A stretch of DNA of 63,009 bases, the filler included, from Craspedostauros australis (lineage: Eukaryota), in the NCBI GenBank assembly GCA_030167865.1. It is 21 parts of 21 records of this genome, joined end to end, with 100 filler letters (N's around TTAATTAATTAA, not from the genome) between each part and the next. Parts side by side here need not be neighbours in the genome. Positions count along the whole stretch, not along the records: positions 14,313 to 22,574 come from JALAGF010002514.1; 20 more parts are not named here. One strand, 5' to 3'. This document shows positions 1-63,009 of the stretch, piece after piece. Below the pieces are notes generated by a model. It worked only from the letters and a program-made list of their open reading frames with translations, made no database searches and was not told where the DNA came from. The translations under genes were made by a program, and so were the position numbers. Numbering within the stretch: the first letter of the stretch is position 1; every line of letters begins with the position of its first letter.

Positions 1-2792
1 CTGTGGCTCAATGATGTTCACGGAGTATGCGTGTTGTTCGATGTTGGCCCAATCCTTCTGTGGGATGCAGTTGTTGGTGTCAAGGATGTAGCTCGGGTCA
101 ACTGTTAGGGTGCTTTGGAGGATGGCTTGAAAGTCAGTTTCGCGCGTGTTGGGTACGTGATGGACTGGCTCGGTGCCTCCTTCTTGCACTCCAAGGTTAA
201 ATTGCTGAACTTCGAATCTGCTGGGTTGCTGCCATGGTCCTGGGCGAATGGTGCTGGTGTGCTGTCGCAAGGATTCGAACGCCAGCCGGTAGTTGTGGCT
301 CTGTCCGATTGCATTCCAGATGGAGAGGAACTTTGCCTTGAACATTGTTGCTCCGAGTCNGCATTCTGGAGGAGTGTGCCCTTCGTTCATCAGCGTTTCG
401 AGGTCGTCGGATTCGGCTGGATCACGAAGAGAGCTTGCAGCGAAGTCGAGCGCATCGAAGTGTGGGGTCATGATTCCTGTGAGCATGTATTTGCTCATGA
501 TCCCGAGGAACTTGCGCACAGCGTAGACTGTGACTTCGTTCTGTTGTTCCTCGAAGAGAAATTCGCACTCGCGATCCTCCATGATGTGGAGCTCCATGTC
601 CAGGAAGAAGTCTTCGTATAGATCTGTTACGTTGAATGGGGCGTCCTCGGTCATGTCTGATGGTTCTGGTTGCCACCAATCAACCATGTTCGCTTGAAAC
701 TCCTCAGGCTCCATTCTTGGCAAGTCGTTGACTGAAGCTTGTGGATTGAGAGTTCGGTAGCGTTGGCGGAGCTGGCGTAGCAATTGTAGTGAGTTGACCT
801 TGAAATCGTGAAGGTAGATTGAGAGAGGGTCACTGCCGTTTCGTTGCAGAAACTCAATTGTGTTCAGACAATCGATGACAGCTCGTGAGAATACGTGAAT
901 TGGATACGAATCTGGATGTATGTCAGATGTGGCGTCGTCTGATTCAATTTCTTCTTCAGCAGCCGTCGCAACACAGAGGAGATACTCATCACTATCGTCG
1001 TCTTCAAGCCACGCTGCCTTGCCTCCAAGGCGTCCATAGGTGAATCGCTGTGGCTCTTTGCGAATCCTGGTGCTCCGTTCTCGTTTGGGAGTAATCGTGG
1101 ACATTGGTGGAATCGGTGATGAGGTCGTGGTTTCTGGTATATTTGATGTTGGCATAGAGGACACGGGTTGAAGTGGTAGTGGAGCTGACTGATCTTTCTT
1201 CAGCGGATGAGGGAGCTGGTTAGAAGGTTCCCATTGCAGTTCTTGTGAAGCGGGGCGCTCTTGGAGTTCCTCGCCTTCACTTGGTGTAGGAGGATAGCTG
1301 AAGTCTCCCTCTGTCGAAGACAGTGGTTGATTCACTCCCTCTGAAGTTGACATTGGGGGGCCGGGGTCATCATTGATGAAACCTGCGTCCGTTTGCATCA
1401 TTGGTTTCTGCTTTGGAGCAGGTAGCGATGGTACCTCTGCGCCTTGATCGTCAGCGGATGGAAAGGGGATGTGAGGCGAAGTTGGAATGTTTGGTTCGAT
1501 CGCATCGTTTCGCTTCAATCGGCTATGGTCTATGAGGTCGGAGTTGAGGGTTTCTTCCTGCTCCATAGCCTCTACATCATCGTCATCAAATGGATACTGA
1601 AAGGTTGTATCACCAAACATGCGTGTCCATTCTTCTGATTGGTAGTTCGGCAGGTGTTTGGGATCAGTTGCTATAGTAGCGAACCAATCGTCGAACACCA
1701 CATGGAATTGAGGTGTGATGGATCCTGTTCGTGGTGAGAGAACCAAAGGCACTGTAGAGGCGTGCTTTTGTAGAGAGACCCACGTTGACGTATCGCTCTC
1801 CTCTTGGTTCCCATCGAGGTATCTTGCGTCCATCTGCGAGTGCTTTGTTGAACACGTACACAGGGCTGCCCCACACGTGTAGATTGTGGAGCTGTTTGAG
1901 TGGAAGTCGGACACGAGAGAGAACATCGTATGGAGTTAGTCCTGTTGCTGGATTGGGCACACGGTTGTAAATGTAAGCTGCGTGTACCACTGCCATNGGC
2001 CATAGCTGNGCATCAAACATGTCNGGCCAATGAATACTTTGGTGCATCATCATTGTTCGGGCCATNGACACGANGGTGCGGATGCTTCGCTCTGCTATGC
2101 CATTGTGATGGTGGGCTCCGACTCCGGCGAATCGATGGACTTGATGGAAGGCTTCGAGATGTTGAGTGTACTCGGGTGAAGTGAAGGTGGTAGCGTTGTC
2201 TGATAGGTAAGAGCGCACGGGCACGCCGACATCGCGACACATTAGCTCAAATCGCTCCTTGGCTTCTAGTGTAGCGTGTGTAGTCAGTGCTGCTACTGGT
2301 TCCACGTGAATGTAGCTCGATGCGTGATCAACGAAGATAGCTCCGCCCTTGTACATATCAATTGGGTCTCCTTTTCCTCTTCCTGTAAAGAGGCGGCCTG
2401 GTGTTCGTCCGACGAAGTGGTCTACTGACACTTGTTGGCCTGGGAACAGGTGGTCGGTCCGCAACACACCTTGTTTGTCACGCACGACATGTTGAGTTAT
2501 ACCTGGCGAAGGGCGCCGGTGTAACTTTCCAAACTGACATGCGGCACAAAGAGGGAGGTCGGTGACTTTGGCGGCTGCGGTGTGCATTTTTCGGGATGCT
2601 TCGGACCCTGTGAGAACACCTGAACGTAGAAGGAATTTCACTCTGTTGAAGGATAAGTGCCCGAGGCGGTAGTGCCAGCGGAGAAGCTCCTTTTGCGGTT
2701 GAGTGAGATTGACGTTGTGGTCTGACACGGTTGACACAATTGACGAGAGCGCTTTGGGTAGGTCGTGGATGTTGTCCGAGTTGTAACCAACT
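1..2792 (-). mobile_element. Ty1/copia (CoDi-like) retrotransposon pol fragment: pre-integrase Zn finger, integrase core and long INT-RT linker; one frameshift near 1770
   Basis: Motifs WHYRLGH..CAAC, SVDHF, SDNA and NGIAER in ORF 1664..2737. After a 1-nt indel at ACAAAAGCAC (~1770) the typical 'HASTVPLVLSPRTGSITPQFHVVFDDWF' continues, and that frame appears open to the window start. Confidence 0.9.
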
Positions 2793-2836
2793 NNNNNNNN
2801 NNNNNNNNNNNNNNNNNNNNNNNNNNNNNNNNNNNN

Positions 2837-2848
2837 TTAATTAATTAA
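2837..2848. other. Artificial contig linker N44-TTAATTAATTAA-N44, first of 20 (others at ~6324, 8065, 10040, 12356, 14257, 22619, 25068, 26265, 28555, 32997, 47091, 48317, 51602, 54334, 55571, 56808, 58278, 59649, 61741)
   Basis: Identical palindromic six-frame stop 12-mer centred in 100-nt N blocks; sequence content changes abruptly across each one. Confidence 0.98.
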
Positions 2849-2939
2849 NNNNNNNNNNNNNNNNNNNNNNNNNNNNNNNNNNNNNNNNNNNNCAGTGCCA
2901 TCTGCACACAATTCGCCGCTTCATCAAATGGAGTGGTCG

Positions 2940-4240
2940 CGACGGCAACGACAACAGCGACAGAGATAGCCACAGCAAGGCGATGGGCGACGAAAGCAAC
3001 AGCAAGGCGACGGCAGCGACGAAGGTAATGAAAGCGATGGCAAGGCGATGGGCGACGGCAACGGCAGCAAGACGATGGGCAACGAAAGCGACAGCAATGG
3101 CAAGGTGATGAGCGACAGCACCGACGAAAGCGATGAAAGCAACAGCAAGGTGATGGAGGACAGCAGTGACACAGATAGCCACAGCAAGGCGATGGAAGTG
3201 ACAGAAGTGATGAAAGCGACGGCAAGGCGACGGAGAACAGCAGCGACGAAAGCGACGGCAATGGCAAGGTGATGGGCAATGAAAGCGATGGCAAGGTGAT
3301 GGAGGACAGCAGTGATGAAAGTGATGAAAGCAACAGCAATGGCAAGGCGATGGGCAACAGCACCAACAAAAGCAATGAAAGCACGGCAAGGCGATGGGCA
3401 ACAGCACCAACAAAAGCGATGAAAGCGACAGCAATGGCAAGGTGATGGGCGACAGCACCGGCAAAAGCGATGAAAGCAACAGCAATGGCAAGGCGATGGA
3501 CAATGAAAGCGATGAAAGCGACAGCAATGGCAAGGCGATGGGCGACAGCACCAACAAAAGCGATGAAAGCGACAGCAATGGCAAGGCGATGGGCAACAGC
3601 ACCGGCGAAAGCGATGAAAGCGACAGCAAGGCGATGGGCAATGAAAGCGATGAAAGCGACAGCGATGGCAAGGCGATGGGCGACAGCGCCGGCGAAAGCG
3701 ATGGAAGCGACGGCAAGGCGATGGGCAATGAAAGCGACAGCAATGGCAAGGCGATGGGCGACAGCACCGGCAAAAGTGATGAAAGCAATGGCAAGGCAAT
3801 GGGCAATGAAAGCAATGAAAGCGACAGCAATGGCAAGGCGATGGGTGACAGCACCAACAAAAGCAATGAAAGCATGGCAAGGCGATGGGCAACAGCACCG
3901 ATGAAAGCGATGAAAGCGACAGCAATGGCAAGGCGATGGGCAACGAAAGCGATGAAAGCGACAACAATGGCAAGGCGATGGGCGACAGCACCAACAAAAG
4001 TGATGAAAGCACAGCAAGGCGATGGGCCACGAAAGCGATGGGCAACGAAAGCGATGAAAGCGACAGCAATGGCAAGGCGATGGGCAACAGCACCGGCGAA
4101 AGCGATGAAAGCAACAGCAATGGCAAGGCAATGGGCGACAGCACCAACAAAAGCAATGAAAGCATGGCAAGGCGATGGGCAACAGCACCGATGAAAGCGA
4201 CAGCAATGGCAAGGCGATGGGCAACGAAAGCGGCAGCGAT
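2940..4240. repeat. Modular minisatellite (~36-51 bp units built from GGCAAGGCGATGGGC / GACAGCACCGGC / GAAAGCGATGAAAGCGACAGCAAT)
   Basis: Dozens of shuffled copies visible directly; more degenerate at the left end. Confidence 0.95.
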
Positions 4241-4928
4241 AGGAAGGTTCGTAGTAGATCCACATTGCAACATCAAACCAAGTGTATTCTTTTGTTTCTT
4301 GATGCTTGTAGATATGTATACAATAGACTGGTGAGATGGACAAGACCAGAAAGAAAGATAAAAAGAGATCAGAGGGATACAACTGTAGAATATAACAGAC
4401 TGCCAAAACCACTCCAAATTGTTTGCTTCAACTGTTCACAACTCTGATGGTATGCCTCTCCTGGGGCAGACCCATCAATGATTGTGCGATCTATATCGTC
4501 AAAGGAGACAACTGCCTGTGCATTCAACATAGTTGAAGCTCCATTTGTCAATATTCTGCTCCACTGGTCCCAGTATCGAAAAATGTCGCAGGCGACATGT
4601 TGCAGATGGTATGTTTGACGCTCGGTTTTTCTGGGACAGCTGCTCATTTTGATGACACCCACAGGGCACATCACTTTGGAAAATGCAGACATGTGTGCAT
4701 ACAAGTACTGGCCTCTCAGGTGTGCTGTGGGCTTTCCACCATCATCGTCCTCCTCCTTCTCTTCGTCGTGTCTGTTGCGATCTCTCAGGCTGCGGTTCTT
4801 GGGGCTGTCCTGTTCCTCGTCACATGTCCAGAAACACTCAGCAAGCACCAATTCCAACAGTATCTTCGATTGTCTATATCAAACCACCCATCACCCTCCT
4901 TCGTTTGCCCTGACACCACCTTCGGATC

Positions 4929-6279
4929 ATGAGCCACCCACGCCCAAACTCTCCCCCCAACGCCCACCAGCCTTCACCAAAGGTTCACCGTCCTCTTGAA
5001 GGTCGCGATGTCCACTCTCCTCGCCAGGGGCTCAACCCTTATGCTCTCCCCTTCGTACCATCGGTGTCTCAGGACCAATCTAGGATGATTGCACCAGTGG
5101 CGTGCTTTGTACCATCCCCACCCCTCGCCAACTACCCAACCATTCTCTATGGTCCAACCCCTGCATCCCCTCCAACGCATGCCAACTACAACTATCCCAC
5201 AGGAGGTGGGCACTACAACGCTGCGATGCCAACTGTTGGGTATGATGCAAACTTGCATTCTGCCTTTGTTGGCATCCCAAACTACCCCATGCCACCTATG
5301 GTTGCCGCACCTGCTCCATACGGTACCTCTCCAATGCCACCAATCGCACACGGCATGCCAATCACCTGCTTTGGCAACTTGGAATGTCAAGGTTGTGGTA
5401 TCGTGTTCTGCGGTTGCTGCAATCCGGCATATGCAAGACTCTCGTTCTGCCCACAATGTGGAGCAAACCATGAAGGAGCTGGGCAGGTGGGCTTTGCCCC
5501 AGATGGTGGCAATCAAAACCACTCCGAAACAGCACCTCGTCCGCATGTCCAAGCAAATCGCAGTGTTGTCATGTCTGCTCCAGTCCCAACCAGCATTGAC
5601 AACAATCGCGATGGTGATACAATGATGGGTGACACTATCATCAACAACGAAGCCTCAGCCCCTGGATGGCCAACATGGACGAAGGATATGTCTGCAAAAC
5701 AGAAGCTGCTATCCCTCTTCAGGATGACAGGCAGGGATCCAGGCGCACTGAGGAACTTCCCAAAGGGCGGATACCCAGGGATTTCAACCAAGTCCAACAG
5801 ATATCATTGGGACTCCATGGAACGAGCATGGGAAGAACATGTTTCTATCTTTTGGAATGCAGCTGCCCCCAACACGATGGCTCCACCCCAACTGTGTGAT
5901 GTCATCAAGTATGTCCGGCACAACAAGGCTCTCTCTCTCACAGGTTTAGAGGAGACTGTCTGTCACGTTGCCTTCTTTGGAAATGACGACTTCTCTAAAG
6001 CTGCACGTGCGATGCTGGCATGCACATGTGGTGCCACAGAATGTGAGCGCATCCTGCAAGTGCACCATCATGCCCTACCAGCAGAAGAACAAGCCAAGGT
6101 TGTCAACACTCGAATTGCCATGCGCCAAGACACGCACGGCCGATTCAAGGATTTGGCGGGCACCCTTCTATCTGGGAAGTCAATTCCAAAAATAGAGCGG
6201 CCTTACCGTCCACCCGAAGACTCCCTCAAGAACGCCATCTCGTACATCACAACCATTGGGCACTACAAGGGCGGAAGAT
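4929..6279 (+). CDS. Hypothetical protein (Pro-rich N-terminus, Cys cluster), 3' truncated by gap
   Basis: About 450-codon ORF from ATG; CQGCGIVFCGCC..CPQCG cluster; no family recognised. Confidence 0.55.
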
Positions 6280-6430
6280 NNNNNNNNNNNNNNNNNNNNN
6301 NNNNNNNNNNNNNNNNNNNNNNNTTAATTAATTAANNNNNNNNNNNNNNNNNNNNNNNNNNNNNNNNNNNNNNNNNNNNTCCTCACCAACAACAACGACT
6401 TGATCACTCTACGTTCTCGGTGCGGTATCT

Positions 6431-8012
6431 TCAAACCCATCTACGATTACGTTCTAACACCAATGCAGCAGTGTCCTTCGCATTTGCGGCCGGATCCACA
6501 CGTGTTGGACCAGCGACATTCTCATTGCTGTAGGTTGGATCCGGAATTGTGCGATCGACGATGGTTCCATTGCTATAGGCTGGGTCCGGAGTTGTTTGAT
6601 TGATGCCGATACCACCGTTGCTGTAGGNTGCATCCGGTTCTTCCAAACCGTGCTGGTATCTTGAGCTGGCACCACTTGACTTGTCGCTGATGCTCATGTC
6701 ATCACTCTTGTTGTTGGTGATTGTAAATGACGCTGTATATGAAAGAAGTTGACATGTACATGCAAAAAGAGTAGTTAGTGTTTGTTTGCAAGTTCCTATT
6801 TGTGTGTTACTGCTATGTCATGCAAAGCACAAGTCAATCAGACGGAAGCCAATGGCTGTGTTACGCACCTGCTTTCTCCATCATGTTGAAGAACGCATCT
6901 TCATCATCGTTGGTCTCCTCTTCCAGGACGACCTTTCCATGGAAACCCTTGATGGCGACTTTCCAGCTCACCATATTCATCGGGATCATGATGCTCTTCT
7001 GGGTCTTTTGGTGAGTCAGAATCTTGGGGATCGGACGGTACTTCCGAGTCAAGCGCTCTGGCTCGTTGCCAAAGAAGCTGGTGGAGAGCTCCATGCCATC
7101 AGGGCAGCGGAAGTACGTGTACTTCTTCTCGATGCCCCTGCTGATCTCACGGTTGGCGATCTTGTTGAAGGCATTTCTCTCTCTGTCCATGTTCGGATCA
7201 ACTTCGCCCTTCTTCAGGGCAAACATGGTCTCCGTGGACTTCTCGAGCATCAGGGCCGGGATGGCAGGCTCTTCGATCTTGATCGACTTGCCATCGTCGC
7301 AGAGTGAAGCCTTCACCTTTGCAACATCATCCTTGTCAAGAACGAACTTGCGAATGACGAGGCAATCGAAGGAGCGGCCGTCCACTACCACATCATCGAC
7401 ACGATAGATGATCGTGTTATCCGCGTTTTGGAATGGATGGGAGAGGTTGATGTTGTACTCCATCCCATGGTCCTCGTCGTCGGCATAGTCAGTGTCGTCG
7501 TCACTTGCCTTCGTCATCTTGCTGCCTGTGCTGAAGTTGATCCTTCGTTGGTGTTGTGGCGAAATTGTATTCGTTGCTGTTGACGCTGGCGTAGTGGTCA
7601 CAACAATGGGAGGTCTTGATTGCGGGAGAGGTGTTTCGATGAGGGCTTCGTTGTGTTTGTGATCTGCACTGTGATGGGTTGTTGGCGTCGTTTTGTGAGC
7701 AGTATTGTTGCCTGTCAGGCCGAGGGCTGTTCGATGCGTTGCTCGCAGCGCTTTCATGCCAGCCTTGTCCAAGTTGCGCTCGAGGTAGTACTTCCTCTGC
7801 CTGCTCGCTGTGCGCTCCGCAGTGGCAGGTCCGCCAAGGATGTGCTGCTTGCTGTTGCAATACACGCGAAAGCTGTCGAAGCGGCTCGATTCGAGGAGAT
7901 ACTCGAGGATGGCCAGATCAACCTCTGGAGCTACCGTTTTGAAGTTTGAACGGTTGGGTGTTGCTTTGCGGGTACCAGCAGAGCGCGGCGTGGGTGAAAC
8001 AAGATGTGCCAT
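6431..8012 (-). CDS. Hypothetical protein, probably two exons (8012..6869, 6732..6431)
   Basis: 383-aa ORF with strong codon bias. A GTGCGT donor at 6868, ACTAAC branch point and TACAG acceptor at 6733 join it in frame (phase 1) to ORF 6431..6697. Confidence 0.6.
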
Positions 8013-8162
8013 TGCGCTGTNNNNNNNNNNNNNNNNNNNNNNNNNNNNNNNNNNNNNNNNNNNNTTAATTAATTAANNNNNNNNNNNNNNNNNNNNNNNN
8101 NNNNNNNNNNNNNNNNNNNNGTAAAAGTTGCGGTCAAAAACGGAATGGGGTGAGAATGAAAT

Positions 8163-9094
8163 TTATATTGGATCGAAGTAATCCCCTAGGTCATGAAGGG
8201 ATAGGATGAACCCTCCTACGCTGATTCTTGTGTTCTTGTCTCCTGCATATTCGCTATCGCAGAAGAGCTCCATGTCCCAGCCGTCGTCGTCTGGACGCGC
8301 TGGATGGATCTTCAATCTGTAGTGTTGTGTATTGATCACGTATTTGATGATCCGATACATCTCCTTCATTGCGGCCTTGGTGGGCCCGATCAATACCTTG
8401 GAGAGTTCTCTCACGGGGTTCGCGATATCTGGTCGCGAGTGCTTGATGAGGAAGAGTAGCATACCAACGCCTTGGCGGTATTCAGCATGTTCTTCCGGTC
8501 CGACCTTCTGTAGTCCGTTGTCTTGGGATGGTCGTACGATGATTTGACCTGGGGTTCCCGGTGTTGTATAGCGTTGCATCTTTTCAACCTTGGTTCCGAA
8601 CTCTTCAATGAGGTGTCAGATGAGATGTGGTTGACGCAACGTTGCTCTAGTCTTGTCATGGTTCAACTCGATGTTGCAACTGAGGTAGTCGCCGAGTCCG
8701 CGCTCGATGGTTACCTTGAACTTGCTGCCTTGGATGTCCTTCAGGAATCCCTCCAATGCCTTGGAGTCTCCGCAGCAGAAGCAATCGTCCACGTAGATGG
8801 CTACAATCATGCTTCCTTCGTTCGTCTTCCTGTAGAACAGGCACGGGTCTGCTTTGCTCTGTTCGACGTTGATGTTCTTGAGGGTCAACACCAACATCTT
8901 GAACCACTGCCTGGCGCTCTGCACAAGTCCGTAGATTGGCTTATGTAGGGTCAGGGCTTCGTCTGGTTGATAATCCATCCCATCAGGACAGTTCATGTAG
9001 ATCTCCTCATCGAGGTCTCCGTGTAGGAATACCGTTACGACGTCGACGAGTGAGCAGTCCATCTTCTTGATCAGCATGATCACCATCATGACTC
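8163..9094 (-). pseudogene. Degenerate Ty1/copia RT and start of RNase H
   Basis: VDVVTVFLHGDLDEEIYM, KPIYGLVQSARQW, IYVDDC, SRPDIA, FCDSEYAGD; frameshift near 8616; interrupted at 9095 by an LTR. Confidence 0.92.
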
Positions 9095-9574
9095 TGTCGA
9101 GATGTACATGTGAGTATATGTCGAGATGTACGTGTATGTGCATCGTTCACCTGTTATTCTCTCATACGCACTTGAACGGTACAACTACATTCGTGACGAT
9201 AGTATGCTGTGATTCGTCAGAATTGCAGAGGAAATGGAACACACGGAAATGAGCAGAATGTCTGGAGGAAATTTGCAATCGACGATTTCTGGGAGAATCA
9301 GAATATCGTCCGTCCATGCATCAATGGTACCAAGCGAATCTCGAGGTACTTCCCAACTAAACCTGAGATGACGATACCATCTGACAGACTACTGCATCAC
9401 CAATGGAACGTGACATCTGGAGAGCAGAAGGACACCTACTGACGTCGACAGGATGTCATCATGTCACCATGTCAACATCTGTCTCCATGTCAGAGCAAGA
9501 GGCAAAGATCTGATGACCGAAGGACATCGAGATCATGGATACAGGAGGTGAAGTTCAAATGGTAAGTACTCATG
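9095..9574. mobile_element. LTR family A, left part, inserted in copia RT
   Basis: Starts TGTCG where RT homology to the sister copies (54390+) stops; highly similar to 28611-29075 and 12412-12548. Confidence 0.75.
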
Positions 9575-9995
9575 TGTCAGGAATCGGGTGTTCTGAAACA
9601 CCATATTGCCGCACCTCCCAGGAGTAAGGAGCCGAATGTCATGATATGCTACATTACCGCAACTCCCACCTTTGGATCTTTGTGACAGAAAAATGTGAGC
9701 TGCACGTGTTCTGATGATGGAGAACGACACGTGCCGAATGCGAACCGTACCTTGGCGTTCGTGACCTCAATACAGGAATGCCAATCACACGTGAATGTCG
9801 CAGGGGGCAGGGATGTTGGAATCGTGACCAACATCACGATACGAGCGACTACGGCCCCCATGTCGCAACCAATGAGAAAAGAGTACTGGAGGAAGGCCGA
9901 TGTCACGAAGAGTGAGATGGCCTATGAACGAACCTGGTATGAGGAACCTCCAGGAAGCCGGTGAAGTGATCGGCGAAGTAAGTGGAGAAACGACA
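9575..9995. mobile_element. Second insertion (LTR-like, begins TGTCAGGA) nested in LTR A
   Basis: LTR A homology ends at GTACTCATG, where the other copies continue GAGTAGGAG; the new sequence starts TG. Confidence 0.45.
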
Positions 9996-11848
9996 NNNNN
10001 NNNNNNNNNNNNNNNNNNNNNNNNNNNNNNNNNNNNNNNTTAATTAATTAANNNNNNNNNNNNNNNNNNNNNNNNNNNNNNNNNNNNNNNNNNNNCTCAT
10101 GGGATGCATTCCATCATTCTACGTTCGCCAGTGAATGCCGCCAGTGGAGTGCGGTGATCCCAGTCTTCTCTGTACGACAAAGTGGAATGTTTCCGCTAGC
10201 TAACACAAGCGTGTGGGGTGTTGGCATCTGTACACATGTACGATGACAGATGTCATCGACAGCAGCAACAGCTGACACAACAAACGACATCACAACCCCG
10301 TAGTCACGAATCCATCATCAGCACGAAATCATACACACAACACACACGATACTGACAAATTCAAACAACAATTGGACAACACCAGGCATTTCGTCGGTAG
10401 AAACCATAAAAGTATGAATATAGCACGATAATTACACGATTCGGGAAATGGATGAGTGCTGCAATCAGTCAGAAATCACGTTTTCACGACGCAACCAAAA
10501 CGACAACACAAAAAATGTGCTTCGAAACGTAAAAAACGGAAAAGGAAAATTAGCAGCACGACCAACGTGACGTGTCGGACAAACCCTTCGGAAGCCCGAA
10601 GGCGTCATCAGTCAATAATAACTATGGCACGGCGTGAACCGACCATCATGATTGGTTGGTTGGGTTGTGGCGTTATGTCAAAGATCTTATTTGGTGGGAA
10701 CGCAATGATGTCTGCGACAGGTCACGAAGATACCGATGTCCGCAACACGAGGGGAGTTCTCAGGTTTCCTTTCAAACAAATATCGATTGCGTGCTTGTGA
10801 AGACAAATAAAATGTCAAATAGAAAATCGATGTTTCGTGATTTTGTCATTGCGTCGTTCTTCGCGTGTTGTACCATGTTGTATTTCGTTTGTGGAACTAT
10901 AGGACGGTTTGGACTTACGGAACAGAGAGCGATGCCACACCAAGAATTAACCTTCCAGACACTCGAACACGTGAAAGCACACGAACCAACTCTTGCACAG
11001 TGTTTCAGTGACAGAAACGTGGAGGCATGGCGCCAGACAAGCAGTCTAAATGTGGAGATGCTGTCCTCTGTTTTTATGGTACGGTTTAGTTGGTATCTAC
11101 ATACATTGGTACATCAGGTATTGATGATACTGCGATGGGTACCGAAGGTCAACAAGGATGCGTCAGACCAGGGTGGGAGGCGACTGGGAAATTGGTCTCC
11201 CGCAGCTCCCAAAGTCGGCCACCACGACACGGTGTCGAACCGATGATAAAATAGATAAGTGGAAATCATTTCGGAACAGAGGAATACAATAGAATACCCT
11301 ACAATAGAACTAAATACAAGAGACTACCATGAGTGTACGAATGATAATGGTCGATACATCTGCCACACTCATGGGGACGGCAGAGATCCTGATTTGACGC
11401 CATTCCGTTTTGGCCAATTCTACGATCACGCAGGAATGCTCAACTCAACTCCATCGTTGCATCTGTTGATTCGAAGCTGGATGTTGCATCGCTTACTGTC
11501 TTGGTAGCGCATAATGCTTCAGCTTGATGGATGCCTTCGAACATGCTTCATCCAGTGGTTCAATGATGTTGCTCGGATGAAATACGCACAAGAGAGAGAG
11601 AGAGGAGTTGGAGACGCTGTTTTGGTGGGCGGCGGATCTTTGTGGATACCATTATCGACTCATTTGAATGGATCACACACTTCGATCGTGGAAGGTAGGG
11701 ACTCATTTGGACACGACCAAACAAGAACAAAAATGGCGAACCACATCACCAAATTTGTGGTTTCTCTTCTTGTTCGCCAGAATGGCAGACACGAGATGAG
11801 ACAACGGCTGAAACGGTGGGGACGGCATGAAGAGGAATGGACATGGTC

Positions 11849-11882
11849 ATGTGATGTGATGTGATGTGATGTGATGTGATGT
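11849..11882. repeat. (GTGAT)n microsatellite
   Basis: Direct pentamer run. Confidence 0.9.
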
Positions 11883-12411
11883 GGTGTGGGACGAGGATGG
11901 CAGATGAAGGTGGAATGAAGTGCCACTGCTATTGATGAGCGCCGATGAAGCGCGGCGTTGCCAATGATGACCACATGACAATCGCGTTGACAGAGATCCA
12001 TCCGTGTAGTGAAGAGAGAAGAAATGAGGCATGAACGGAACCGAGCATGACAGGACATGACGAGACGTGGCAGGACGCCAAGCGACGGTCATGATCAAGA
12101 GAAGGTGATGCGAGACAGAGAGATGGAGAAACGCAGAACACAGCATTGCTCCTGCAAGCATGCCAGCAACGCATTCAACAATCTCATGACAACTCCATCA
12201 TCACGAATGAAGTCATGATGATCATGATGTGAACGTCCACAGACACAGCTCATGCCACCATGGTCAGCGGTATCATCAATATCAGCTATTGCACCACGAG
12301 GATCGATGGTCNNNNNNNNNNNNNNNNNNNNNNNNNNNNNNNNNNNNNNNNNNNNTTAATTAATTAANNNNNNNNNNNNNNNNNNNNNNNNNNNNNNNNN
12401 NNNNNNNNNNN

Positions 12412-12860
12412 ACTGACGTCGACAGGATGTCATCGTGTCACCACGTCGACATCTGTCTCCAAGTCAGAGCAGGAGGCGAAGATCCGATGACCGAACGACA
12501 TCGGCATCATGGATACGAAAGGTGAACTTCAAATGGCGAGTACTCATGGAGTAGGAGCCAGTACTGAATGAACGGAGTGTCGAATACGNNNNNNNNNNNN
12601 NNNNNNNNNNNNNNNNNNNNNNNNNNNNNNNNNNNNNNNNNNNNNNNNNNNNNNNNNNNNNNNNNNNNNNNNNNNNNNNNNNNNNNNNNNNNNNNNNNNN
12701 NNNNNNNNNNNNNNNNNNNNNNNNNNNNNNNNNNNNNNNNNNNNNNNNNNNNNNNNNNNNNNNNNNNNNGAGTAGCCAAGTAATGAAATAGCAAACGAAC
12801 GACTATCAACCAACACCATCTTCCACGATCGTAGGTTACCGTGCGCGGAACTTGCCAACA
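12412..12860. mobile_element. LTR family A, right part
   Basis: Matches 28938-29391; ends ...CTTGCCAACA, then flanks diverge. Confidence 0.75.
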
Positions 12861-14080
12861 CATTTAGTCAGTTCATGTTCTGTCATTCGGTCACTGTCTG
12901 TAATGAGTTGGTCATATGTGCATACAAAATGTCAATCACAATCAAATCCAACCTGGCGCCCACTTCCAACACACTCCAAAGGATCTGGTCACGAAGTATG
13001 AGGTCTTAGATCCGTCTGGAAGGTAGTCAAATCTGAGAATCTAGATTTCGAGCGGTGCTGTGGGTGACAGTACAGCGAGCTACGCATCATACTGTACAGT
13101 AGATTGCCCATATGTGCCAATAAATGTCAATCGCAATGAAATCCAACCTGACGCGCACTTACAACACACTCCAAAGGATCTGGCCACGAAGAATTAGGTC
13201 CTAGATCCATCTGGAAGGTAGTCAAATCTGGATGTGGAGATTTCGAGTGGTGCTGTGGGTGGCAGTCCGGTGCTCCATCTACCTCACAAGACGCAATGTT
13301 CCACTTGAAGTCTAGATCCATCGATTTGAACACCTTCTAGATGGATCTAGGACCTAATTCTTCGTGGCCAGATCCTTTGGAGTGTGTTGTAAGTGCGCGC
13401 AGGGTTGTATTTGATTGTGATTCACGTTTTCTATGCACATTTTGACAATCTACTGTGCAGTTTGGTGCGTGGCTCGCAGTACTGTCACCCACAGCACCAC
13501 TCGAAATCTCCACATCCAGATATGGATGCCTTCCAGATGGATTGGAGACCTCATACTTCGTGGCCAGACGCTTTGGAGTGTGTTGTAAGTGCGCGTCAGG
13601 TTGGATTTCATTGCGATTGACATTTTCTATGCGCATTTTGACAATCTACTGTACAGTATGGTGCGTACCTCGTTGTACTGCCACCCACAACACCACACAC
13701 AATCTCCACATCCAGATATGGATACCTTCCAGATGGATCTAGGACCTCATACTTCGTGACCAGATCCTTTGGAGTGTGTTGTAAGTGCTCGCCGGGTTGG
13801 ATTTCATTGCGATTGACGTTTTATATGCACATTTTGACAATCTACTGTACAGTATGGTGCGTAGCTCATAGTACCGTCACCCACACTACATGATATCTAG
13901 ATTCTCAGATATGGATGCCTTCCAGATGGACTGGAGACCTCATACTTCGTGACTGTACTCGCTGAGGTGTTCTCGGAGTGGTGGAGTTGTTTTAATCAAG
14001 TATGCTTGACATTTTGTATGCACATATGACCAACATAGTACACACCGTGACCGAACGGTATCATGAGAACTGGCTATATG
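12861..14080. repeat. Foldback-like long inverted repeat built from ~195-bp tandem units
   Basis: Forward units at ~12932 and 13127; reverse-complement units at ~13333, 13529, 13725 and 13918; outer arms 12861-12935 and 14006-14080 are inverted copies. Confidence 0.85.
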
Positions 14081-14312
14081 AGATTTATCACTCGTTGCAG
14101 CTGGATCTGGACCGTCCCAAGGTAGGTGCATGCCCATGACCGATGTCAGTATGCAATATAGTTGGTTTAACCCTCTCCTCGTCTTCCGCAGAACAGGATT
14201 CATCAACACCATNNNNNNNNNNNNNNNNNNNNNNNNNNNNNNNNNNNNNNNNNNNNTTAATTAATTAANNNNNNNNNNNNNNNNNNNNNNNNNNNNNNNN
14301 NNNNNNNNNNNN

Positions 14313-17300
14313 GTCGATGTGCCGAAAATACAGAGCCACAGGTGTCTGTTTCGTGCAAATGTCGGATGCATTCAAGTCTGATGCGACTTCTGGGTACGTC
14401 AGGAGATCTCTCTCCACCCAATCGAGGACCGCGAACTCTCGGATCGCTATGTGGCGCGAATTCCGGGTAGGCTGACTGGCGCTGGCCATCAGCCGAGCAC
14501 CGCGATTGTCCTCGAAGATCATAGTCGCATACTGTTGCTTCACTCCAACTTCATCGAGAATGGACCGAAGCCACAAGGCCATGCGGCCAGCATCGCTGGC
14601 AGCAACGAACTCGGCCTCAGTGCTGCTGAGGGAAACAGTGGGCTGTACCCGCGTCTTCCACGCAACGGCGGCGCCTCCAAGCATGTAGATGATGCCGGTC
14701 ACCGAACGCCGATGTCGAATGTCGACCCCCCAATCCGCATCAGTGTACCCATACAGAGTGGAAGCATCGAGCTGTTGTATGCCAGTGACATCATGAATGA
14801 CATCGTCCGCAGGGGATAGCCGGACAGGATGTGGCGCCTGGGGTAGACCCACGAGCGGTCGGACACGCCAATATGTCACGCCATGGTCACGCGTGCCAGC
14901 AACATACCGCATGAGGTATTTCACCCCTTCGAAGTGTAGAGCAGCAGGGTTGGTGGAGAACTGCGAGAGCTTGACGACAGGGAATGATATGTCTGGTCGG
15001 CACGATATCATGGCCCAAATCAACTCGCCAATGGCCTGTCGATAACCAAACTTGAACTGGCTCGCCACTCGTCGGCGCTCGTCATCATCACCTGGGAGGT
15101 CAGCCTTGTCCAAGCTCTTAACGTAGGAATTGTCGGATCTCATAGGCAGCCGTTGAGTGGTCTTGAAGTTCTGCCACTGATACCTCTCCAGCATCTTGTC
15201 AACGTAGGACGTGCAATGGACCTTGACGAAGTCTTGTGTTTGGTCGATGTCTAATCCATTGTAGTGCACCACCAGCCCTTGTCGCGTCATGGGTTGAAAG
15301 AGGTGCGCATCGAGCGAGTCACAGAACTTGTTGAAGACACCCTCGGTGGAGGTCGCGACCGCAAAATCATCCACTTGTCGGAGCACGTAGACTTTGGACG
15401 CATCGACGCTTCCCACGTACAGGCATGGAGCATGCGTGGTACCGTGGAACCCCATCTGCCGTAAGAGACCATTGACGTGGTTGCTCCACTGTCTGGGTGC
15501 TTCCGGATGTCCCTGAAGATTCTTGTGGACGGGAATGACAGCTCCTCGTGGCATGACCTTGCCTCGCCGTTTCTCCCACCAAGAGCGATACTGGTCATCG
15601 ACTCTCATGTAGTACCGTTGTTCCCCAGCAGGAGCTTCAGCGAAGGCATTGGTAACGTCTGATCCGTACACCCGGAGCCCTTGCACTGCCGCAATTGCCA
15701 GAAGAATGCGGAACTCCGTCAAATCCGGTGTAGCAGCGTAGGTGTGCCCAAAAATGCGAGCATGGCCTCCACGCGTTGATCCATCGCAAACCGCTCGAGC
15801 TTTCTTCCGGTTATTCTCGTGCGTTTTGACGACGTACACCCACACCCAGTTGAACACAGCAGCCTGAGCAGGCGGTAACACTGGTTCACCGAATATCTGT
15901 TGTGCATCGTACTGATCGAGCTGCTTGTCCTCGGCCGCGCTCCATTCAGGCCAATCATCTTGTTGCCGCAGCATGCGTCGAGTCAACTTCGTCGGAGCAT
16001 TCGTGACGCTGGTAGCGTGTGCCGTGGGACGCGCGGACTCGATGATGTCCCTCACATGTCGGAGTTGATCGAAGTACAGCTGGGGCACACCAGTTTGCGA
16101 CATCGCGTTGCGTACATCGTCGAAAGCGAACACGAATGTGGCACTGGCAGCCTTGTTGGCACGAAGGCGATCGATGCACTCCTTCAGCTGGTCGAGTGTG
16201 TGAATGGAAGTCTCGTTCACCGCAAGGAGATGCGAGTGTCGAAGCCGCGACCGCCACCTCGGAATGCGAGCAGAGGGCTGGCCAGACCTGCACATCACCA
16301 GCACAAGACGGTCACGCTGGTCATCGTAATCGAACTCCAACCCAAGCGTGGCATCCGTGCCGGCGATCGCAATCTGTTGGTCGAAGCTGAACCCAAACGG
16401 ATTGTCGGCCATCTCAATGTCCACTGCATGTGTTGCGTTCGTAGTTTGGCAACTAGCAGCGGATGCATGTTGTGCAGCCCTGTCAACCAAATCTCCGAGG
16501 GGCAGTGGTATTCTGCACGCGATGGCAGGCGCCTTCGTGTACTTGACCCTGGCAGGCGGGTATGCAGCAGCATCCACGACGCGACCACGAGGTGCATCTG
16601 CACTCGGTTGCTCGAAGCCCAGATCGAAGAGAAGCTGTGGGCCAGGCGGTCGGTCGGACGACATGAAATGCGCCTCATCGAAGACAATATTCCCAGCTCG
16701 CTTGAACCGACCTGTCTGCAAGTCGTAGTACTCGTGCAGCGACGGCGTGGCGGTATGCCCAACAAAAACGCCATCGTATGTATGGATGTCAAGTTTGGCG
16801 GCAGCCTTCCCAGGCTTCTTCACCGTGACACGAGACCCGAAGACTCGCAAGTGCGAAAGGTCTGGCACCACCCCATGCTGGCGTTGATATGGTGTCATGC
16901 CAATGGTGGAGTGATGCAACCGGTTCTTGAGGTAGACCGCATGTGCGAGAGCCTTCGACCAGAACTGCGGGTGCATGCCTGACGAGTACAGCAGAGCTCG
17001 CACCATGGTGCCAAATGTACGGTTGAGTCTTTCGACTTTGCCGTTCATCCAAGCACAGTCGGCTCCGGTGGGCTCCACAGAGTATCCACACTCCAAGACC
17101 ATCTCTCGAAACTGATCGGACCGCGCGAGCTCGCCTCCCAAGTCAACACGAACCGCACGATAGCCGTCCTTGCGCCCGAAAGAAGAGAGCACATGCCTGA
17201 CAGCCGAGATCGGTGGTGACTTGTCCTTGGTCATGAACACCCACACATACGCCGTGTATGCGTCCACGACGAGGAGATACGCGCAGTATCCATCAATGGA

Positions 17301-18245
17301 CTGGACCACCCGAGGAGTGTTGCGGTTGGGTCGTCCTTTGCCATACTCCGCACTGGACGCGCGCATGAACCCAAAATCCACATGGAAACGCGCGCCTGGC
17401 ACATTGGCAGTGGTAGAATCGTTGGGTCCACGCACAGCGTGCTGGTAGCCTGCTTGACTGCATGTGTCACAGTGTCTCAGGGGATGGATGCCCTCACTAG
17501 CAGCAGCGGGTATGCCTGTGGCGCACTTCGCCAGTCGACTCAGCTGGCTCATGCCAACATGTCCCAGACGAAGGTGCCACAGCTCCGAGATGAGGGCCTT
17601 GGACGCTCTCCGAACAGAGAAAACTTGCGAGGACGGACCTTCAAAGTAGTACAGTCCGTTCCTCACCACCAAGGGTACCACCACTGGACCCGCGTCCGAC
17701 GTGAAGACGACTCGAGCACCAGCTGGATTGGACTCGACGCAGAAGCCGCGAAAGTCATTGTCGGATTGTCTGACAATAGCTTGCGGGGAAACCAGCGTGT
17801 CAGCCAGCTGGGGGCAGTGCAACATGTGTACATCCACATGGCGCTCGCTGTCTCCATGCAACTGCATGACTCCAGCACCTGGGCACGCCATGGCTTGAGC
17901 AGAAGCATTGGCAGCCTCCAAAAGGACCGGCGTGGAGAACGTGCGGTACCCTTGCAGGAGCTGCTGGTGCGGTGTAGCACAGACATTGGCTCCAGGATCG
18001 CATTGGCCACCGTCTTGCGTTCGCCATGCTCGGCCGCCGTAGGATCGGGATTGGACCGCAAAAAGCTGTAACTCAGCATGAGCCACGACGGGCACGAGCT
18101 TGGACGGACGCCCGCAGGGGTAGGCTTGAGTAAGCGAAGACACCTCTCCATGTGGAGCGCCTACCGGTGTCTTGCATTCACTGGAAATGTCGTGTAGCTG
18201 TTCACCAGGAAGCGAAGTTATTCCTGGCCAGCAAGCACAAAATCC
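14313..18245 (-). CDS. pol: Pol polyprotein (protease, integrase, PDZ-like insert, RT, RNase H) in -1 frame relative to gag
   Basis: CDPGAN; LWHLRLGH..CDTC; HVDFG/RVDLGGE/NGKVER; KARAVCDG; RQVDDF; YTDADWG..STEAE..EDN. The frame is open from the GGATTTT site to the gap. Confidence 0.93.
18197..18245 (-). promoter_or_regulatory. Candidate -1 programmed ribosomal frameshift signal (G_GAT_TTT, 6-nt spacer, stem-loop)
   Basis: Heptamer 18245..18239 is in gag phase (CAG GAT TTT); hairpin GCTG-GCCAGGAA/TTCCTGGT-GAA-CAGC at 18232..18197; a -1 shift enters the pol frame. Confidence 0.8.
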
Positions 18246-19921
18246 TGAAGCAGCATTTGTGCCACGCGTTCGGCGACATCGTCATCGTCCATCGCACCTT
18301 CGGCGCCAAGGTCGGCACTGGTAACTTGGAGAGCACGGGCAAAAGCTCGAGACTTGTCCTGCGTGTACGTGTCCTTGAATTTCTCCAGCACCTTGGATGC
18401 CAGGTCCGGCTTGGATTCTCGAAGCTCGGCGAAAGCAAGATGACGGGCCCAGTTGAGGCACGAATCCGCTTTGTGTCCACCTTGACGGCAGGCTGCACAG
18501 AAAGCGTCCTTGTCCGGTTGATAGAAAGCAGATCGCTTGCGCTCACCTCTGGGCCCTCCTTGACCTCCCTGCCGAGCAGACGACCTGGTCTGAACACGGT
18601 GTCCAACTGGGCGATGGGCCGCAGTGGGATCGGGGTGAATGGACCGGGCCAAGGCGGATACGTGCAGATGCGGAGGTACACGCTTGGAGTGAGGTTGAAG
18701 CTCCAACGATGTGATGAGGTGCCCAACGTCCATGCCGCTGGCTCGCAGATCCTCGAGGAACCGTCGCGAGAGCTCCACATCAGTGAAATGTCGCTTGTGT
18801 ACCACGGTCTCCGTCTGCTGAAATGCGAGAAGCGCATCAGCATAGAGCACGATATCCTTGTACTCCGAGTACACAGGGGCTTGGCTCACGGTGCGTTCGA
18901 TACGCTGAAAAGCGTCCAGCAGCACCTGATGGAGAAGGAGGTACCCAGACAGCCGGTGCGGGATGACTCCAAAGCACGCCGTGTGGTAAATCTTCACAGA
19001 CGGGTTGTCCAGATCGAGGACGCCATCCTCCTGGAGCTTGCGATTGAGATGGACTCCAGACCGGAAGACGATGTCCCGAGGGGCATTCTTGGGGATGAGG
19101 GAGCACCGCGGGTTGAAGTGCGAAAGAGGCACGAGCACCACGCCAATGCGATCCGCCTCCCCTTGAAGTTGGGTGTACCATTTGAGCACACTGGCAGGGT
19201 CGTCAACGGACAACTGGCTGGTCCAGCGCTGCCAGTAACCCAAGGCATCGCGATCGGGCTCCAGAGGAGACAGGACAGCCTCGTAGGTAAAGTGTGCGGT
19301 GGCGGCAGGGTTGCCATTGGCTGCCGAGTAGGGCAGTCCGGATCCAGTGATGTAGTCGTGCGGCGCCGGCGGCGTAGTCACAGGAGGAGCACCGGAGATG
19401 TCCAGCGGAGTGTCCTCGGTGGCACCATGTGGGCCTTCACGCGGCGAAGGTGTCGCATCACCTGCCAAAGTCGGTCCGTAGTGGCCGGCCACATCGGGGG
19501 CAGTACCACCGGTCTCAGAAGGATTTGGGCCGGCAGGTGGTGGCTTGAGCGCCGCGTCGGCAGCTGGAGGCGGAGGTCCCTTGCCAGTTGTTGGAACAGC
19601 AGAAGGCTTGCTGTCGCGCTTGTATGTGCGGAGAGTGTCACGGTCGAGCGTCGAAGCCCACGACTCAACATCGGGATTGTCGCGATAGTACGCGCGGAGC
19701 TGGCGGAGACCAAACTCGCGAGTGGGAGAGTTCTTTGCCCAAGCGGCAAGAAACCCGTCGAATGCGTCATCGTCCAACTCGAGGAAGTCCCAAAGATCAA
19801 GGGTGTCCTGAATGTTGGCGCCAGTGACGAAGAGACCAGCCCAATGCCAGTTGAGGCGGGCGAAGAGGGTCGTGAGACCTTTGAGTTCGTCAGAACCGAG
19901 AGGGTCGTTTTTGGCGGGCAT
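18218..19921 (-). CDS. gag: Gag protein with CX2CX4HX4C zinc knuckle
   Basis: First in-frame ATG after the PBS (MPAKNDPLG); CAACRQGGHKADSC; ends QDFVLAGQE*. Confidence 0.85.
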   Translation of the reverse strand: MPAKNDPLGSDELKGLTTLFARLNWHWAGLFVTGANIQDTLDLWDFLELDDDAFDGFLAAWAKNSPTREFGLRQLRAYYRDNPDVESWASTLDRDTLRTYKRDSKPSAVPTTGKGPPPPAADAALKPPPAGPNPSETGGTAPDVAGHYGPTLAGDATPSPREGPHGATEDTPLDISGAPPVTTPPAPHDYITGSGLPYSAANGNPAATAHFTYEAVLSPLEPDRDALGYWQRWTSQLSVDDPASVLKWYTQLQGEADRIGVVLVPLSHFNPRCSLIPKNAPRDIVFRSGVHLNRKLQEDGVLDLDNPSVKIYHTACFGVIPHRLSGYLLLHQVLLDAFQRIERTVSQAPVYSEYKDIVLYADALLAFQQTETVVHKRHFTDVELSRRFLEDLRASGMDVGHLITSLELQPHSKRVPPHLHVSALARSIHPDPTAAHRPVGHRVQTRSSARQGGQGGPRGERKRSAFYQPDKDAFCAACRQGGHKADSCLNWARHLAFAELRESKPDLASKVLEKFKDTYTQDKSRAFARALQVTSADLGAEGAMDDDDVAERVAQMLLQDFVLAGQE

Positions 19922-20047
19922 GATGAGGCGAAGTTGTAACTTTTTGTAGAGAGCGAGGAAAGGGACGAGAAAGGAAGCTGCGCGGATGGGTATTTCCAGT
20001 AACAGCAGAGGGTACAGAGCAGCAGGATTAGCACTAAAGCTTATTTC

Positions 20048-20056
20048 CTCATAACC
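20048..20056 (-). promoter_or_regulatory. Primer binding site GGTTATGAG (half-tRNAiMet type) directly after the LTR end ..CACA
   Basis: Minus strand reads ...ATCATCACA|GGTTATGAGG, the GGTTATG signature of copia elements primed from the tRNAiMet anticodon arm. Confidence 0.75.
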
Positions 20057-20418
20057 TGTGATGATCGGGAGACGATACGGGATGTGTTGTGTGTGTGATG
20101 ATGTTATTGTGATTATCTCCGACCGTGCAGAGGCTGTGAACATGGGATTTGCTGCTGCACCGTCTGTCATGGGACCGTATACCAACAAAAGAAGGAAAAG
20201 ACGGAGACAGCGACATGTCGCGAAAAGTGCGAACGAGAGAAGGTCGCAGCAGCAACAGTCCGAGAGTTCGGCGCGACGGAGGCGCGCGTCCTCGCAGCGC
20301 GGAAAATCCGTTCTCGCGTAGTGTTCGCTCGTACCGCGGAGGGACGTGTGCATCAAAAACACAGCCGCGATCTTTTGAGCCTTGGACGACAAGCGCAAAT
20401 CACTCGTTCGGTGACACA
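20057..20418 (-). repeat. Putative 5' LTR (outer boundary uncertain)
   Basis: Inner end is fixed by CA+PBS; candidate TGTG...CACA termini at 20418 (alternative 20363); no second LTR to confirm. Confidence 0.5.
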
Positions 20419-20486
20419 ACCAGACGACAAATCGAAGGTGGCAAACGCAACTCGTCTTCAGCAGAGAGCAGAGGAGACCCGCGATC

Positions 20487-21680
20487 ATGGCGCAAGCATC
20501 CTCTTTGGCACCATCGCCGCCATCTTCGCCACCGGCTCAGAAAATGTCGACGACTGCAACATTCAACACGGTCATCCTCGTCGTGGTGGCAGCTGCCATC
20601 GGGACCATCAAAAAGAGGAACGACAACCTCGACGATGCCGAACTGCCTAATGACCTGGAGGGTCTGCGCTCCTGGAAGGTCACCATGCCCATCATGGCCA
20701 TCGCCTACATCTACGGTGCCGTGCAGACCCTCAGAAGCTCCGCTCTCACCATGGAATGGGTCCAGTCCATCGACTTGTGCTTCCTAGCATCACTCGCCGT
20801 CTCTTTTCAACTGGAGCCACTCATGGAATCCAGACTCGACGAACGTCTGAACAAGCCGTTGTGGCCGATATTGTGCGCAGTCCATCTCTTCAACAGCCTG
20901 ACGCCGCTCTCCATGGTCTCCATCCTGCGCCCAGCCTTGATGGCCCTCAAGAAGGGAGACGCTGCCGACGCCACCGTCACCAAGGACAGCAGCAGCAGCA
21001 AGGCTGATACGAAGCAGACGGAAAAGTCAGAAAGCTGGACGAGCCGGGATCAGATGCTGTCCGACATCTTCTGGGGTCTGGGTGCAACCATCACCATCAT
21101 CGGCAACTTCTCCGAGATCGTCGGTCACGAATTCGACGGATGGGTGTACCTTCCCAAGTCAGAGTCATCGTCGGGATGGACGAACTTCGTTTTCTGCCTG
21201 GGACTGTGCGGCGGCATGAGTGGCCTGGCTGCCGCCGTCACGCCAACAAACACCAAGAAAGTCGCACTGGCCTTCCTCCCGACGGTGCTGGTGGCGTTGG
21301 TACCGGTCACCTTGGGATGGAGCCAATCGATCAAGCCGATCGTGTTCTCATGCCAAGGATTGGCATCCGGCCTTGGTGCGTATGCTGTGGGAAGCACCTT
21401 CGGCAGCCACTGGCCATGGCTGTACTTCGTGCAGTCATTCAACATCGTGAGAAATGCATCCCGCATCCAGTCCACCGGCATCCAGGCCTTGCATCTGATG
21501 ACCTCATGCTTCGGTTTCTTTTCGTACACGGTTCCATTCGCTTTGAGTGTGAACAAGACAACGAAGTCGGCACCGCTGTGGGCTGTGCTCTTGGTGAGTG
21601 CCGCGTCGGTGTACTTGGGCGGTGAATTGGAGAACTACATTGCATCAACAGAGTGGGGACAGTCGACGGGCATTTATTAG
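20487..21680 (+). CDS. Multi-pass membrane protein, unknown family (start may be ATG at 20544)
   Basis: 397-aa intronless ORF with strong codon bias and many hydrophobic segments. Confidence 0.75.
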   Translation: MAQASSLAPSPPSSPPAQKMSTTATFNTVILVVVAAAIGTIKKRNDNLDDAELPNDLEGLRSWKVTMPIMAIAYIYGAVQTLRSSALTMEWVQSIDLCFLASLAVSFQLEPLMESRLDERLNKPLWPILCAVHLFNSLTPLSMVSILRPALMALKKGDAADATVTKDSSSSKADTKQTEKSESWTSRDQMLSDIFWGLGATITIIGNFSEIVGHEFDGWVYLPKSESSSGWTNFVFCLGLCGGMSGLAAAVTPTNTKKVALAFLPTVLVALVPVTLGWSQSIKPIVFSCQGLASGLGAYAVGSTFGSHWPWLYFVQSFNIVRNASRIQSTGIQALHLMTSCFGFFSYTVPFALSVNKTTKSAPLWAVLLVSAASVYLGGELENYIASTEWGQSTGIY

Positions 21681-22674
21681 TGCACTCCCCCAATTGGATT
21701 GATGAGAGAAAGCCATCGCAGATTGGTGCAAGAGAATCTACAGCATTCACATTATAGTAGTACCAGTCACAAACAAAGCCAAGGCAACATGCTCGTACCC
21801 AGTGCTGGAATTCATGATCTCGCATGACGGCGGATTGCAACGGAAGTTGATTTCGCATACTCTGTGCTCTCTTCCGCAGGAGACGTGGTGTGCGCGCATA
21901 CGCCATGCCCATAATCGCCTTTGCGACGACTACTCCGCGATGAGCGAGACAGAATAAAGATGGGCGAGGTGTATCGCGAAAGCTGAGGATCCTAGAATTA
22001 GTTGATAGTTGCATTTTTGAACGATCGTCGTCGCCCTCGCAATTCTTCTTGGAGCTGATTGCATTGCGCTGCTTGTCTCGAATCAAAATTCCCGTACGCT
22101 CTTCATCTCTCCCAGCCCGAAGAGACTTCGCGATACCAACCTGCCCTGGGCTGCTTTCGTGCCATCAGATTCAATCCACACCGGCTGGTGGACACAAACT
22201 GCTTGGGAGGACAAGAGCGAAATCCATTTCGGTGGTGTATTTATGGTAGTATAGCTGTGCCATGATTTGGAGAGATGCAATTGTGGGCGTTGGTGAGACC
22301 TTCATAGCTTGTGTGTGCGAAAACAAATTGCGAAGCACCGTGATCTTGGCATGTCAGTCAGGAGCATTGTGCGAATAAAGCGAAAGACGAGAACAAAAAT
22401 CAATCGCGGCCGCCCTGCGTCATAATTCCGCGCACAGTAGTGACGTACCGTAACCCACAGACCATCAATTCTGCACTTGGTCACATTTTGTTCCGGCGAG
22501 TGGCAACGACGCAAATCTGATGCCATTTGAAGCATGTACGTGCATGTATTGGTACCGAACCGCAACATGCTTCCNNNNNNNNNNNNNNNNNNNNNNNNNN
22601 NNNNNNNNNNNNNNNNNNTTAATTAATTAANNNNNNNNNNNNNNNNNNNNNNNNNNNNNNNNNNNNNNNNNNNN

Positions 22675-25023
22675 CTATATCCTTTTATGAATTCGTCAAA
22701 TTTGAGTACTAAGTACATTATTTGAACCTTGAAGACTTTGAATCCGTCGATTTTACTTATTTGTAACCTTAGTTCGTAACACGAGTCTTCCGCCTAAAAA
22801 ATCTCTAAAGTTCTTTAAATTTACAGAATGCCATCAACTCAAATTTATTTTAAAATCGGACTAAATGATTAAAATCAACTAACGATTCTTCTAATTTAAT
22901 AGCAGATTAACCCTAAAAAATTTTATCGCTGTCATTCCAATAATCACATCTATCCTTTATGCATTATTTCAACTACAATCTCATACGAAACTTAATAGTA
23001 ACACCTTTTTTATCAAAATTCACACAAAATCGAATAAAAAGACATATCAAAGACCTTTTACCTAAAATATAACATTTTTAGTCATATTTGCCTGCGTACG
23101 ATCTTAAGTTTTAAATCATTCTTAAATAATAAAAAAAGATTAAATTTCTATTTCACAAAGAATGAAACAATTCGTCAAGATCATTTTAGAAAAGCTAATA
23201 CATATTTTAACTTAATAACTATAAACGTTTCTAACTAAAACCTACATAATCAATAAAAACACTCACATACAACCTATCAATATTAAATATAACATGTATT
23301 ATCACCCAAATCATCCTCATTAACATTTTCACTAATTCCCTTAAAATAGTCGATTGAATAGAATGCTCTCATGTCTAATTTGTATGTTTATATAAACCCA
23401 TTAAAGCGATTTTATACTGCAATATCGTTTTATAAATTCATCAGATTTAAGTGCTAAGTACATTGTTTAAACCTTGAAGACTTTTAATCCGCCCATTTTA
23501 CTTATTTGTAATCCTCGTCCGCGCCATAAGTCTCCCGTCTAAAAAATCCTTAAACTTTTTTAAACTTGCAAAATGCCATCAACCCGAATTTATTCTAAAA
23601 TCGGACTAAATGATTAAAATCAACTAGCAATTCTTCTAATTTAATAATAAATTAACTCTAGAAAATTTTATCGCCGCCATTCCAATAATCACGTCTATCC
23701 TTTATGCTTGATTTCAACTACAATTTCATACAAAACTTGATAGTGACACCTTTTTTTATCAAGATTCATACAAAATCTAATAAGAAGACATATCAAAAAT
23801 CCTTAACTAAAATAGAATATTTTTAATCACATTTGCCTGCATATGATCTTGAGTTTTAAATCATTTCTAAACAATACAAAAAAGGTTAAACTTTTGTTTC
23901 ACAAAAAATGAAACAATTCCGTATACATTAAAAAAAACATTAAATCTTAAAAATCACTCATAAATGTATTAAATTTACTAAGATATATATGATACACTTA
24001 TGTAAGTCAAATACGTGCATAATAACTCAAAACACGGCACAATACTTTTAGTTACATTTGCCCGTGTACGATCTTAAGTTTTAAACCATTCCTAAATAAT
24101 AAAAAAAGGTTAAATTTCTGTTTCACAAAAAATGAAACGATTCTGTATACATTAAAAAAAACATTAAATATTAAAAATCACTCATAAATGTATTAAATTT
24201 ACTAAAATCTATATGGTACACTTACGTGAATCAAATACGCGTATAATAACTCAAAACACAGTATAATACTTTTAGTCACATTTGCCCGCGTGTGGTCTTA
24301 AGTTTTAAATCACTCCTAAATAATAAAAAAAGATTAAATTTCTATTTCACAGGAAATGAAACAATTCGTCAAGACCGTTTTGGAAAAACTAATACGTATT
24401 TTAACTTAATAACTATAAACCTCTCTAACGAAAAACTGCATAATCAATAAAAACACTCACATACGACCTATCAATATAAAATATAACCATACTTATATTA
24501 AATATAACATATATTACCACCCAGATCACCCTCATTAACATTAAAAAACATTAATTCCCTTAAAACAGTCGATTGAATAAAATGCTGTCATGTCTAATTT
24601 AAATACTTATATAGATACATTAAAGCAATTTTATACTACTATGTCCTTTTATGAATTCGTCAAATTTGAGTGCTAAGTACGTTATTTGAACCTTGAAGAC
24701 TTTGAATCCGTCGATTTTACTTGTTTGTAACCTTAATTCGTAACACGAGTCTTCCGTCTAAAAAATCTTTAAACTTCTTTAAATTTACAAAATGCCATCA
24801 ACCCGAATTTATTCTAAAATCGGACTAAATGATTAAAATCAACTAGCGATTCTTCTAATTTAATAACAAATTAACCCTAGAAAATTTTATCGCTGCCATT
24901 CCAATAATCACATCTATCCTTCATGCATTATTTCAAATATAATCTCATGCGAAAACTTAATAGTGACACCTTTTTTATCAAAATTCACACAAAATCGAAT
25001 AAAAAGACATATCAAAGACCTTT
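22675..25023. repeat. AT-rich higher-order satellite (~745-bp unit with internal ~225-bp sub-repeats)
   Basis: Unit starts at ~22675, 23419 and 24639; sub-units (GTCACATTTGCC-like start) at ~23826, 24051 and 24275; roughly 25% GC by eye versus about 50% elsewhere; no ORFs. Confidence 0.92.
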
Positions 25024-25123
25024 NNNNNNNNNNNNNNNNNNNNNNNNNNNNNNNNNNNNNNNNNNNNTTAATTAATTAANNNNNNNNNNNNNNNNNNNNN
25101 NNNNNNNNNNNNNNNNNNNNNNN

Positions 25124-26220
25124 CACCGGTAACTTCAAGGGTACTTGTCACAACTGTGGCGTGTATGGCCATAGATCCGCCGATTGTCCAGAACGCAAGA
25201 AATCGAATAACAAGAAAAACAACAACAACAACAACAAAATGAACGGAAAGCATAACAAGGGAAGCGGCTTCAAGGGCAAGTGCAACTACTGTGGCATCTT
25301 TGGACATCGCGAGGCGGAGTGCCGAAAGAAGAAGTTCAACGAAAGCAAAAAAAAACAACAAACAAGCCAACGCGGCTACGGAAGGACACGACAAGAGCGG
25401 GCACGAGATGGTACTCTCTGCAAAGGACATGCCGCTCTGCATGTTGGTGTCCGACGACTACATCGAAGACTCCTTCTTCGATAACTTCGAGTGCGTCGGA
25501 AGTGACGACGAAGTTCAGGACGATGAGATCGTCCCGGAGTGGCTCAGCGAGGAGCCAATCATCCACGAGGTGGATCCAAGACGCGGGGTGAGCTACGAAT
25601 GCTGCTTCAACGCGCACGACCTGATCGGTTCATACGGCGACGAAGCTGAGATGGGCAGCGAGGCCAACGATAGCGACATCAAAGAGGCCATGAGTGATGA
25701 CGACGACGACGCCGACGAGGACGGCACAGATGAAGACGACGAGGCAAGCCGCGACGAAATGCCTCCTCCTCAAGTTGGGAGATATGAGAGAACGGGAACC
25801 TTCATCAATCAAGGCCAAGGCGAAACGAACCGCGCAGCGGCGCCACCTCCTCCAGCGGCGGGGAACAACAGATCGGGCATCTTCGACGAGGATGACAGCG
25901 ACGAATCCGAGGACGGCAATCATCCAAACGACAGCTTCAATCCAAACGAGCATGTCGTCTATCCAGCGAATATCGACTTCCCGGATATTGCGGATCCCAA
26001 CAGTGTCGACTATCTACTCCGTCACACTGTCACACCAGATGCAACAGTAACAGCATTGACAATCCAAAAGCAGCTCATCTTTGACGCTGTAATGGAAGCG
26101 GGGATGCGACTGTTCCCAGAAACCACACGAGGGGCGCTCATGCCAATATGGGTGAACATGATGGGATCCATCCTATCCGAGCACTTCGAATCAATCGAAG
26201 AGATCCTTGCCAATGCGATC
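25124..26220 (+). mobile_element. LTR retrotransposon gag fragment with two CCHC zinc knuckles, frameshift in an A9 run, then an acidic extension
   Basis: FKGTCHNCGVYGHRSADC and FKGKCNYCGIFGHREAEC; continues in the +1 frame after the A-run at ~25347-25355. Confidence 0.8.
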
Positions 26221-26320
26221 NNNNNNNNNNNNNNNNNNNNNNNNNNNNNNNNNNNNNNNNNNNNTTAATTAATTAANNNNNNNNNNNNNNNNNNNNNNNN
26301 NNNNNNNNNNNNNNNNNNNN

Positions 26321-28142
26321 CCTTCGGTTCAGCTACTTCTCCACCATCCCAAATGCTCCTGGCCATATCGGCATCAAAGTCATGAAGTCCAAGAATGCTG
26401 CAGAGATCAGCAGGATTGCATTGCAGATTATTGTCGGATCATTCGATATCAAGTACTGTCCGATCCTTGCTCTTGCCATCCATATGGAGGCATCTATGCA
26501 CAAGACAGAACGAGAGGAGCCCTACCTGTTCTCCATGCGTGGTACTGGCGACAAGGTGCCCAAGCTGACTCTATCAGTAACGAAGGATGCGATCTCCCAC
26601 TGCGTGAACGATCCAGAGTTCAAGGTCATCTCTAGCGAAGGGCCCATCAAGCGCCTCGGAACCCACTCCATCCGCAAGTGTTCCGCCACCCACGCAATGA
26701 ACGTTGGTTGCTGCTTCACTACCGTCGTAGAGCGCGCCCGCTGGATGCTGCCCCAGCGAGCTATTCTGAACAAGTACATTCCTGCCACTCTCTCGTATCC
26801 TGATGCAGAGGTAGCATGCAGATCCACGCCCGAAGCACCATGCACCTACAAGATTGTCAAACCTGAAGTCGTCACAGATGATTGGCTCCTCGACAATGTC
26901 GCAAGGAAGATCCGACATCGTCTTGCCCCTCCCCTTGCCCTTGCATTTGCTCGTGGCCTGCTGTGGGGTGCAATGGACGCACATGCCTCCAAGATGATGC
27001 CTGAGTGGCTCCACAAGGACGTTAGTGAGGCCTACGAGCAGCTTGCGACTAACTCTGACTTGGACCCAACAGTCAACCCAGTGGAGCGAGTCTGCCTCTA
27101 CGTCGGCAACGTACGCGGCATGCTCAAGATCGCTGAGGGCCCACGTCCTATCATCAATCGAGCTGCTGGCACAGGTGGTAATCCATTTGAGGCCTACCAA
27201 CATGCCAAAGGGGTGGGAAGGGTCACTGTAACCATGTTCGAGACCCAGCAGCTGGCGCTCGATGGCATCAAGTCGGGTATAGAGACGGTCAGGACCACCG
27301 TTGCATGCAACCAGGTCAAGAGCAACAAGATGGAGATGAAGCTGGACCTGATGGAGACAAAGCTAGACAGGATGGAGAACAAGCTCGACGTCCTCCTCGA
27401 TCTTCTCACGAAGAACAGCAGCCATCATCAACCACCCACCATCGATCCGGCACCAGCAGCATCTGTGCCAATTGATGTGCCTGTGCCATCCACACCAACA
27501 CCAACCGAGACAGTACCAATTGATGTGTCTGTGCCACCAACACCAACACCAACACCGACCGAGACAGCACCAACTGAAGAACCTAAGCCATCTCCGCCAA
27601 CGCCGATCGATGCACCTACGCCAACTGTAACATTTGCACCTATGGAGGTCGAGCCAGAACTGTCTCCTGCAGCACAGGCAGAGGCCGAAGCAAGGCTGGA
27701 AGAGCAGAGATTGGAGCAAGCCGTGGCTGTGGTGGCAGAGCGGAAGCGAATCGCGAAGCAAGCGAGAGCAAGAGTAGCCGCGATCTCACAGCAGACGAAC
27801 AAACCCGATCCTGGGAGAGCAGTCCTCACCCCGCAACTAGGTACGTTGAAGATGCTCTGGAGAGAGTATCATGAGGGATTTAATGGGTTGATGGCAGCAA
27901 AAGAGATGAACAAAGAAACGGACTTGAAGAACAGCAACAACAAGTTCATTTGGAACCGTCGCAAGTTCATTTGGGAGGAGTTCGAGCGTCTCGCTGAGCT
28001 CGGCGTTGAAGGGCCAGCAGCATTAGCGAACATACACAGAGAGTTTGGCAAGGTGGCCACTGGCCAACTCAACATCGCAATCGGCAAAAGGAACAGAGCC
28101 AAAAAGAAGGCCTCCGAAGCCGCCGCCAAAGCCAACAAGTAA
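26321..28142 (+). CDS. Crypton (CryptonS-like) tyrosine recombinase with C-terminal GCR1_C-like DNA-binding domain; 5' truncated
   Basis: LGTHSIRK (HxxR), RARW and NKY catalytic motifs; CPILALAIH; coiled coil; C-terminal TLKMLWREYHEGFNG..WNRRKFIW. Confidence 0.85.
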
Positions 28143-28610
28143 ACGTGAAATATAGCAATTGTGATACAGTGGCTTCTGGTGCGTCTCTCGTGGTGTTTTG
28201 GTGTGCTTCTCTCTGTGTGTTGGTGCTGGTACGCAGTGATTCGAATCGTGCGTCGACTTTCGGTCCAAAACAGAAACGATCGGGGTGTGATCAGAATCAA
28301 GGAGAGCGAGGATGTTCGCGGCGATCGGAGAAACTTTTGTTGCGAATTGGTCATGCCTTTTTGCTTCCGTCATCTCAGCCGTTCGCACAGATCGGCCATG
28401 GTCGATCCCAGAATCGACGAGGATGAGGATACTACCTCCAGGTCGCAGTTGATGCACTCACGATAACACTAGTTGTGGAGTTTTGGCCCCTTGTTGTCAC
28501 TGGTTTGCTTNNNNNNNNNNNNNNNNNNNNNNNNNNNNNNNNNNNNNNNNNNNNTTAATTAATTAANNNNNNNNNNNNNNNNNNNNNNNNNNNNNNNNNN
28601 NNNNNNNNNN

Positions 28611-29391
28611 AGTATATGTCGAGATGTACGTGTATATGTGCATCGTTCACCCGTTATTCTCTCATACGCACTTGGACGGTATAACTATACTCGTTTCGAT
28701 AGTATGCTGTGATTCGTCAGAATTACAGTGGAAATGGAACACACGAAAATGAGCAGAATTTCTGGAGGAAATTTGCAATCGACGATTTCTGAGAGAATNN
28801 NNNNNNNNNNNNNNNNNNNNNNNNNNNNNNNNNNNNNNNNNNNNNNNNNNNNNNNNNNNNNNNNNNNNNNNNNGATATCATCTGACAGGCTGCTGCATCA
28901 CCAATGGAACATGACATCTGGAGAGCAGAAGGACGCCTACTGACGTCGACAGGATGTTATCATGTCACCACGTCGACATCTGTCTCCAAGTCAGAGCAGG
29001 AGGCGAAGATCCGATGACCAAAGGGCATCAAGATCATGGATACGGGAGACGAACTTCAAATGGTAAGTACTCATGGAGTAGGAGCCAGTAGTGAATGAAC
29101 GGAGTGTCGAATGCGGAGTAAGCATCGAACACGGAGTATCGTGTAGCACGAAGTACACGATGCTGAGACAGAGAGAGAGAATACAGAGAGGAGCAAGAGA
29201 GCATCTCGCGTACCGACTCATAGTCGGAGACCGAATCTACGAAACAGATTGAAGNNNNNNNNNNNNNNNNNNNNNNNNNNNNNNNNNNNNNNNNNNNNNN
29301 GAGTAGCCAAGTAATGAAATAGCAAACGAACGACTATCAACCAACACCATCTTCCACGATCGTAGGTTACCGTGAGCGGAACTTGCCAACA
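28611..29391. mobile_element. LTR family A, near-complete copy (~800 bp incl. gaps) inserted in a copia gag
   Basis: Bridges the left part (9095+) and right part (to 12860); ends GCCAACA. Confidence 0.75.
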
Positions 29392-30238
29392 CTTGCATAA
29401 CACATGTGACGCCATCATGTTGAACGAAAGCATCCGTTCCAGCTTCCCTGCCACTATGAATGCACTCAGCGAAGTGATCGACCGCAAACAGGCAGTAACA
29501 CCAACATGCCACATCTCGTCCATGGGATGAAACAATGGCAGTCGTACCAACAACAACCACAACAACAAACCCGGGCGCGGAGGACAAGGTCGAACCAAGC
29601 AGTACAACCCCAACATGGTCATCACTGATCGTAATTTCCTCCCAGAAGAGTGGGCAGTCATGTCATCCGCCCAAAAGGCATGCGCTTTAGAGTTTCGTAA
29701 CGCACGCGATAAGCATCGTGGTGTGATGTCTGTTGGCCAAGGCAGCCCGTCCAAACGCTCACGAGAGGATACGGATGGTTACTATGGACCTCCAACCCCG
29801 TCTGGCCAGAACAGCAGTGCTGGCACGGACCGTCCTGCTGGTGTGGGTGCCATGATGTCCTGTCGCAACCAACACAATCGCTCCTGATCACGGCATGGTG
29901 GGAACCGGCAGATTACATCTGTCCGTCACTCTCCGCCATCTGACACACCGCGAGCGGAGCTCAACTTGCATGCTGATACATGTTGCTTTGGTGACACGGC
30001 GTATATTGTGCATACCACAAATCAGACTGTGACTGCAACCCCATTCATTGACTCACTTGGGAGCATCAATAACGTGCCCATCGTCACAGCAGCGATAGCA
30101 TATGATGATCCCATTACCTACCAAACCTTTGTTCTCTTCTTTCCGCAATCGATCTACTTTCCTCGTCTTGAGCATCCGCTCTTGTGCCCGAATCAGATGC
30201 GAGCTGCTGGTGTTGTTATTAATGATGTTCCATTATAG
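29392..30238 (+). pseudogene. Degenerate CoDi-type copia gag end and protease
   Basis: ITDRNFLPEEWAVMSSAQK; RAELNLHADTCCFG (decayed ELDSHADT); VPIVTAAIAYDDP; LLCPNQMR..GVVINDVP; internal TGA codons. Confidence 0.85.
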
Positions 30239-30334
30239 TCCGCGTGACCCTTCCACCGAGAAGACGTATGTAGGACCAGTACTGAAAAAACAACGTAGAA
30301 CGTGTACAAACCCTACCAGGAAAAAATCCAGACA

Positions 30335-32668
30335 ATGGCGCGCACCGACGCACCGAACGGCAATGGCAAAGCCACTACAAAGCCCCCCCGTGGGCAACCA
30401 AGGACACCGGGACGATCAGGAAGAGGAGGCCGACACAATGGTGGTGACGGCGATTCCGGGCGTGGCGGAGGTGGTCGGAAACAGGCCAGAGAAGGAGCAA
30501 GGAAAAAACAGACGAAAAACGACACCAAGCAGGGAGGCACCCGATGGATCTGGAGTCATGACCATGAGAAATCCTGGGGAGACATTCTCCTCGAACGGAA
30601 TCTTTTGACCCGAAACGCGGAACCCTTCACAGCCGCCACAGGGGCGGAGGGAGCGCTCGATGAAACAGTCGCACACCTGAAAACGATGGCGGCCAACAGC
30701 ACCGACGGCGCAACACTGGAGGAATGGTTGGATGCGTTTCAAAAGGCATACGACAACAAGCTTCAGCCTGACAGGAACATCAACATGGTTGAACTCATGG
30801 TTCGGCTGCTGGCAACAGCCAACATCTTTCCAAGTCTGTGGAATGCGGGTACCATCAAGGCCACACACGAGACCTCTGCATGGGTTGCAGCGAGAATCGT
30901 TTTCATGCGAGCCAAAGGCATCGAGTTCGAAGACGAAGACGAGTCCACAACATCGCCAAACCCGAAGAAGAAGAAAAAGCAGCGCAAACCAAAGCGGAAA
31001 GTGGTGGCATACCCAAGACGGGCAGCGAGACCAGCGGAACTGATCAGTGTTAACGACGTGCTGAGCGAATTCTCCAAGACCTTCTTCGACGTCCGCCTCC
31101 CCATGGCACGCGAGTCCAACGACCCCATCATCAACCAAGTCATCGCAAGCCTTAACGAGGTCCGCGCATTCATCTTCAGGGCGGACTCCAAGGCTCAGAT
31201 CATTGCTTGGAGGAAGAGCAAGGAGGTACGACCTTGGACGGCAGCCGACGTCCCGTGGACATCACGAGAAACGATCAAACAGTTCGTGGACAGCCTATTC
31301 GCCCGTACTGGTTTCAACACGTACACCCGGATCTGGGTCGCACACAAGGCCGACGTCGACGTTTTTGAAGACGACGGAACCCTACGAGCGGTGGCGATCT
31401 CCTTTACCAAGTCCGAGATCCAAGAGCACAGCATCGTGACGGCAGGTTGGCTGTTTGGGAGTCACAGCACTACCAACAACAACGACCTGGCTGAGGTGAT
31501 CAACGAAAGCGAGATAGTCAAGGGCAGCTTCGCCGTCCAATTGCGCATGCGTGAAATCCAGCTGGTCAGCAAGAGAAACAGGCCAAAAGACACAAGCGAC
31601 TTCCGCAACCGGCCCAGGGCCACTCACGTGATGAGCGGGTCCTCCAAAACGCAACTCTGCAGAGTGGCAATGAAGGAACTCTTCAACAATCGGGCCGACA
31701 CTGTCCGACTGCTGGGTAAGCAAATGAGGTTCATGCCCGACTCACTGGACGCGAGATTTGAACACCCTCCATCCGAGCTTACAAGTCTAAGCAAGATGGC
31801 GTCTCACCAGCGCGACTTTGAGAAGTCCATGAAAGTGCAAGGTGCGCATTCGATCGTGCAACTGGATGTGGAGATACCCATCTGGAAGCTCACACTACGG
31901 GAGGTGGTGATGAACTTGCGATCCTTCGAGGATCCCGAATACTCCCTGTTCGTCTCCGTGGACACTGACAGAAACGATTGGACCCAGACCTTCTTCGTGT
32001 TCCATCCGAAGAGAAGGATCGAAGCCCACGAGTTGATCTCCAAGCTCCCATTCTTCTGCTACAAGAAACTGGACTACAGGTGTCAAGGGTGGTTCACCCC
32101 ACACGCTTGGGCCCAGAATGAGCATTATGACGTGGACTGGGAGTCAGGACTCGTGCTCAGCAAAGAGGAACAGGAGATGGGACAGATGGTCCAGGCAGGC
32201 CCAAGATTCCTAAACTTGGACGAGCACGAAGGCGCAGGTATGGCACCTGCAGACATGGGATGGGAGGGCTACGTGGACGAAAATGGTAACATGAAACCGG
32301 TTCCCCTCTTACACTTCGAAGTCGAGCTAAACAACAATCCAAAGATGCAGAACGGGGACAACTACACTGTCGGCACGTTCGCTACCGCATCACCAGCACA
32401 ACAGGCAAGCCATGTGGCACAGGCCATCTCTACCGCGGCCACCAGCAAGGCCAGCAACCCAAGCGCGTTCGCAGCAGACTCAGGAGCTAAGGCCGACTTC
32501 GACGTCGACCACCCAAAAACGATCGCGGAAGAGAGTGAAGAAGAGGAGGACGAAGGGACTTCGGACGAAGACGAATCAAGCCAAGAGTCGGATGACCAGG
32601 CAAACGACAACATGGACACAAGCTCCGACAAATCAGGAGGCGGCGAACCGGCCGCAGTGGCAGTGTAA
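30335..32668 (+). CDS. Probable non-LTR retrotransposon (LINE) ORF1 protein
   Basis: 777-aa intact A/C-rich ORF with RG-rich N-terminus, basic NLS-like KKKKKQRK, IVTAGWLFGSH and acidic tail; begins about 100 nt after abrupt truncation of a copia protease. Family assigned by resemblance only. Confidence 0.6.
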   Translation: MARTDAPNGNGKATTKPPRGQPRTPGRSGRGGRHNGGDGDSGRGGGGRKQAREGARKKQTKNDTKQGGTRWIWSHDHEKSWGDILLERNLLTRNAEPFTAATGAEGALDETVAHLKTMAANSTDGATLEEWLDAFQKAYDNKLQPDRNINMVELMVRLLATANIFPSLWNAGTIKATHETSAWVAARIVFMRAKGIEFEDEDESTTSPNPKKKKKQRKPKRKVVAYPRRAARPAELISVNDVLSEFSKTFFDVRLPMARESNDPIINQVIASLNEVRAFIFRADSKAQIIAWRKSKEVRPWTAADVPWTSRETIKQFVDSLFARTGFNTYTRIWVAHKADVDVFEDDGTLRAVAISFTKSEIQEHSIVTAGWLFGSHSTTNNNDLAEVINESEIVKGSFAVQLRMREIQLVSKRNRPKDTSDFRNRPRATHVMSGSSKTQLCRVAMKELFNNRADTVRLLGKQMRFMPDSLDARFEHPPSELTSLSKMASHQRDFEKSMKVQGAHSIVQLDVEIPIWKLTLREVVMNLRSFEDPEYSLFVSVDTDRNDWTQTFFVFHPKRRIEAHELISKLPFFCYKKLDYRCQGWFTPHAWAQNEHYDVDWESGLVLSKEEQEMGQMVQAGPRFLNLDEHEGAGMAPADMGWEGYVDENGNMKPVPLLHFEVELNNNPKMQNGDNYTVGTFATASPAQQASHVAQAISTAATSKASNPSAFAADSGAKADFDVDHPKTIAEESEEEEDEGTSDEDESSQESDDQANDNMDTSSDKSGGGEPAAVAV

Positions 32669-34374
32669 ACGGGCGAAGCTGCCGGACGAATAGCAATTTG
32701 GAAAACAATCAGCTACTCTCACGACTCCAGGCAGGACAACCGGATTCACCAAAGAGGCGACACCAAGGAGCACCTCTTGCCAACCCAAGCAGCCAAGATC
32801 TGCGTCAACAACCAATTCACCAATCACACCGGACAGCCGGATTAACACAACAAAAAAAAAAGGATCGAAGGACGAGGCAACTAACAACAACCAAAGAAAC
32901 GACTGTATCAGCCAAATAATATCAGAGATAACAATAACAAATACAGCAGGACNNNNNNNNNNNNNNNNNNNNNNNNNNNNNNNNNNNNNNNNNNNNTTAA
33001 TTAATTAANNNNNNNNNNNNNNNNNNNNNNNNNNNNNNNNNNNNNNNNNNNNACTCCTCCACTCTACTGCACTCCCACATACTCTGTATCTCTCTTCCCT
33101 CACGAATACAAGCAAACATCAGACAACCAGGTGTGCAGTCATGAGTGTAAATAGACCGCTCTGCCGTCTTTGAATCACAACTGCTCTGTTCTCCGCATGA
33201 CGCACTTGAATGCGCACACTTGTTCTGCTTGCAGCAATCCACCACCAATGAGTGCCATCTGTGTATCGCGCAACAGCAATCGGATTTGCGAAGAAACGTG
33301 CATGGGCGAAGCGACTAAGCGAGAACAATCCAAAAACTCTCTTTGCAAGTACGAGTAGAATTGCACACAACCGGCAACTGTTTGTTGGAACAACGAAAAC
33401 AACACGACTTGAACGTGTCTCGGAAATCGCGATACACAAAGTTGATGGTATCGTTGTACAACACATGGAGCAGTCGACATGGTACATGTGAAGTTCTTGT
33501 AAAGCACTACACATGATGCCAAACAGATGCAATGGGACTCGTTTTGCAATCTTGGGAAATATGGGAAAGCAATAACAGGAAATGCTGACATTTTCCCTAC
33601 ATCCGGGAAAATGTCGTCTATTTCCCCTGCTCCCTGCTGTTTGTGGAGAGAGAGGAAGAGAAGAAGACGAACAAACGAAGGAAAGGAAGGAAAAACAAAT
33701 GATTCTGTGATGAATCGGACGTGATGATCTGGTTGATCTGTGGCGAGAACCGAAGAAACGAACGAAATGAGAGGAACGAGTGAAGTGCCAGCAGAGAGAG
33801 GAGAATTGGGTGTGACCTGCTCACGCATTAAAGCGTGCTGGTCGAGTATCCGTGTCGCATTGGTGTGCTTTACTTTTGCTTTCCCACCAGTCCGCGACAA
33901 CAACATGAAGAATAGAGAGTGCCGCAGAGCATCAGACGATCGGCCAAACACTCAAACTGCTGCACCCTTCGGACCATCGGAACTTTGGTGACTTTAAAAT
34001 CACTGCTTCCTCACAAACTGGCACAAAGTAACAGGAAACAACACAAAGCAATACAAAGCAACACAGCACCACACAATCCAACGAAGGCGCATCACGAAAG
34101 GGTTCGTTGGTCTCTCATTGACCTCTCATCGACACAATTCCGCATTTGCGCCAACACTTTCATCCATCAACGCCATCACTCAACTCATTCATTTCGACCA
34201 TCGGCTTTCCTACACCAGAACCATCAACCATCAACCACAAGCAAGTGCCAACCATCAACAACAGCATTGACGAACATAAAATACTCATAAAGCCAAGACC
34301 ACAGCCAAGCGCAGCTATCCAACACAACCACCACATCAAACGGAGCAACCAACAGAGCAACAAACAACGCAACC

Positions 34375-36062
34375 ATGATCTTCATCTTCTTCGCCGCGAT
34401 GGTGTCCATCACCGTCATCGTGACAATCCTCCTGCGCGAATTCTACTCACGCCGCGAACACGACGTCGGTCCTTGCTGCTGCTGCTTCCCCTTCTTCCAA
34501 CGACGACGCCGGCGACACCTGCAGGGTCTGCATGCTTCCGACGATGGCGAAACGGCTCAGGTTCGATCCGATCGAGAATTCGCACAACAGGTCTTCCGAC
34601 AGCTGCAAACGGAGATGCGCGAAGAGCAGAAGATCGCGAGACGTCAGGAACGTCGGGCGTGGTACGAGCTGTATCTCAAGCCTTTCACGATGGTGCGTAT
34701 CGTACAGTGACGTGTCGTATCGTGACATCTCGTGCTGTGTTGTGTCGTGCTGTGTGTTTGGGTGAAGAGCGGAGCCGAGTACAGGCGTTTCGGTATGACC
34801 GTTTCAGTATGAACGTTTGGGTGCAGGTTTGCAACTGTTCTCGCCATTGTTCCTCGCCATTCCAAGTGCATGCACCGTTGGCATGTGTTTGGTTTCCTCT
34901 TCCCTTCACACCATCCTCCATGTACGGCTGGAGTATTGGCACACTCATTGAGTACTACCTGTCCAAAAAGACGCCGACTCACTCACACGACTTGGTTCGG
35001 CACACGCCACATCATGCTTCGCCACGCTGGTACGTACCCCTTTCCCGCATGGAATTCCATTCCGCCACATTTTCTCACTTGCAGGTGGCGACCACAGAAG
35101 ACTTCGTTGACGTTCGCGATGACGTCAATGACAATGTCAATACAAACGGTGACGCTGCTACTACCGAGAAAGAGAATAACAACGACGAAGCTGCGGATGT
35201 GGAAAACCAAATTCCCTCATCTGGCATGCAACAGCCATCCACCGTGGCAACGTCATCAGCAACTTCAACACCTCCGCCTCTGCCAAGACCATGCAGAAGA
35301 CCGTTCCGGGCATCGTCCACGTGCACAGAAACGGAATGCACATGCGACACATCGGAGGCGTTCACATGCGGCATGTGCGTTGATGAAGGCATCAATGATG
35401 ACGATGACGACGACGATGACATCCTTGCAAAAGGAAAGGACAAGACATCATCATCCACGTCGTCGTCCACATCCGTCGCATCCTCCTCCAACGAGGAAAC
35501 GGACGACGGCGCTGTCTTCCTCGACGATGACGATCAGAACGACACGCTTCGAGTTCGATTGCCACTCACCGCCTGTCAACATCACCATGGCTGCAACATC
35601 GAAGGGGAACAACGACTTGTCGACGCCCACTGCGCCATCTGCCTCGGCGTCTACGAGGCCGACGATCAGGTCGTTTGGTCCAACTTGAAATGTCGCCACG
35701 CCTTTCATTACGATTGCATACTGCCATGGCTCATCAAGGGGAAGAAGCGGTGTCCCATCTGCCGCCATTGGTTCGTGCCGAGCCAACTCATTCACGAGCA
35801 GAAAGCGGAATGGGAGAGGCGGCAGCAGCATGAACAGACCGAGGCATCGACATGCACGCAGCGCACGGAATCGCGATCCAGTTCCATGGATCTGTCACGC
35901 GCCGATTCGATGCTTCCATCGGCCGATTCCAATGACGACGAAAATGCTGATGACATGGAGAATGGCGATGTGAACGTTAACGACAACGTTGGCGACAACG
36001 ACAGCAACAGCAATGACGATGACAACACTCAGAACAATAACAATGACGAAAACATTGTTTAG
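34375..36062 (+). CDS. Transmembrane RING-H2 E3 ubiquitin ligase (ATL-like); exons 34375..34692 and 35085..36062
   Basis: N-terminal TM MIFIFFAAMVSITVIVTILL; phase-0 intron GTGCGT..CTCACTTGCAG (34693-35084); CAICL..CRHAFHYDCILPWL..RCPICR. Confidence 0.88.
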
Positions 36063-36124
36063 ATTTGAGGAAGGTTAAAATAATAATTAGATCCGCATCG
36101 CCTGCTTCCTCTTCATTCATGTAA

Positions 36125-36333
36125 AGTATGGTATCGTGTTCACTGCGTTGTGCTTATGGCGGTGATGACTGCAGATTCAAGGATATAGAAGCCTGCAGCT
36201 GCGCCAGCAATGAACCCATTCAATAGTCAAGTATGGCATCGTGTTCACTGCGTTGTGCTTATGGTGGTGACGACTGCAGATTCAAGGATATAGAAGCCTG
36301 TAGCTGCGCCAGCAATGAACTCATTCAATAGTC
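36125..36333. repeat. Two ~105-bp direct tandem repeats between convergent genes
   Basis: AGTATGG(T/C)ATCGTGTTCACTGCG...ATTCAATAGTC occurs twice with a few substitutions. Confidence 0.9.
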
Positions 36334-36357
36334 TGGAGCACGTATTGCTCCTCATTC

Positions 36358-39051
36358 TCATCCACGCAAATTCTTGTGTTCCACCGACAATGGCATTGGC
36401 ATTGCTGCTGCAGCCACTGGAACGTCCAACTCAAACATTCCAAGACGACCATTCATTGCTGACGGACAATCCTCCGGCACGGGCAATGGGCAGATGGGAT
36501 CGAATTCGTAGTTGTACAGCTCGCCGCCCGCCACATCCATGCACAGATCGCCGGCCACGATCATGCGTCCGCTGTGACCAGGAAAGGTGATGTTCACATC
36601 GCCGAACGGCACCACGACGCTGCCTCGGAATTGGCCGTTGCCCAGCAACCCATCTCCCAGCACGACCGTGTCCGTGGCGTTGTAGAAATTCCACAAGATG
36701 TTGGCCGTCACGTCGCTGTCAAAGTCAAAGTCCGTGTTGCCGAACGGGTCGATGAACTTGGCGATGTTGGCGATCGTCACGATGCCGTCAGCGGATGCGG
36801 CGACGTTGATCAGGACCGTCTTGCACGACAGAGTCGAATCGAGCTGGATCAGAGTTCCGAAATCGCGAAAGTCGAGGTCGTCGTGTTCCAGATGGAAGAC
36901 CTGCAAGCAGTCATCATCACCGGCGAGCAATTCGACGCGGTTGCCCGTGAAGTGCTCATCGCGCGAAATGAAGACGCCGTTGGCGGGGAGTTCGGACCAG
37001 TACTTGGATTTGGTCTGCAGGTCGGTGAGGGCCGTGGTGTATTTGTCGAGGTTGACGGGCGACTGCTGTTGCGTGATGTTGCCGCCCAAGGTGGTGATCT
37101 TTCCCGTGCCCGTGTTGTCGCCACCGTACACAACGTTCACTCGTTGCAAGATGGCAACATCCTTGCGGATATCCAGATCCTGACCCACGAGCAGCACATC
37201 CGTGCCATCGTTGGGAACGACCTGAGATCCAAATCCGGCGCGCACCAAGGAATTGAATCCGGACACGATGCGGAAGCTTCCCACCGTCACGATCTTACCT
37301 TCGATTTCGGCACCGTCCTTGCCCACGAAGTCGCCACCGACGAGGACGGAGACCGAATCGTCGCGTCCCAGCGGGACGAGGCTGGTTTGGATCTTGGGGT
37401 ACGTGGTGACGTTGCCACTGCCTTCGCTGAAGCAAGCGCCAAGGTTTGGTGGGCAGGTAGATGTGACATTGGTCGGTGGCAGACAGATGCACATCCCGGC
37501 GATGGCTGGTCCGGATAGGGCAGCGCTGGGTGCCAGGGTTGGCGCTGGCGTTGGGGTCGGTGCCATGCTGGAAAGCGAATCGAGGTAGGTCTCCGTCCAC
37601 AATTCGTCTTCCTCAAGAACGCTGTCGGCAATTGCGTTGGCCAGATCTTCCTCAATCGTGCTCGTCTTGACGATACAGATACCTTCGGTCGCGAACATGG
37701 GCGTGGGTGCCTGCGATGGGACTTGCGATGGCTGGGATGTGGCTTCGGGAATGGGACAGAGCTCAGGGAGAGGCAATGGGCAGAAAGGATCGAATTCGTA
37801 GTTGTGCAATTCGCTGGACTGCCAATCTTGGCAGACGTCGCCCTGCACGAGGATACGCCCGCTGTGTCCCGGGAAGGAGATGGTCAAGCTGCCGTGCGGA
37901 ACGAGCAGGCTGCCTTGGAACTGGCCGTTGCCGGTGAGGCCGTCACCGAGGATGACCTCTTGTGCATCATAGAAGTTCCATAGGATGTTGGCGGTGGTAT
38001 CGGCGTTGAACTGAAAGTCGGTGTCGCCGAATGGATCGATGAACTTGGCGAGATTGGCAATAGTCGCGGTGCCGTTGGCGTCGCTCTTAATGTTGAGGAG
38101 GATGGTCTTGTCTGCCAAGTTGGGATTGAGCTGCACCAAGGTCCCGAAATCGCGGAAGTTGAGATCATCGGAATCGATGTGGTAGACTTGGAGGCAGTCG
38201 GTGTCCCCGGCGAGAAGCTCGACGCGATTTCCAGTTGGGTGTTCATCGCGCGTGATGAAGATGCCGTTGGCTGGGAGGTTGGACCAGAACTCAGCCTTGA
38301 CCTTTGCATCCTCGAGGATGCCCCTGTACTTGGCGAAGGAAAGGCTGCGATCGCGTGTGACGTTGCCCTTCGTAAAGATGGCACCTTGACCGAGGTTGCC
38401 GCCTCTGTGCACGACGTTGACACCGTCTCCGGAGAAGGAAACAGTGATGTCGGTATCCATTGCGAGGTTGCCACCGACGATGACGGCGTCTTCACCATCG
38501 TTCGGGATGACATTCGAGCCAAAACCAGAACGAACGAGCGAAGTGAATCCCGAACCGCTGAGGATGTTGAAATCTCCTATAGTCACAATCTTCCCTTCGA
38601 TCTCAACCCCCCGCTTGCCGAAGAAGTTCCCGCCGATGAGAAGGGAGACAGAATCGTCACGGCCGAGAATGTTTGGCCCTGCTTGAATGAGTGGGTAGGT
38701 ATCCAGGCTTCCAAGTCCGGTACCTTCGCTGATGCAATCACCAAGGTTCGGTGGACAGTTGGTGGTGGAGGATGGCGTAGGTGTTGGGCACACACAAAAT
38801 CCTGGTGTGTATGCGGTAGGAGCGCCAGTAGGTCCAGCGATGGTGGCAGCCGTTGGTTCTGAGGTTGGCGGGAGGCTCGAGATGGTATCGGAGAGGGTCC
38901 GCAACCACACGGATTCCTCCTCCAACTGGGCTTGATCGACATCATGATCGATGTTGAGGATGGGACCAGCGTTGGAGTTCCATCCTGAAACCCATCCGGG
39001 ATGGAGAAGGAGGGATGCCGGAAGCAGGCTCAAGGGCAAAGAAATCTTCAT
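36358..39051 (-). CDS. Secreted protein with two tandem choice-of-anchor A (ice-binding-like beta-solenoid) domains; trailin-like adhesin candidate
   Basis: Signal peptide MKISLPLSLLPASLLL; LRTL (RXL) site; PT-rich linkers; duplicated domain DSVS.L.GG.F...EIEGK...ANILWNFY.A...QF.GS...P.G...GHSGR...EL.NYEFDP. Confidence 0.85.
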   Translation of the reverse strand: MKISLPLSLLPASLLLHPGWVSGWNSNAGPILNIDHDVDQAQLEEESVWLRTLSDTISSLPPTSEPTAATIAGPTGAPTAYTPGFCVCPTPTPSSTTNCPPNLGDCISEGTGLGSLDTYPLIQAGPNILGRDDSVSLLIGGNFFGKRGVEIEGKIVTIGDFNILSGSGFTSLVRSGFGSNVIPNDGEDAVIVGGNLAMDTDITVSFSGDGVNVVHRGGNLGQGAIFTKGNVTRDRSLSFAKYRGILEDAKVKAEFWSNLPANGIFITRDEHPTGNRVELLAGDTDCLQVYHIDSDDLNFRDFGTLVQLNPNLADKTILLNIKSDANGTATIANLAKFIDPFGDTDFQFNADTTANILWNFYDAQEVILGDGLTGNGQFQGSLLVPHGSLTISFPGHSGRILVQGDVCQDWQSSELHNYEFDPFCPLPLPELCPIPEATSQPSQVPSQAPTPMFATEGICIVKTSTIEEDLANAIADSVLEEDELWTETYLDSLSSMAPTPTPAPTLAPSAALSGPAIAGMCICLPPTNVTSTCPPNLGACFSEGSGNVTTYPKIQTSLVPLGRDDSVSVLVGGDFVGKDGAEIEGKIVTVGSFRIVSGFNSLVRAGFGSQVVPNDGTDVLLVGQDLDIRKDVAILQRVNVVYGGDNTGTGKITTLGGNITQQQSPVNLDKYTTALTDLQTKSKYWSELPANGVFISRDEHFTGNRVELLAGDDDCLQVFHLEHDDLDFRDFGTLIQLDSTLSCKTVLINVAASADGIVTIANIAKFIDPFGNTDFDFDSDVTANILWNFYNATDTVVLGDGLLGNGQFRGSVVVPFGDVNITFPGHSGRMIVAGDLCMDVAGGELYNYEFDPICPLPVPEDCPSAMNGRLGMFELDVPVAAAAMPMPLSVEHKNLRG

Positions 39052-40687
39052 GTTGCGATTGGGTGGGGTCGAACCGGTGGGAAGAACTGAATTGTGAGCA
39101 GTCGATAGGCAAGACCAGGAAGTCTGGTGTGGAGCAGTTGGATTTGCGTTGTGTTGTGGTGTGATGTGATGTGCTGCGTAATCCATGCGATGCGATGAGC
39201 AACGCGGAAGAGTCAAGGGAGAGCATTGGATGTGGTGAAGGTTGGCCGATGGAGCTTGAATCCCACCGGTGGCTTCAGTTTGCTGATGGATCGATATGCT
39301 TCCTCTTGTCTTTGTCTTGATTTTGGGAGCACATCTTTCCCACGCGCAGCCTTCATCATGCTGCCTCTCGCTCGCTCCCACGTGCGCACATGTGCACATG
39401 CATACATGAAGCCATATCCTGCCTGTCTTCTGTGGGATATTGGTGCCGTTGACCATGCCTCGTCTATCATCTGATCGCCACCTCCGTCGCCAACCTCCAC
39501 TCCCTTTCTTCACCTCTCGCCAACAGGCTCTGTCTATCCTCCTGTGTCTTTCGCTGCTCACTGCTCGCCGCTCGCTTCTTCCTTCTCACGGCTCACCCAT
39601 CGCTCCTTGCATTCCCATCTACCCACCACCAATCCCGCCCTCGCTCTTTCCCTCCCACTGTCTCCCTCGCTTCCCCTCGTCTCTCTCGACTGCAGAAATC
39701 GGCGACGACCCCGTCAAACACCCATCAGCAATCATTGGGAATCACCAAAGACAAAGATAAAGGCAAACACAAGCAGACCCAACAGTCGAAGAACCGACCA
39801 AGTCAACATGCGCAAACACACAAAGCCAGAAAGTGGCAACGGATTCCCGGTGGTGCCGGTTTGCAATCCCATCGCAGAAACGAATGGGACATGTGGCGGC
39901 TTCAGCTTGACATTGAAGGGGGGATAATCCTCGCTATGTCCATCGCCGGAGGAGTTGGAGTTGTCATCGCGTGCAAGACAATTGCCTAACAATGTATAAC
40001 ATAATAGAATGGATGAACGATGCCGTCCCTCTCTGGTGGGAGCTCAGCCCTCCGACAATGTGTGTGTTCCTCATGAGTCGATCCCAAGAAGGGCCGTTTT
40101 GCCTCATTGTCCCAGTTTTATGGTGTATGGAAGTTTCTGTAGAGTGGGACAATAAGTGGTAGCATCTTCTTTGTGTGGTGACTGGATGGATACGCGTGTG
40201 TGTGTGAATGTGTGGGTGGGGAGGCACCCCACATCCTCGTACCGTCCGAGTAGTCTGGAGAACACTCGCGACTTTGATGCAAGTGTAGAGCAAATGAAGA
40301 GATCAACGGTCGTTGTTGTGTATTTGTCTTTGTGTGGCTTGGTGGGAATCTGCACGCGTGTCGCATTTTGTCGTTCGTGACACGAAGAAATTGATTTGGC
40401 GCCATTTTGGTTTTCATTCGAGATGGTCCATACATACAGTGTGCAACGAGTGTAGAGAGCAGAGTAGATCTGGAGCACGGTTTTGGGTGGATGCATGGGG
40501 CAAATGTCAAAGCAAAGAAGGGAGCTTGAGTAAAGCATAGTAGAGTAGAGTATATCAATCGTACATCACAAGAGAGAGTTGGAGTGTATTACAATTGATG
40601 ACACTCTTACGTGCACACGCTCGTACTTGCCATCGCCTCCCCCGCGTCGCTCAATGTCTTGGTACGCACCATAGAGTAGTCCGGAGC

Positions 40688-42454
40688 TCACCAACCACTG
40701 AAGTTGCCGAAGGTGGTCTTCGCTGGTGCATTCTTCGGTGCCTTGACCTTCAACTGTCGCAGATCGGCGAGGCCATCATCATCGTTCTTGCCATCTTTAT
40801 CATCCTTGTTCTTGTCCTTGACGTCATCTTCCGCATCGGCGGCTTGCTTCAAGTACTTGCCAACGCTGGATTCCTTCTTGGCCTTCTTTCTCTTCTTCTT
40901 GGAGCCGATGTCGGCCGACGATTTGGACTTCCTTCCCAGTTTGCGGTTCTGTTCCTCCAACCGTTCCTGCCATCGCTGTTCCAACCGTTGCATTTCAAAG
41001 TCGTACGCCTCCTTGGCAGGATTGACGAGGATGACGGTCTTCTCAATAATGATGGAATCGAGCGGTCGATTCTTCTTGTCGGTGGGTTGCTGCTCCATCT
41101 TCTTGACGATATCGAGACCCTTGATGACGCTGCCAAAGACGGAATGCTTGCGATCCAAATGCGGACACGATTTGAAGGTGATGAAGAATTGACGCTGGTT
41201 CGTCTTGGGCCCCGCGTTGGCCATGCTGAGCATGCCACCGCCCGTGTGCTTCAATCGATCGTCAAACTCATCCTCGAATGGCGTGCCCCACAGACTGACA
41301 TCGTCGGCTTCATCGTTGGCCTTGCCACCTTGGATCATGAAATTGCGAATGAGGCGATGGAATTTGGTGCCGTTGTACTTGTTTTGTTCGCATAGACCGA
41401 GGAAATTGGTGCACGTGCGCGGCACAATATCGCAGTGCAATTCAAGGAGGAGGAGGCCCAAGTTGGTGTGCAGCCGGACGTAACCCTTCCTGTTGGTGCC
41501 TTCATCCTTCTGTTGCTTCTGCTGCTGCTGGTACTTGAGCGGCTGTCCACGCATGACGCGGAATTGGGATTGCAGGATTTCTTCTTCCGTGGCCTCGCGT
41601 CCCGTGTTGTCGACCTGCACCTCCATGGATGTGGAAGTGAAGGAGGATGATGATTTGCCGGACGTGTACTTAATTCCAGTGACATCTTCGGCGAGAATTT
41701 TGAAATTGCGCTTCGGTCTGTTGCTCGCCTTTGCGGCTGCTGCCTCGGCTTCTTCGTCGGCCTTCTTCTTCTGACGATCCTCCTCCGCTTTGGTGGCTTT
41801 ATCCTTTTGGATCTTGTCCATGATGCGTGTCGCCGTCACGCTGTGGCGCACGTTGGTCTCCTTGCTGGACTTCTTGATGTGTCGTGCATTCTTGATGTGC
41901 CAGAAGGTGGAGACATCGCGCTGCTTCTGGAAGGCCTCGTTGGATGGATCATTGAGGATGAGGACGTCCTTCTTGGGATGAAATGGCTTGCCCGTCGTGA
42001 GATCGGTCCAGTTCTTGCTTTGCACGTTGAGCTCCTTGTAGGCCTCGTAGGAGTAGACGTAGGCCGACTTGGTCTCACGATCGCGGATGGCGACCACCTT
42101 GGTGTGATCGTGGAATGCCTTGGTGATGATGGGACACTGCCAGCGACCTTCATCGTCCTTGTCCATGTGCAGCGTGATGATGTCCTTCTTCCCGCATGGT
42201 TGTCCGGTGACCGGATCCTTCTTGTTGTCCAGCAGGAAGGTGATGAGGGCGGTCTTGTCGAAGACGATGCCCTTCGATGTGCAAACCGGGTCCTTGAACG
42301 GAACGAGCGTCAATGCGCAGCTCTTGAAGGATATCTTGCGCTGGACGGTGCCGAGGTTGTGCGTGTTGCTGCCGATCCGACCAGATCTCAGCATGGAGTT
42401 CGACTTGTGCTCCCGCGCCGATTGATACTGCTTGTCTTTTCCAGCTTTCGGCAT
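40688..42454 (-). CDS. PPIL2: Cyclophilin-type PPIase with N-terminal U-box/RING-like region (PPIL2/CYP60/CYP65)
   Basis: CALTLVPFKDPVC..PVTG; WQCPI; FHRLIRNFMIQGG; LSMANAGPKTNQRQFFITF; HLDRKHSVFG. Confidence 0.93.
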   Translation of the reverse strand: MPKAGKDKQYQSAREHKSNSMLRSGRIGSNTHNLGTVQRKISFKSCALTLVPFKDPVCTSKGIVFDKTALITFLLDNKKDPVTGQPCGKKDIITLHMDKDDEGRWQCPIITKAFHDHTKVVAIRDRETKSAYVYSYEAYKELNVQSKNWTDLTTGKPFHPKKDVLILNDPSNEAFQKQRDVSTFWHIKNARHIKKSSKETNVRHSVTATRIMDKIQKDKATKAEEDRQKKKADEEAEAAAAKASNRPKRNFKILAEDVTGIKYTSGKSSSSFTSTSMEVQVDNTGREATEEEILQSQFRVMRGQPLKYQQQQKQQKDEGTNRKGYVRLHTNLGLLLLELHCDIVPRTCTNFLGLCEQNKYNGTKFHRLIRNFMIQGGKANDEADDVSLWGTPFEDEFDDRLKHTGGGMLSMANAGPKTNQRQFFITFKSCPHLDRKHSVFGSVIKGLDIVKKMEQQPTDKKNRPLDSIIIEKTVILVNPAKEAYDFEMQRLEQRWQERLEEQNRKLGRKSKSSADIGSKKKRKKAKKESSVGKYLKQAADAEDDVKDKNKDDKDGKNDDDGLADLRQLKVKAPKNAPAKTTFGNFSGW

Positions 42455-43046
42455 CTTGTCGGATTCTTCACTTGCGTCGAGCGATTGCTTGCAGGATGGT
42501 GTCTAATTCGTTGCAGTGGTTGTTGTTGTGGATGTGGACGTTCGGGGTGGTGAGAGCAATTAATGCCGAGCGGGCAGAGTGTGGTAGTAGTGCGAGTAGT
42601 AGTACTCTAACTGGGTGCGTCACAGTGATGTGATGTGAGGCGTGTTGTGTCGGTTGAATGGGAGAAGAAGCCGCAGAAAAAGCAGGAAGAGGATTGTGTT
42701 TTGGCTGGTGTTGGGCGTATCACTGTTTTGGTAATGACACTTGTCGAATTAGAGGGTATCTTGAGTTTCTCTTTCGTTCACACTTGTTGATTTTGCAAAG
42801 AGCTAATCAAATGAAGAAAGATCCGCAACGGACACGTTGGTCCTGTTCGCGATGGCAACTCGAAGATACCAACGAGAGGGCAAGGAGGATCTGGTCGGAG
42901 GATCAGTCATCACAAGAAGGGGCATCCAATCGTACAATACGTGCAGTGCGACTTACACTCACACCAACCATACATGCATGCATACATACCTACTCGTACG
43001 AGTTCGAGTACCTCTGTTGGACCCAGGATCAGAGTCGGAATAGATC

Positions 43047-44531
43047 ATGGTCCAGGCATCAGCAGAATGGCTGCACGACATCATTGAGTCGTCACGTTGC
43101 AGTGCTTGCCACAAGCCTCCGTCGGCCAATGCCAAGCTGAAGACCTGCAGCCGCTGCCATGCTGTCTACTATCACGATCGGGCCTGCCAAACGGCCGGCT
43201 GGAAGCAGCACAAGCTCAAGTGCCGCAAGTACGCGGAGGCTTTGTCGCCGTTGGTGCCACTGATGTCCGCATCAAGGTCCAACCACGACGATGATGTCGT
43301 GTTGTTGCGACGGCTGGCATGGACGATGCGCAATCACGCGCAGGAGATGGACACAAGATGGCGACGAGGATGCAGACTGTGGAATGATCAGCAACAATAT
43401 CTGGAGGCCATGTCCATCTTTCAATCCGCGATGCGTCCTGTTCGCGATGTGGGGTTCAGCAGCAGTGATTGTCCTGATGCCATTCCACACGACGACAATG
43501 ATGCAACCCATCAACACAGATTTTGGAGCACGGCCATCCTTGTGGCACGGCGGTTGCTCTTCGTTGCGTACTGTGAAATGGATGGACAACAAATCCGCGA
43601 TGGTCGTTCGGCGTTGTGTCTATGCCTGAGGATACTTCTGGCATGTCCCAAATACCACGATAGCAATGGGGATCGGTCGACATTGATCGACGATGCATTC
43701 CTGGAGCTCACAATGAGTTACGAGGAAGATGACGATCCCCATCTCAGCATGATTGGTGCACGGCAGGTGGCACAGCTGGCCGTGCAATCCAACAACGCAT
43801 GCGGTTGGACCACACCGTATCAACGGCCAGGGTATATGGCGCAGATGGTCTCCAACAACTCTCCTGCCAGAGAAGGCAGTCGCACCGACAGCAACGCAAC
43901 GTGCTTCATCGAGAGAGAGCATCACCCGCAATGGTGCCGCACGTTGGAGAAGCATTGGAAAATCATTTTGGAAGACTACCAATCGTTGCGACAATCCGCA
44001 TCGGACTGGTCCACCGTGGGTTCGGGCGGCCGCGGTTCCGGCGAGACCGATCATCGCGTCGTGGATACTGGAGATTGGAAAGAGTACGTCCTGTTCGGCA
44101 CGTCCGAAACGGACGACCCGCGTGTGCGACGCACGAAACAACTGATCCAACGTCACTGTCCCGACGCCATCGACTTGGCACGACGCGGCGGCGGCGAGAT
44201 CATCTTCAGCCGTTTGGATCCGAACACGCATATCCAAGCGCATTGCGGCACGACCAACTTACGATGGACGGCGCACATGGGGCTCGTCGTGCCGCCGGGC
44301 GTGTGTCGCATTCGCGTTCAGGATCGATGGTATGGTTGGGATGTGGGCAAGTGGATCGTCTTTGATGATTCGTACGAGCATGAGGTCCGCAATGATGATC
44401 CTACTCACTCACGTGCGGTGCTGCTGTTGCGATTTTGGCATCCAACGGTTGCGCAGCGCACGTGGCATTTGGAGATGGCGCAGCAGAAGAAGAAAGAGAA
44501 CATCGACAAGCGGTACAAGGCGCCGAGTTGA
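43047..44531 (+). CDS. MYND zinc finger fused to aspartyl/asparaginyl beta-hydroxylase domain
   Basis: CSAC..CSRC..YHDRACQ..W..HK..C; FSRLDPNTHIQAHCGTTNLRWTAHMGL; FDDSYEHEV; RAVLLLRFWHP. Confidence 0.9.
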   Translation: MVQASAEWLHDIIESSRCSACHKPPSANAKLKTCSRCHAVYYHDRACQTAGWKQHKLKCRKYAEALSPLVPLMSASRSNHDDDVVLLRRLAWTMRNHAQEMDTRWRRGCRLWNDQQQYLEAMSIFQSAMRPVRDVGFSSSDCPDAIPHDDNDATHQHRFWSTAILVARRLLFVAYCEMDGQQIRDGRSALCLCLRILLACPKYHDSNGDRSTLIDDAFLELTMSYEEDDDPHLSMIGARQVAQLAVQSNNACGWTTPYQRPGYMAQMVSNNSPAREGSRTDSNATCFIEREHHPQWCRTLEKHWKIILEDYQSLRQSASDWSTVGSGGRGSGETDHRVVDTGDWKEYVLFGTSETDDPRVRRTKQLIQRHCPDAIDLARRGGGEIIFSRLDPNTHIQAHCGTTNLRWTAHMGLVVPPGVCRIRVQDRWYGWDVGKWIVFDDSYEHEVRNDDPTHSRAVLLLRFWHPTVAQRTWHLEMAQQKKKENIDKRYKAPS

Positions 44532-44827
44532 GACGGTGTGCTCTCTCCAGAATAGAGTAGAGTAGAGCAGAGCAGAGTATGGTCGAGGCAATAGAGCAAT
44601 AGAATGCGGTGACACTCTGCGGATAGAGATTATTAGTACGCAAGGCTGGAATATTTTGTGTGTAGATCATGTGCATTCGTGCGACGATTGTCGTCTGCTG
44701 TTCTGCTTACACGAAGAGCCGTTGGTCGCAGGTCGTAGAGTCAACAGTTTTTTCCACAGCAATCGCTATTTGTTCTTCGGCTGCGAGTTCCACATCCATG
44801 TATGCATGTATGCAAGTATACACCGCA

Positions 44828-45619
44828 CTACCACTTCAAATTGGCAAGCGATCGATTGAGATCGTTCATCTGCGCCTTGAGCTTTAGCTTGCGCAGTATC
44901 CTGCGTCGATGTGCGAACAACACCGCGCCTTGTTTGGTGATGTTGGAACGCTTGCGGATGATCTTGGTGCCCTGCATCGATGCCTTGATTCCAACCACGT
45001 TGACGGGTGCGCGATATAAACGCCGGTGCCGCTGTCTCTGATGGATCTTCCAGTGCGGTGTGATGGCAAAGCTGAGATCGATGCTTCTCCTTGATGGGGT
45101 CTTGCAGTTGATGCGATCGCCGCCGGCTTGACCGCCCCATTCCAACGGGAAGTCAGGAAATCCGGGCACAGGGGCCTTGGTTTTACTGTCATCGTCATGA
45201 TCGAAGCCCTCCGTCTCCACTCGATCATCGTGGTAGTGCTGTTCCCTGGCATGGCTTCGTTTCCATAGGATGCTGGGATCGTCATGCGCCATCAGTGCCT
45301 GTTTTTGCGGATTGCATCGCGAGTCAGCGTTGCCGATGTGCTTGGTGTTTGTTATGGTTGGTGTGGTCGCAGGGTCGGCGATGGCCAAGCCCTTGAGAGG
45401 CAATGCGTACAGCCCCGAATGACCGGGTGTTGAATGAAGATGCAATGGCCTACCGAACGGGATGGCATTGCTGGTGACAGTGATGCCGGTGTTGGTCGCA
45501 GTGAAGGGAGAAGGATTCGGAAGTTGTGACCGTGAATCTCGATCTCGACCTTGGCTGATGGCGAGGCTTGAGGCCATCTGCGATAGATCCTCATCGATCG
45601 TGATGCTGGTCATTGTCAT
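44828..45619 (-). CDS. Hypothetical protein
   Basis: ORF from MTMTSITIDED downstream of a microsatellite-containing UTR; basic C-terminus; no domain recognised. Confidence 0.55.
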   Translation of the reverse strand: MTMTSITIDEDLSQMASSLAISQGRDRDSRSQLPNPSPFTATNTGITVTSNAIPFGRPLHLHSTPGHSGLYALPLKGLAIADPATTPTITNTKHIGNADSRCNPQKQALMAHDDPSILWKRSHAREQHYHDDRVETEGFDHDDDSKTKAPVPGFPDFPLEWGGQAGGDRINCKTPSRRSIDLSFAITPHWKIHQRQRHRRLYRAPVNVVGIKASMQGTKIIRKRSNITKQGAVLFAHRRRILRKLKLKAQMNDLNRSLANLKW

Positions 45620-45636
45620 GGTGTGTGTGATGCTTT

Positions 45637-45742
45637 GATGTGATGTGATGTGTTGTGTTTTGTTGTGTTGTGTTGTGATGTGTGTGTGATGTGATGTGAT
45701 GTGATGTGATGTGATGTGATGTGATGTGATGTGTTGTGTTGT
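45637..45742. repeat. (GTGAT)n/(GTGTT)n microsatellite
   Basis: About 20 pentamer units. Confidence 0.92.
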
Positions 45743-47146
45743 GCCTTTCTCCAATTTGTGCGAAGGGGGTGATGTTCGCACGCGTGCGAGCTATGGGGAT
45801 GGTGGTTCCTGAAGTTGTGGCTTGATCGGAATCGAGACATTGCTTTGCTCTGTGGTTTGCGCCAAGTTGTGTGGTGCCACCAACGAAACACGTTCATCGC
45901 GCACGATGGGAGGAAAGCGAAGAGGCCTTTGGACTTGCGTGAGAGTCTCCTTGTGTTCTCTCCAACCAACGAACCTCTGCCTCCATCGCTTGGCATCCCG
46001 TTGTCCACGTTTTTCTTCTTTTTTCGAGCGTTGCCACCAAGACGGGCAGTTTGGCACGCAATGCTTCGTCATGATATTCTGACACGTCATCTGTGTTAAT
46101 CGTGATTGGACTTCTGCGTCTTCGTCGTGTCGCAATTTGCATCGATTGTGCTTGATTCGATGATTGGCGATTCGGGCGAACTCCATGCAATCGGAGTGGT
46201 CCATCCAGTGTGTTGCTCGGGAGTAGCAACACTCGTGAATCAGAAAGCAAGATTCCAAATGTCCCGAAATCTGGGCACCGTGACACCAAGAAGAGACAAA
46301 GCGCTCAATCTCCACCACCCGCACGGCTCGTGAGTGCGTTTCGCCTTTGCGATCGCGTGGTTTCCTTCCTGTTTCTCCCAAAGTGGCGGTTGTTGTCATG
46401 ATCATTTGATTCCGACTATTTGTGCGACTCTCATGGGAAGCGTGGTATCTCTTTGTCGTGGCTGTCTACGATTCTGTGGATACCGATGGTTGCGACAGTG
46501 CAAGACGGCAGCCTGCCGTGTGTTTGTGTGCAATCTGTTCGGTGACTGCTGTGGTCTGCACTCCCTGTAAACCTACTCTGCAAGTACTTCGCTCTCTTGT
46601 GTGCCGCTGTACGAGCTACAATTACTCTCCGACCGACAGGGAGTTGAGGGAAATTGACATCCGTGACATATCTCCACCCGTGATTCGACATCTCAGAATC
46701 GGATCGAACAATCTCGAATGTTTTGCAACACAACACAAATCAGCTGTCTCGATTTCACAAAACTTGCTGTTGTTCAGAACTGCTACTACTACTACTATTA
46801 CTGTTACGGTTTGTGTTGATGTTGGTGCTAGATGCGATTGTGCACTGTTTGCACTAGGATGTGGCTTCATTGGGATGGATGGACATGTCATCCTTGGTGA
46901 TGTCCTTCTCACTGTGCGCTGCAGCACGTCGGGCACGCCGCACCTTTTTCTTGCCAACGGGTGTTGCCTTCACCTTTTTGGTATCTCGGACACCAAGAGT
47001 AAATGCATACATGACATAGAAGATTGGCAAGTCATCATCATCAGAANNNNNNNNNNNNNNNNNNNNNNNNNNNNNNNNNNNNNNNNNNNNTTAATTAATT
47101 AANNNNNNNNNNNNNNNNNNNNNNNNNNNNNNNNNNNNNNNNNNNN

Positions 47147-48272
47147 CGGCCAAGTGGTAGCGCACCTGTCCATGATCATGAAGCACTTCGAACAGCCAAC
47201 GGCGACAGGACGACTGCTCCGCGCGTCTTTACGTCACCTCGAACTATGGACCGGTCTCCCAGGCGCACTCCAGCAAACGGAGCGTGAGTGGAGGACGTGG
47301 ACCAGCCCAACGTGGTGGCAGAACACATTCCAGTCTGCAGCCGACATCGGCATCACCATGACCAACCTCGACCATCCCAATTCGCTGCCACGAGAAGGAG
47401 ACGACACAGTCATGAATCTGGCAATCAGCGCCGGTGTGCACAGAAACACTCTCGCCTTGGCCAATGTGGCTAGACTGCATCTGAGAGTGATGTGGCTGTC
47501 CGACATCGCAACAGCTCAAGGCGACCGAATCCGGTCTCAGATCCTACAGCGCATCCGACTACCAGCTGGCCCGATATGCTGGCCGAAAGTGGGAACAGTC
47601 TCCAAGAAGGCGTGGGAAGCGTGGGACCAAGTGCTGGCGGCGCTTGCGGCGACCGACCGCCCCGGGTGGCACATAAGACGACGGCTTGGAGCATGGCGAA
47701 CCATCCCGCAAAGACGCGAGTCAATACGACCCGACGGATCGGTGCTCACGCCAGGCCTGCCCGCGATGCCCAACAGCTCTCCAGCAGCTCCGGTCGAGGT
47801 GATTGACCGAGCGCCCCGGCGATCTGGAATGGCCATCACGTCCCGAGGGCACATCCGGAAGCAGCCACTTCCCACCACGCTGAGAGCATGGATGCACCAG
47901 AAGGGGCCGGCCGCAGTGCGAATTCTTGCAGACGTGCACGTCCTCGGAGAGATACACTCGATCGTGCGATCCATAGCAGAGGGTACCTGCTCTGCATGCA
48001 GCGATGCTTCAGCCAAGCATAACCACGGATCGGCAGCTGCGATCATCCAGCGTGACCCCGCCGACGGTCGACACCAGATGCTTGCGATGTCAGCCGTGCC
48101 AGAGGGATCGCACCCCACCGACTCCAACCGTGCTGAGCTCGCCGGAGTGCTAATGTCAGTGTGGATGATCACGTCGGTGGCCGAATGGGCAAGCATACGC
48201 GGGCAAGCCACCATCGCCTGCGACAACAACCGGGCGCTGCGAGCTGTGGACCCAACGCAATGGCCAGACCCC
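47147..48272 (+). mobile_element. Non-LTR retrotransposon ORF2 fragment: RT C-terminal region and RNase H
   Basis: TGRLLRASL..LELWTG; TWWQNTF; REGDDTVM; NVARLHLRVMWLSDIAT; RNase H CSDAS..SNRAELAG..ACDN. Confidence 0.85.
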
Positions 48273-49408
48273 NNNNNNNNNNNNNNNNNNNNNNNNNNNN
48301 NNNNNNNNNNNNNNNNTTAATTAATTAANNNNNNNNNNNNNNNNNNNNNNNNNNNNNNNNNNNNNNNNNNNNGCACGATACAACACGACAGAATAGGTAC
48401 CTTCATGACCTCCTAACCCATCCAATATACGTTTTAAGAATGTATTTCTTCTATTTATAGATACAGGAAATATATGGTAAGGCCTCGAAAAAGTTACAGC
48501 AGGATCGCAGATGCGACGCCGACTTTGGTGTACTATTTTCGCTCAGGCGGGTCTTATTCAACAAAGAAAGCTACAGTCGATTGAGTCGAACCTCGCCGTC
48601 GCTCTACTCGTGGTTTGTGCGGTATCGTCTGTCCATCGACACTCATAGTTCGGATTCGGCCAGATTCGTGAATTGGCACTAAATCTGCACATTCAGTGGT
48701 TCGAATTTCTTTGTCATGGTAGTCGATGCACTTGAAGTCGTGTTTCAACGTGTTTTCGTGTCTTGCGGGGCTGCGTGTCGCAGTACCCAAATTCTGTGGC
48801 CACTCGAACCCCTCAAATGTGGTGGTTGTCACAGTGTGACGCGAGTGTCTGTGCACGCAGACGGACAAAGGCCAGACTGTGACACAGACAGCCTCAAAAC
48901 TTGTTCTGACAGCACACAGAATGACTATCGTTGTACGTGGGCTTCTGTTCGCATCGAAGGACTTCGAAACCCGAAACTCGCGGCGCCGAAAATGGGTAAG
49001 AATTGCCACCACCACAACAACAAGAGGGAAGACACCACTGAAAAAGAGATAGTGCAGCAAAACCCGAGTGTTGTGCGAGACTTCTCCGTGTGTTTGGCAC
49101 AGCACAAAGACGCACACACGGATTCAAACAGACACGAAGTCGAGGAGACCAAGAACAACAAGGCGCTGCTGTGAACGTGCCCGTAAATCACTCTTTTGGG
49201 ACCTTCCTTGTTCTGCACTCGCAAACGCATCCAAGAGAGCGCAGCCATCGTCATCATCATCATCATCGCTATCATCCGCATCAACAACGACATCCCCCAC
49301 CCACAGCACTCAACCTTCAGAACCACCCACGCCTTCTCCAGACCACACAGTCCCCGTAGTGGTGTTGGTTGGTCGAGGAGCACTAGCGGAGCCGTTGAGA
49401 CAAAACAC

Positions 49409-49443
49409 GCACACAGACACAGACACAGACACAGACACAGACT
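49409..49443. repeat. (CACAGA)n microsatellite
   Basis: Direct hexamer run. Confidence 0.85.
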
Positions 49444-49742
49444 CGTACACAGACGGATTCATCGCAGGCAGCGAACAGGGCTGCTGCCACCGCACAACTC
49501 GATAGCATACAACAGCACACGATCCAACACTGTTCGGAGGCAACCGAAGGGATCAACGCTGAACGGAGTCCTCACGAAGGCACAACAAGACGAGGCAAGG
49601 TGAGCAGCATCAAGTATTGTTGTTGCTATTGATGACACCAACACTCATAATATCACTCACACCACCAGAACTCCACGCTTTCTTGTTGCTGTCGCCCATT
49701 CGCCTCCAATCACTTCCGCCGAGCTCTGCTGTCAACAGCAAG

Positions 49743-51557
49743 ATGAGCGACGACACGCCGATGGACGTCGGCGGCACTCAAGCGCCAACGGCTGAAGATG
49801 ATCAAGCAACACCTATCGATCTCGACTCAATCTTCAACAAAAAGGAGTTCTGGGCCAACAAGTCGGACGAACTACCCGACGACTTGAAGCAACTTGTGGA
49901 GGCAAAGGCGCGCGAGGAACAGCAGCAAGACGAGTCTGACGATTCTGACGGGTCTGACGATTCTGACGACGCCAAATTCGAACTTGACAAGAAGATGACG
50001 GCAGAAATAGATTGCAAGAAGCGCATTCTTGAACGGGTCAGTAAGAGTGAGCTGGTCAGTAAGAGGAAGCGGGCCCGTAAGAGTGGCAAGATCCGAGGTT
50101 TGAGAAAAACCCTCGATTCCATCAACAAAGCTGTTGGTGCAACAACCTTCACCGGAGAATGGCTCTCGGCTTGGCTTCGTGACAAGAATGCAATCCCCCA
50201 GTGCATCCTCGACGCTGTGCAGGAACCCAACGACGATCACGAACTCGTCGATGGCGAGAACCCACGCCAATCAGTTCTCGACCTGTTGACGAAGATCCGC
50301 GGTAAAGACCCCAAGGGCTTTCGTGGTCTGAAGTACACCTCGGACACCACCGGCAAAGAAGCTAATGGCTTCGCACACTACATCGGCAAGCCCAACTTTC
50401 GACATGGAGGAACCGACGACGTGGTCCCCGACAAAGTCTTCATTGCGGCGCCGACCCCACCAGACATCGACACGTCCAACCTGGTTCATGTGTACTACGA
50501 AGAGAGTGGTAGCGGCAAGACCGTGGAGCTTGCGGCGAGCGCATACACCAGAGACGCTCTGTTCACCATCATGCTCAACACTACCGATGTGCAACTTCTC
50601 GATTCACCGGATGATGATGAAGTCAAGAACGACCGAAAGATCAACTCCTGGAAGAAGCTCGCACATCAAGTCGAATCGGTCCTCACGGAAGACAAAACAA
50701 GTCTCGGCAGGCTTGGCGACTTCCTGCAAATGTTGGATGGTAAGATGCAAGAGAAAACCACACTGCTCATCGTCGTTGGGATTGACGAAGCAAGCAAGTC
50801 CCCAAACTTCGTCCGGGCCATCATCGACAGCTACAATGACTTTGGAACGGATCTGGGGGGGTTCATCCGGGACATATGCGCCGAAAAGGCCACGAACCAA
50901 GCCGGTCCCTCTGCAGTGGGAGCATCACAAGGCTCCTCAAATGCAGACACACTCCCCTGTGTTCTCAACCACATTGACATCAAAGTCCTATTCTCTGTGG
51001 CAGGCACCGGTGCCGACCAAACACGGGTGGGATCAAACCACAAGAACTTCACTCACCTCGATACTTCTGCAAAGGTGAATGCCGCAGACGTCTACCACAT
51101 TCTTCGCAGCGAATACGTGAAAGACGAAAAGAATACCATCATACCGGAGTACAAAGAGCTTGAGCATTCCCCTCTTCTCAAGGCCATCGTTGATTCCAAC
51201 GCGCGGATGATCTCAATCTACATGCGGGCGTCAAAAAGGCAAGAAAACATCAACCGAGACCAGGGAAAGAAGTCAAGTGAGAATGAATACGAGCAGAATG
51301 CCATCCTTTCCAAAACCTTCAAAGTCTTCATGAAAAGCAATGGCATGAGTACTCTGGTGAACAATCCGTACCTTGCGCGGCTCACAGCATCCCAGGCTTT
51401 GGCAGTTCTTCTTTTCCAACAGGATAAAGATTTCAGTGAAAAGCTCTCCGATAAACAACTGAACAACATGGATTACGGGATCACCTTCCAACGCTTCAAG
51501 GGTGACCTGGGCGGTTCCATCATGCGTCGGTTGGTCGTCGATTATGGCTTAGTCACC
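49743..51557 (+). CDS. P-loop NTPase, possibly Crinkler/CR-effector-like; 3' truncated
   Basis: Walker A-like VYYEESGSGKT, Walker B IVVGIDEA, downstream VAGTG strand; more than 600-codon ORF. Confidence 0.65.
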
Positions 51558-52643
51558 NNNNNNNNNNNNNNNNNNNNNNNNNNNNNNNNNNNNNNNNNNN
51601 NTTAATTAATTAANNNNNNNNNNNNNNNNNNNNNNNNNNNNNNNNNNNNNNNNNNNNCGTGTATACCTTGCATTCTGACAACAGCAACAAAAGAGAGAGG
51701 GAGACAGAGTCCAGCGTCGATGCCAATGCTGATGTCGACGTCCACACTGGCAAGCAACAGGATGCGAAACAACAGGACCCTGCAGTTTCACCTCAATTGA
51801 TACGGACCAAGCAGGAATCGTCTTCAGGCAGGGATCGTCATCAGGCAGCATCAGCTACCCATTGCCCAGCCATGCTTTGGAGACATCCACACACGTGATC
51901 CACGCCAACGACTGCGCTCCGTTCCTTTCGGTGAATGCAGTGCGACGGATGCTGTCGCAGGCACACGCCGTGGATTCGTACTGGGAGGCAAATATCGCAG
52001 CGGCCAGCTGCTTTCACCATCTGCTTTCACTGTCCCAAATAGTGGTACGCCCGTCAGCAGATCAATCATGATGGGGTGGATCTTGCATGTTCGTCTTTCT
52101 TTGAGATCATGGACGTGCCTGGCGGTCTTCCATCCGCTACGCCGAAGGACGGTGCTCCAACTCTCCTCGTGCCAGCTGGTCAGATGGTTTGGATGGTACC
52201 GGAACAAGTCGACAGAGGCAGCGTCCATGGCGATGTGAATGGGGATGGTACTGCTGATGGAGTATCCTACACTCTGCAGACGCTGAATTTCATCACCATC
52301 ACGTTGGCGCAAACGCTGGACATCTTCTGTCATTCCAGGATGGCTGTCGATCACTTCCCACCCCAGTACGAAACGGCATTCAAGAATCTATCTGCAGACG
52401 TTGAGTGAATGGGGTGGTGGGCCTGTGCTGGGATAAGTCTCTGCTTTGAAAGTACTGTAGTAGCAGCACTGTACTTTCAAATCTTTTGAGCTGCCAGCAC
52501 CTCACCACACAACCACGAATAGCATCCTGACTCGAATATCTCTGGCTGCTGAAGTTATAAGAATGGTAGAAACGGTGTTCTCTAATTTGATGTGTAGTCA
52601 CAATGAATGGTAGCATAGTTCTCTGCGTGTATGCCCCCGGATC

Positions 52644-54289
52644 TTAGCTGCAGGCAGATTGAACTGGGCCAGGGCACTCAGTGGCTGGGTCGTCGATGGT
52701 GTATGTTTGTGTGCTCAGTTCGCACAATTTCCCCCCCTTGACGCAATCCTTACAGCTATCGCTACCATCACTGCAAGCTCCTTCGGCGATAACGAGAGTA
52801 TTTTCTGCGTCCCCGTTGGAAATGTCGTAACACGCAATGTTAGGGCCCCCCTTGCATGCGCCCTTCTTGACGATAAAGCTTCCTGTGGCGTGGGTGGTTG
52901 TTCGGTATGCATAACCGCAAGTGTAGGCTCCTTGGCATGCGTTCTCCTCGAGAATGATATTGACGACGATCGGTGACGCATTCGTGCCTTGATTTTTACG
53001 ACCCCCGAGACTTCGGCAAGCATCGGTGCCGGTGCAAGCTCCTTTGTGAACTCTCACATTGCCCATGACGTTTCGGCCGGCGAAAGTGCAGCTCGTTTCA
53101 CCTGTGCAAGCTCCTGGCCCAATCACCCTGTGGCCAACGGCGACATCGGTGTTTGGGACGGTATCGAAGATGCCGTAGTTTGAGCAAGCATTCTTCGCGG
53201 TACAGCTTTCAAGGACGATGCTGTCTCCATGGATGCTGCTGCACGAGAAGAGGCTCATACAGGACCCTTCGCTCACTGTCAACACGTTATCACCCGATTG
53301 TCTGGTCGTGCACGCATTTGATCCTGTACAGCATCTGCCATTGCATGGTGCCGTCAGCTGATTACTGCCGGCAGTGAAGAGCTTCTTGGTTTCCACTGTT
53401 GTCAACAGCAGTTGCGTCACCTCCGCGTCGTTCTTGATCTTGTTGAAACGTTTCTGGGCCACTTCCAGCGACACAGTCGAACCTGCTATCTTTCCGCAGC
53501 CAAAGATGCTCTTGATCATGTTGGCCTTGTCGTCGGTCAGTCCAGCAATTGCGGTGAGGAAGTTCGCGCATGGTCCGGTGCCTCCATCACAGCTGACGTC
53601 GCCGACAATCCCATTGAAAGTCGATGATCCATCTCCAGGAGTATTAAGACATCCAACTCCCATGGAAGGTGGTGGAGTGGTCGGGGCCTCACTTGGAGCC
53701 TGAGACTCCGAAGGAGCGATACTTGGGGTGGTTGAAGGCACGTCGGATGGACCCATGGAATCCGAAGGGGCCCAGCTGGGGACCTCCGACGGCGTTGAGC
53801 TGGGGACCTCGGACGGGCTGTCGGACGCAGTCGCAGATGGCATCTGAGATGGAATCTCGGATGGTAGACCGGTCGGTTGGCGAGACGGCAGACTGGATGG
53901 CACACTGGACGGCTGGTACGATGGAATACCAGACGGAGTACCTGAGGGGTTCTCCGACGGAACATCGGAAGGTGCATCAGATGGTTGTTGGGACGGCAGA
54001 CCCGAAGGCATTGCACTTGGGATACCAGACGGAAGGGAGCTCGGGACATCGGAGGGGGCCTCGGACGGAATATCGGAGGGGGCCTCGGACGGAACTGTGC
54101 TCGGCATGGCCGACCCAAAGACAGTTGGACTGTTGGTTGGTCTTCTTGTGATGGTCGGAAGAGGTGTTGGAAAGAAGGTCGGGGTCTCTGTGGGCAAGCT
54201 GTCTCTTCCAATGCAGTACTCCTCCACCCTCTCCCCAGTCGGATTGCCACCGGAGCTGCTGTCTCCCTTGGGGCAAGCTCCATCGGTGT
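52644..54289 (-). CDS. Cell-surface/secreted-type protein: (PSxx)n mucin-like stalk and Cys-rich C.G..AC repeat domain; 5' truncated
   Basis: About 35 PS-repeat units; repeated CTG..AC/GAC.G..C motifs; frame open to the gap. Confidence 0.8.
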
Positions 54290-54389
54290 NNNNNNNNNNN
54301 NNNNNNNNNNNNNNNNNNNNNNNNNNNNNNNNNTTAATTAATTAANNNNNNNNNNNNNNNNNNNNNNNNNNNNNNNNNNNNNNNNNNNN

Positions 54390-55526
54390 GTTCGTCTTTT
54401 GATAGAACAGGCACGGATCTGCCGCGCTCTGTTCGAAGTTGATGTTCTTGAGGGTCGACACCAACATCTTAAACCACTGCCTGGCGCTCTGAACAAGTCT
54501 GTAGATTGGCTTGTGCAGGGTCAGGGCTTCGTCTGCTTGATGATCCATCCCGTTGGGACAGTTCATGTAGATCTCCTCGTCGAGGTCTCCACGTAGGAAT
54601 GCCATTACAACATCAACGAGTGCGCAGTCCATCTGCTTGATCAGCATCATGACTCTGTAGGTCACGTCATGGATGACAGGTGAGTAGTGCTCTTGGAAGC
54701 CTACTCCTGCAACTTGTGAGTAGCCACATGCAACGAGTCTCGCTCGATGTGTGCCATCGCGTTTCAACTTGAATACCCACTTGCACTTGCAGCATCTGTG
54801 GCCTCGTGGGATGGCGTTTCGTTTGATCTTGCTGTACACCTTGCGTGTATCCATGGAGTTGAACTCCTTCTTGATGGCTGCTTGGTATCCCTTTTGGTGG
54901 ATGGGATCCGGATGGTTGAACGCTCCATTGAATGTCGTTGGTTCGATGTGCTTCTCGGATTCTTCATTCTGGTTCTGCTTCGACAATCAGATGTTGATCG
55001 CTGGTGTCTTGGCGATGGTTGCGTTCATCCTGTATAATCCGCTCGTGCTGTGATGTACAACCTCTATCTCTTCTACTTTGTCTACAATTTCCTCATCGTC
55101 TGTGTTCTCATTGTCATCACTCGTTTCATTGTTCGACTTGTCGGCTAGCTCGTCACTGAGTTCGTCGCTCTCCTCATTCGATGATGATTTGCCCTCATCA
55201 TCTCGTTCTTTTTGACCTGGTATGTTGTAGTCTGCGAGTGCGCACAGTGCTCTGGGAATCTTCTCCCCTGTGGTAAGCTTGGATTTGTTCTGTCCCTTCC
55301 TGCCTCTTGCTTCGTGGCGTTGGAGTCGCTCCTTTCTGTCAATGTCACACTTGCTTGGTTTGGTCGGTAGGAGTCTATATGTTGTGCCATGCGTATACCT
55401 CGCTGGAGTGTTCTGTGGAGTGACATCCACGTCGTCGTTGGCTTCGTCGCCGGATGGTGGAATGTTGACATCCTCTGGGTCGGATTCGCTCCGATCTTCC
55501 TTGTTCTCGAGCAGTTCAGTCGCTGC
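54390..55526 (-). pseudogene. Degenerate copia INT-RT linker and RT N-terminus
   Basis: EPTTFNGAF, CKWVFKLKRDGTHRARLVACGYSQ, DVVMAFLRGDL; premature TGA at ~54987 (GGA in copy 58334+). Confidence 0.92.
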
Positions 55527-55626
55527 NNNNNNNNNNNNNNNNNNNNNNNNNNNNNNNNNNNNNNNNNNNNTTAATTAATTAANNNNNNNNNNNNNNNNNN
55601 NNNNNNNNNNNNNNNNNNNNNNNNNN

Positions 55627-56763
55627 GTTCGTCTTTTGATAGAACAGGCACGGATCTGCCGCGCTCTGTTCGAAGTTGATGTTCTTGAGGGTCGACACCA
55701 ACATCTTAAACCACTGCCTGGCGCTCTGAACAAGTCTGTAGATTGGCTTGTGCAGGGTCAGGGCTTCGTCTGCTTGATGATCCATCCCGTTGGGACAGTT
55801 CATGTAGATCTCCTCGTCGAGGTCTCCACGTAGGAATGCCATTACAACATCAACGAGTGCGCAGTCCATCTGCTTGATCAGCATCATGACTCTGTAGGTC
55901 ACGTCATGGATGACAGGTGAGTAGTGCTCTTGGAAGCCTACTCCTGCAACTTGTGAGTAGCCACATGCAACGAGTCTCGCTCGATGTGTGCCATCGCGTT
56001 TCAACTTGAATACCCACTTGCACTTGCAGCATCTGTGGCCTCGTGGGATGGCGTTTCGTCTGATCTTGATGTACACTTTGCGTGTATCCATGGAGTTGAA
56101 CTCCTTCTTGATGGCTGCTTGGTATCCCTTTTGGTGGATGGAATCCGGATGGTTGAACGCTCCATTGAATGTTGTTGGTTCGATGTGCTTCTCGGATTCT
56201 TCATTCTGGTTCTGCTTCGACAATCAGATGTTGATCGCTGGTGTCTTGGCGATGGTTGCGTTCATCCTGTATAATCCGCTCGTGCTGTGATGTACAACCT
56301 CTATCTCTTCTACTTTGTCTACAATTTCCTCATCGTCTGTGTTCTCATTGTCATCACTCGTTTCATTGTTCGACTTGTCGGCTAGCTCGTCACTGAGTTC
56401 GTCGCTCTCCTCATTCGATGATGATTTGCCCTCATCATCTCGTTCTTTTTGACCTGGTATGTTGTAGTCTGCGAGTGCGCACAGTGCTCTGGGAATCTTC
56501 TCCCCTGTGGTAAGCTTGGATTTGTTCTGTCCCTTCCTGCCTCTTGCTTCGTGGCGTTGGAGTCGCTCCTTTCTGTCAATGTCACACTTGCTTGGTTTGG
56601 TCGGTAGGAGTCTATATGTTGTGCCATGCGTATACCTCGCTGGAGTGTTCTGTGGAGTGACATCCACGTCGTCGTTGGCTTCGTCGCCGGATGGTGGAAT
56701 GTTGACATCCTCTGGGTCGGATTCGCTCCGATCTTCCTTGTTCTCGAGCAGTTCAGTCGCTGC
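55627..56763 (-). pseudogene. Near-identical duplicate of 54390-55526
   Basis: Same ends, same stop codon, only about 5 SNPs seen. Confidence 0.92.
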
Positions 56764-56863
56764 NNNNNNNNNNNNNNNNNNNNNNNNNNNNNNNNNNNNN
56801 NNNNNNNTTAATTAATTAANNNNNNNNNNNNNNNNNNNNNNNNNNNNNNNNNNNNNNNNNNNN

Positions 56864-58233
56864 CCATCTTCTTGATCAGCATGATCACCATCATGACCCG
56901 ATAGGTCACGTCATGGATGACGGGTGAGTAGTGCTCTTGGAAATCCACTCCTGCGATTTGTGAATAACCACATGCAACGAGCCGCGCTCGATGCGTGCCG
57001 TCACGTTTCAGCTTGAAGACCCATTTGCATTTGCAGCATCTGCGGCCGCGTGGAATGGCGTCTCGTTTGATCTTGCTGTACACTTTACGTGTGTCCATGG
57101 AGTCGAACTCCTTCTTGATGGCTGCTCGATATCCCTTTCGATGGATAGGGTCTGNNNNNNNNNNNNNNNNNNNNNNNNNNNNNNNNNNNNNNNNNNNNNN
57201 NNNNNNNNNNNNNNNNNNNNNNNNNNNNNNNNNNNNNNNNNNNGCTGGTGATTCGGTAATGATTGCATTCATTCCGTACAGTCCTGTTGTGCTATAGTGA
57301 GTGATCTCAATCTCTCCTTCATCTGCAATTTCTTCGTCATCTATAGTTTCGTTGTTGGAGTCGTCGGCCATTTCGTCGCTGAGTTCATCACTGTCTTCAT
57401 TGGATGATGGATCGCTTTCGTATCCTTCTTCCTTTCGACCTCGTTCGTTGTAGTCTGCGAGCTCACGCAGAGCTCTGGGAATGCTCTTCCCTGTAGTCGG
57501 CTTGGGATTAGCTTCTCCCTTCCTGCCTCGTGCTTCGTGACGTCGGATCCTCTCCTTTCTGTCTATGTCACGTTTACTTGGTTTGCTCGGTGGAGGTCTG
57601 GATGGTGTACCATGTGTAGACCTTGCCGGTGTGTTCGGAGGAGTGACGCCTGTGTCATCGTCGGCTTGGTCGCCGGATGATGTGATCTCGTCATCCTCAT
57701 GATTGGATTCGCTCCGATCTTCCTCGTTGTCATGGACTAGTTGAGTCACTACTCCATCGTCCTCATTATCCTCATCGTCGCTGTCCGATAGGATGTAGTA
57801 CCTGTTGCTGTCGGCGAAAGATACTCTCTTCGCTTCCGATGTTTGACGCGTTGCCGTCCTTGGCATTACTCCCTTCCGTCCAATGGTTGTGAAGCCGTTT
57901 GCGTCCGTTGTTCCTCTTTCGTTGGATATGTTCGGTGCTGGCGCCCAGCCACGGAACTGTTCGTATGATTGGTTGAGCCACTTAATGTCGCGAGAACAGA
58001 TGAGTGACTTGGTCGATGGTCTGTACATGTTGTAGACCCCTGATGCATGTTGGTGTGCATATCCGATGAACACCATCTCTTCTCCTCTNNNNNNNNNNNN
58101 NNNNNNNATCCCGCCGTAGGTAGTCTTCACAACACCCACCTCTCCGAAAGTGCGGAGTGCATCCGCGTATGGTGGATCGTTGCCGAAGAATTGTCGGTGT
58201 GGTGACTCCTTTTGATTCTTCGCTACGGTGATG
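56864..58233 (-). mobile_element. Copia integrase C-terminus (SH3-like), linker and RT start
   Basis: LRTFGEVGVV..RGEEMVFIGYA..SRDIKWL; CKWVFKLKRDGTHRARLVACGYSQ. Confidence 0.9.
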
Positions 58234-58333
58234 NNNNNNNNNNNNNNNNNNNNNNNNNNNNNNNNNNNNNNNNNNNNTTAATTAATTAANNNNNNNNNNN
58301 NNNNNNNNNNNNNNNNNNNNNNNNNNNNNNNNN

Positions 58334-59604
58334 TGCTCAACGGAGCACAGCTCGACGAAGAGTATAGGCATGGCCTGTGGGCAGCAGCTGCTAGCACTGC
58401 CACCGCCATCGCCAACACCACCGTAGCGAAGAATCAGAAGGAGTCACCATACCGCCAATTCTTCGGAAGCGATCCACCATACGCGGATGCACTCCGTACA
58501 TTTGGAGAGGTGGGTGTTGTGAAGACTACCTACGGCGGGATTACCGCCAAGCTCAAGAATAGAGGAGAAGAGATGGTGTTCATCGGATATGCACACCAAC
58601 ATGCATCAGGGGTCTACAACATGTACAGACCATCAACCAAGTCACTCATCTGCTCACGCGACATCAAGTGGCTCAACCAATCGTACGGACAGTTCCGTGG
58701 CTGGGCACCAGCACTGAACATATCCAACGAAACAGGAATGACAGACGCAAACGGCTTCACAACCATCGGACGGAAGGGAGCAACGCCAAGGACGGCAACG
58801 CGTCAAACATCGAAAGCAAAGAGAGTATCTTTTGCTGACAGCAACATGTACTACATCCTATCGGACAGCGACGATGAGGATAATGAGGACGACGGAACAG
58901 TAATTCAATCAGTCCATAACGACGAGGAGGATCGGAGCGAATCCAATCATGAGGATGACGAGATTACACCATCCGGCGACGAAGCCAACGATGACACAGG
59001 CGTCACTCCTCCGAACACACCAGCGAGGTCTACACATGGCACACCATCCAGACCTCCACCAAACAAGCCAAGCAAGCATGACATAGCTAGAAAGGAGAGG
59101 ATCCGACGTCACGAATCACGAGGCAGGAAGGGAGAAGCTAATCCCAAGTCAACTACAGGGAAGAGCATTCCCAGAGCTCTGCGTGAGCTCGCAGACTTCA
59201 ACGAACGAGGTCGAAAGGAAGAAGGATATGAAAGCGATCCATCATCCAACGAAGACAGTGATGAACTCAGCGACGAGNNNNNNNNNNNNNNCAACAACGA
59301 AACTACAGATGACGAAGAAATTGCAGATGAAGGAGAGATTGAGATCACTCACTATAGCACAACAGGACTGTACGGAATGAATGCAATCATTACCAAATCA
59401 CCAGCGATCGACATCGGACTGTCGATGCAGGACCAGAACAAAGAACCAGAGAAGCACATCGAACCTACAACATTCGATGGAGCCTTCAATCATCCAGACC
59501 CTATCCATCGAAAGGGATACCGAGCAGCCATCAAGAAAGAGTTCGACTCCATGGACACACGCAAAGTGTACAGCAAGATCAAACGAGACGCCATCCCACG
59601 CGGC
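58334..59604 (+). mobile_element. Sister copy of the same copia family
   Basis: GLWAAAASTAT, LRTFGEVG, KLKNRG, EPTTFDGAF; highly similar to the reverse complement of 56864-58233. Confidence 0.9.
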
Positions 59605-61796
59605 NNNNNNNNNNNNNNNNNNNNNNNNNNNNNNNNNNNNNNNNNNNNTTAATTAATTAANNNNNNNNNNNNNNNNNNNNNNNNNNNNNNNNNNNNNNNN
59701 NNNNCCTGTTTGACAATGCGTGTGGGTTGTGTAGCCCGAGTACCGTGGGTCGAGATCCGTCGTCTGGGTTCTGTGAGAGACAATGGGCAATGATGCCCGT
59801 TGTTGTGGCTTTGGTTCCGTGCGTCGGCGTTTTGGCGATGGCGGGTGTCAGAAACTTGGTTATCGGAACCCCANNNNNNNNNNNNNNNNNNNNNNGAAGA
59901 TCCGCTTCAAGGTTCTGGATCTGTCTCCAAACGTGGGGTTCGGCGAAGTGTCCGTTCGATCTACTGGAATGCTGACGAGTCGGATGATTCGTAGTCTCTC
60001 TCGCTAAGGTGGTTACTAGTTTAGCTCTATTATGGGGAAAGTTGCTGATTCCGGAGCAGATGATTTCTCCGACTTGTGGATCCGATGACACAGTGCCTCC
60101 ATCTCATCGTTTGCAGTTGTGGCTGTGATGCATCGCTTTGAGCTTCAGCATGAGCCGGCATTGGTGGTAATGATGTGCGTAGTGGTGGCGTAATAGAAGG
60201 AGTATCTACTAACAGCTGATACTACAGGTCCTAAAGAAGTTGCTGCGTCCGATCTCATGAATGCACTCGTCCAGCAGGCATTGAATCGCAGCTGCCGATG
60301 GCACATCCAGCGTGGGCGCTGCTGCTGATCACTTGAATCCGGGGTTTATCACGGAACTATGGCGTCTCTCACCACTGTTGATGGCACCGTTGTTGATGGC
60401 ACTGTTGTTGATGCTGCGATTGTTCATGTGATTGTTTACCTATGCAATTGCCTTGATATCTTTCTTTCTGATGTCGCCGATCGATGCGATACGTTTGCAA
60501 TCGCTCCTCATCACCACTTCCCATTCATCATCATCATCATCTCCATCTCCATCTCTTGCCATGGTCGCCTTCATCCATCATTTTCGGCATGTGGCGTTGT
60601 GCGTGGCTGGTTGTTTCACCCATGCATTGCTTTACTGGTCATGTATGTGTACGACTATGACACATTGGCTGACGCCTCCATCAATGCACGTAGTTCTACG
60701 CAAACACAACCATGATCTCTTACACAGAACGAGGACATGTATTGCCATAGTTGTTGAGTAGTTGTTCTGTGTGACATCAACGTCAACAGTTCGTTGTTTT
60801 CGGTGATGTCAAGAATTGTTGGCACGCTTCAATCGTCTGCCTGTCATCCGTGGTTGATCGTGTTTGGGGTAATACGATGCCAGTAGGAATGGTTTGGACT
60901 TGGTGACAGGTCCAAATAGAATCAATGTAAATGGTTTGTGGTGTGCGGATCTGTTGATGTTGATGTTGCCACTGTTTGTGTTGATGTTGTGTTCTGTCAG
61001 AGATGTGCGTGTTTGTGATAGATCTTCGTGTTGGCCATGTCCGTGTTTGGATTCCGAGTTGTTCACATACCTCTAGCTTGACTGTGACTAGTGTGTTGTC
61101 AACGAAGGATGGTTCTCATTCCTTGTTCTTCCACACCCATCACACCCGTTCCGTTGACTTTGGTTGTCTCGGCAGCACAGAGGATCTGCCGTTCATCTGG
61201 TGCTCCAACGATCATCAAGACCATGTTGCGTCAGCCCATGGCCAACGAGTGCTGCAGCGATTCGCCGACGCAAGAAGCTGTCCTGTTGGCGGCCGATGTG
61301 CACCCGTCCGCAACCAAGAACAGCAGATGCAAATCCCAACCAGCCAATCCCTCACAGCGCTCCAAGTCAACGTGCAAAAACTGAAATCTTGTCTCAAATT
61401 CGTTTGACATCGCCTGTATGATCGATCAGAAGGTGCATCGACCGTGGCTTTCCAGGTACAGCCTGTCTCTGCTGACTCTCAGCGTTGGTTTCTTCATTGC
61501 TTTCGCTGGTATTGCTGTTCTCACCCACAACCTCGTCCTCTTGCGTTTCTGCCGAAAGAGATGGATCCTTGCGGGCCTGCTGCGTGGTGGACTCATTCAT
61601 TTCATCTTGTATGGCAACATGCTGCGGTGATTTACTGTCCTGATCAACCGCATCCACACTACCCTCACGAAACCTGCTGAAGTACGATGATAATTCNNNN
61701 NNNNNNNNNNNNNNNNNNNNNNNNNNNNNNNNNNNNNNNNTTAATTAATTAANNNNNNNNNNNNNNNNNNNNNNNNNNNNNNNNNNNNNNNNNNNN

Positions 61797-62374
61797 CCAG
61801 GAAATGGCCCACTGATCCACACGCATTTGGAAGAGAAGACAGAAAGCGCGATCTCGTACTTGACCGCGCCGTGGTTAAACTTGTGTGAGTACTGCGCGCG
61901 ATCAATTGGCAGAGTCGGGTGCTTTTTTTCCCAAGTGCGGAAATCAGTGCCATCAACCGTGATGGCGAAAACAGAGGAGTCGGGGTGGTCCAGAGACGAA
62001 TCCCACACGATCTTTTTCGTCCGAAGCGCGGCAATTTTTTTCACCCATCGCCAGATGTGTTCTCCTCGTGCGTATCGCTCACACACACAGAACCGAGACG
62101 CAATGACGCCGGAGTTTTTGGGATAAAGCCACAGAAAGTAGTGCGCAATCATGAAGAATGTAAAGCCCTTCATCGTTTTATCTTTTGTGTTGAGGTTGGC
62201 CTCAGGAATCTCTGTGTGACAAAGATCAAACCAGATCTCGGCGATGTCGAGAGGACTGGAACCGTAGTGCTGACGAAAAAGTGCAGCAACAGTGTCGTTC
62301 GATTGCCGAGCTGATGGTTGGACCCCAACCAACTGGAGCCCTGTCATCAGCACATCATGAGGACGCAGGAACAT
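61797..62374 (-). CDS. PIF/Harbinger DDE transposase, N-terminal half
   Basis: FRQHYG; helical HTH-like region; ITVDGTDF; YSHKFNHGAVKYEIALS..VWISGPFP (DDE_Tnp_4-like). Confidence 0.88.
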
Positions 62375-62926
62375 TGTACGGCTGATGTTGTTGTTGTTGT
62401 TGCTGTTGCTGTTGTGATTGATGATGAGATGCTGATGCTGATGTTGTGATTGATGATGCAGCTGTTGTTGTTGTTCCTTCATGCAACGTGTCTGCCACAA
62501 GAAGGGACGATCTCGTCCGCGAAGAGACCAATCCTGCAGCAACAAGCACTTCATCAAACACGGCACAACGACTTGGCGACACAACAGTCATGGATCGAGG
62601 CCCAGTTAGCGAATAGTGATGGCATGTGCTCAGAACCAAGAAGTATTTTCACGCAAAATGAGAGTGCTTTGTTTGTCGATGTGAATGATGGTCGTGATTT
62701 GGCGACTGGACCCAGACACGCGAAAATGACGAAACAGTTTCGTGTTGCGTTGTCGTGAAGCACCACGGCAGAAAGGAGAACACAGCGAGCGCTGGTACTG
62801 GCGTTTCCGATGTTCGCTGATTGATCAACCAACACATCCAACGACAAGCCCACAACATCACTCATCAGATCACAACACCAACACCAACACCACAACAACA
62901 ACAGCAGCATCAATTGCAGCATCACC

Positions 62927-63009
62927 ATGGGCACGAAGGGAAAGCTCATCGCCATCACTGGAGGAAAGTACAAGGGTCACATTGGCTGGGTGAATGTGGA
63001 CAAGAAGCC
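62927..63009 (+). CDS. Start of small divergent ORF with KOW-like motif (probable transposon accessory gene)
   Basis: ACCATGG context; MGTKGKLIAITGGKYKGHIGWVNVDKK. Confidence 0.45.
   Translation, partial: MGTKGKLIAITGGKYKGHIGWVNVDKK

What the first reader, a model, noticed from the sequence alone, without database searches (positions are those of the whole stretch)
16120..16400. PDZ-like domain embedded between integrase and RT of an intact copia Pol
Seen: FSFDQQIAIAGTDATLGLEFDYDDQRDRLVLVMCRSGQPSARIPRWRSRLRHSHLLAVNETSIHTLDQLKECIDRLRANKAASATFVF. Established PDZ pattern: GLGF-like loop (TLGLEF), beta strand, 'PGSPA' (SGQPSA), 'L+.GD.ILAVNG' (LRHSHLLAVNE), helix, final strand. PDZ is not a canonical copia domain. 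Inference: an integrase C-terminal peptide-binding module that could tether integration to a host protein, analogous to chromodomains in chromoviruses or the Ty5 targeting domain.
Basis: partly seen in the sequence, partly recalled or inferred. Interest (0 to 1): 0.7.

Follow-up and report, generated by a model that had tools for sequence, protein, structure and literature searches.

The report
PDZ domain fixed in copia retrotransposons
A young jumping gene of a diatom-type family carries a true PDZ protein-binding fold between its integrase and reverse transcriptase, kept by the whole deep family, which suggests an undescribed step in how these elements assemble, travel or insert.

Summary
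Confirmed. The segment (minus strand, 16119-16397) lies in the 1323-codon stop-free Pol of a young Ty1/copia element. A template-free AlphaFold2 model (core pLDDT 95-98) matches only PDZ domains: 50 of 50 listed VIA rows, best GIPC2, Z 11.4, 2.4 A over 93 residues. The carboxylate loop and hydrophobic pocket are conserved; the 'GD' and class I His are not. It is no one-off: 72 matches in the genome, present in 120 of 120 listed relatives picked by RT-RNase H alone (one from Skeletonema menzelii), dN/dS 0.13 against 0.32-0.46 in the linkers, absent from distant copia families. In 55 of the 120 a dUTPase sits between integrase and PDZ, and an Ala-rich or cleavage-site-like motif often precedes the domain, so it may be cut loose rather than stay on integrase. 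Single CCHC knuckle argues against the chromodomain-bearing CoDi-A clade. My literature searches found no report; this scan noted the same domain in another genome.

The parts
16119..16397 (-). PDZ-fold domain (first to last strand), Pol residues about 629-721
   Evidence: AlphaFold2 strands 19-28 to 103-111 of the 142-aa model, pLDDT 95-98; VIA Z 11.4 to GIPC2 PDZ; dN/dS 0.126
16338..16349 (-). carboxylate-binding (GLGF-like) loop T-L-G-L
   Evidence: hydrophobic-Gly-hydrophobic in 148/150, 145/150 and 149/150 rows; coordinates
16239..16256 (-). family-specific W-R-S-x-L-R helix, in place of the usual G-L-x-x-G-D
   Evidence: Trp 98%, Arg 81%, Ser 90% of rows; extra helix 66-69 in the model
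16395..16412 (-). conserved N-terminal extension (S/A-x-D/N-P-F) just before the first strand
   Evidence: Pro 93%, Phe/Tyr 84%
16032..16091 (-). conserved helix after the PDZ (G-x-P-Q-L-x-x-D-Q-L type)
   Evidence: helix 127-140 in the model; dN/dS 0.086; seen in all 25 Pols aligned
16452..16469 (-). Ala-rich motif before the PDZ, candidate protease site (inferred)
   Evidence: 24 of 29 dUTPase-less Pols, shuffle mean 2.3, max 8, control window 0 of 29; 39 of 70 dUTPase-bearing Pols; pattern written after seeing the alignment
15975..16025 (-). linker with candidate PDZ/RT protease site, up to the start of RT
   Evidence: PR/IN-trained motif score 4.49 against 1.65 +/- 0.30 in shuffles, n=99
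14313..18281 (-). pol ORF: protease (D-x-G-A-N at 17985-18002), integrase (zinc finger, DDE core, SH3-like), PDZ, RT, RNase H; 3' end cut by N gap
16665..17657 (-). integrase (gag_pre-integrase to SH3_retrovirus)
   Evidence: Pfam PF13976 residues 209-277, PF25597 residues 470-539; D302, D380, E417
18218..19921 (-). gag ORF, 567 aa, one CCHC knuckle
18197..18245 (-). -1 frameshift signal: slippery heptamer G GAT TTT (18239-18245) and a bulged hairpin
   Evidence: heptamer in phase in 11 of 12 elements that show the junction; 4 of 9 pairs with compensatory change, 0/500 shuffles for covariation score
20057..20187 (-). 5' LTR, 131 bp, TG...CA; flank ends in TCTTT
   Evidence: 99% to the 3' LTR of L021; 40 matches in the genome
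20048..20056 (-). primer-binding site, 9 nt complementary to the anticodon arm of a host tRNA-Met
   Evidence: tRNA-Met(CAT) at L092:1472-1546; 9-nt match ending at tRNA position 41

Best explanation
This is a real PDZ domain captured long ago by the ancestor of one deep diatom-type Ty1/copia clade and kept ever since (shown). It is made as part of Gag-Pol by a -1 frameshift (signal shown, use inferred). It has an intact carboxylate loop and a hydrophobic pocket, so it most likely binds a short peptide ending in a hydrophobic residue, not of class I (inferred). I think it is most likely cut out of Pol by the element's protease, together with the helix behind it, as a roughly 145-150 residue adaptor, and serves a step every member needs (particle assembly, ordered processing, or carrying the particle or cDNA complex through the cell) rather than steering integrase on chromatin (inferred). 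Fold and fixation: about 0.97; peptide binding: about 0.7; this particular role: about 0.4.
For: Fold: with concordant weaker signals from ESM Atlas, PDB sequence profile (6 of 6 hits PDZ, E 0.8-1.4) and Pfam. Fixation: 120 of 120 listed RT-selected relatives, HMM E<=3e-16; none in 13 distant own-genome copia loci, 6 of which span integrase to RT. Selection: dN/dS 0.126 against 0.319 and 0.46 in the two linkers, 0.077 integrase core, 0.073 RT. Groove. Detachment: dUTPase between SH3 and PDZ in 55 of 120, 54 of them in one subclade of 57 with support 0.93; Ala-rich motif at a fixed distance from the PDZ; junction-trained motif enriched before the PDZ in dUTPase-bearing Pols, 0/200 shuffles, with both controls not enriched; flanks low in model confidence.
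Against: The cleavage evidence is mixed: the first, PR/IN-trained motif was not significant before the PDZ in dUTPase-less Pols (1.08 against 0.35 +/- 0.59) and marginal in the others; in the dUTPase-less retrain the PDZ-core control also beat all shuffles, and IN-only training gave 8/200; sequences are related, so shuffles overstate significance; the model draws the Ala-rich stretch as a low-confidence helix, which could be a spacer. No ligand is identified: Gag ends (E, D, P, S) and Pol ends are not a conserved hydrophobic tail. The basic residue before the carboxylate loop is present in only 79 of 143 rows and is missing in this copy.
Confidence: 0.42

Rival explanations
1. Integrase tether: the PDZ stays on integrase (or on an integrase-dUTPase fusion) and binds the tail of a chromatin or nuclear-pore protein, steering insertion as chromodomains or the Ty5 targeting domain do.
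For: Same position as known targeting modules; a site separates it from RT; no PR/IN-like site is needed between SH3 and dUTPase once the artefact is removed; CoDi-A elements of diatoms are reported with a putative chromodomain at this place (PMC2774666, passages).
Against: dUTPase inserted between integrase and PDZ in 55 of 120; conserved motif before the PDZ; no common target sequence in flanks of 30 of 40 LTR matches, apart from duplicated loci and three similar pairs; retention without a single loss over a very deep clade fits a core step better than a host-specific tether (inference).
Confidence: 0.3
2. The fold has been repurposed: the conserved basic Trp-Arg-Ser helix and the helix behind it bind nucleic acid (tRNA primer fragment, cDNA end) or pack on RT or integrase, and the peptide groove is secondary.
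For: The best-conserved residues include the family-specific W-R-S-x-L-R patch and the N-terminal P-F; the trailing helix is as constrained as the enzymes (dN/dS 0.086); groove-facing positions vary; class I His in only 4 of 147.
Against: The carboxylate loop and pocket residue are kept in over 95% of rows; the domain has no net charge in this copy (12 K/R, 12 D/E); the Trp could simply be core.
Confidence: 0.2
3. A functionless passenger or a prediction artefact.
For: Below Pfam cut-offs; slightly less constrained than the enzymes.
Against: Template-free model from element sequences only; 120 of 120 retention; purifying selection.
Confidence: 0.03

Closest known systems
Canonical eukaryotic PDZ domains (GIPC2 3gge, MPDZ PDZ11 2qg1, GIPC1 5v6b, PSD-95 PDZ3 1bfe)
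   Same: Same topology, not circularly permuted; Z 11.4, rmsd 2.4 A over 93 residues; carboxylate loop and pocket kept.
   Different: About 12% identity; no GD motif; extra Trp-Arg-Ser helix; no class I His; embedded in a retrotransposon polyprotein. None of 18 host PDZ loci scores against the element profile (best E 0.24), so no recent donor was found.
CoDi-A / CoDi-I diatom copia elements with a putative integrase chromodomain (PMC2774666; PMC5348765)
   Same: Diatom-type copia with an extra domain behind integrase.
   Different: CoDi-A is tabulated with no CCHC knuckle; all 12 related loci with a gag region have one. The fold here is PDZ, not chromo. The published chromodomain alignments are images that I could not read, so identity of the two segments is unlikely but not excluded directly.
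CoDi-C (CoDi6.1, 6.6, 6.7) of PMC2774666
   Same: One CCHC knuckle, GIGG/GATG-type protease flap resembles the flap patterns in this clade.
   Different: Tabulated as 'Chromo No, Add No'; no PDZ or dUTPase noted. No reference sequences were available, so the assignment is tentative.
Ty3/gypsy chromoviruses and the yeast Ty5 targeting domain (Ty5 recalled; chromoviruses from passages of PMC5348765 and PMC9289625)
   Same: Accessory module at the integrase C-terminal end.
   Different: Different fold; here often separated from integrase by a dUTPase; no targeting shown.
dUTPase-bearing retroviruses and fungal chromoviruses (PMC2774666 passage)
   Same: dUTPase inside Pol in 55 of 120 relatives.
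   Different: Copia order, dUTPase between integrase SH3 and PDZ; absent from the element in this window.

Membership tests
PDZ domain | beta-sandwich of 5-6 strands with two helices, canonical order | tested here: met
   (predicted model, not a solved structure)
PDZ domain | carboxylate-binding loop hydrophobic-Gly-hydrophobic before the second strand | tested here: met
   148/150, 145/150, 149/150
PDZ domain | Arg/Lys a few residues before the loop | tested here: inconclusive
   79 of 143 rows; absent in this copy
PDZ domain | hydrophobic pocket residue on the long helix | tested here: met
   145 of 147 at the position I assign from the secondary structure; assignment is by analogy, no superposition was available
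PDZ domain | Pfam PDZ score above the curated cut-off | tested here: not met
   none in this copy; best member E 5.6e-4; reflects divergence, not fold
PDZ domain | binds C-terminal or internal peptides | not testable with these tools
   needs a binding assay
Class I PDZ | His at the first position of the long helix | tested here: not met
   His 4 of 147, hydrophobic 106 of 147
Ty1/copia (Pseudoviridae) | pol order PR-IN-RT-RH with RVT_2 | tested here: met
Ty1/copia (Pseudoviridae) | LTRs TG...CA, PBS, polypurine tract, 5-bp target duplication | tested here: met
   5' LTR and PBS in the window; tract and duplications in sibling copies
CoDi-A / CoDi-I | no CCHC knuckle in Gag (table AF3A of PMC2774666) | tested here: not met
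   one knuckle here and in 12 of 12 related loci
CoDi-A / CoDi-I | chromodomain behind integrase | tested here: not met
   no chromo hit in Pfam; segment folds as PDZ
CoDi-C | one CCHC and GIGG/GATG-type protease flap | tested here: inconclusive
   compatible but shared with other clades
CoDi-C | RT groups with CoDi6.1/6.6/6.7 | not testable with these tools
   reference sequences not available
Integration-targeting integrase modules (chromoviruses, Ty5) | module stays on mature integrase | tested here: inconclusive
   junction-motif tests mixed
Integration-targeting integrase modules (chromoviruses, Ty5) | biased insertion sites that depend on the module | tested here: inconclusive
   no shared flank sequence; no annotation or chromatin data for a proper test

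The most novel reading that the evidence does not exclude
A whole ancient clade of diatom-type copia elements encodes a fifth mature Pol product, a PDZ adaptor released by the element's own protease, that reads free C-termini (those made during polyprotein processing, or the tail of a host trafficking or chromatin protein) and so couples particle maturation to transport or target choice; a subclade added a dUTPase in front of it. It would be the first PDZ domain used by, rather than targeted by, a retroelement that my searches could find.
Probability: 0.3. Interest if true: 0.8.

Novelty: new variant of a known kind. Interest (0 to 1): 0.62.

Why it matters
Fixed gains of domains are described as rare in LTR retrotransposons, and a screen of plant elements found none in copia (PMC9289625, passages). 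Viruses usually carry short motifs that hijack host PDZ proteins (established knowledge); here the mobile element owns the PDZ reader. It is fixed across a deep, currently active clade of elements in major marine algae, is small and folds well in prediction, and has natural comparators (with and without dUTPase, and PDZ-less copia families in the same genome), so its ligand and its role in processing, transport or target choice are directly testable.

Tried and rejected
Complex prediction of the PDZ with the 40 residues upstream ending at the Ala-rich motif: no answer, score 0.00, alignment not used; no evidence either way. Ala-rich motif as an internal ligand: the longer model draws it as a helix at pLDDT about 55, not as a strand in the groove; not supported, not excluded. 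Gag or Pol C-terminus as the ligand: ends are not conserved. An apparent cleavage motif between SH3 and dUTPase was rejected: it is the first strand of the dUTPase itself. The D-P-G protease site as a defect: rejected, shared by sibling families with identical LTRs, and position 2 varies across the clade. Recent capture from a host PDZ gene: no similarity to 18 host PDZ loci. Single-sequence searches of PDB and Pfam: nothing. Viral fold library: best hit a PDZ protein of a coccolithovirus at E 0.011, not informative on origin. Expression: no RNA holder listed. Placing the clade among named CoDi groups: reference sequences and chromodomain alignments could not be read. L055 lacks the PDZ but also integrase, an internal deletion, so it is not a clean loss. 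The hairpin alone is not unusually stable (z -0.88); its support is covariation.

Full report
Observation. Pfam places the integrase zinc region at 209-277, the SH3-like integrase domain at 470-539 and RVT_2 at 811-1041, and finds nothing in the segment itself. The element is a Ty1/copia LTR retrotransposon: 5' LTR of 131 bp at 20057-20187, a 9-nt primer site complementary to the anticodon arm of a host tRNA-Met, gag at 19921-18218 with one CCHC knuckle, and pol in the -1 frame. Its 3' end is lost in an N gap. A 100% identical LTR on contig C196 whose flank begins with the same five bases as the 5' flank here is probably its other end (inferred). Six of 20 fetched sibling loci, plus two partial cases, have 100% identical LTR pairs, so the family is young.

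Fold. An alignment of 99 element sequences gave a template-free AlphaFold2 model with pLDDT 95-98 over residues 21-110 of 142. Foldseek against the PDB listed only PDZ-bearing chains (21 matches at E<=0.001, best 3.9e-4). The independent VIA search over 48,161 chains listed 50 of 50 PDZ-bearing entries, best GIPC2 at Z 11.4, rmsd 2.4 A over 93 residues, in canonical eukaryotic order. Weaker sequence signals agree: named ESM Atlas clusters are PDZ for this copy (0.93) and for a Skeletonema menzelii relative (0.83, a lead only); an 18-sequence profile hit 6 of 6 PDZ chains at E 0.8-1.4; the 99-sequence profile hit 10 of 12 PDZ-type chains at E 0.4-3.9, the other two being an unrelated viral protein; 10 of 99 members touch PDZ_6 at E<=0.1, below cut-off. 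The carboxylate loop is hydrophobic-Gly-hydrophobic in 148/150, 145/150 and 149/150 rows and the pocket position on the long helix is hydrophobic in 145/147 (helix positions assigned by analogy from the secondary structure). Departures: no GD (Asp in 1/152), His at the class I position in 4/147, Lys/Arg before the loop in 79/143 and not in this copy, and an extra helix with Trp in 98% of rows.

Distribution and selection. The own genome has 72 matches. The representative library has 708 at E<=0.001, of which the best 150 were seen: 115 have flanks that match copia Pol, 4 only the trailing helix motif, 22 are too short to tell, and 9 gave no automatic evidence (by eye most of these 9 look like Pol fragments). 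To avoid choosing by the domain, I searched with RT-RNase H only: 437 hits, the best 120 listed at 40-61% identity. All 120 carry the domain at E<=3e-16, and 55 also carry a dUTPase between the integrase SH3 and the PDZ (architecture confirmed by Pfam). The other 317 were not seen. The only named host among 20 proteins looked up is the diatom Skeletonema menzelii; the host of this window was not determined. Thirteen distant copia loci of the same genome (RT 25-29% identical; six span integrase to RT) have no hit, and the other copia fragments in this window have an acidic low-complexity linker instead. A FastTree RT-RH tree of 134 rows sets the PDZ-bearing group on a long stem and puts 54 of the 55 dUTPase rows in one subclade of 57 (support 0.93); the stem support itself is only 0.80 and long outgroups make the root uncertain. 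Pooled over six disjoint own-genome pairs, dN/dS is 0.126 in the PDZ, 0.086 in the trailing helix, 0.319 and 0.46 in the linkers, 0.077 in the integrase core and 0.073 in RT (one pair is near saturation).

How it may work. Pol is most likely made as Gag-Pol by a -1 frameshift: the heptamer G GAT TTT is in phase in 11 of 12 elements that show the junction and is followed by a bulged hairpin with compensatory changes in 4 of 9 pairs (9 sequences; covariation score above 500 of 500 shuffles and above all slid controls). The PDZ therefore need not bring Pol into the particle, and neither Gag nor Pol ends in a conserved hydrophobic tail. A motif trained on the protease/integrase junction is strongly enriched between PDZ and RT (4.49 against 1.65 +/- 0.30, n=99) but not clearly before the PDZ (1.08 against 0.35 +/- 0.59, n=29; 1.53 against 0.81 +/- 0.35, n=70). 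Retraining on both junctions gave enrichment before the PDZ in both subsets (0/200 shuffles), but in the dUTPase-less subset the PDZ-core control also passed and IN-only training gave 8/200. Separately, an Ala-rich motif (pattern written after seeing the alignment) precedes the domain in 24 of 29 and 39 of 70 Pols (shuffle mean 2.3 of 29), 52 of 63 times at 14-25 residues, with or without dUTPase in front. Related sequences inflate all of these tests. Taken together they make release of a PDZ-plus-helix product somewhat more likely than not, without proving it. Insertion sites give no positive sign of targeting: 5-bp duplications vary, several contain GATC, and flanks of 30 of 40 LTR matches share no common sequence apart from duplicated loci and three similar pairs; a chromatin bias could not be tested. 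I commit to a peptide-binding adaptor in the element's own cycle (0.42), with an integrase tether (0.30) and a repurposed nucleic-acid or enzyme-binding surface (0.20) as rivals.

Comparison with what is known. PMC2774666 (passages; supplement 2 text, supplement 3 table rows) reports a putative chromodomain behind integrase in CoDi-A diatom elements and has no mention of PDZ in the main text. Its table gives CoDi-A no CCHC knuckle, CoDi-B and CoDi-C one, CoDi-D two, and marks B-D as without chromodomain or added genes. This clade has one knuckle in 12 of 12 loci and a flap closer to the CoDi-C pattern than to CoDi-B's LPDG, so it is probably not CoDi-A and tentatively CoDi-C-like. The chromodomain alignments in that paper and in PMC5348765 (passages; supplement 5) are images I could not read, and the supplements of PMC2806351 (parts 1-2 of 7 and passages read) were unavailable; these may bear on the clade name. 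PMC3248453, PMC9289625 and bioRxiv 10.1101/2025.10.24.684338 (passages) hold no 'PDZ'. Full-text searches for PDZ with copia, retrotransposon, integrase, polyprotein, diatom or stramenopile terms and for dUTPase with copia returned listings with no paper evidently on this; listings only were seen, and subscription journals, GyDB and Repbase were not searched.

Verdict. A real, selected, clade-wide PDZ domain in copia Pol; a new variant of the known theme of accessory domains in LTR retrotransposons. Its job is not shown, and the tether reading is one of three open ones. Interest 0.62.

Noticed in passing
window 18197-18245 (-): Conserved -1 frameshift cassette (G GAT TTT, 6-nt spacer, hairpin with a 3-nt purine bulge) between gag and pol; a -1 signal of this build is recalled from plant RNA viruses and is unusual for copia elements (recalled).
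   Followed up: yes
proteins P0032, P0075, P0161-P0203 and others (not in the window): A large subclade of these copia elements carries a dUTPase between the integrase SH3 domain and the PDZ (55 of 120); not evident in my two literature searches.
   Followed up: partly
window 20048-20056 (-); L092:1472-1546: Primer site matches the anticodon arm of tRNA-Met, suggesting priming by a tRNA fragment as recalled for Drosophila copia and Ty5.
   Followed up: partly
window 17985-18002 (-): Protease active site reads D-P-G-A-N; across the clade it is D-x-G-A-N with Pro, Ile, Leu, Val, Ser, Thr or Gly in place of the usual Thr/Ser.
   Followed up: partly
window 54342-59652: Several partly duplicated fragments of an unrelated copia family with an acidic disordered integrase-RT linker; 1237-bp near-identical duplications suggest assembly redundancy.
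   Followed up: partly
window 20546-21680 (+): An ORF of about 380 codons with no Pfam hit starts about 360 bp from the 5' LTR, pointing away from the element.
   Followed up: no
L045:270-7541, L046, L051: Distant copia families in this genome have very long (about 600 aa) integrase-RT regions with apparently helical, non-Pfam segments.
   Followed up: no
P0005; L059 (G000:C6195): Two cases with the PDZ region present twice in tandem; may be real duplications or assembly artefacts.
   Followed up: no
L055 (G000:C1455): Internally deleted derivative that joins the end of protease in frame to the start of RT, lacking integrase and PDZ.
   Followed up: partly
window 36358-39585 (-): 1075-aa ORF with two putative ice-binding-like adhesive domains (PF20597).
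   Followed up: no
window 26277-28142 (+): ORF with a GCR1_C domain, possibly a Crypton-like element (recalled association).
   Followed up: no
window N gaps, e.g. 14213-14312 and 22575-22674: The window is made of separate contigs joined by N runs with a short fixed linker; sequence across a gap need not be adjacent (the probable 3' flank of this element is on another contig).
   Followed up: partly

Follow-up and report, generated by a model that had tools for sequence, protein, structure and literature searches.

A probable -1 ribosomal frameshift signal between gag and pol of a Ty1/copia-type retrotransposon from the diatom Craspedostauros australis, with a covarying counterpart in a distant relative

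Recoding to produce Gag-Pol is the textbook use of -1 ribosomal frameshifting. In retroviruses and many animal Ty3/gypsy elements, pol is positioned in the -1 frame overlapping the end of gag, and a slippery heptamer, a spacer of 5-9 nt and a downstream RNA structure serve to divert a small proportion of translation into Gag-Pol. The Ty1/copia superfamily is better known for other strategies, namely one continuous ORF, splicing or a +1 shift. Drosophila copia and the majority of plant members encode gag and pol in one ORF and obtain the ratio of their products via splicing or proteolysis, while Ty1, Ty2 and Ty4 of yeast shift by +1 at a 7-nt hungry-codon site for which no downstream structure is known to be needed. 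Among plant RNA viruses, the dianthoviruses use the exact heptamer GGAUUUU.

This heptamer has been proven to be a -1 site in Pea enation mosaic virus 2 (PEMV2), where shifting in wheat germ extract is lost or reduced on mutation of the U run or of GAU, and where the A site re-pairs fully while a mismatch in the P site is tolerated (available text of PMC4737148). An earlier note on the DNA studied here had called GGAUUUU a functional -1 site in plant RNA viruses, and the PEMV2 experiments bear this out. The PEMV2 stimulator is a bulged hairpin adjoining the 0-frame stop, and related viruses place the stop immediately behind the heptamer or one codon further on (available portions of PMC4737148 and PMC5009743). 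RCNMV, a dianthovirus, also combines -1 frameshifting with a bulged hairpin (PMC4737148, same portions), and GGAUUUU is termed a -1 site in toti-like and other viruses in the parts of the literature available to us. For animal elements, a 2003 survey counted 28 of 51 with pol in the -1 frame, as related in the available text of PMC5009743, which also mentions the +1 frameshifting of yeast Ty elements. The CoDi elements (Maumus et al. 2009, PMC2806351) are copia-type elements of 5.2-8.1 kb from marine microalgae, and the main text of that paper names no slippery site or structure. Our literature search returned no description of -1 frameshifting for diatom or other copia elements, and the supplement of PMC2806351 and Gao et al. 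2003 may hold prior knowledge. The mechanism itself is of a well-known kind and is not new; a copia lineage with a conserved -1 signal would fill a gap in the map of recoding strategies.

The window, that is, the whole stretch of 63,009 nt from C. australis (GCA_030167865.1) that was analysed, is a chain of short contigs with 20 artificial joins, each composed of 44 N, TTAATTAATTAA and 44 N, and the assembly is therefore a draft. The element is located in the contig at 14313-22574, with gag and pol both on the minus strand. Its frames and domains are as follows.

18218..19921, minus strand: gag ORF of 567 aa, closed by the TAA stop at 18220-18218; N-terminus MPAKNDPLGS, C-terminus ..LLQDFVLAGQE
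18458..18499, minus strand: CCHC zinc knuckle of Gag, CAACRQGGHKADSC, residues 475-488; all four CCHC residues unchanged across the 19 aligned sequences
18218..18281, minus strand: overlap of gag and pol, 64 nt, as fixed by the TGA at 18284-18282 that closes the pol frame upstream
14313..18281, minus strand: pol frame, in -1 with respect to gag; 1323 aa without a stop, cut by the contig end and linker at 14312
17999-17988, minus strand: protease motif DPGA, pol residue 95
17657-17451, minus strand: gag_pre-integrs domain (Pfam), pol residues 209-277
16874-16665, minus strand: integrase SH3 domain (Pfam), pol residues 470-539
15851-15159, minus strand: RVT_2 domain (Pfam), pol residues 811-1041

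The pol domains occur in the order protease, integrase, reverse transcriptase (RVT_2 type) and RNase H, and a Gag with a CCHC zinc knuckle is found upstream; by this domain order and Gag, the element is a Ty1/copia-type LTR retrotransposon. The AUG at 19921 is most likely the gag start, since the N-termini of relatives align there, and Pfam gave no match to the gag ORF. Pol had been described earlier as exceeding 1270 aa with no ATG ahead of the protease active site, and both statements hold: the frame is open over the full length listed above, and its first Met is residue 131, downstream of DPGA, so that an independently initiated pol would be without the whole protease. The downstream ORF is thus in the -1 frame, overlaps gag and lacks a start codon from which a complete product could be made. 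Measured from stop to stop, the pol frame covers 18281-14265 and extends into the artificial linker, and the end of the ORF is not natural.

The junction of the two frames contains a heptamer, spacer and predicted hairpin. On the minus strand, positions 18245-18197 read GGAUUUU GUGCUU GCUG GCCAGGAA UAACUUCGC UUCCUGGU GAA CAGC, and the gag frame here is ..CAG GAT TTT GTG CTT GCT GGC CAG GAA TAA. The individual features are listed below, where L001 is a distant relative described further on.

18239..18245, minus strand: slippery heptamer G_GAU_UUU, in the right phase for tandem slippage; GAU is Asp560 and UUU is Phe561
18233..18238, minus strand: spacer GUGCUU, 6 nt, of the same length in L001
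18197..18232, minus strand: putative stimulatory hairpin, 12 bp, bulged; a predicted fold with a layout common to L001
18232-18229 with 18200-18197, minus strand: lower stem of the hairpin, GCUG/CAGC, 4 bp
18228-18221 with 18211-18204, minus strand: upper stem of the hairpin, GCCAGGAA/UUCCUGGU, 8 bp
18203-18201, minus strand: GAA bulge of the hairpin, 3 nt, on the 3' side
18220-18212, minus strand: hairpin loop, 9 nt, whose first codon is the gag stop UAA

The junction sequence, heptamer phase and spacer given in the earlier note are correct to the base and in position, as is its stem-loop with a 3-nt bulge and the gag stop in a 9-nt loop, which is also the minimum-energy fold returned by ViennaRNA. 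GGAUUUU being a proven -1 site in PEMV2, we read the cassette as a classical tandem-slippage site, from which the -1 peptide would continue into Pol without a break as ..QDF/CACWPGITSLPGEQ.., i.e. ..QDF-CACWPG.., the peptide quoted previously. Over 60 nt the fold has an energy of -19.5 kcal/mol (z = -2.9, with 4 of 200 shuffles as stable), and the hairpin by itself contributes -14.4 kcal/mol; in a 191-nt context it is kept in both the minimum-energy and the centroid structures (z = -1.9). The fold z-scores are modest, at -2.9 in the window and -3.2 in L001. With its 6-nt spacer, the 12-bp hairpin is a stable RNA structure within the 5-9 nt downstream at which frameshift stimulators are found. 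An Rfam search with E up to 10 gave 0 matches for the cassette. Folding and pseudoknot prediction had been proposed as a check, and the hairpin part of that proposal stood, while a conserved pseudoknot did not emerge: between the window and L001 there is no conserved pairing of the loop with downstream sequence within ~140 nt, the window having one 5-nt match, 124 nt away, and L001 none. By hand arithmetic, a canonical X_XXY_YYZ heptamer would occur in phase within ~21 codons with a chance of ~4%; taken with the 4 of 200 shuffles, this is suggestive only of a non-random cassette, and the weight comes from the comparative data.

Relatives were sought separately for the two proteins. A search with the N-terminal 420 aa of pol against proteins of 735-2342 aa identified 15 relatives of 902-1710 aa, and gag was absent in front of pol in all 15; the ten closest (42-48% identical, 902-1556 aa) begin shortly upstream of the protease motif. 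A HMMER search of 1.84 billion representatives at all lengths, using the C-terminal 558 aa of gag (Ser10 onwards), identified 33 relatives of 160-882 aa, none of them a gag-pol fusion, and several of the alignments extend to the final residues of both proteins. With no fusion among either the gag or the pol relatives, separate gag and pol ORFs are a trait of the family and not private to the window copy. The earlier note had proposed that sister copies with gag and pol in one frame would count against frameshifting, and these searches, together with the -1 position of pol in L001, favour the frameshift reading. They also bear on the explanation that an ancestrally single gag-pol ORF has been interrupted by a private indel of 1 nt or by faulty assembly, in the T run for instance, the heptamer and hairpin then being there by chance. 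The draft assembly of short, artificially linked contigs, the T4 run within the heptamer and the absence of a second copy from the window would all suit such an error, but the lack of any fusion among these relatives, the ending of Gag at the homologous point just past Asp-Phe in 17 of them, and the sharing of -1 layout, heptamer and hairpin by L001 do not. The error explanation is largely refuted by these comparisons, and we consider it extremely unlikely.

In one relative, the gag protein P0020 (ending ..YEDFCNAGQE) and the pol protein P0006 are two ORFs on one transcript, assembled within a transcriptome set of marine microbial eukaryotes. This relative therefore has an RNA in which the two frames are unjoined, and a splice joining the frames, which had been named as a possible refutation of the -1 reading, is not needed. 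The transcript is compatible with a minor spliced form. The use of codon compatibility between gag C-termini and pol N-termini to establish the frame offset was dropped, as P0020 and P0086, the sole matched pair, are without overlap because the pol call begins near or past the gag stop.

The C-terminal residues of the gag relatives carry a trace of the heptamer. Asp-Phe is found within the last 12 residues in 17 of the 33, against a background in the same proteins of 0.0031 per position (42 in 13,433), although these proteins are mutually related and the counts are non-independent trials. The motif is followed by no residue in 2 of the 17, by one residue in 8 and by 4-7 residues in 7. In a gag alignment of 19 sequences (A4; mean identity 24%), only the four zinc-knuckle residues, two further positions and the Phe of the Asp-Phe motif are invariant, with the Asp present in 18 of 19. 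Immediately before Asp-Phe, all 17 relatives have A, E, S, P, Q or T, residues that can each be encoded by a codon ending in G, the condition set by G_GAU_UUU; at -16 to -2 relative to the motif, by contrast, 40% of residues are of kinds that lack such a codon. At the level of sequence comparison, Asp-Phe in these proteins thus appears to be the protein shadow of GAU_UUU. No conserved peptide follows it in Gag, since two relatives end there and eight end one residue later. Among the 16 gag relatives without Asp-Phe, ten are fragmentary, with a match that stops short of query residue 500, and six (P0026, P0030, P0046, P0049, P0050 and P0048) reach residue 509 or beyond, P0048 having Asn-Phe in place of Asp-Phe.

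DNA spanning the junction was recovered for one distant relative. A metagenome scan with the pol alignment yielded at least 594 pattern matches and at least 129 relatives, 80 of which were kept, and a tblastn search for gag was run over 144 fetched loci. L001, a 3717-nt metagenome contig that encodes the gag relative P0029 exactly, is the only locus with gag among the 144 listed; L002-L005, L008 and L009 end short of the gag/pol junction. The patterns from the pol alignment also matched bacterial integrases in the metagenome scan, and the variability of a gag alignment was too great for it to serve in scanning. A scan of genome_contigs gave 63 loci from bacteria or metagenome-assembled genomes with short integrase-like matches only, and a scan of viral_contigs with the pol alignment gave a single 45-aa match. 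The 31 matches to the cassette pattern in viral_contigs were rejected as chance, since 0 of 31 encode gag or pol relatives.

The L001 element is strongly diverged from that of the window, with gag 24% identical over 361 aa and pol 42% identical over 342 aa from the protease motif. Its gag occupies 459-2567 and its pol, in the -1 frame, 2507-3715, and the two overlap by 61 nt. The sequence at the junction is CCG GAT TTT TAC AAA GCC GGT CAG TAA, in which the heptamer GGAUUUU (2543-2549) is identical and in phase, and the 6-nt spacer differs from that of the window at 6 of 6 positions. A lower stem of 4 bp (GCCG/CGGC) and an upper stem of 8 bp (GUCAGUAA/UUACUGAU) enclose a GAA bulge as in the window, while the loop is of 6 rather than 9 nt and of different sequence; the fold has an energy of -16.7 kcal/mol (z = -3.24, 2 of 200 shuffles as stable). 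All 12 helix pairs are standard in both sequences, with 9 unchanged, 3 compensatory (from window to L001, U-A to C-G, C-G to U-A and G-C to U-A) and 0 broken, and the flanks agree at 15 of 60 positions in the 60 nt downstream and 24 of 60 in the 60 nt upstream. Since the compensatory changes are nonsynonymous in the pol frame (..CW.. becomes ..SR.., and Q becomes R), they amount to more than silent drift. Such kept and covarying pairs are the pattern expected of a selected RNA helix, in a comparison of the two sequences that one relative's DNA allows, and part of the conservation could reflect protein constraint because the upper 5' arm and the bulge lie within coding sequence. Site conservation and structural covariation, the checks proposed in the earlier note, are thus both found in this one relative's DNA, and its suggestion of retrovirus-style -1 recoding in a copia lineage gains support from the L001 cassette and from the Asp-Phe termini of 17 of 33 gag relatives.

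The same data bear on the proposal that the ORFs are separate throughout the lineage but that Pol is made by another route, such as RNA that is spliced or subgenomic, reinitiation, internal initiation, or transcriptional slippage on the T run, with Asp-Phe being a peptide motif, for example a protease cleavage site. Asp-Phe conservation alone is a protein-level observation, Drosophila copia sets its Gag to Pol ratio by splicing, and L001 pol has an AUG 25 codons upstream of the protease motif, all of which this proposal can use. Both DNAs, however, use G-GAU-UUU and not synonymous codons, for which the chance is ~1 in 128 under uniform codon choice (hand arithmetic), and the hairpin covaries while spacer and loop drift. 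With these exact codons in both DNAs, the covarying helix and gags that end at Asp-Phe with no conserved peptide beyond it, a peptide-only reading of the motif is insufficient. Additionally, the window pol frame has no AUG ahead of the protease motif, the relative's transcript retains two ORFs, and runs of T4 and T5 are too short to make transcriptional slippage likely. We therefore regard another route to Pol as improbable.

Programmed -1 ribosomal frameshifting, ancestral to this copia lineage, is very probably how Gag-Pol is made. From the frames, the heptamer phase, the fold, and the conservation and covariation in relatives, each of which was observed directly, we infer slippage, a slip rate, and roles for the hairpin as stimulator and for its bulge. 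Most ribosomes would translate gag from 19921 to 18218 and stop at the UAA at 18220-18218, seven codons past the slip site, to release the 567-aa Gag. A fraction would be held up by the bulged 12-bp hairpin that starts 6 nt downstream and would be positioned at the mRNA entry channel, with GAU read by tRNA-Asp in the P site and UUU by tRNA-Phe in the A site. Both tRNAs are then predicted to re-pair one base back on GGA_UUU, perfectly in the A site and partially in the P site, the latter being tolerated in PEMV2 at the same heptamer. Translation would proceed in the pol frame through protease, integrase, reverse transcriptase and RNase H, giving a Gag-Pol fusion that would have reached at least 1870 aa where the contig ends, and the slip rate would set the ratio of Gag to Gag-Pol.

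By analogy, the function would be that of a retroviral or gypsy-type gag-pol -1 signal, while the sequence design resembles the signal of the umbravirus PEMV2. The locus resembles retroviruses and many animal Ty3/gypsy elements in the overlap, heptamer, spacer and downstream structure set out above and differs from them in being of Ty1/copia type, with integrase before reverse transcriptase, in having the non-canonical heptamer GGAUUUU in place of X_XXY_YYZ, and in having a simple bulged hairpin without a conserved pseudoknot partner as its putative stimulator. Yeast Ty1, Ty2 and Ty4 belong to the same superfamily and also rely on recoding within a short overlap to fuse Gag to Pol, but in the +1 direction rather than the -1 direction predicted here. 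Drosophila copia and most plant Ty1/copia elements share superfamily and domain order, and their one gag-pol ORF contrasts with the two ORFs of the window copy and its lineage. With PEMV2 the cassette has in common an identical GGAUUUU, a bulged hairpin and a 0-frame stop at or beside that hairpin (available text of PMC4737148). The gag relatives with a stop directly after the motif (2 of 17) or one codon later (8 of 17) show both of the arrangements described, in the portions of the sources available, for viruses of the PEMV2, RCNMV and BYDV (luteovirus) type. These differ from the window element in being RNA viruses that make an RNA polymerase and, in the same portions, in having a spacer of 5 nt rather than 6, and they have no sequence relationship to it. 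In this Tombusviridae-type recoding element, the bulge of the hairpin pairs with distal 3' sequence.

A wider reading, which we hold to be evenly poised, is that -1 frameshifting at G_GAU_UUU with a GAA-bulged hairpin is the ancestral and still working Gag-Pol route of a whole, strongly diverged Ty1/copia clade of marine microbial eukaryotes, the GAA bulge being a conserved feature. If so, the clade would depart as a whole from the single ORFs and +1 shifts that are the rule in the Ty1/copia superfamily and would use the same module (non-canonical heptamer, bulged hairpin and adjacent 0-frame stop) as umbra-, diantho- and luteo-like plant viruses, which would suggest that evolution converged on a single optimal design or, possibly, that retroelements and RNA viruses exchanged the module long ago. 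Gag identities within the putative clade go down to about 20%. For algal and protist genomes, a gag ending in x-Asp-Phe and followed by a hairpin could serve as an annotation rule, letting such elements be called as one gene product instead of two 'hypothetical proteins' or a pseudogene. The compact cassette of ~50 nt, with its natural covariation, also offers a means of testing slippage on the non-canonical GGAUUUU in a eukaryotic microbe.

The state of the window copy bears on whether its signal would still be in use. In a BLASTN comparison with the window, the contig matches only itself, and no LTR pair is definable; the 3' end of the element lies beyond the contig join at 14312, where there is an artificial linker and not a mutation. 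The cassette might have functioned once in the lineage and the window copy now be a dead, truncated relic in which no frameshifting occurs, and the absence of the 3' end and LTRs from the assembly would fit this. Both ORFs are nevertheless stop-free, gag over its 567 aa and pol over 1323 aa as far as the contig end, and the truncation coincides with the artificial join rather than a mutation, and a relic is accordingly very unlikely. Within the window there is no second copy of the element and no further gag relative, the only related sequences being distant copia-like fragments at 8292-9128 and 1853-2677. The other window ORFs are ordinary eukaryotic genes, which include RING finger proteins, a cyclophilin-RING protein and an Asp/Asn hydroxylase with a MYND finger.

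A peptide of the form ..(T/N)D(E/N)ERL.. recurs at the pol ORF starts of relatives of the element, in the distantly related metagenome contig L001 (2574-2593) and in the protein relatives P0005 and P0009, and its counterpart at the pol-frame N-terminus in the window is ..PGEQL... In the pol frame, these residues are encoded by the predicted frameshift-stimulating hairpin, namely by its 3' arm, GAA bulge and lower stem, so the peptide could represent a second 'shadow' of that hairpin at the protein level.

The copia-like polyproteins also include a more remote branch, the pol relatives P0013-P0015, which are 29-31% identical and 1655-1710 aa long and in which a dUTPase domain precedes the integrase region. 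This branch may use a different mode of pol expression. Three distant gag matches (P0046, P0049 and P0050) lack the Asp-Phe end, the C-terminal motif of gag, and have a common Asn/Asp-rich composition; by composition alone, these gags may be linked to the dUTPase-bearing pols.

Two other distant copia-like pol fragments lie in the window:

1667-2791, minus strand, distant copia-like pol fragment
8292-9128, minus strand, distant copia-like pol fragment

They were recognized by a gag_pre-integrs match (E = 1e-10) and by 20-26% identity to the pol of the element, and the gag-pol junctions of both are absent from the assembly.

Contigs in the window are separated at 20 places by an artificial linker in which TTAATTAATTAA is flanked on each side by 44 N, for example:

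14213-14312, artificial linker
22575-22674, artificial linker

The linker supplies stop codons in all six frames. ORFs 'end' at contig joins, and contigs adjacent in the window need not be adjacent in the genome.

Two additional minus-strand features were observed:

2895-4435, minus strand, repetitive low-complexity stretch, all three minus-strand frames open
36361-39585, minus strand, intronless ORF of 1075 aa, PF20597 match

The low-complexity stretch carries AVAHRLAIAVAFIAF-, PSPCHCCRFHRF- and LSLSSLLPIALP-like motifs in long runs; a Pfam search of it returned no match, and comparison with gag identified it as no gag relative. The 1075-aa ORF matches PF20597, the Pfam 'putative ice-binding-like adhesive domain', strongly (E = 3e-45).
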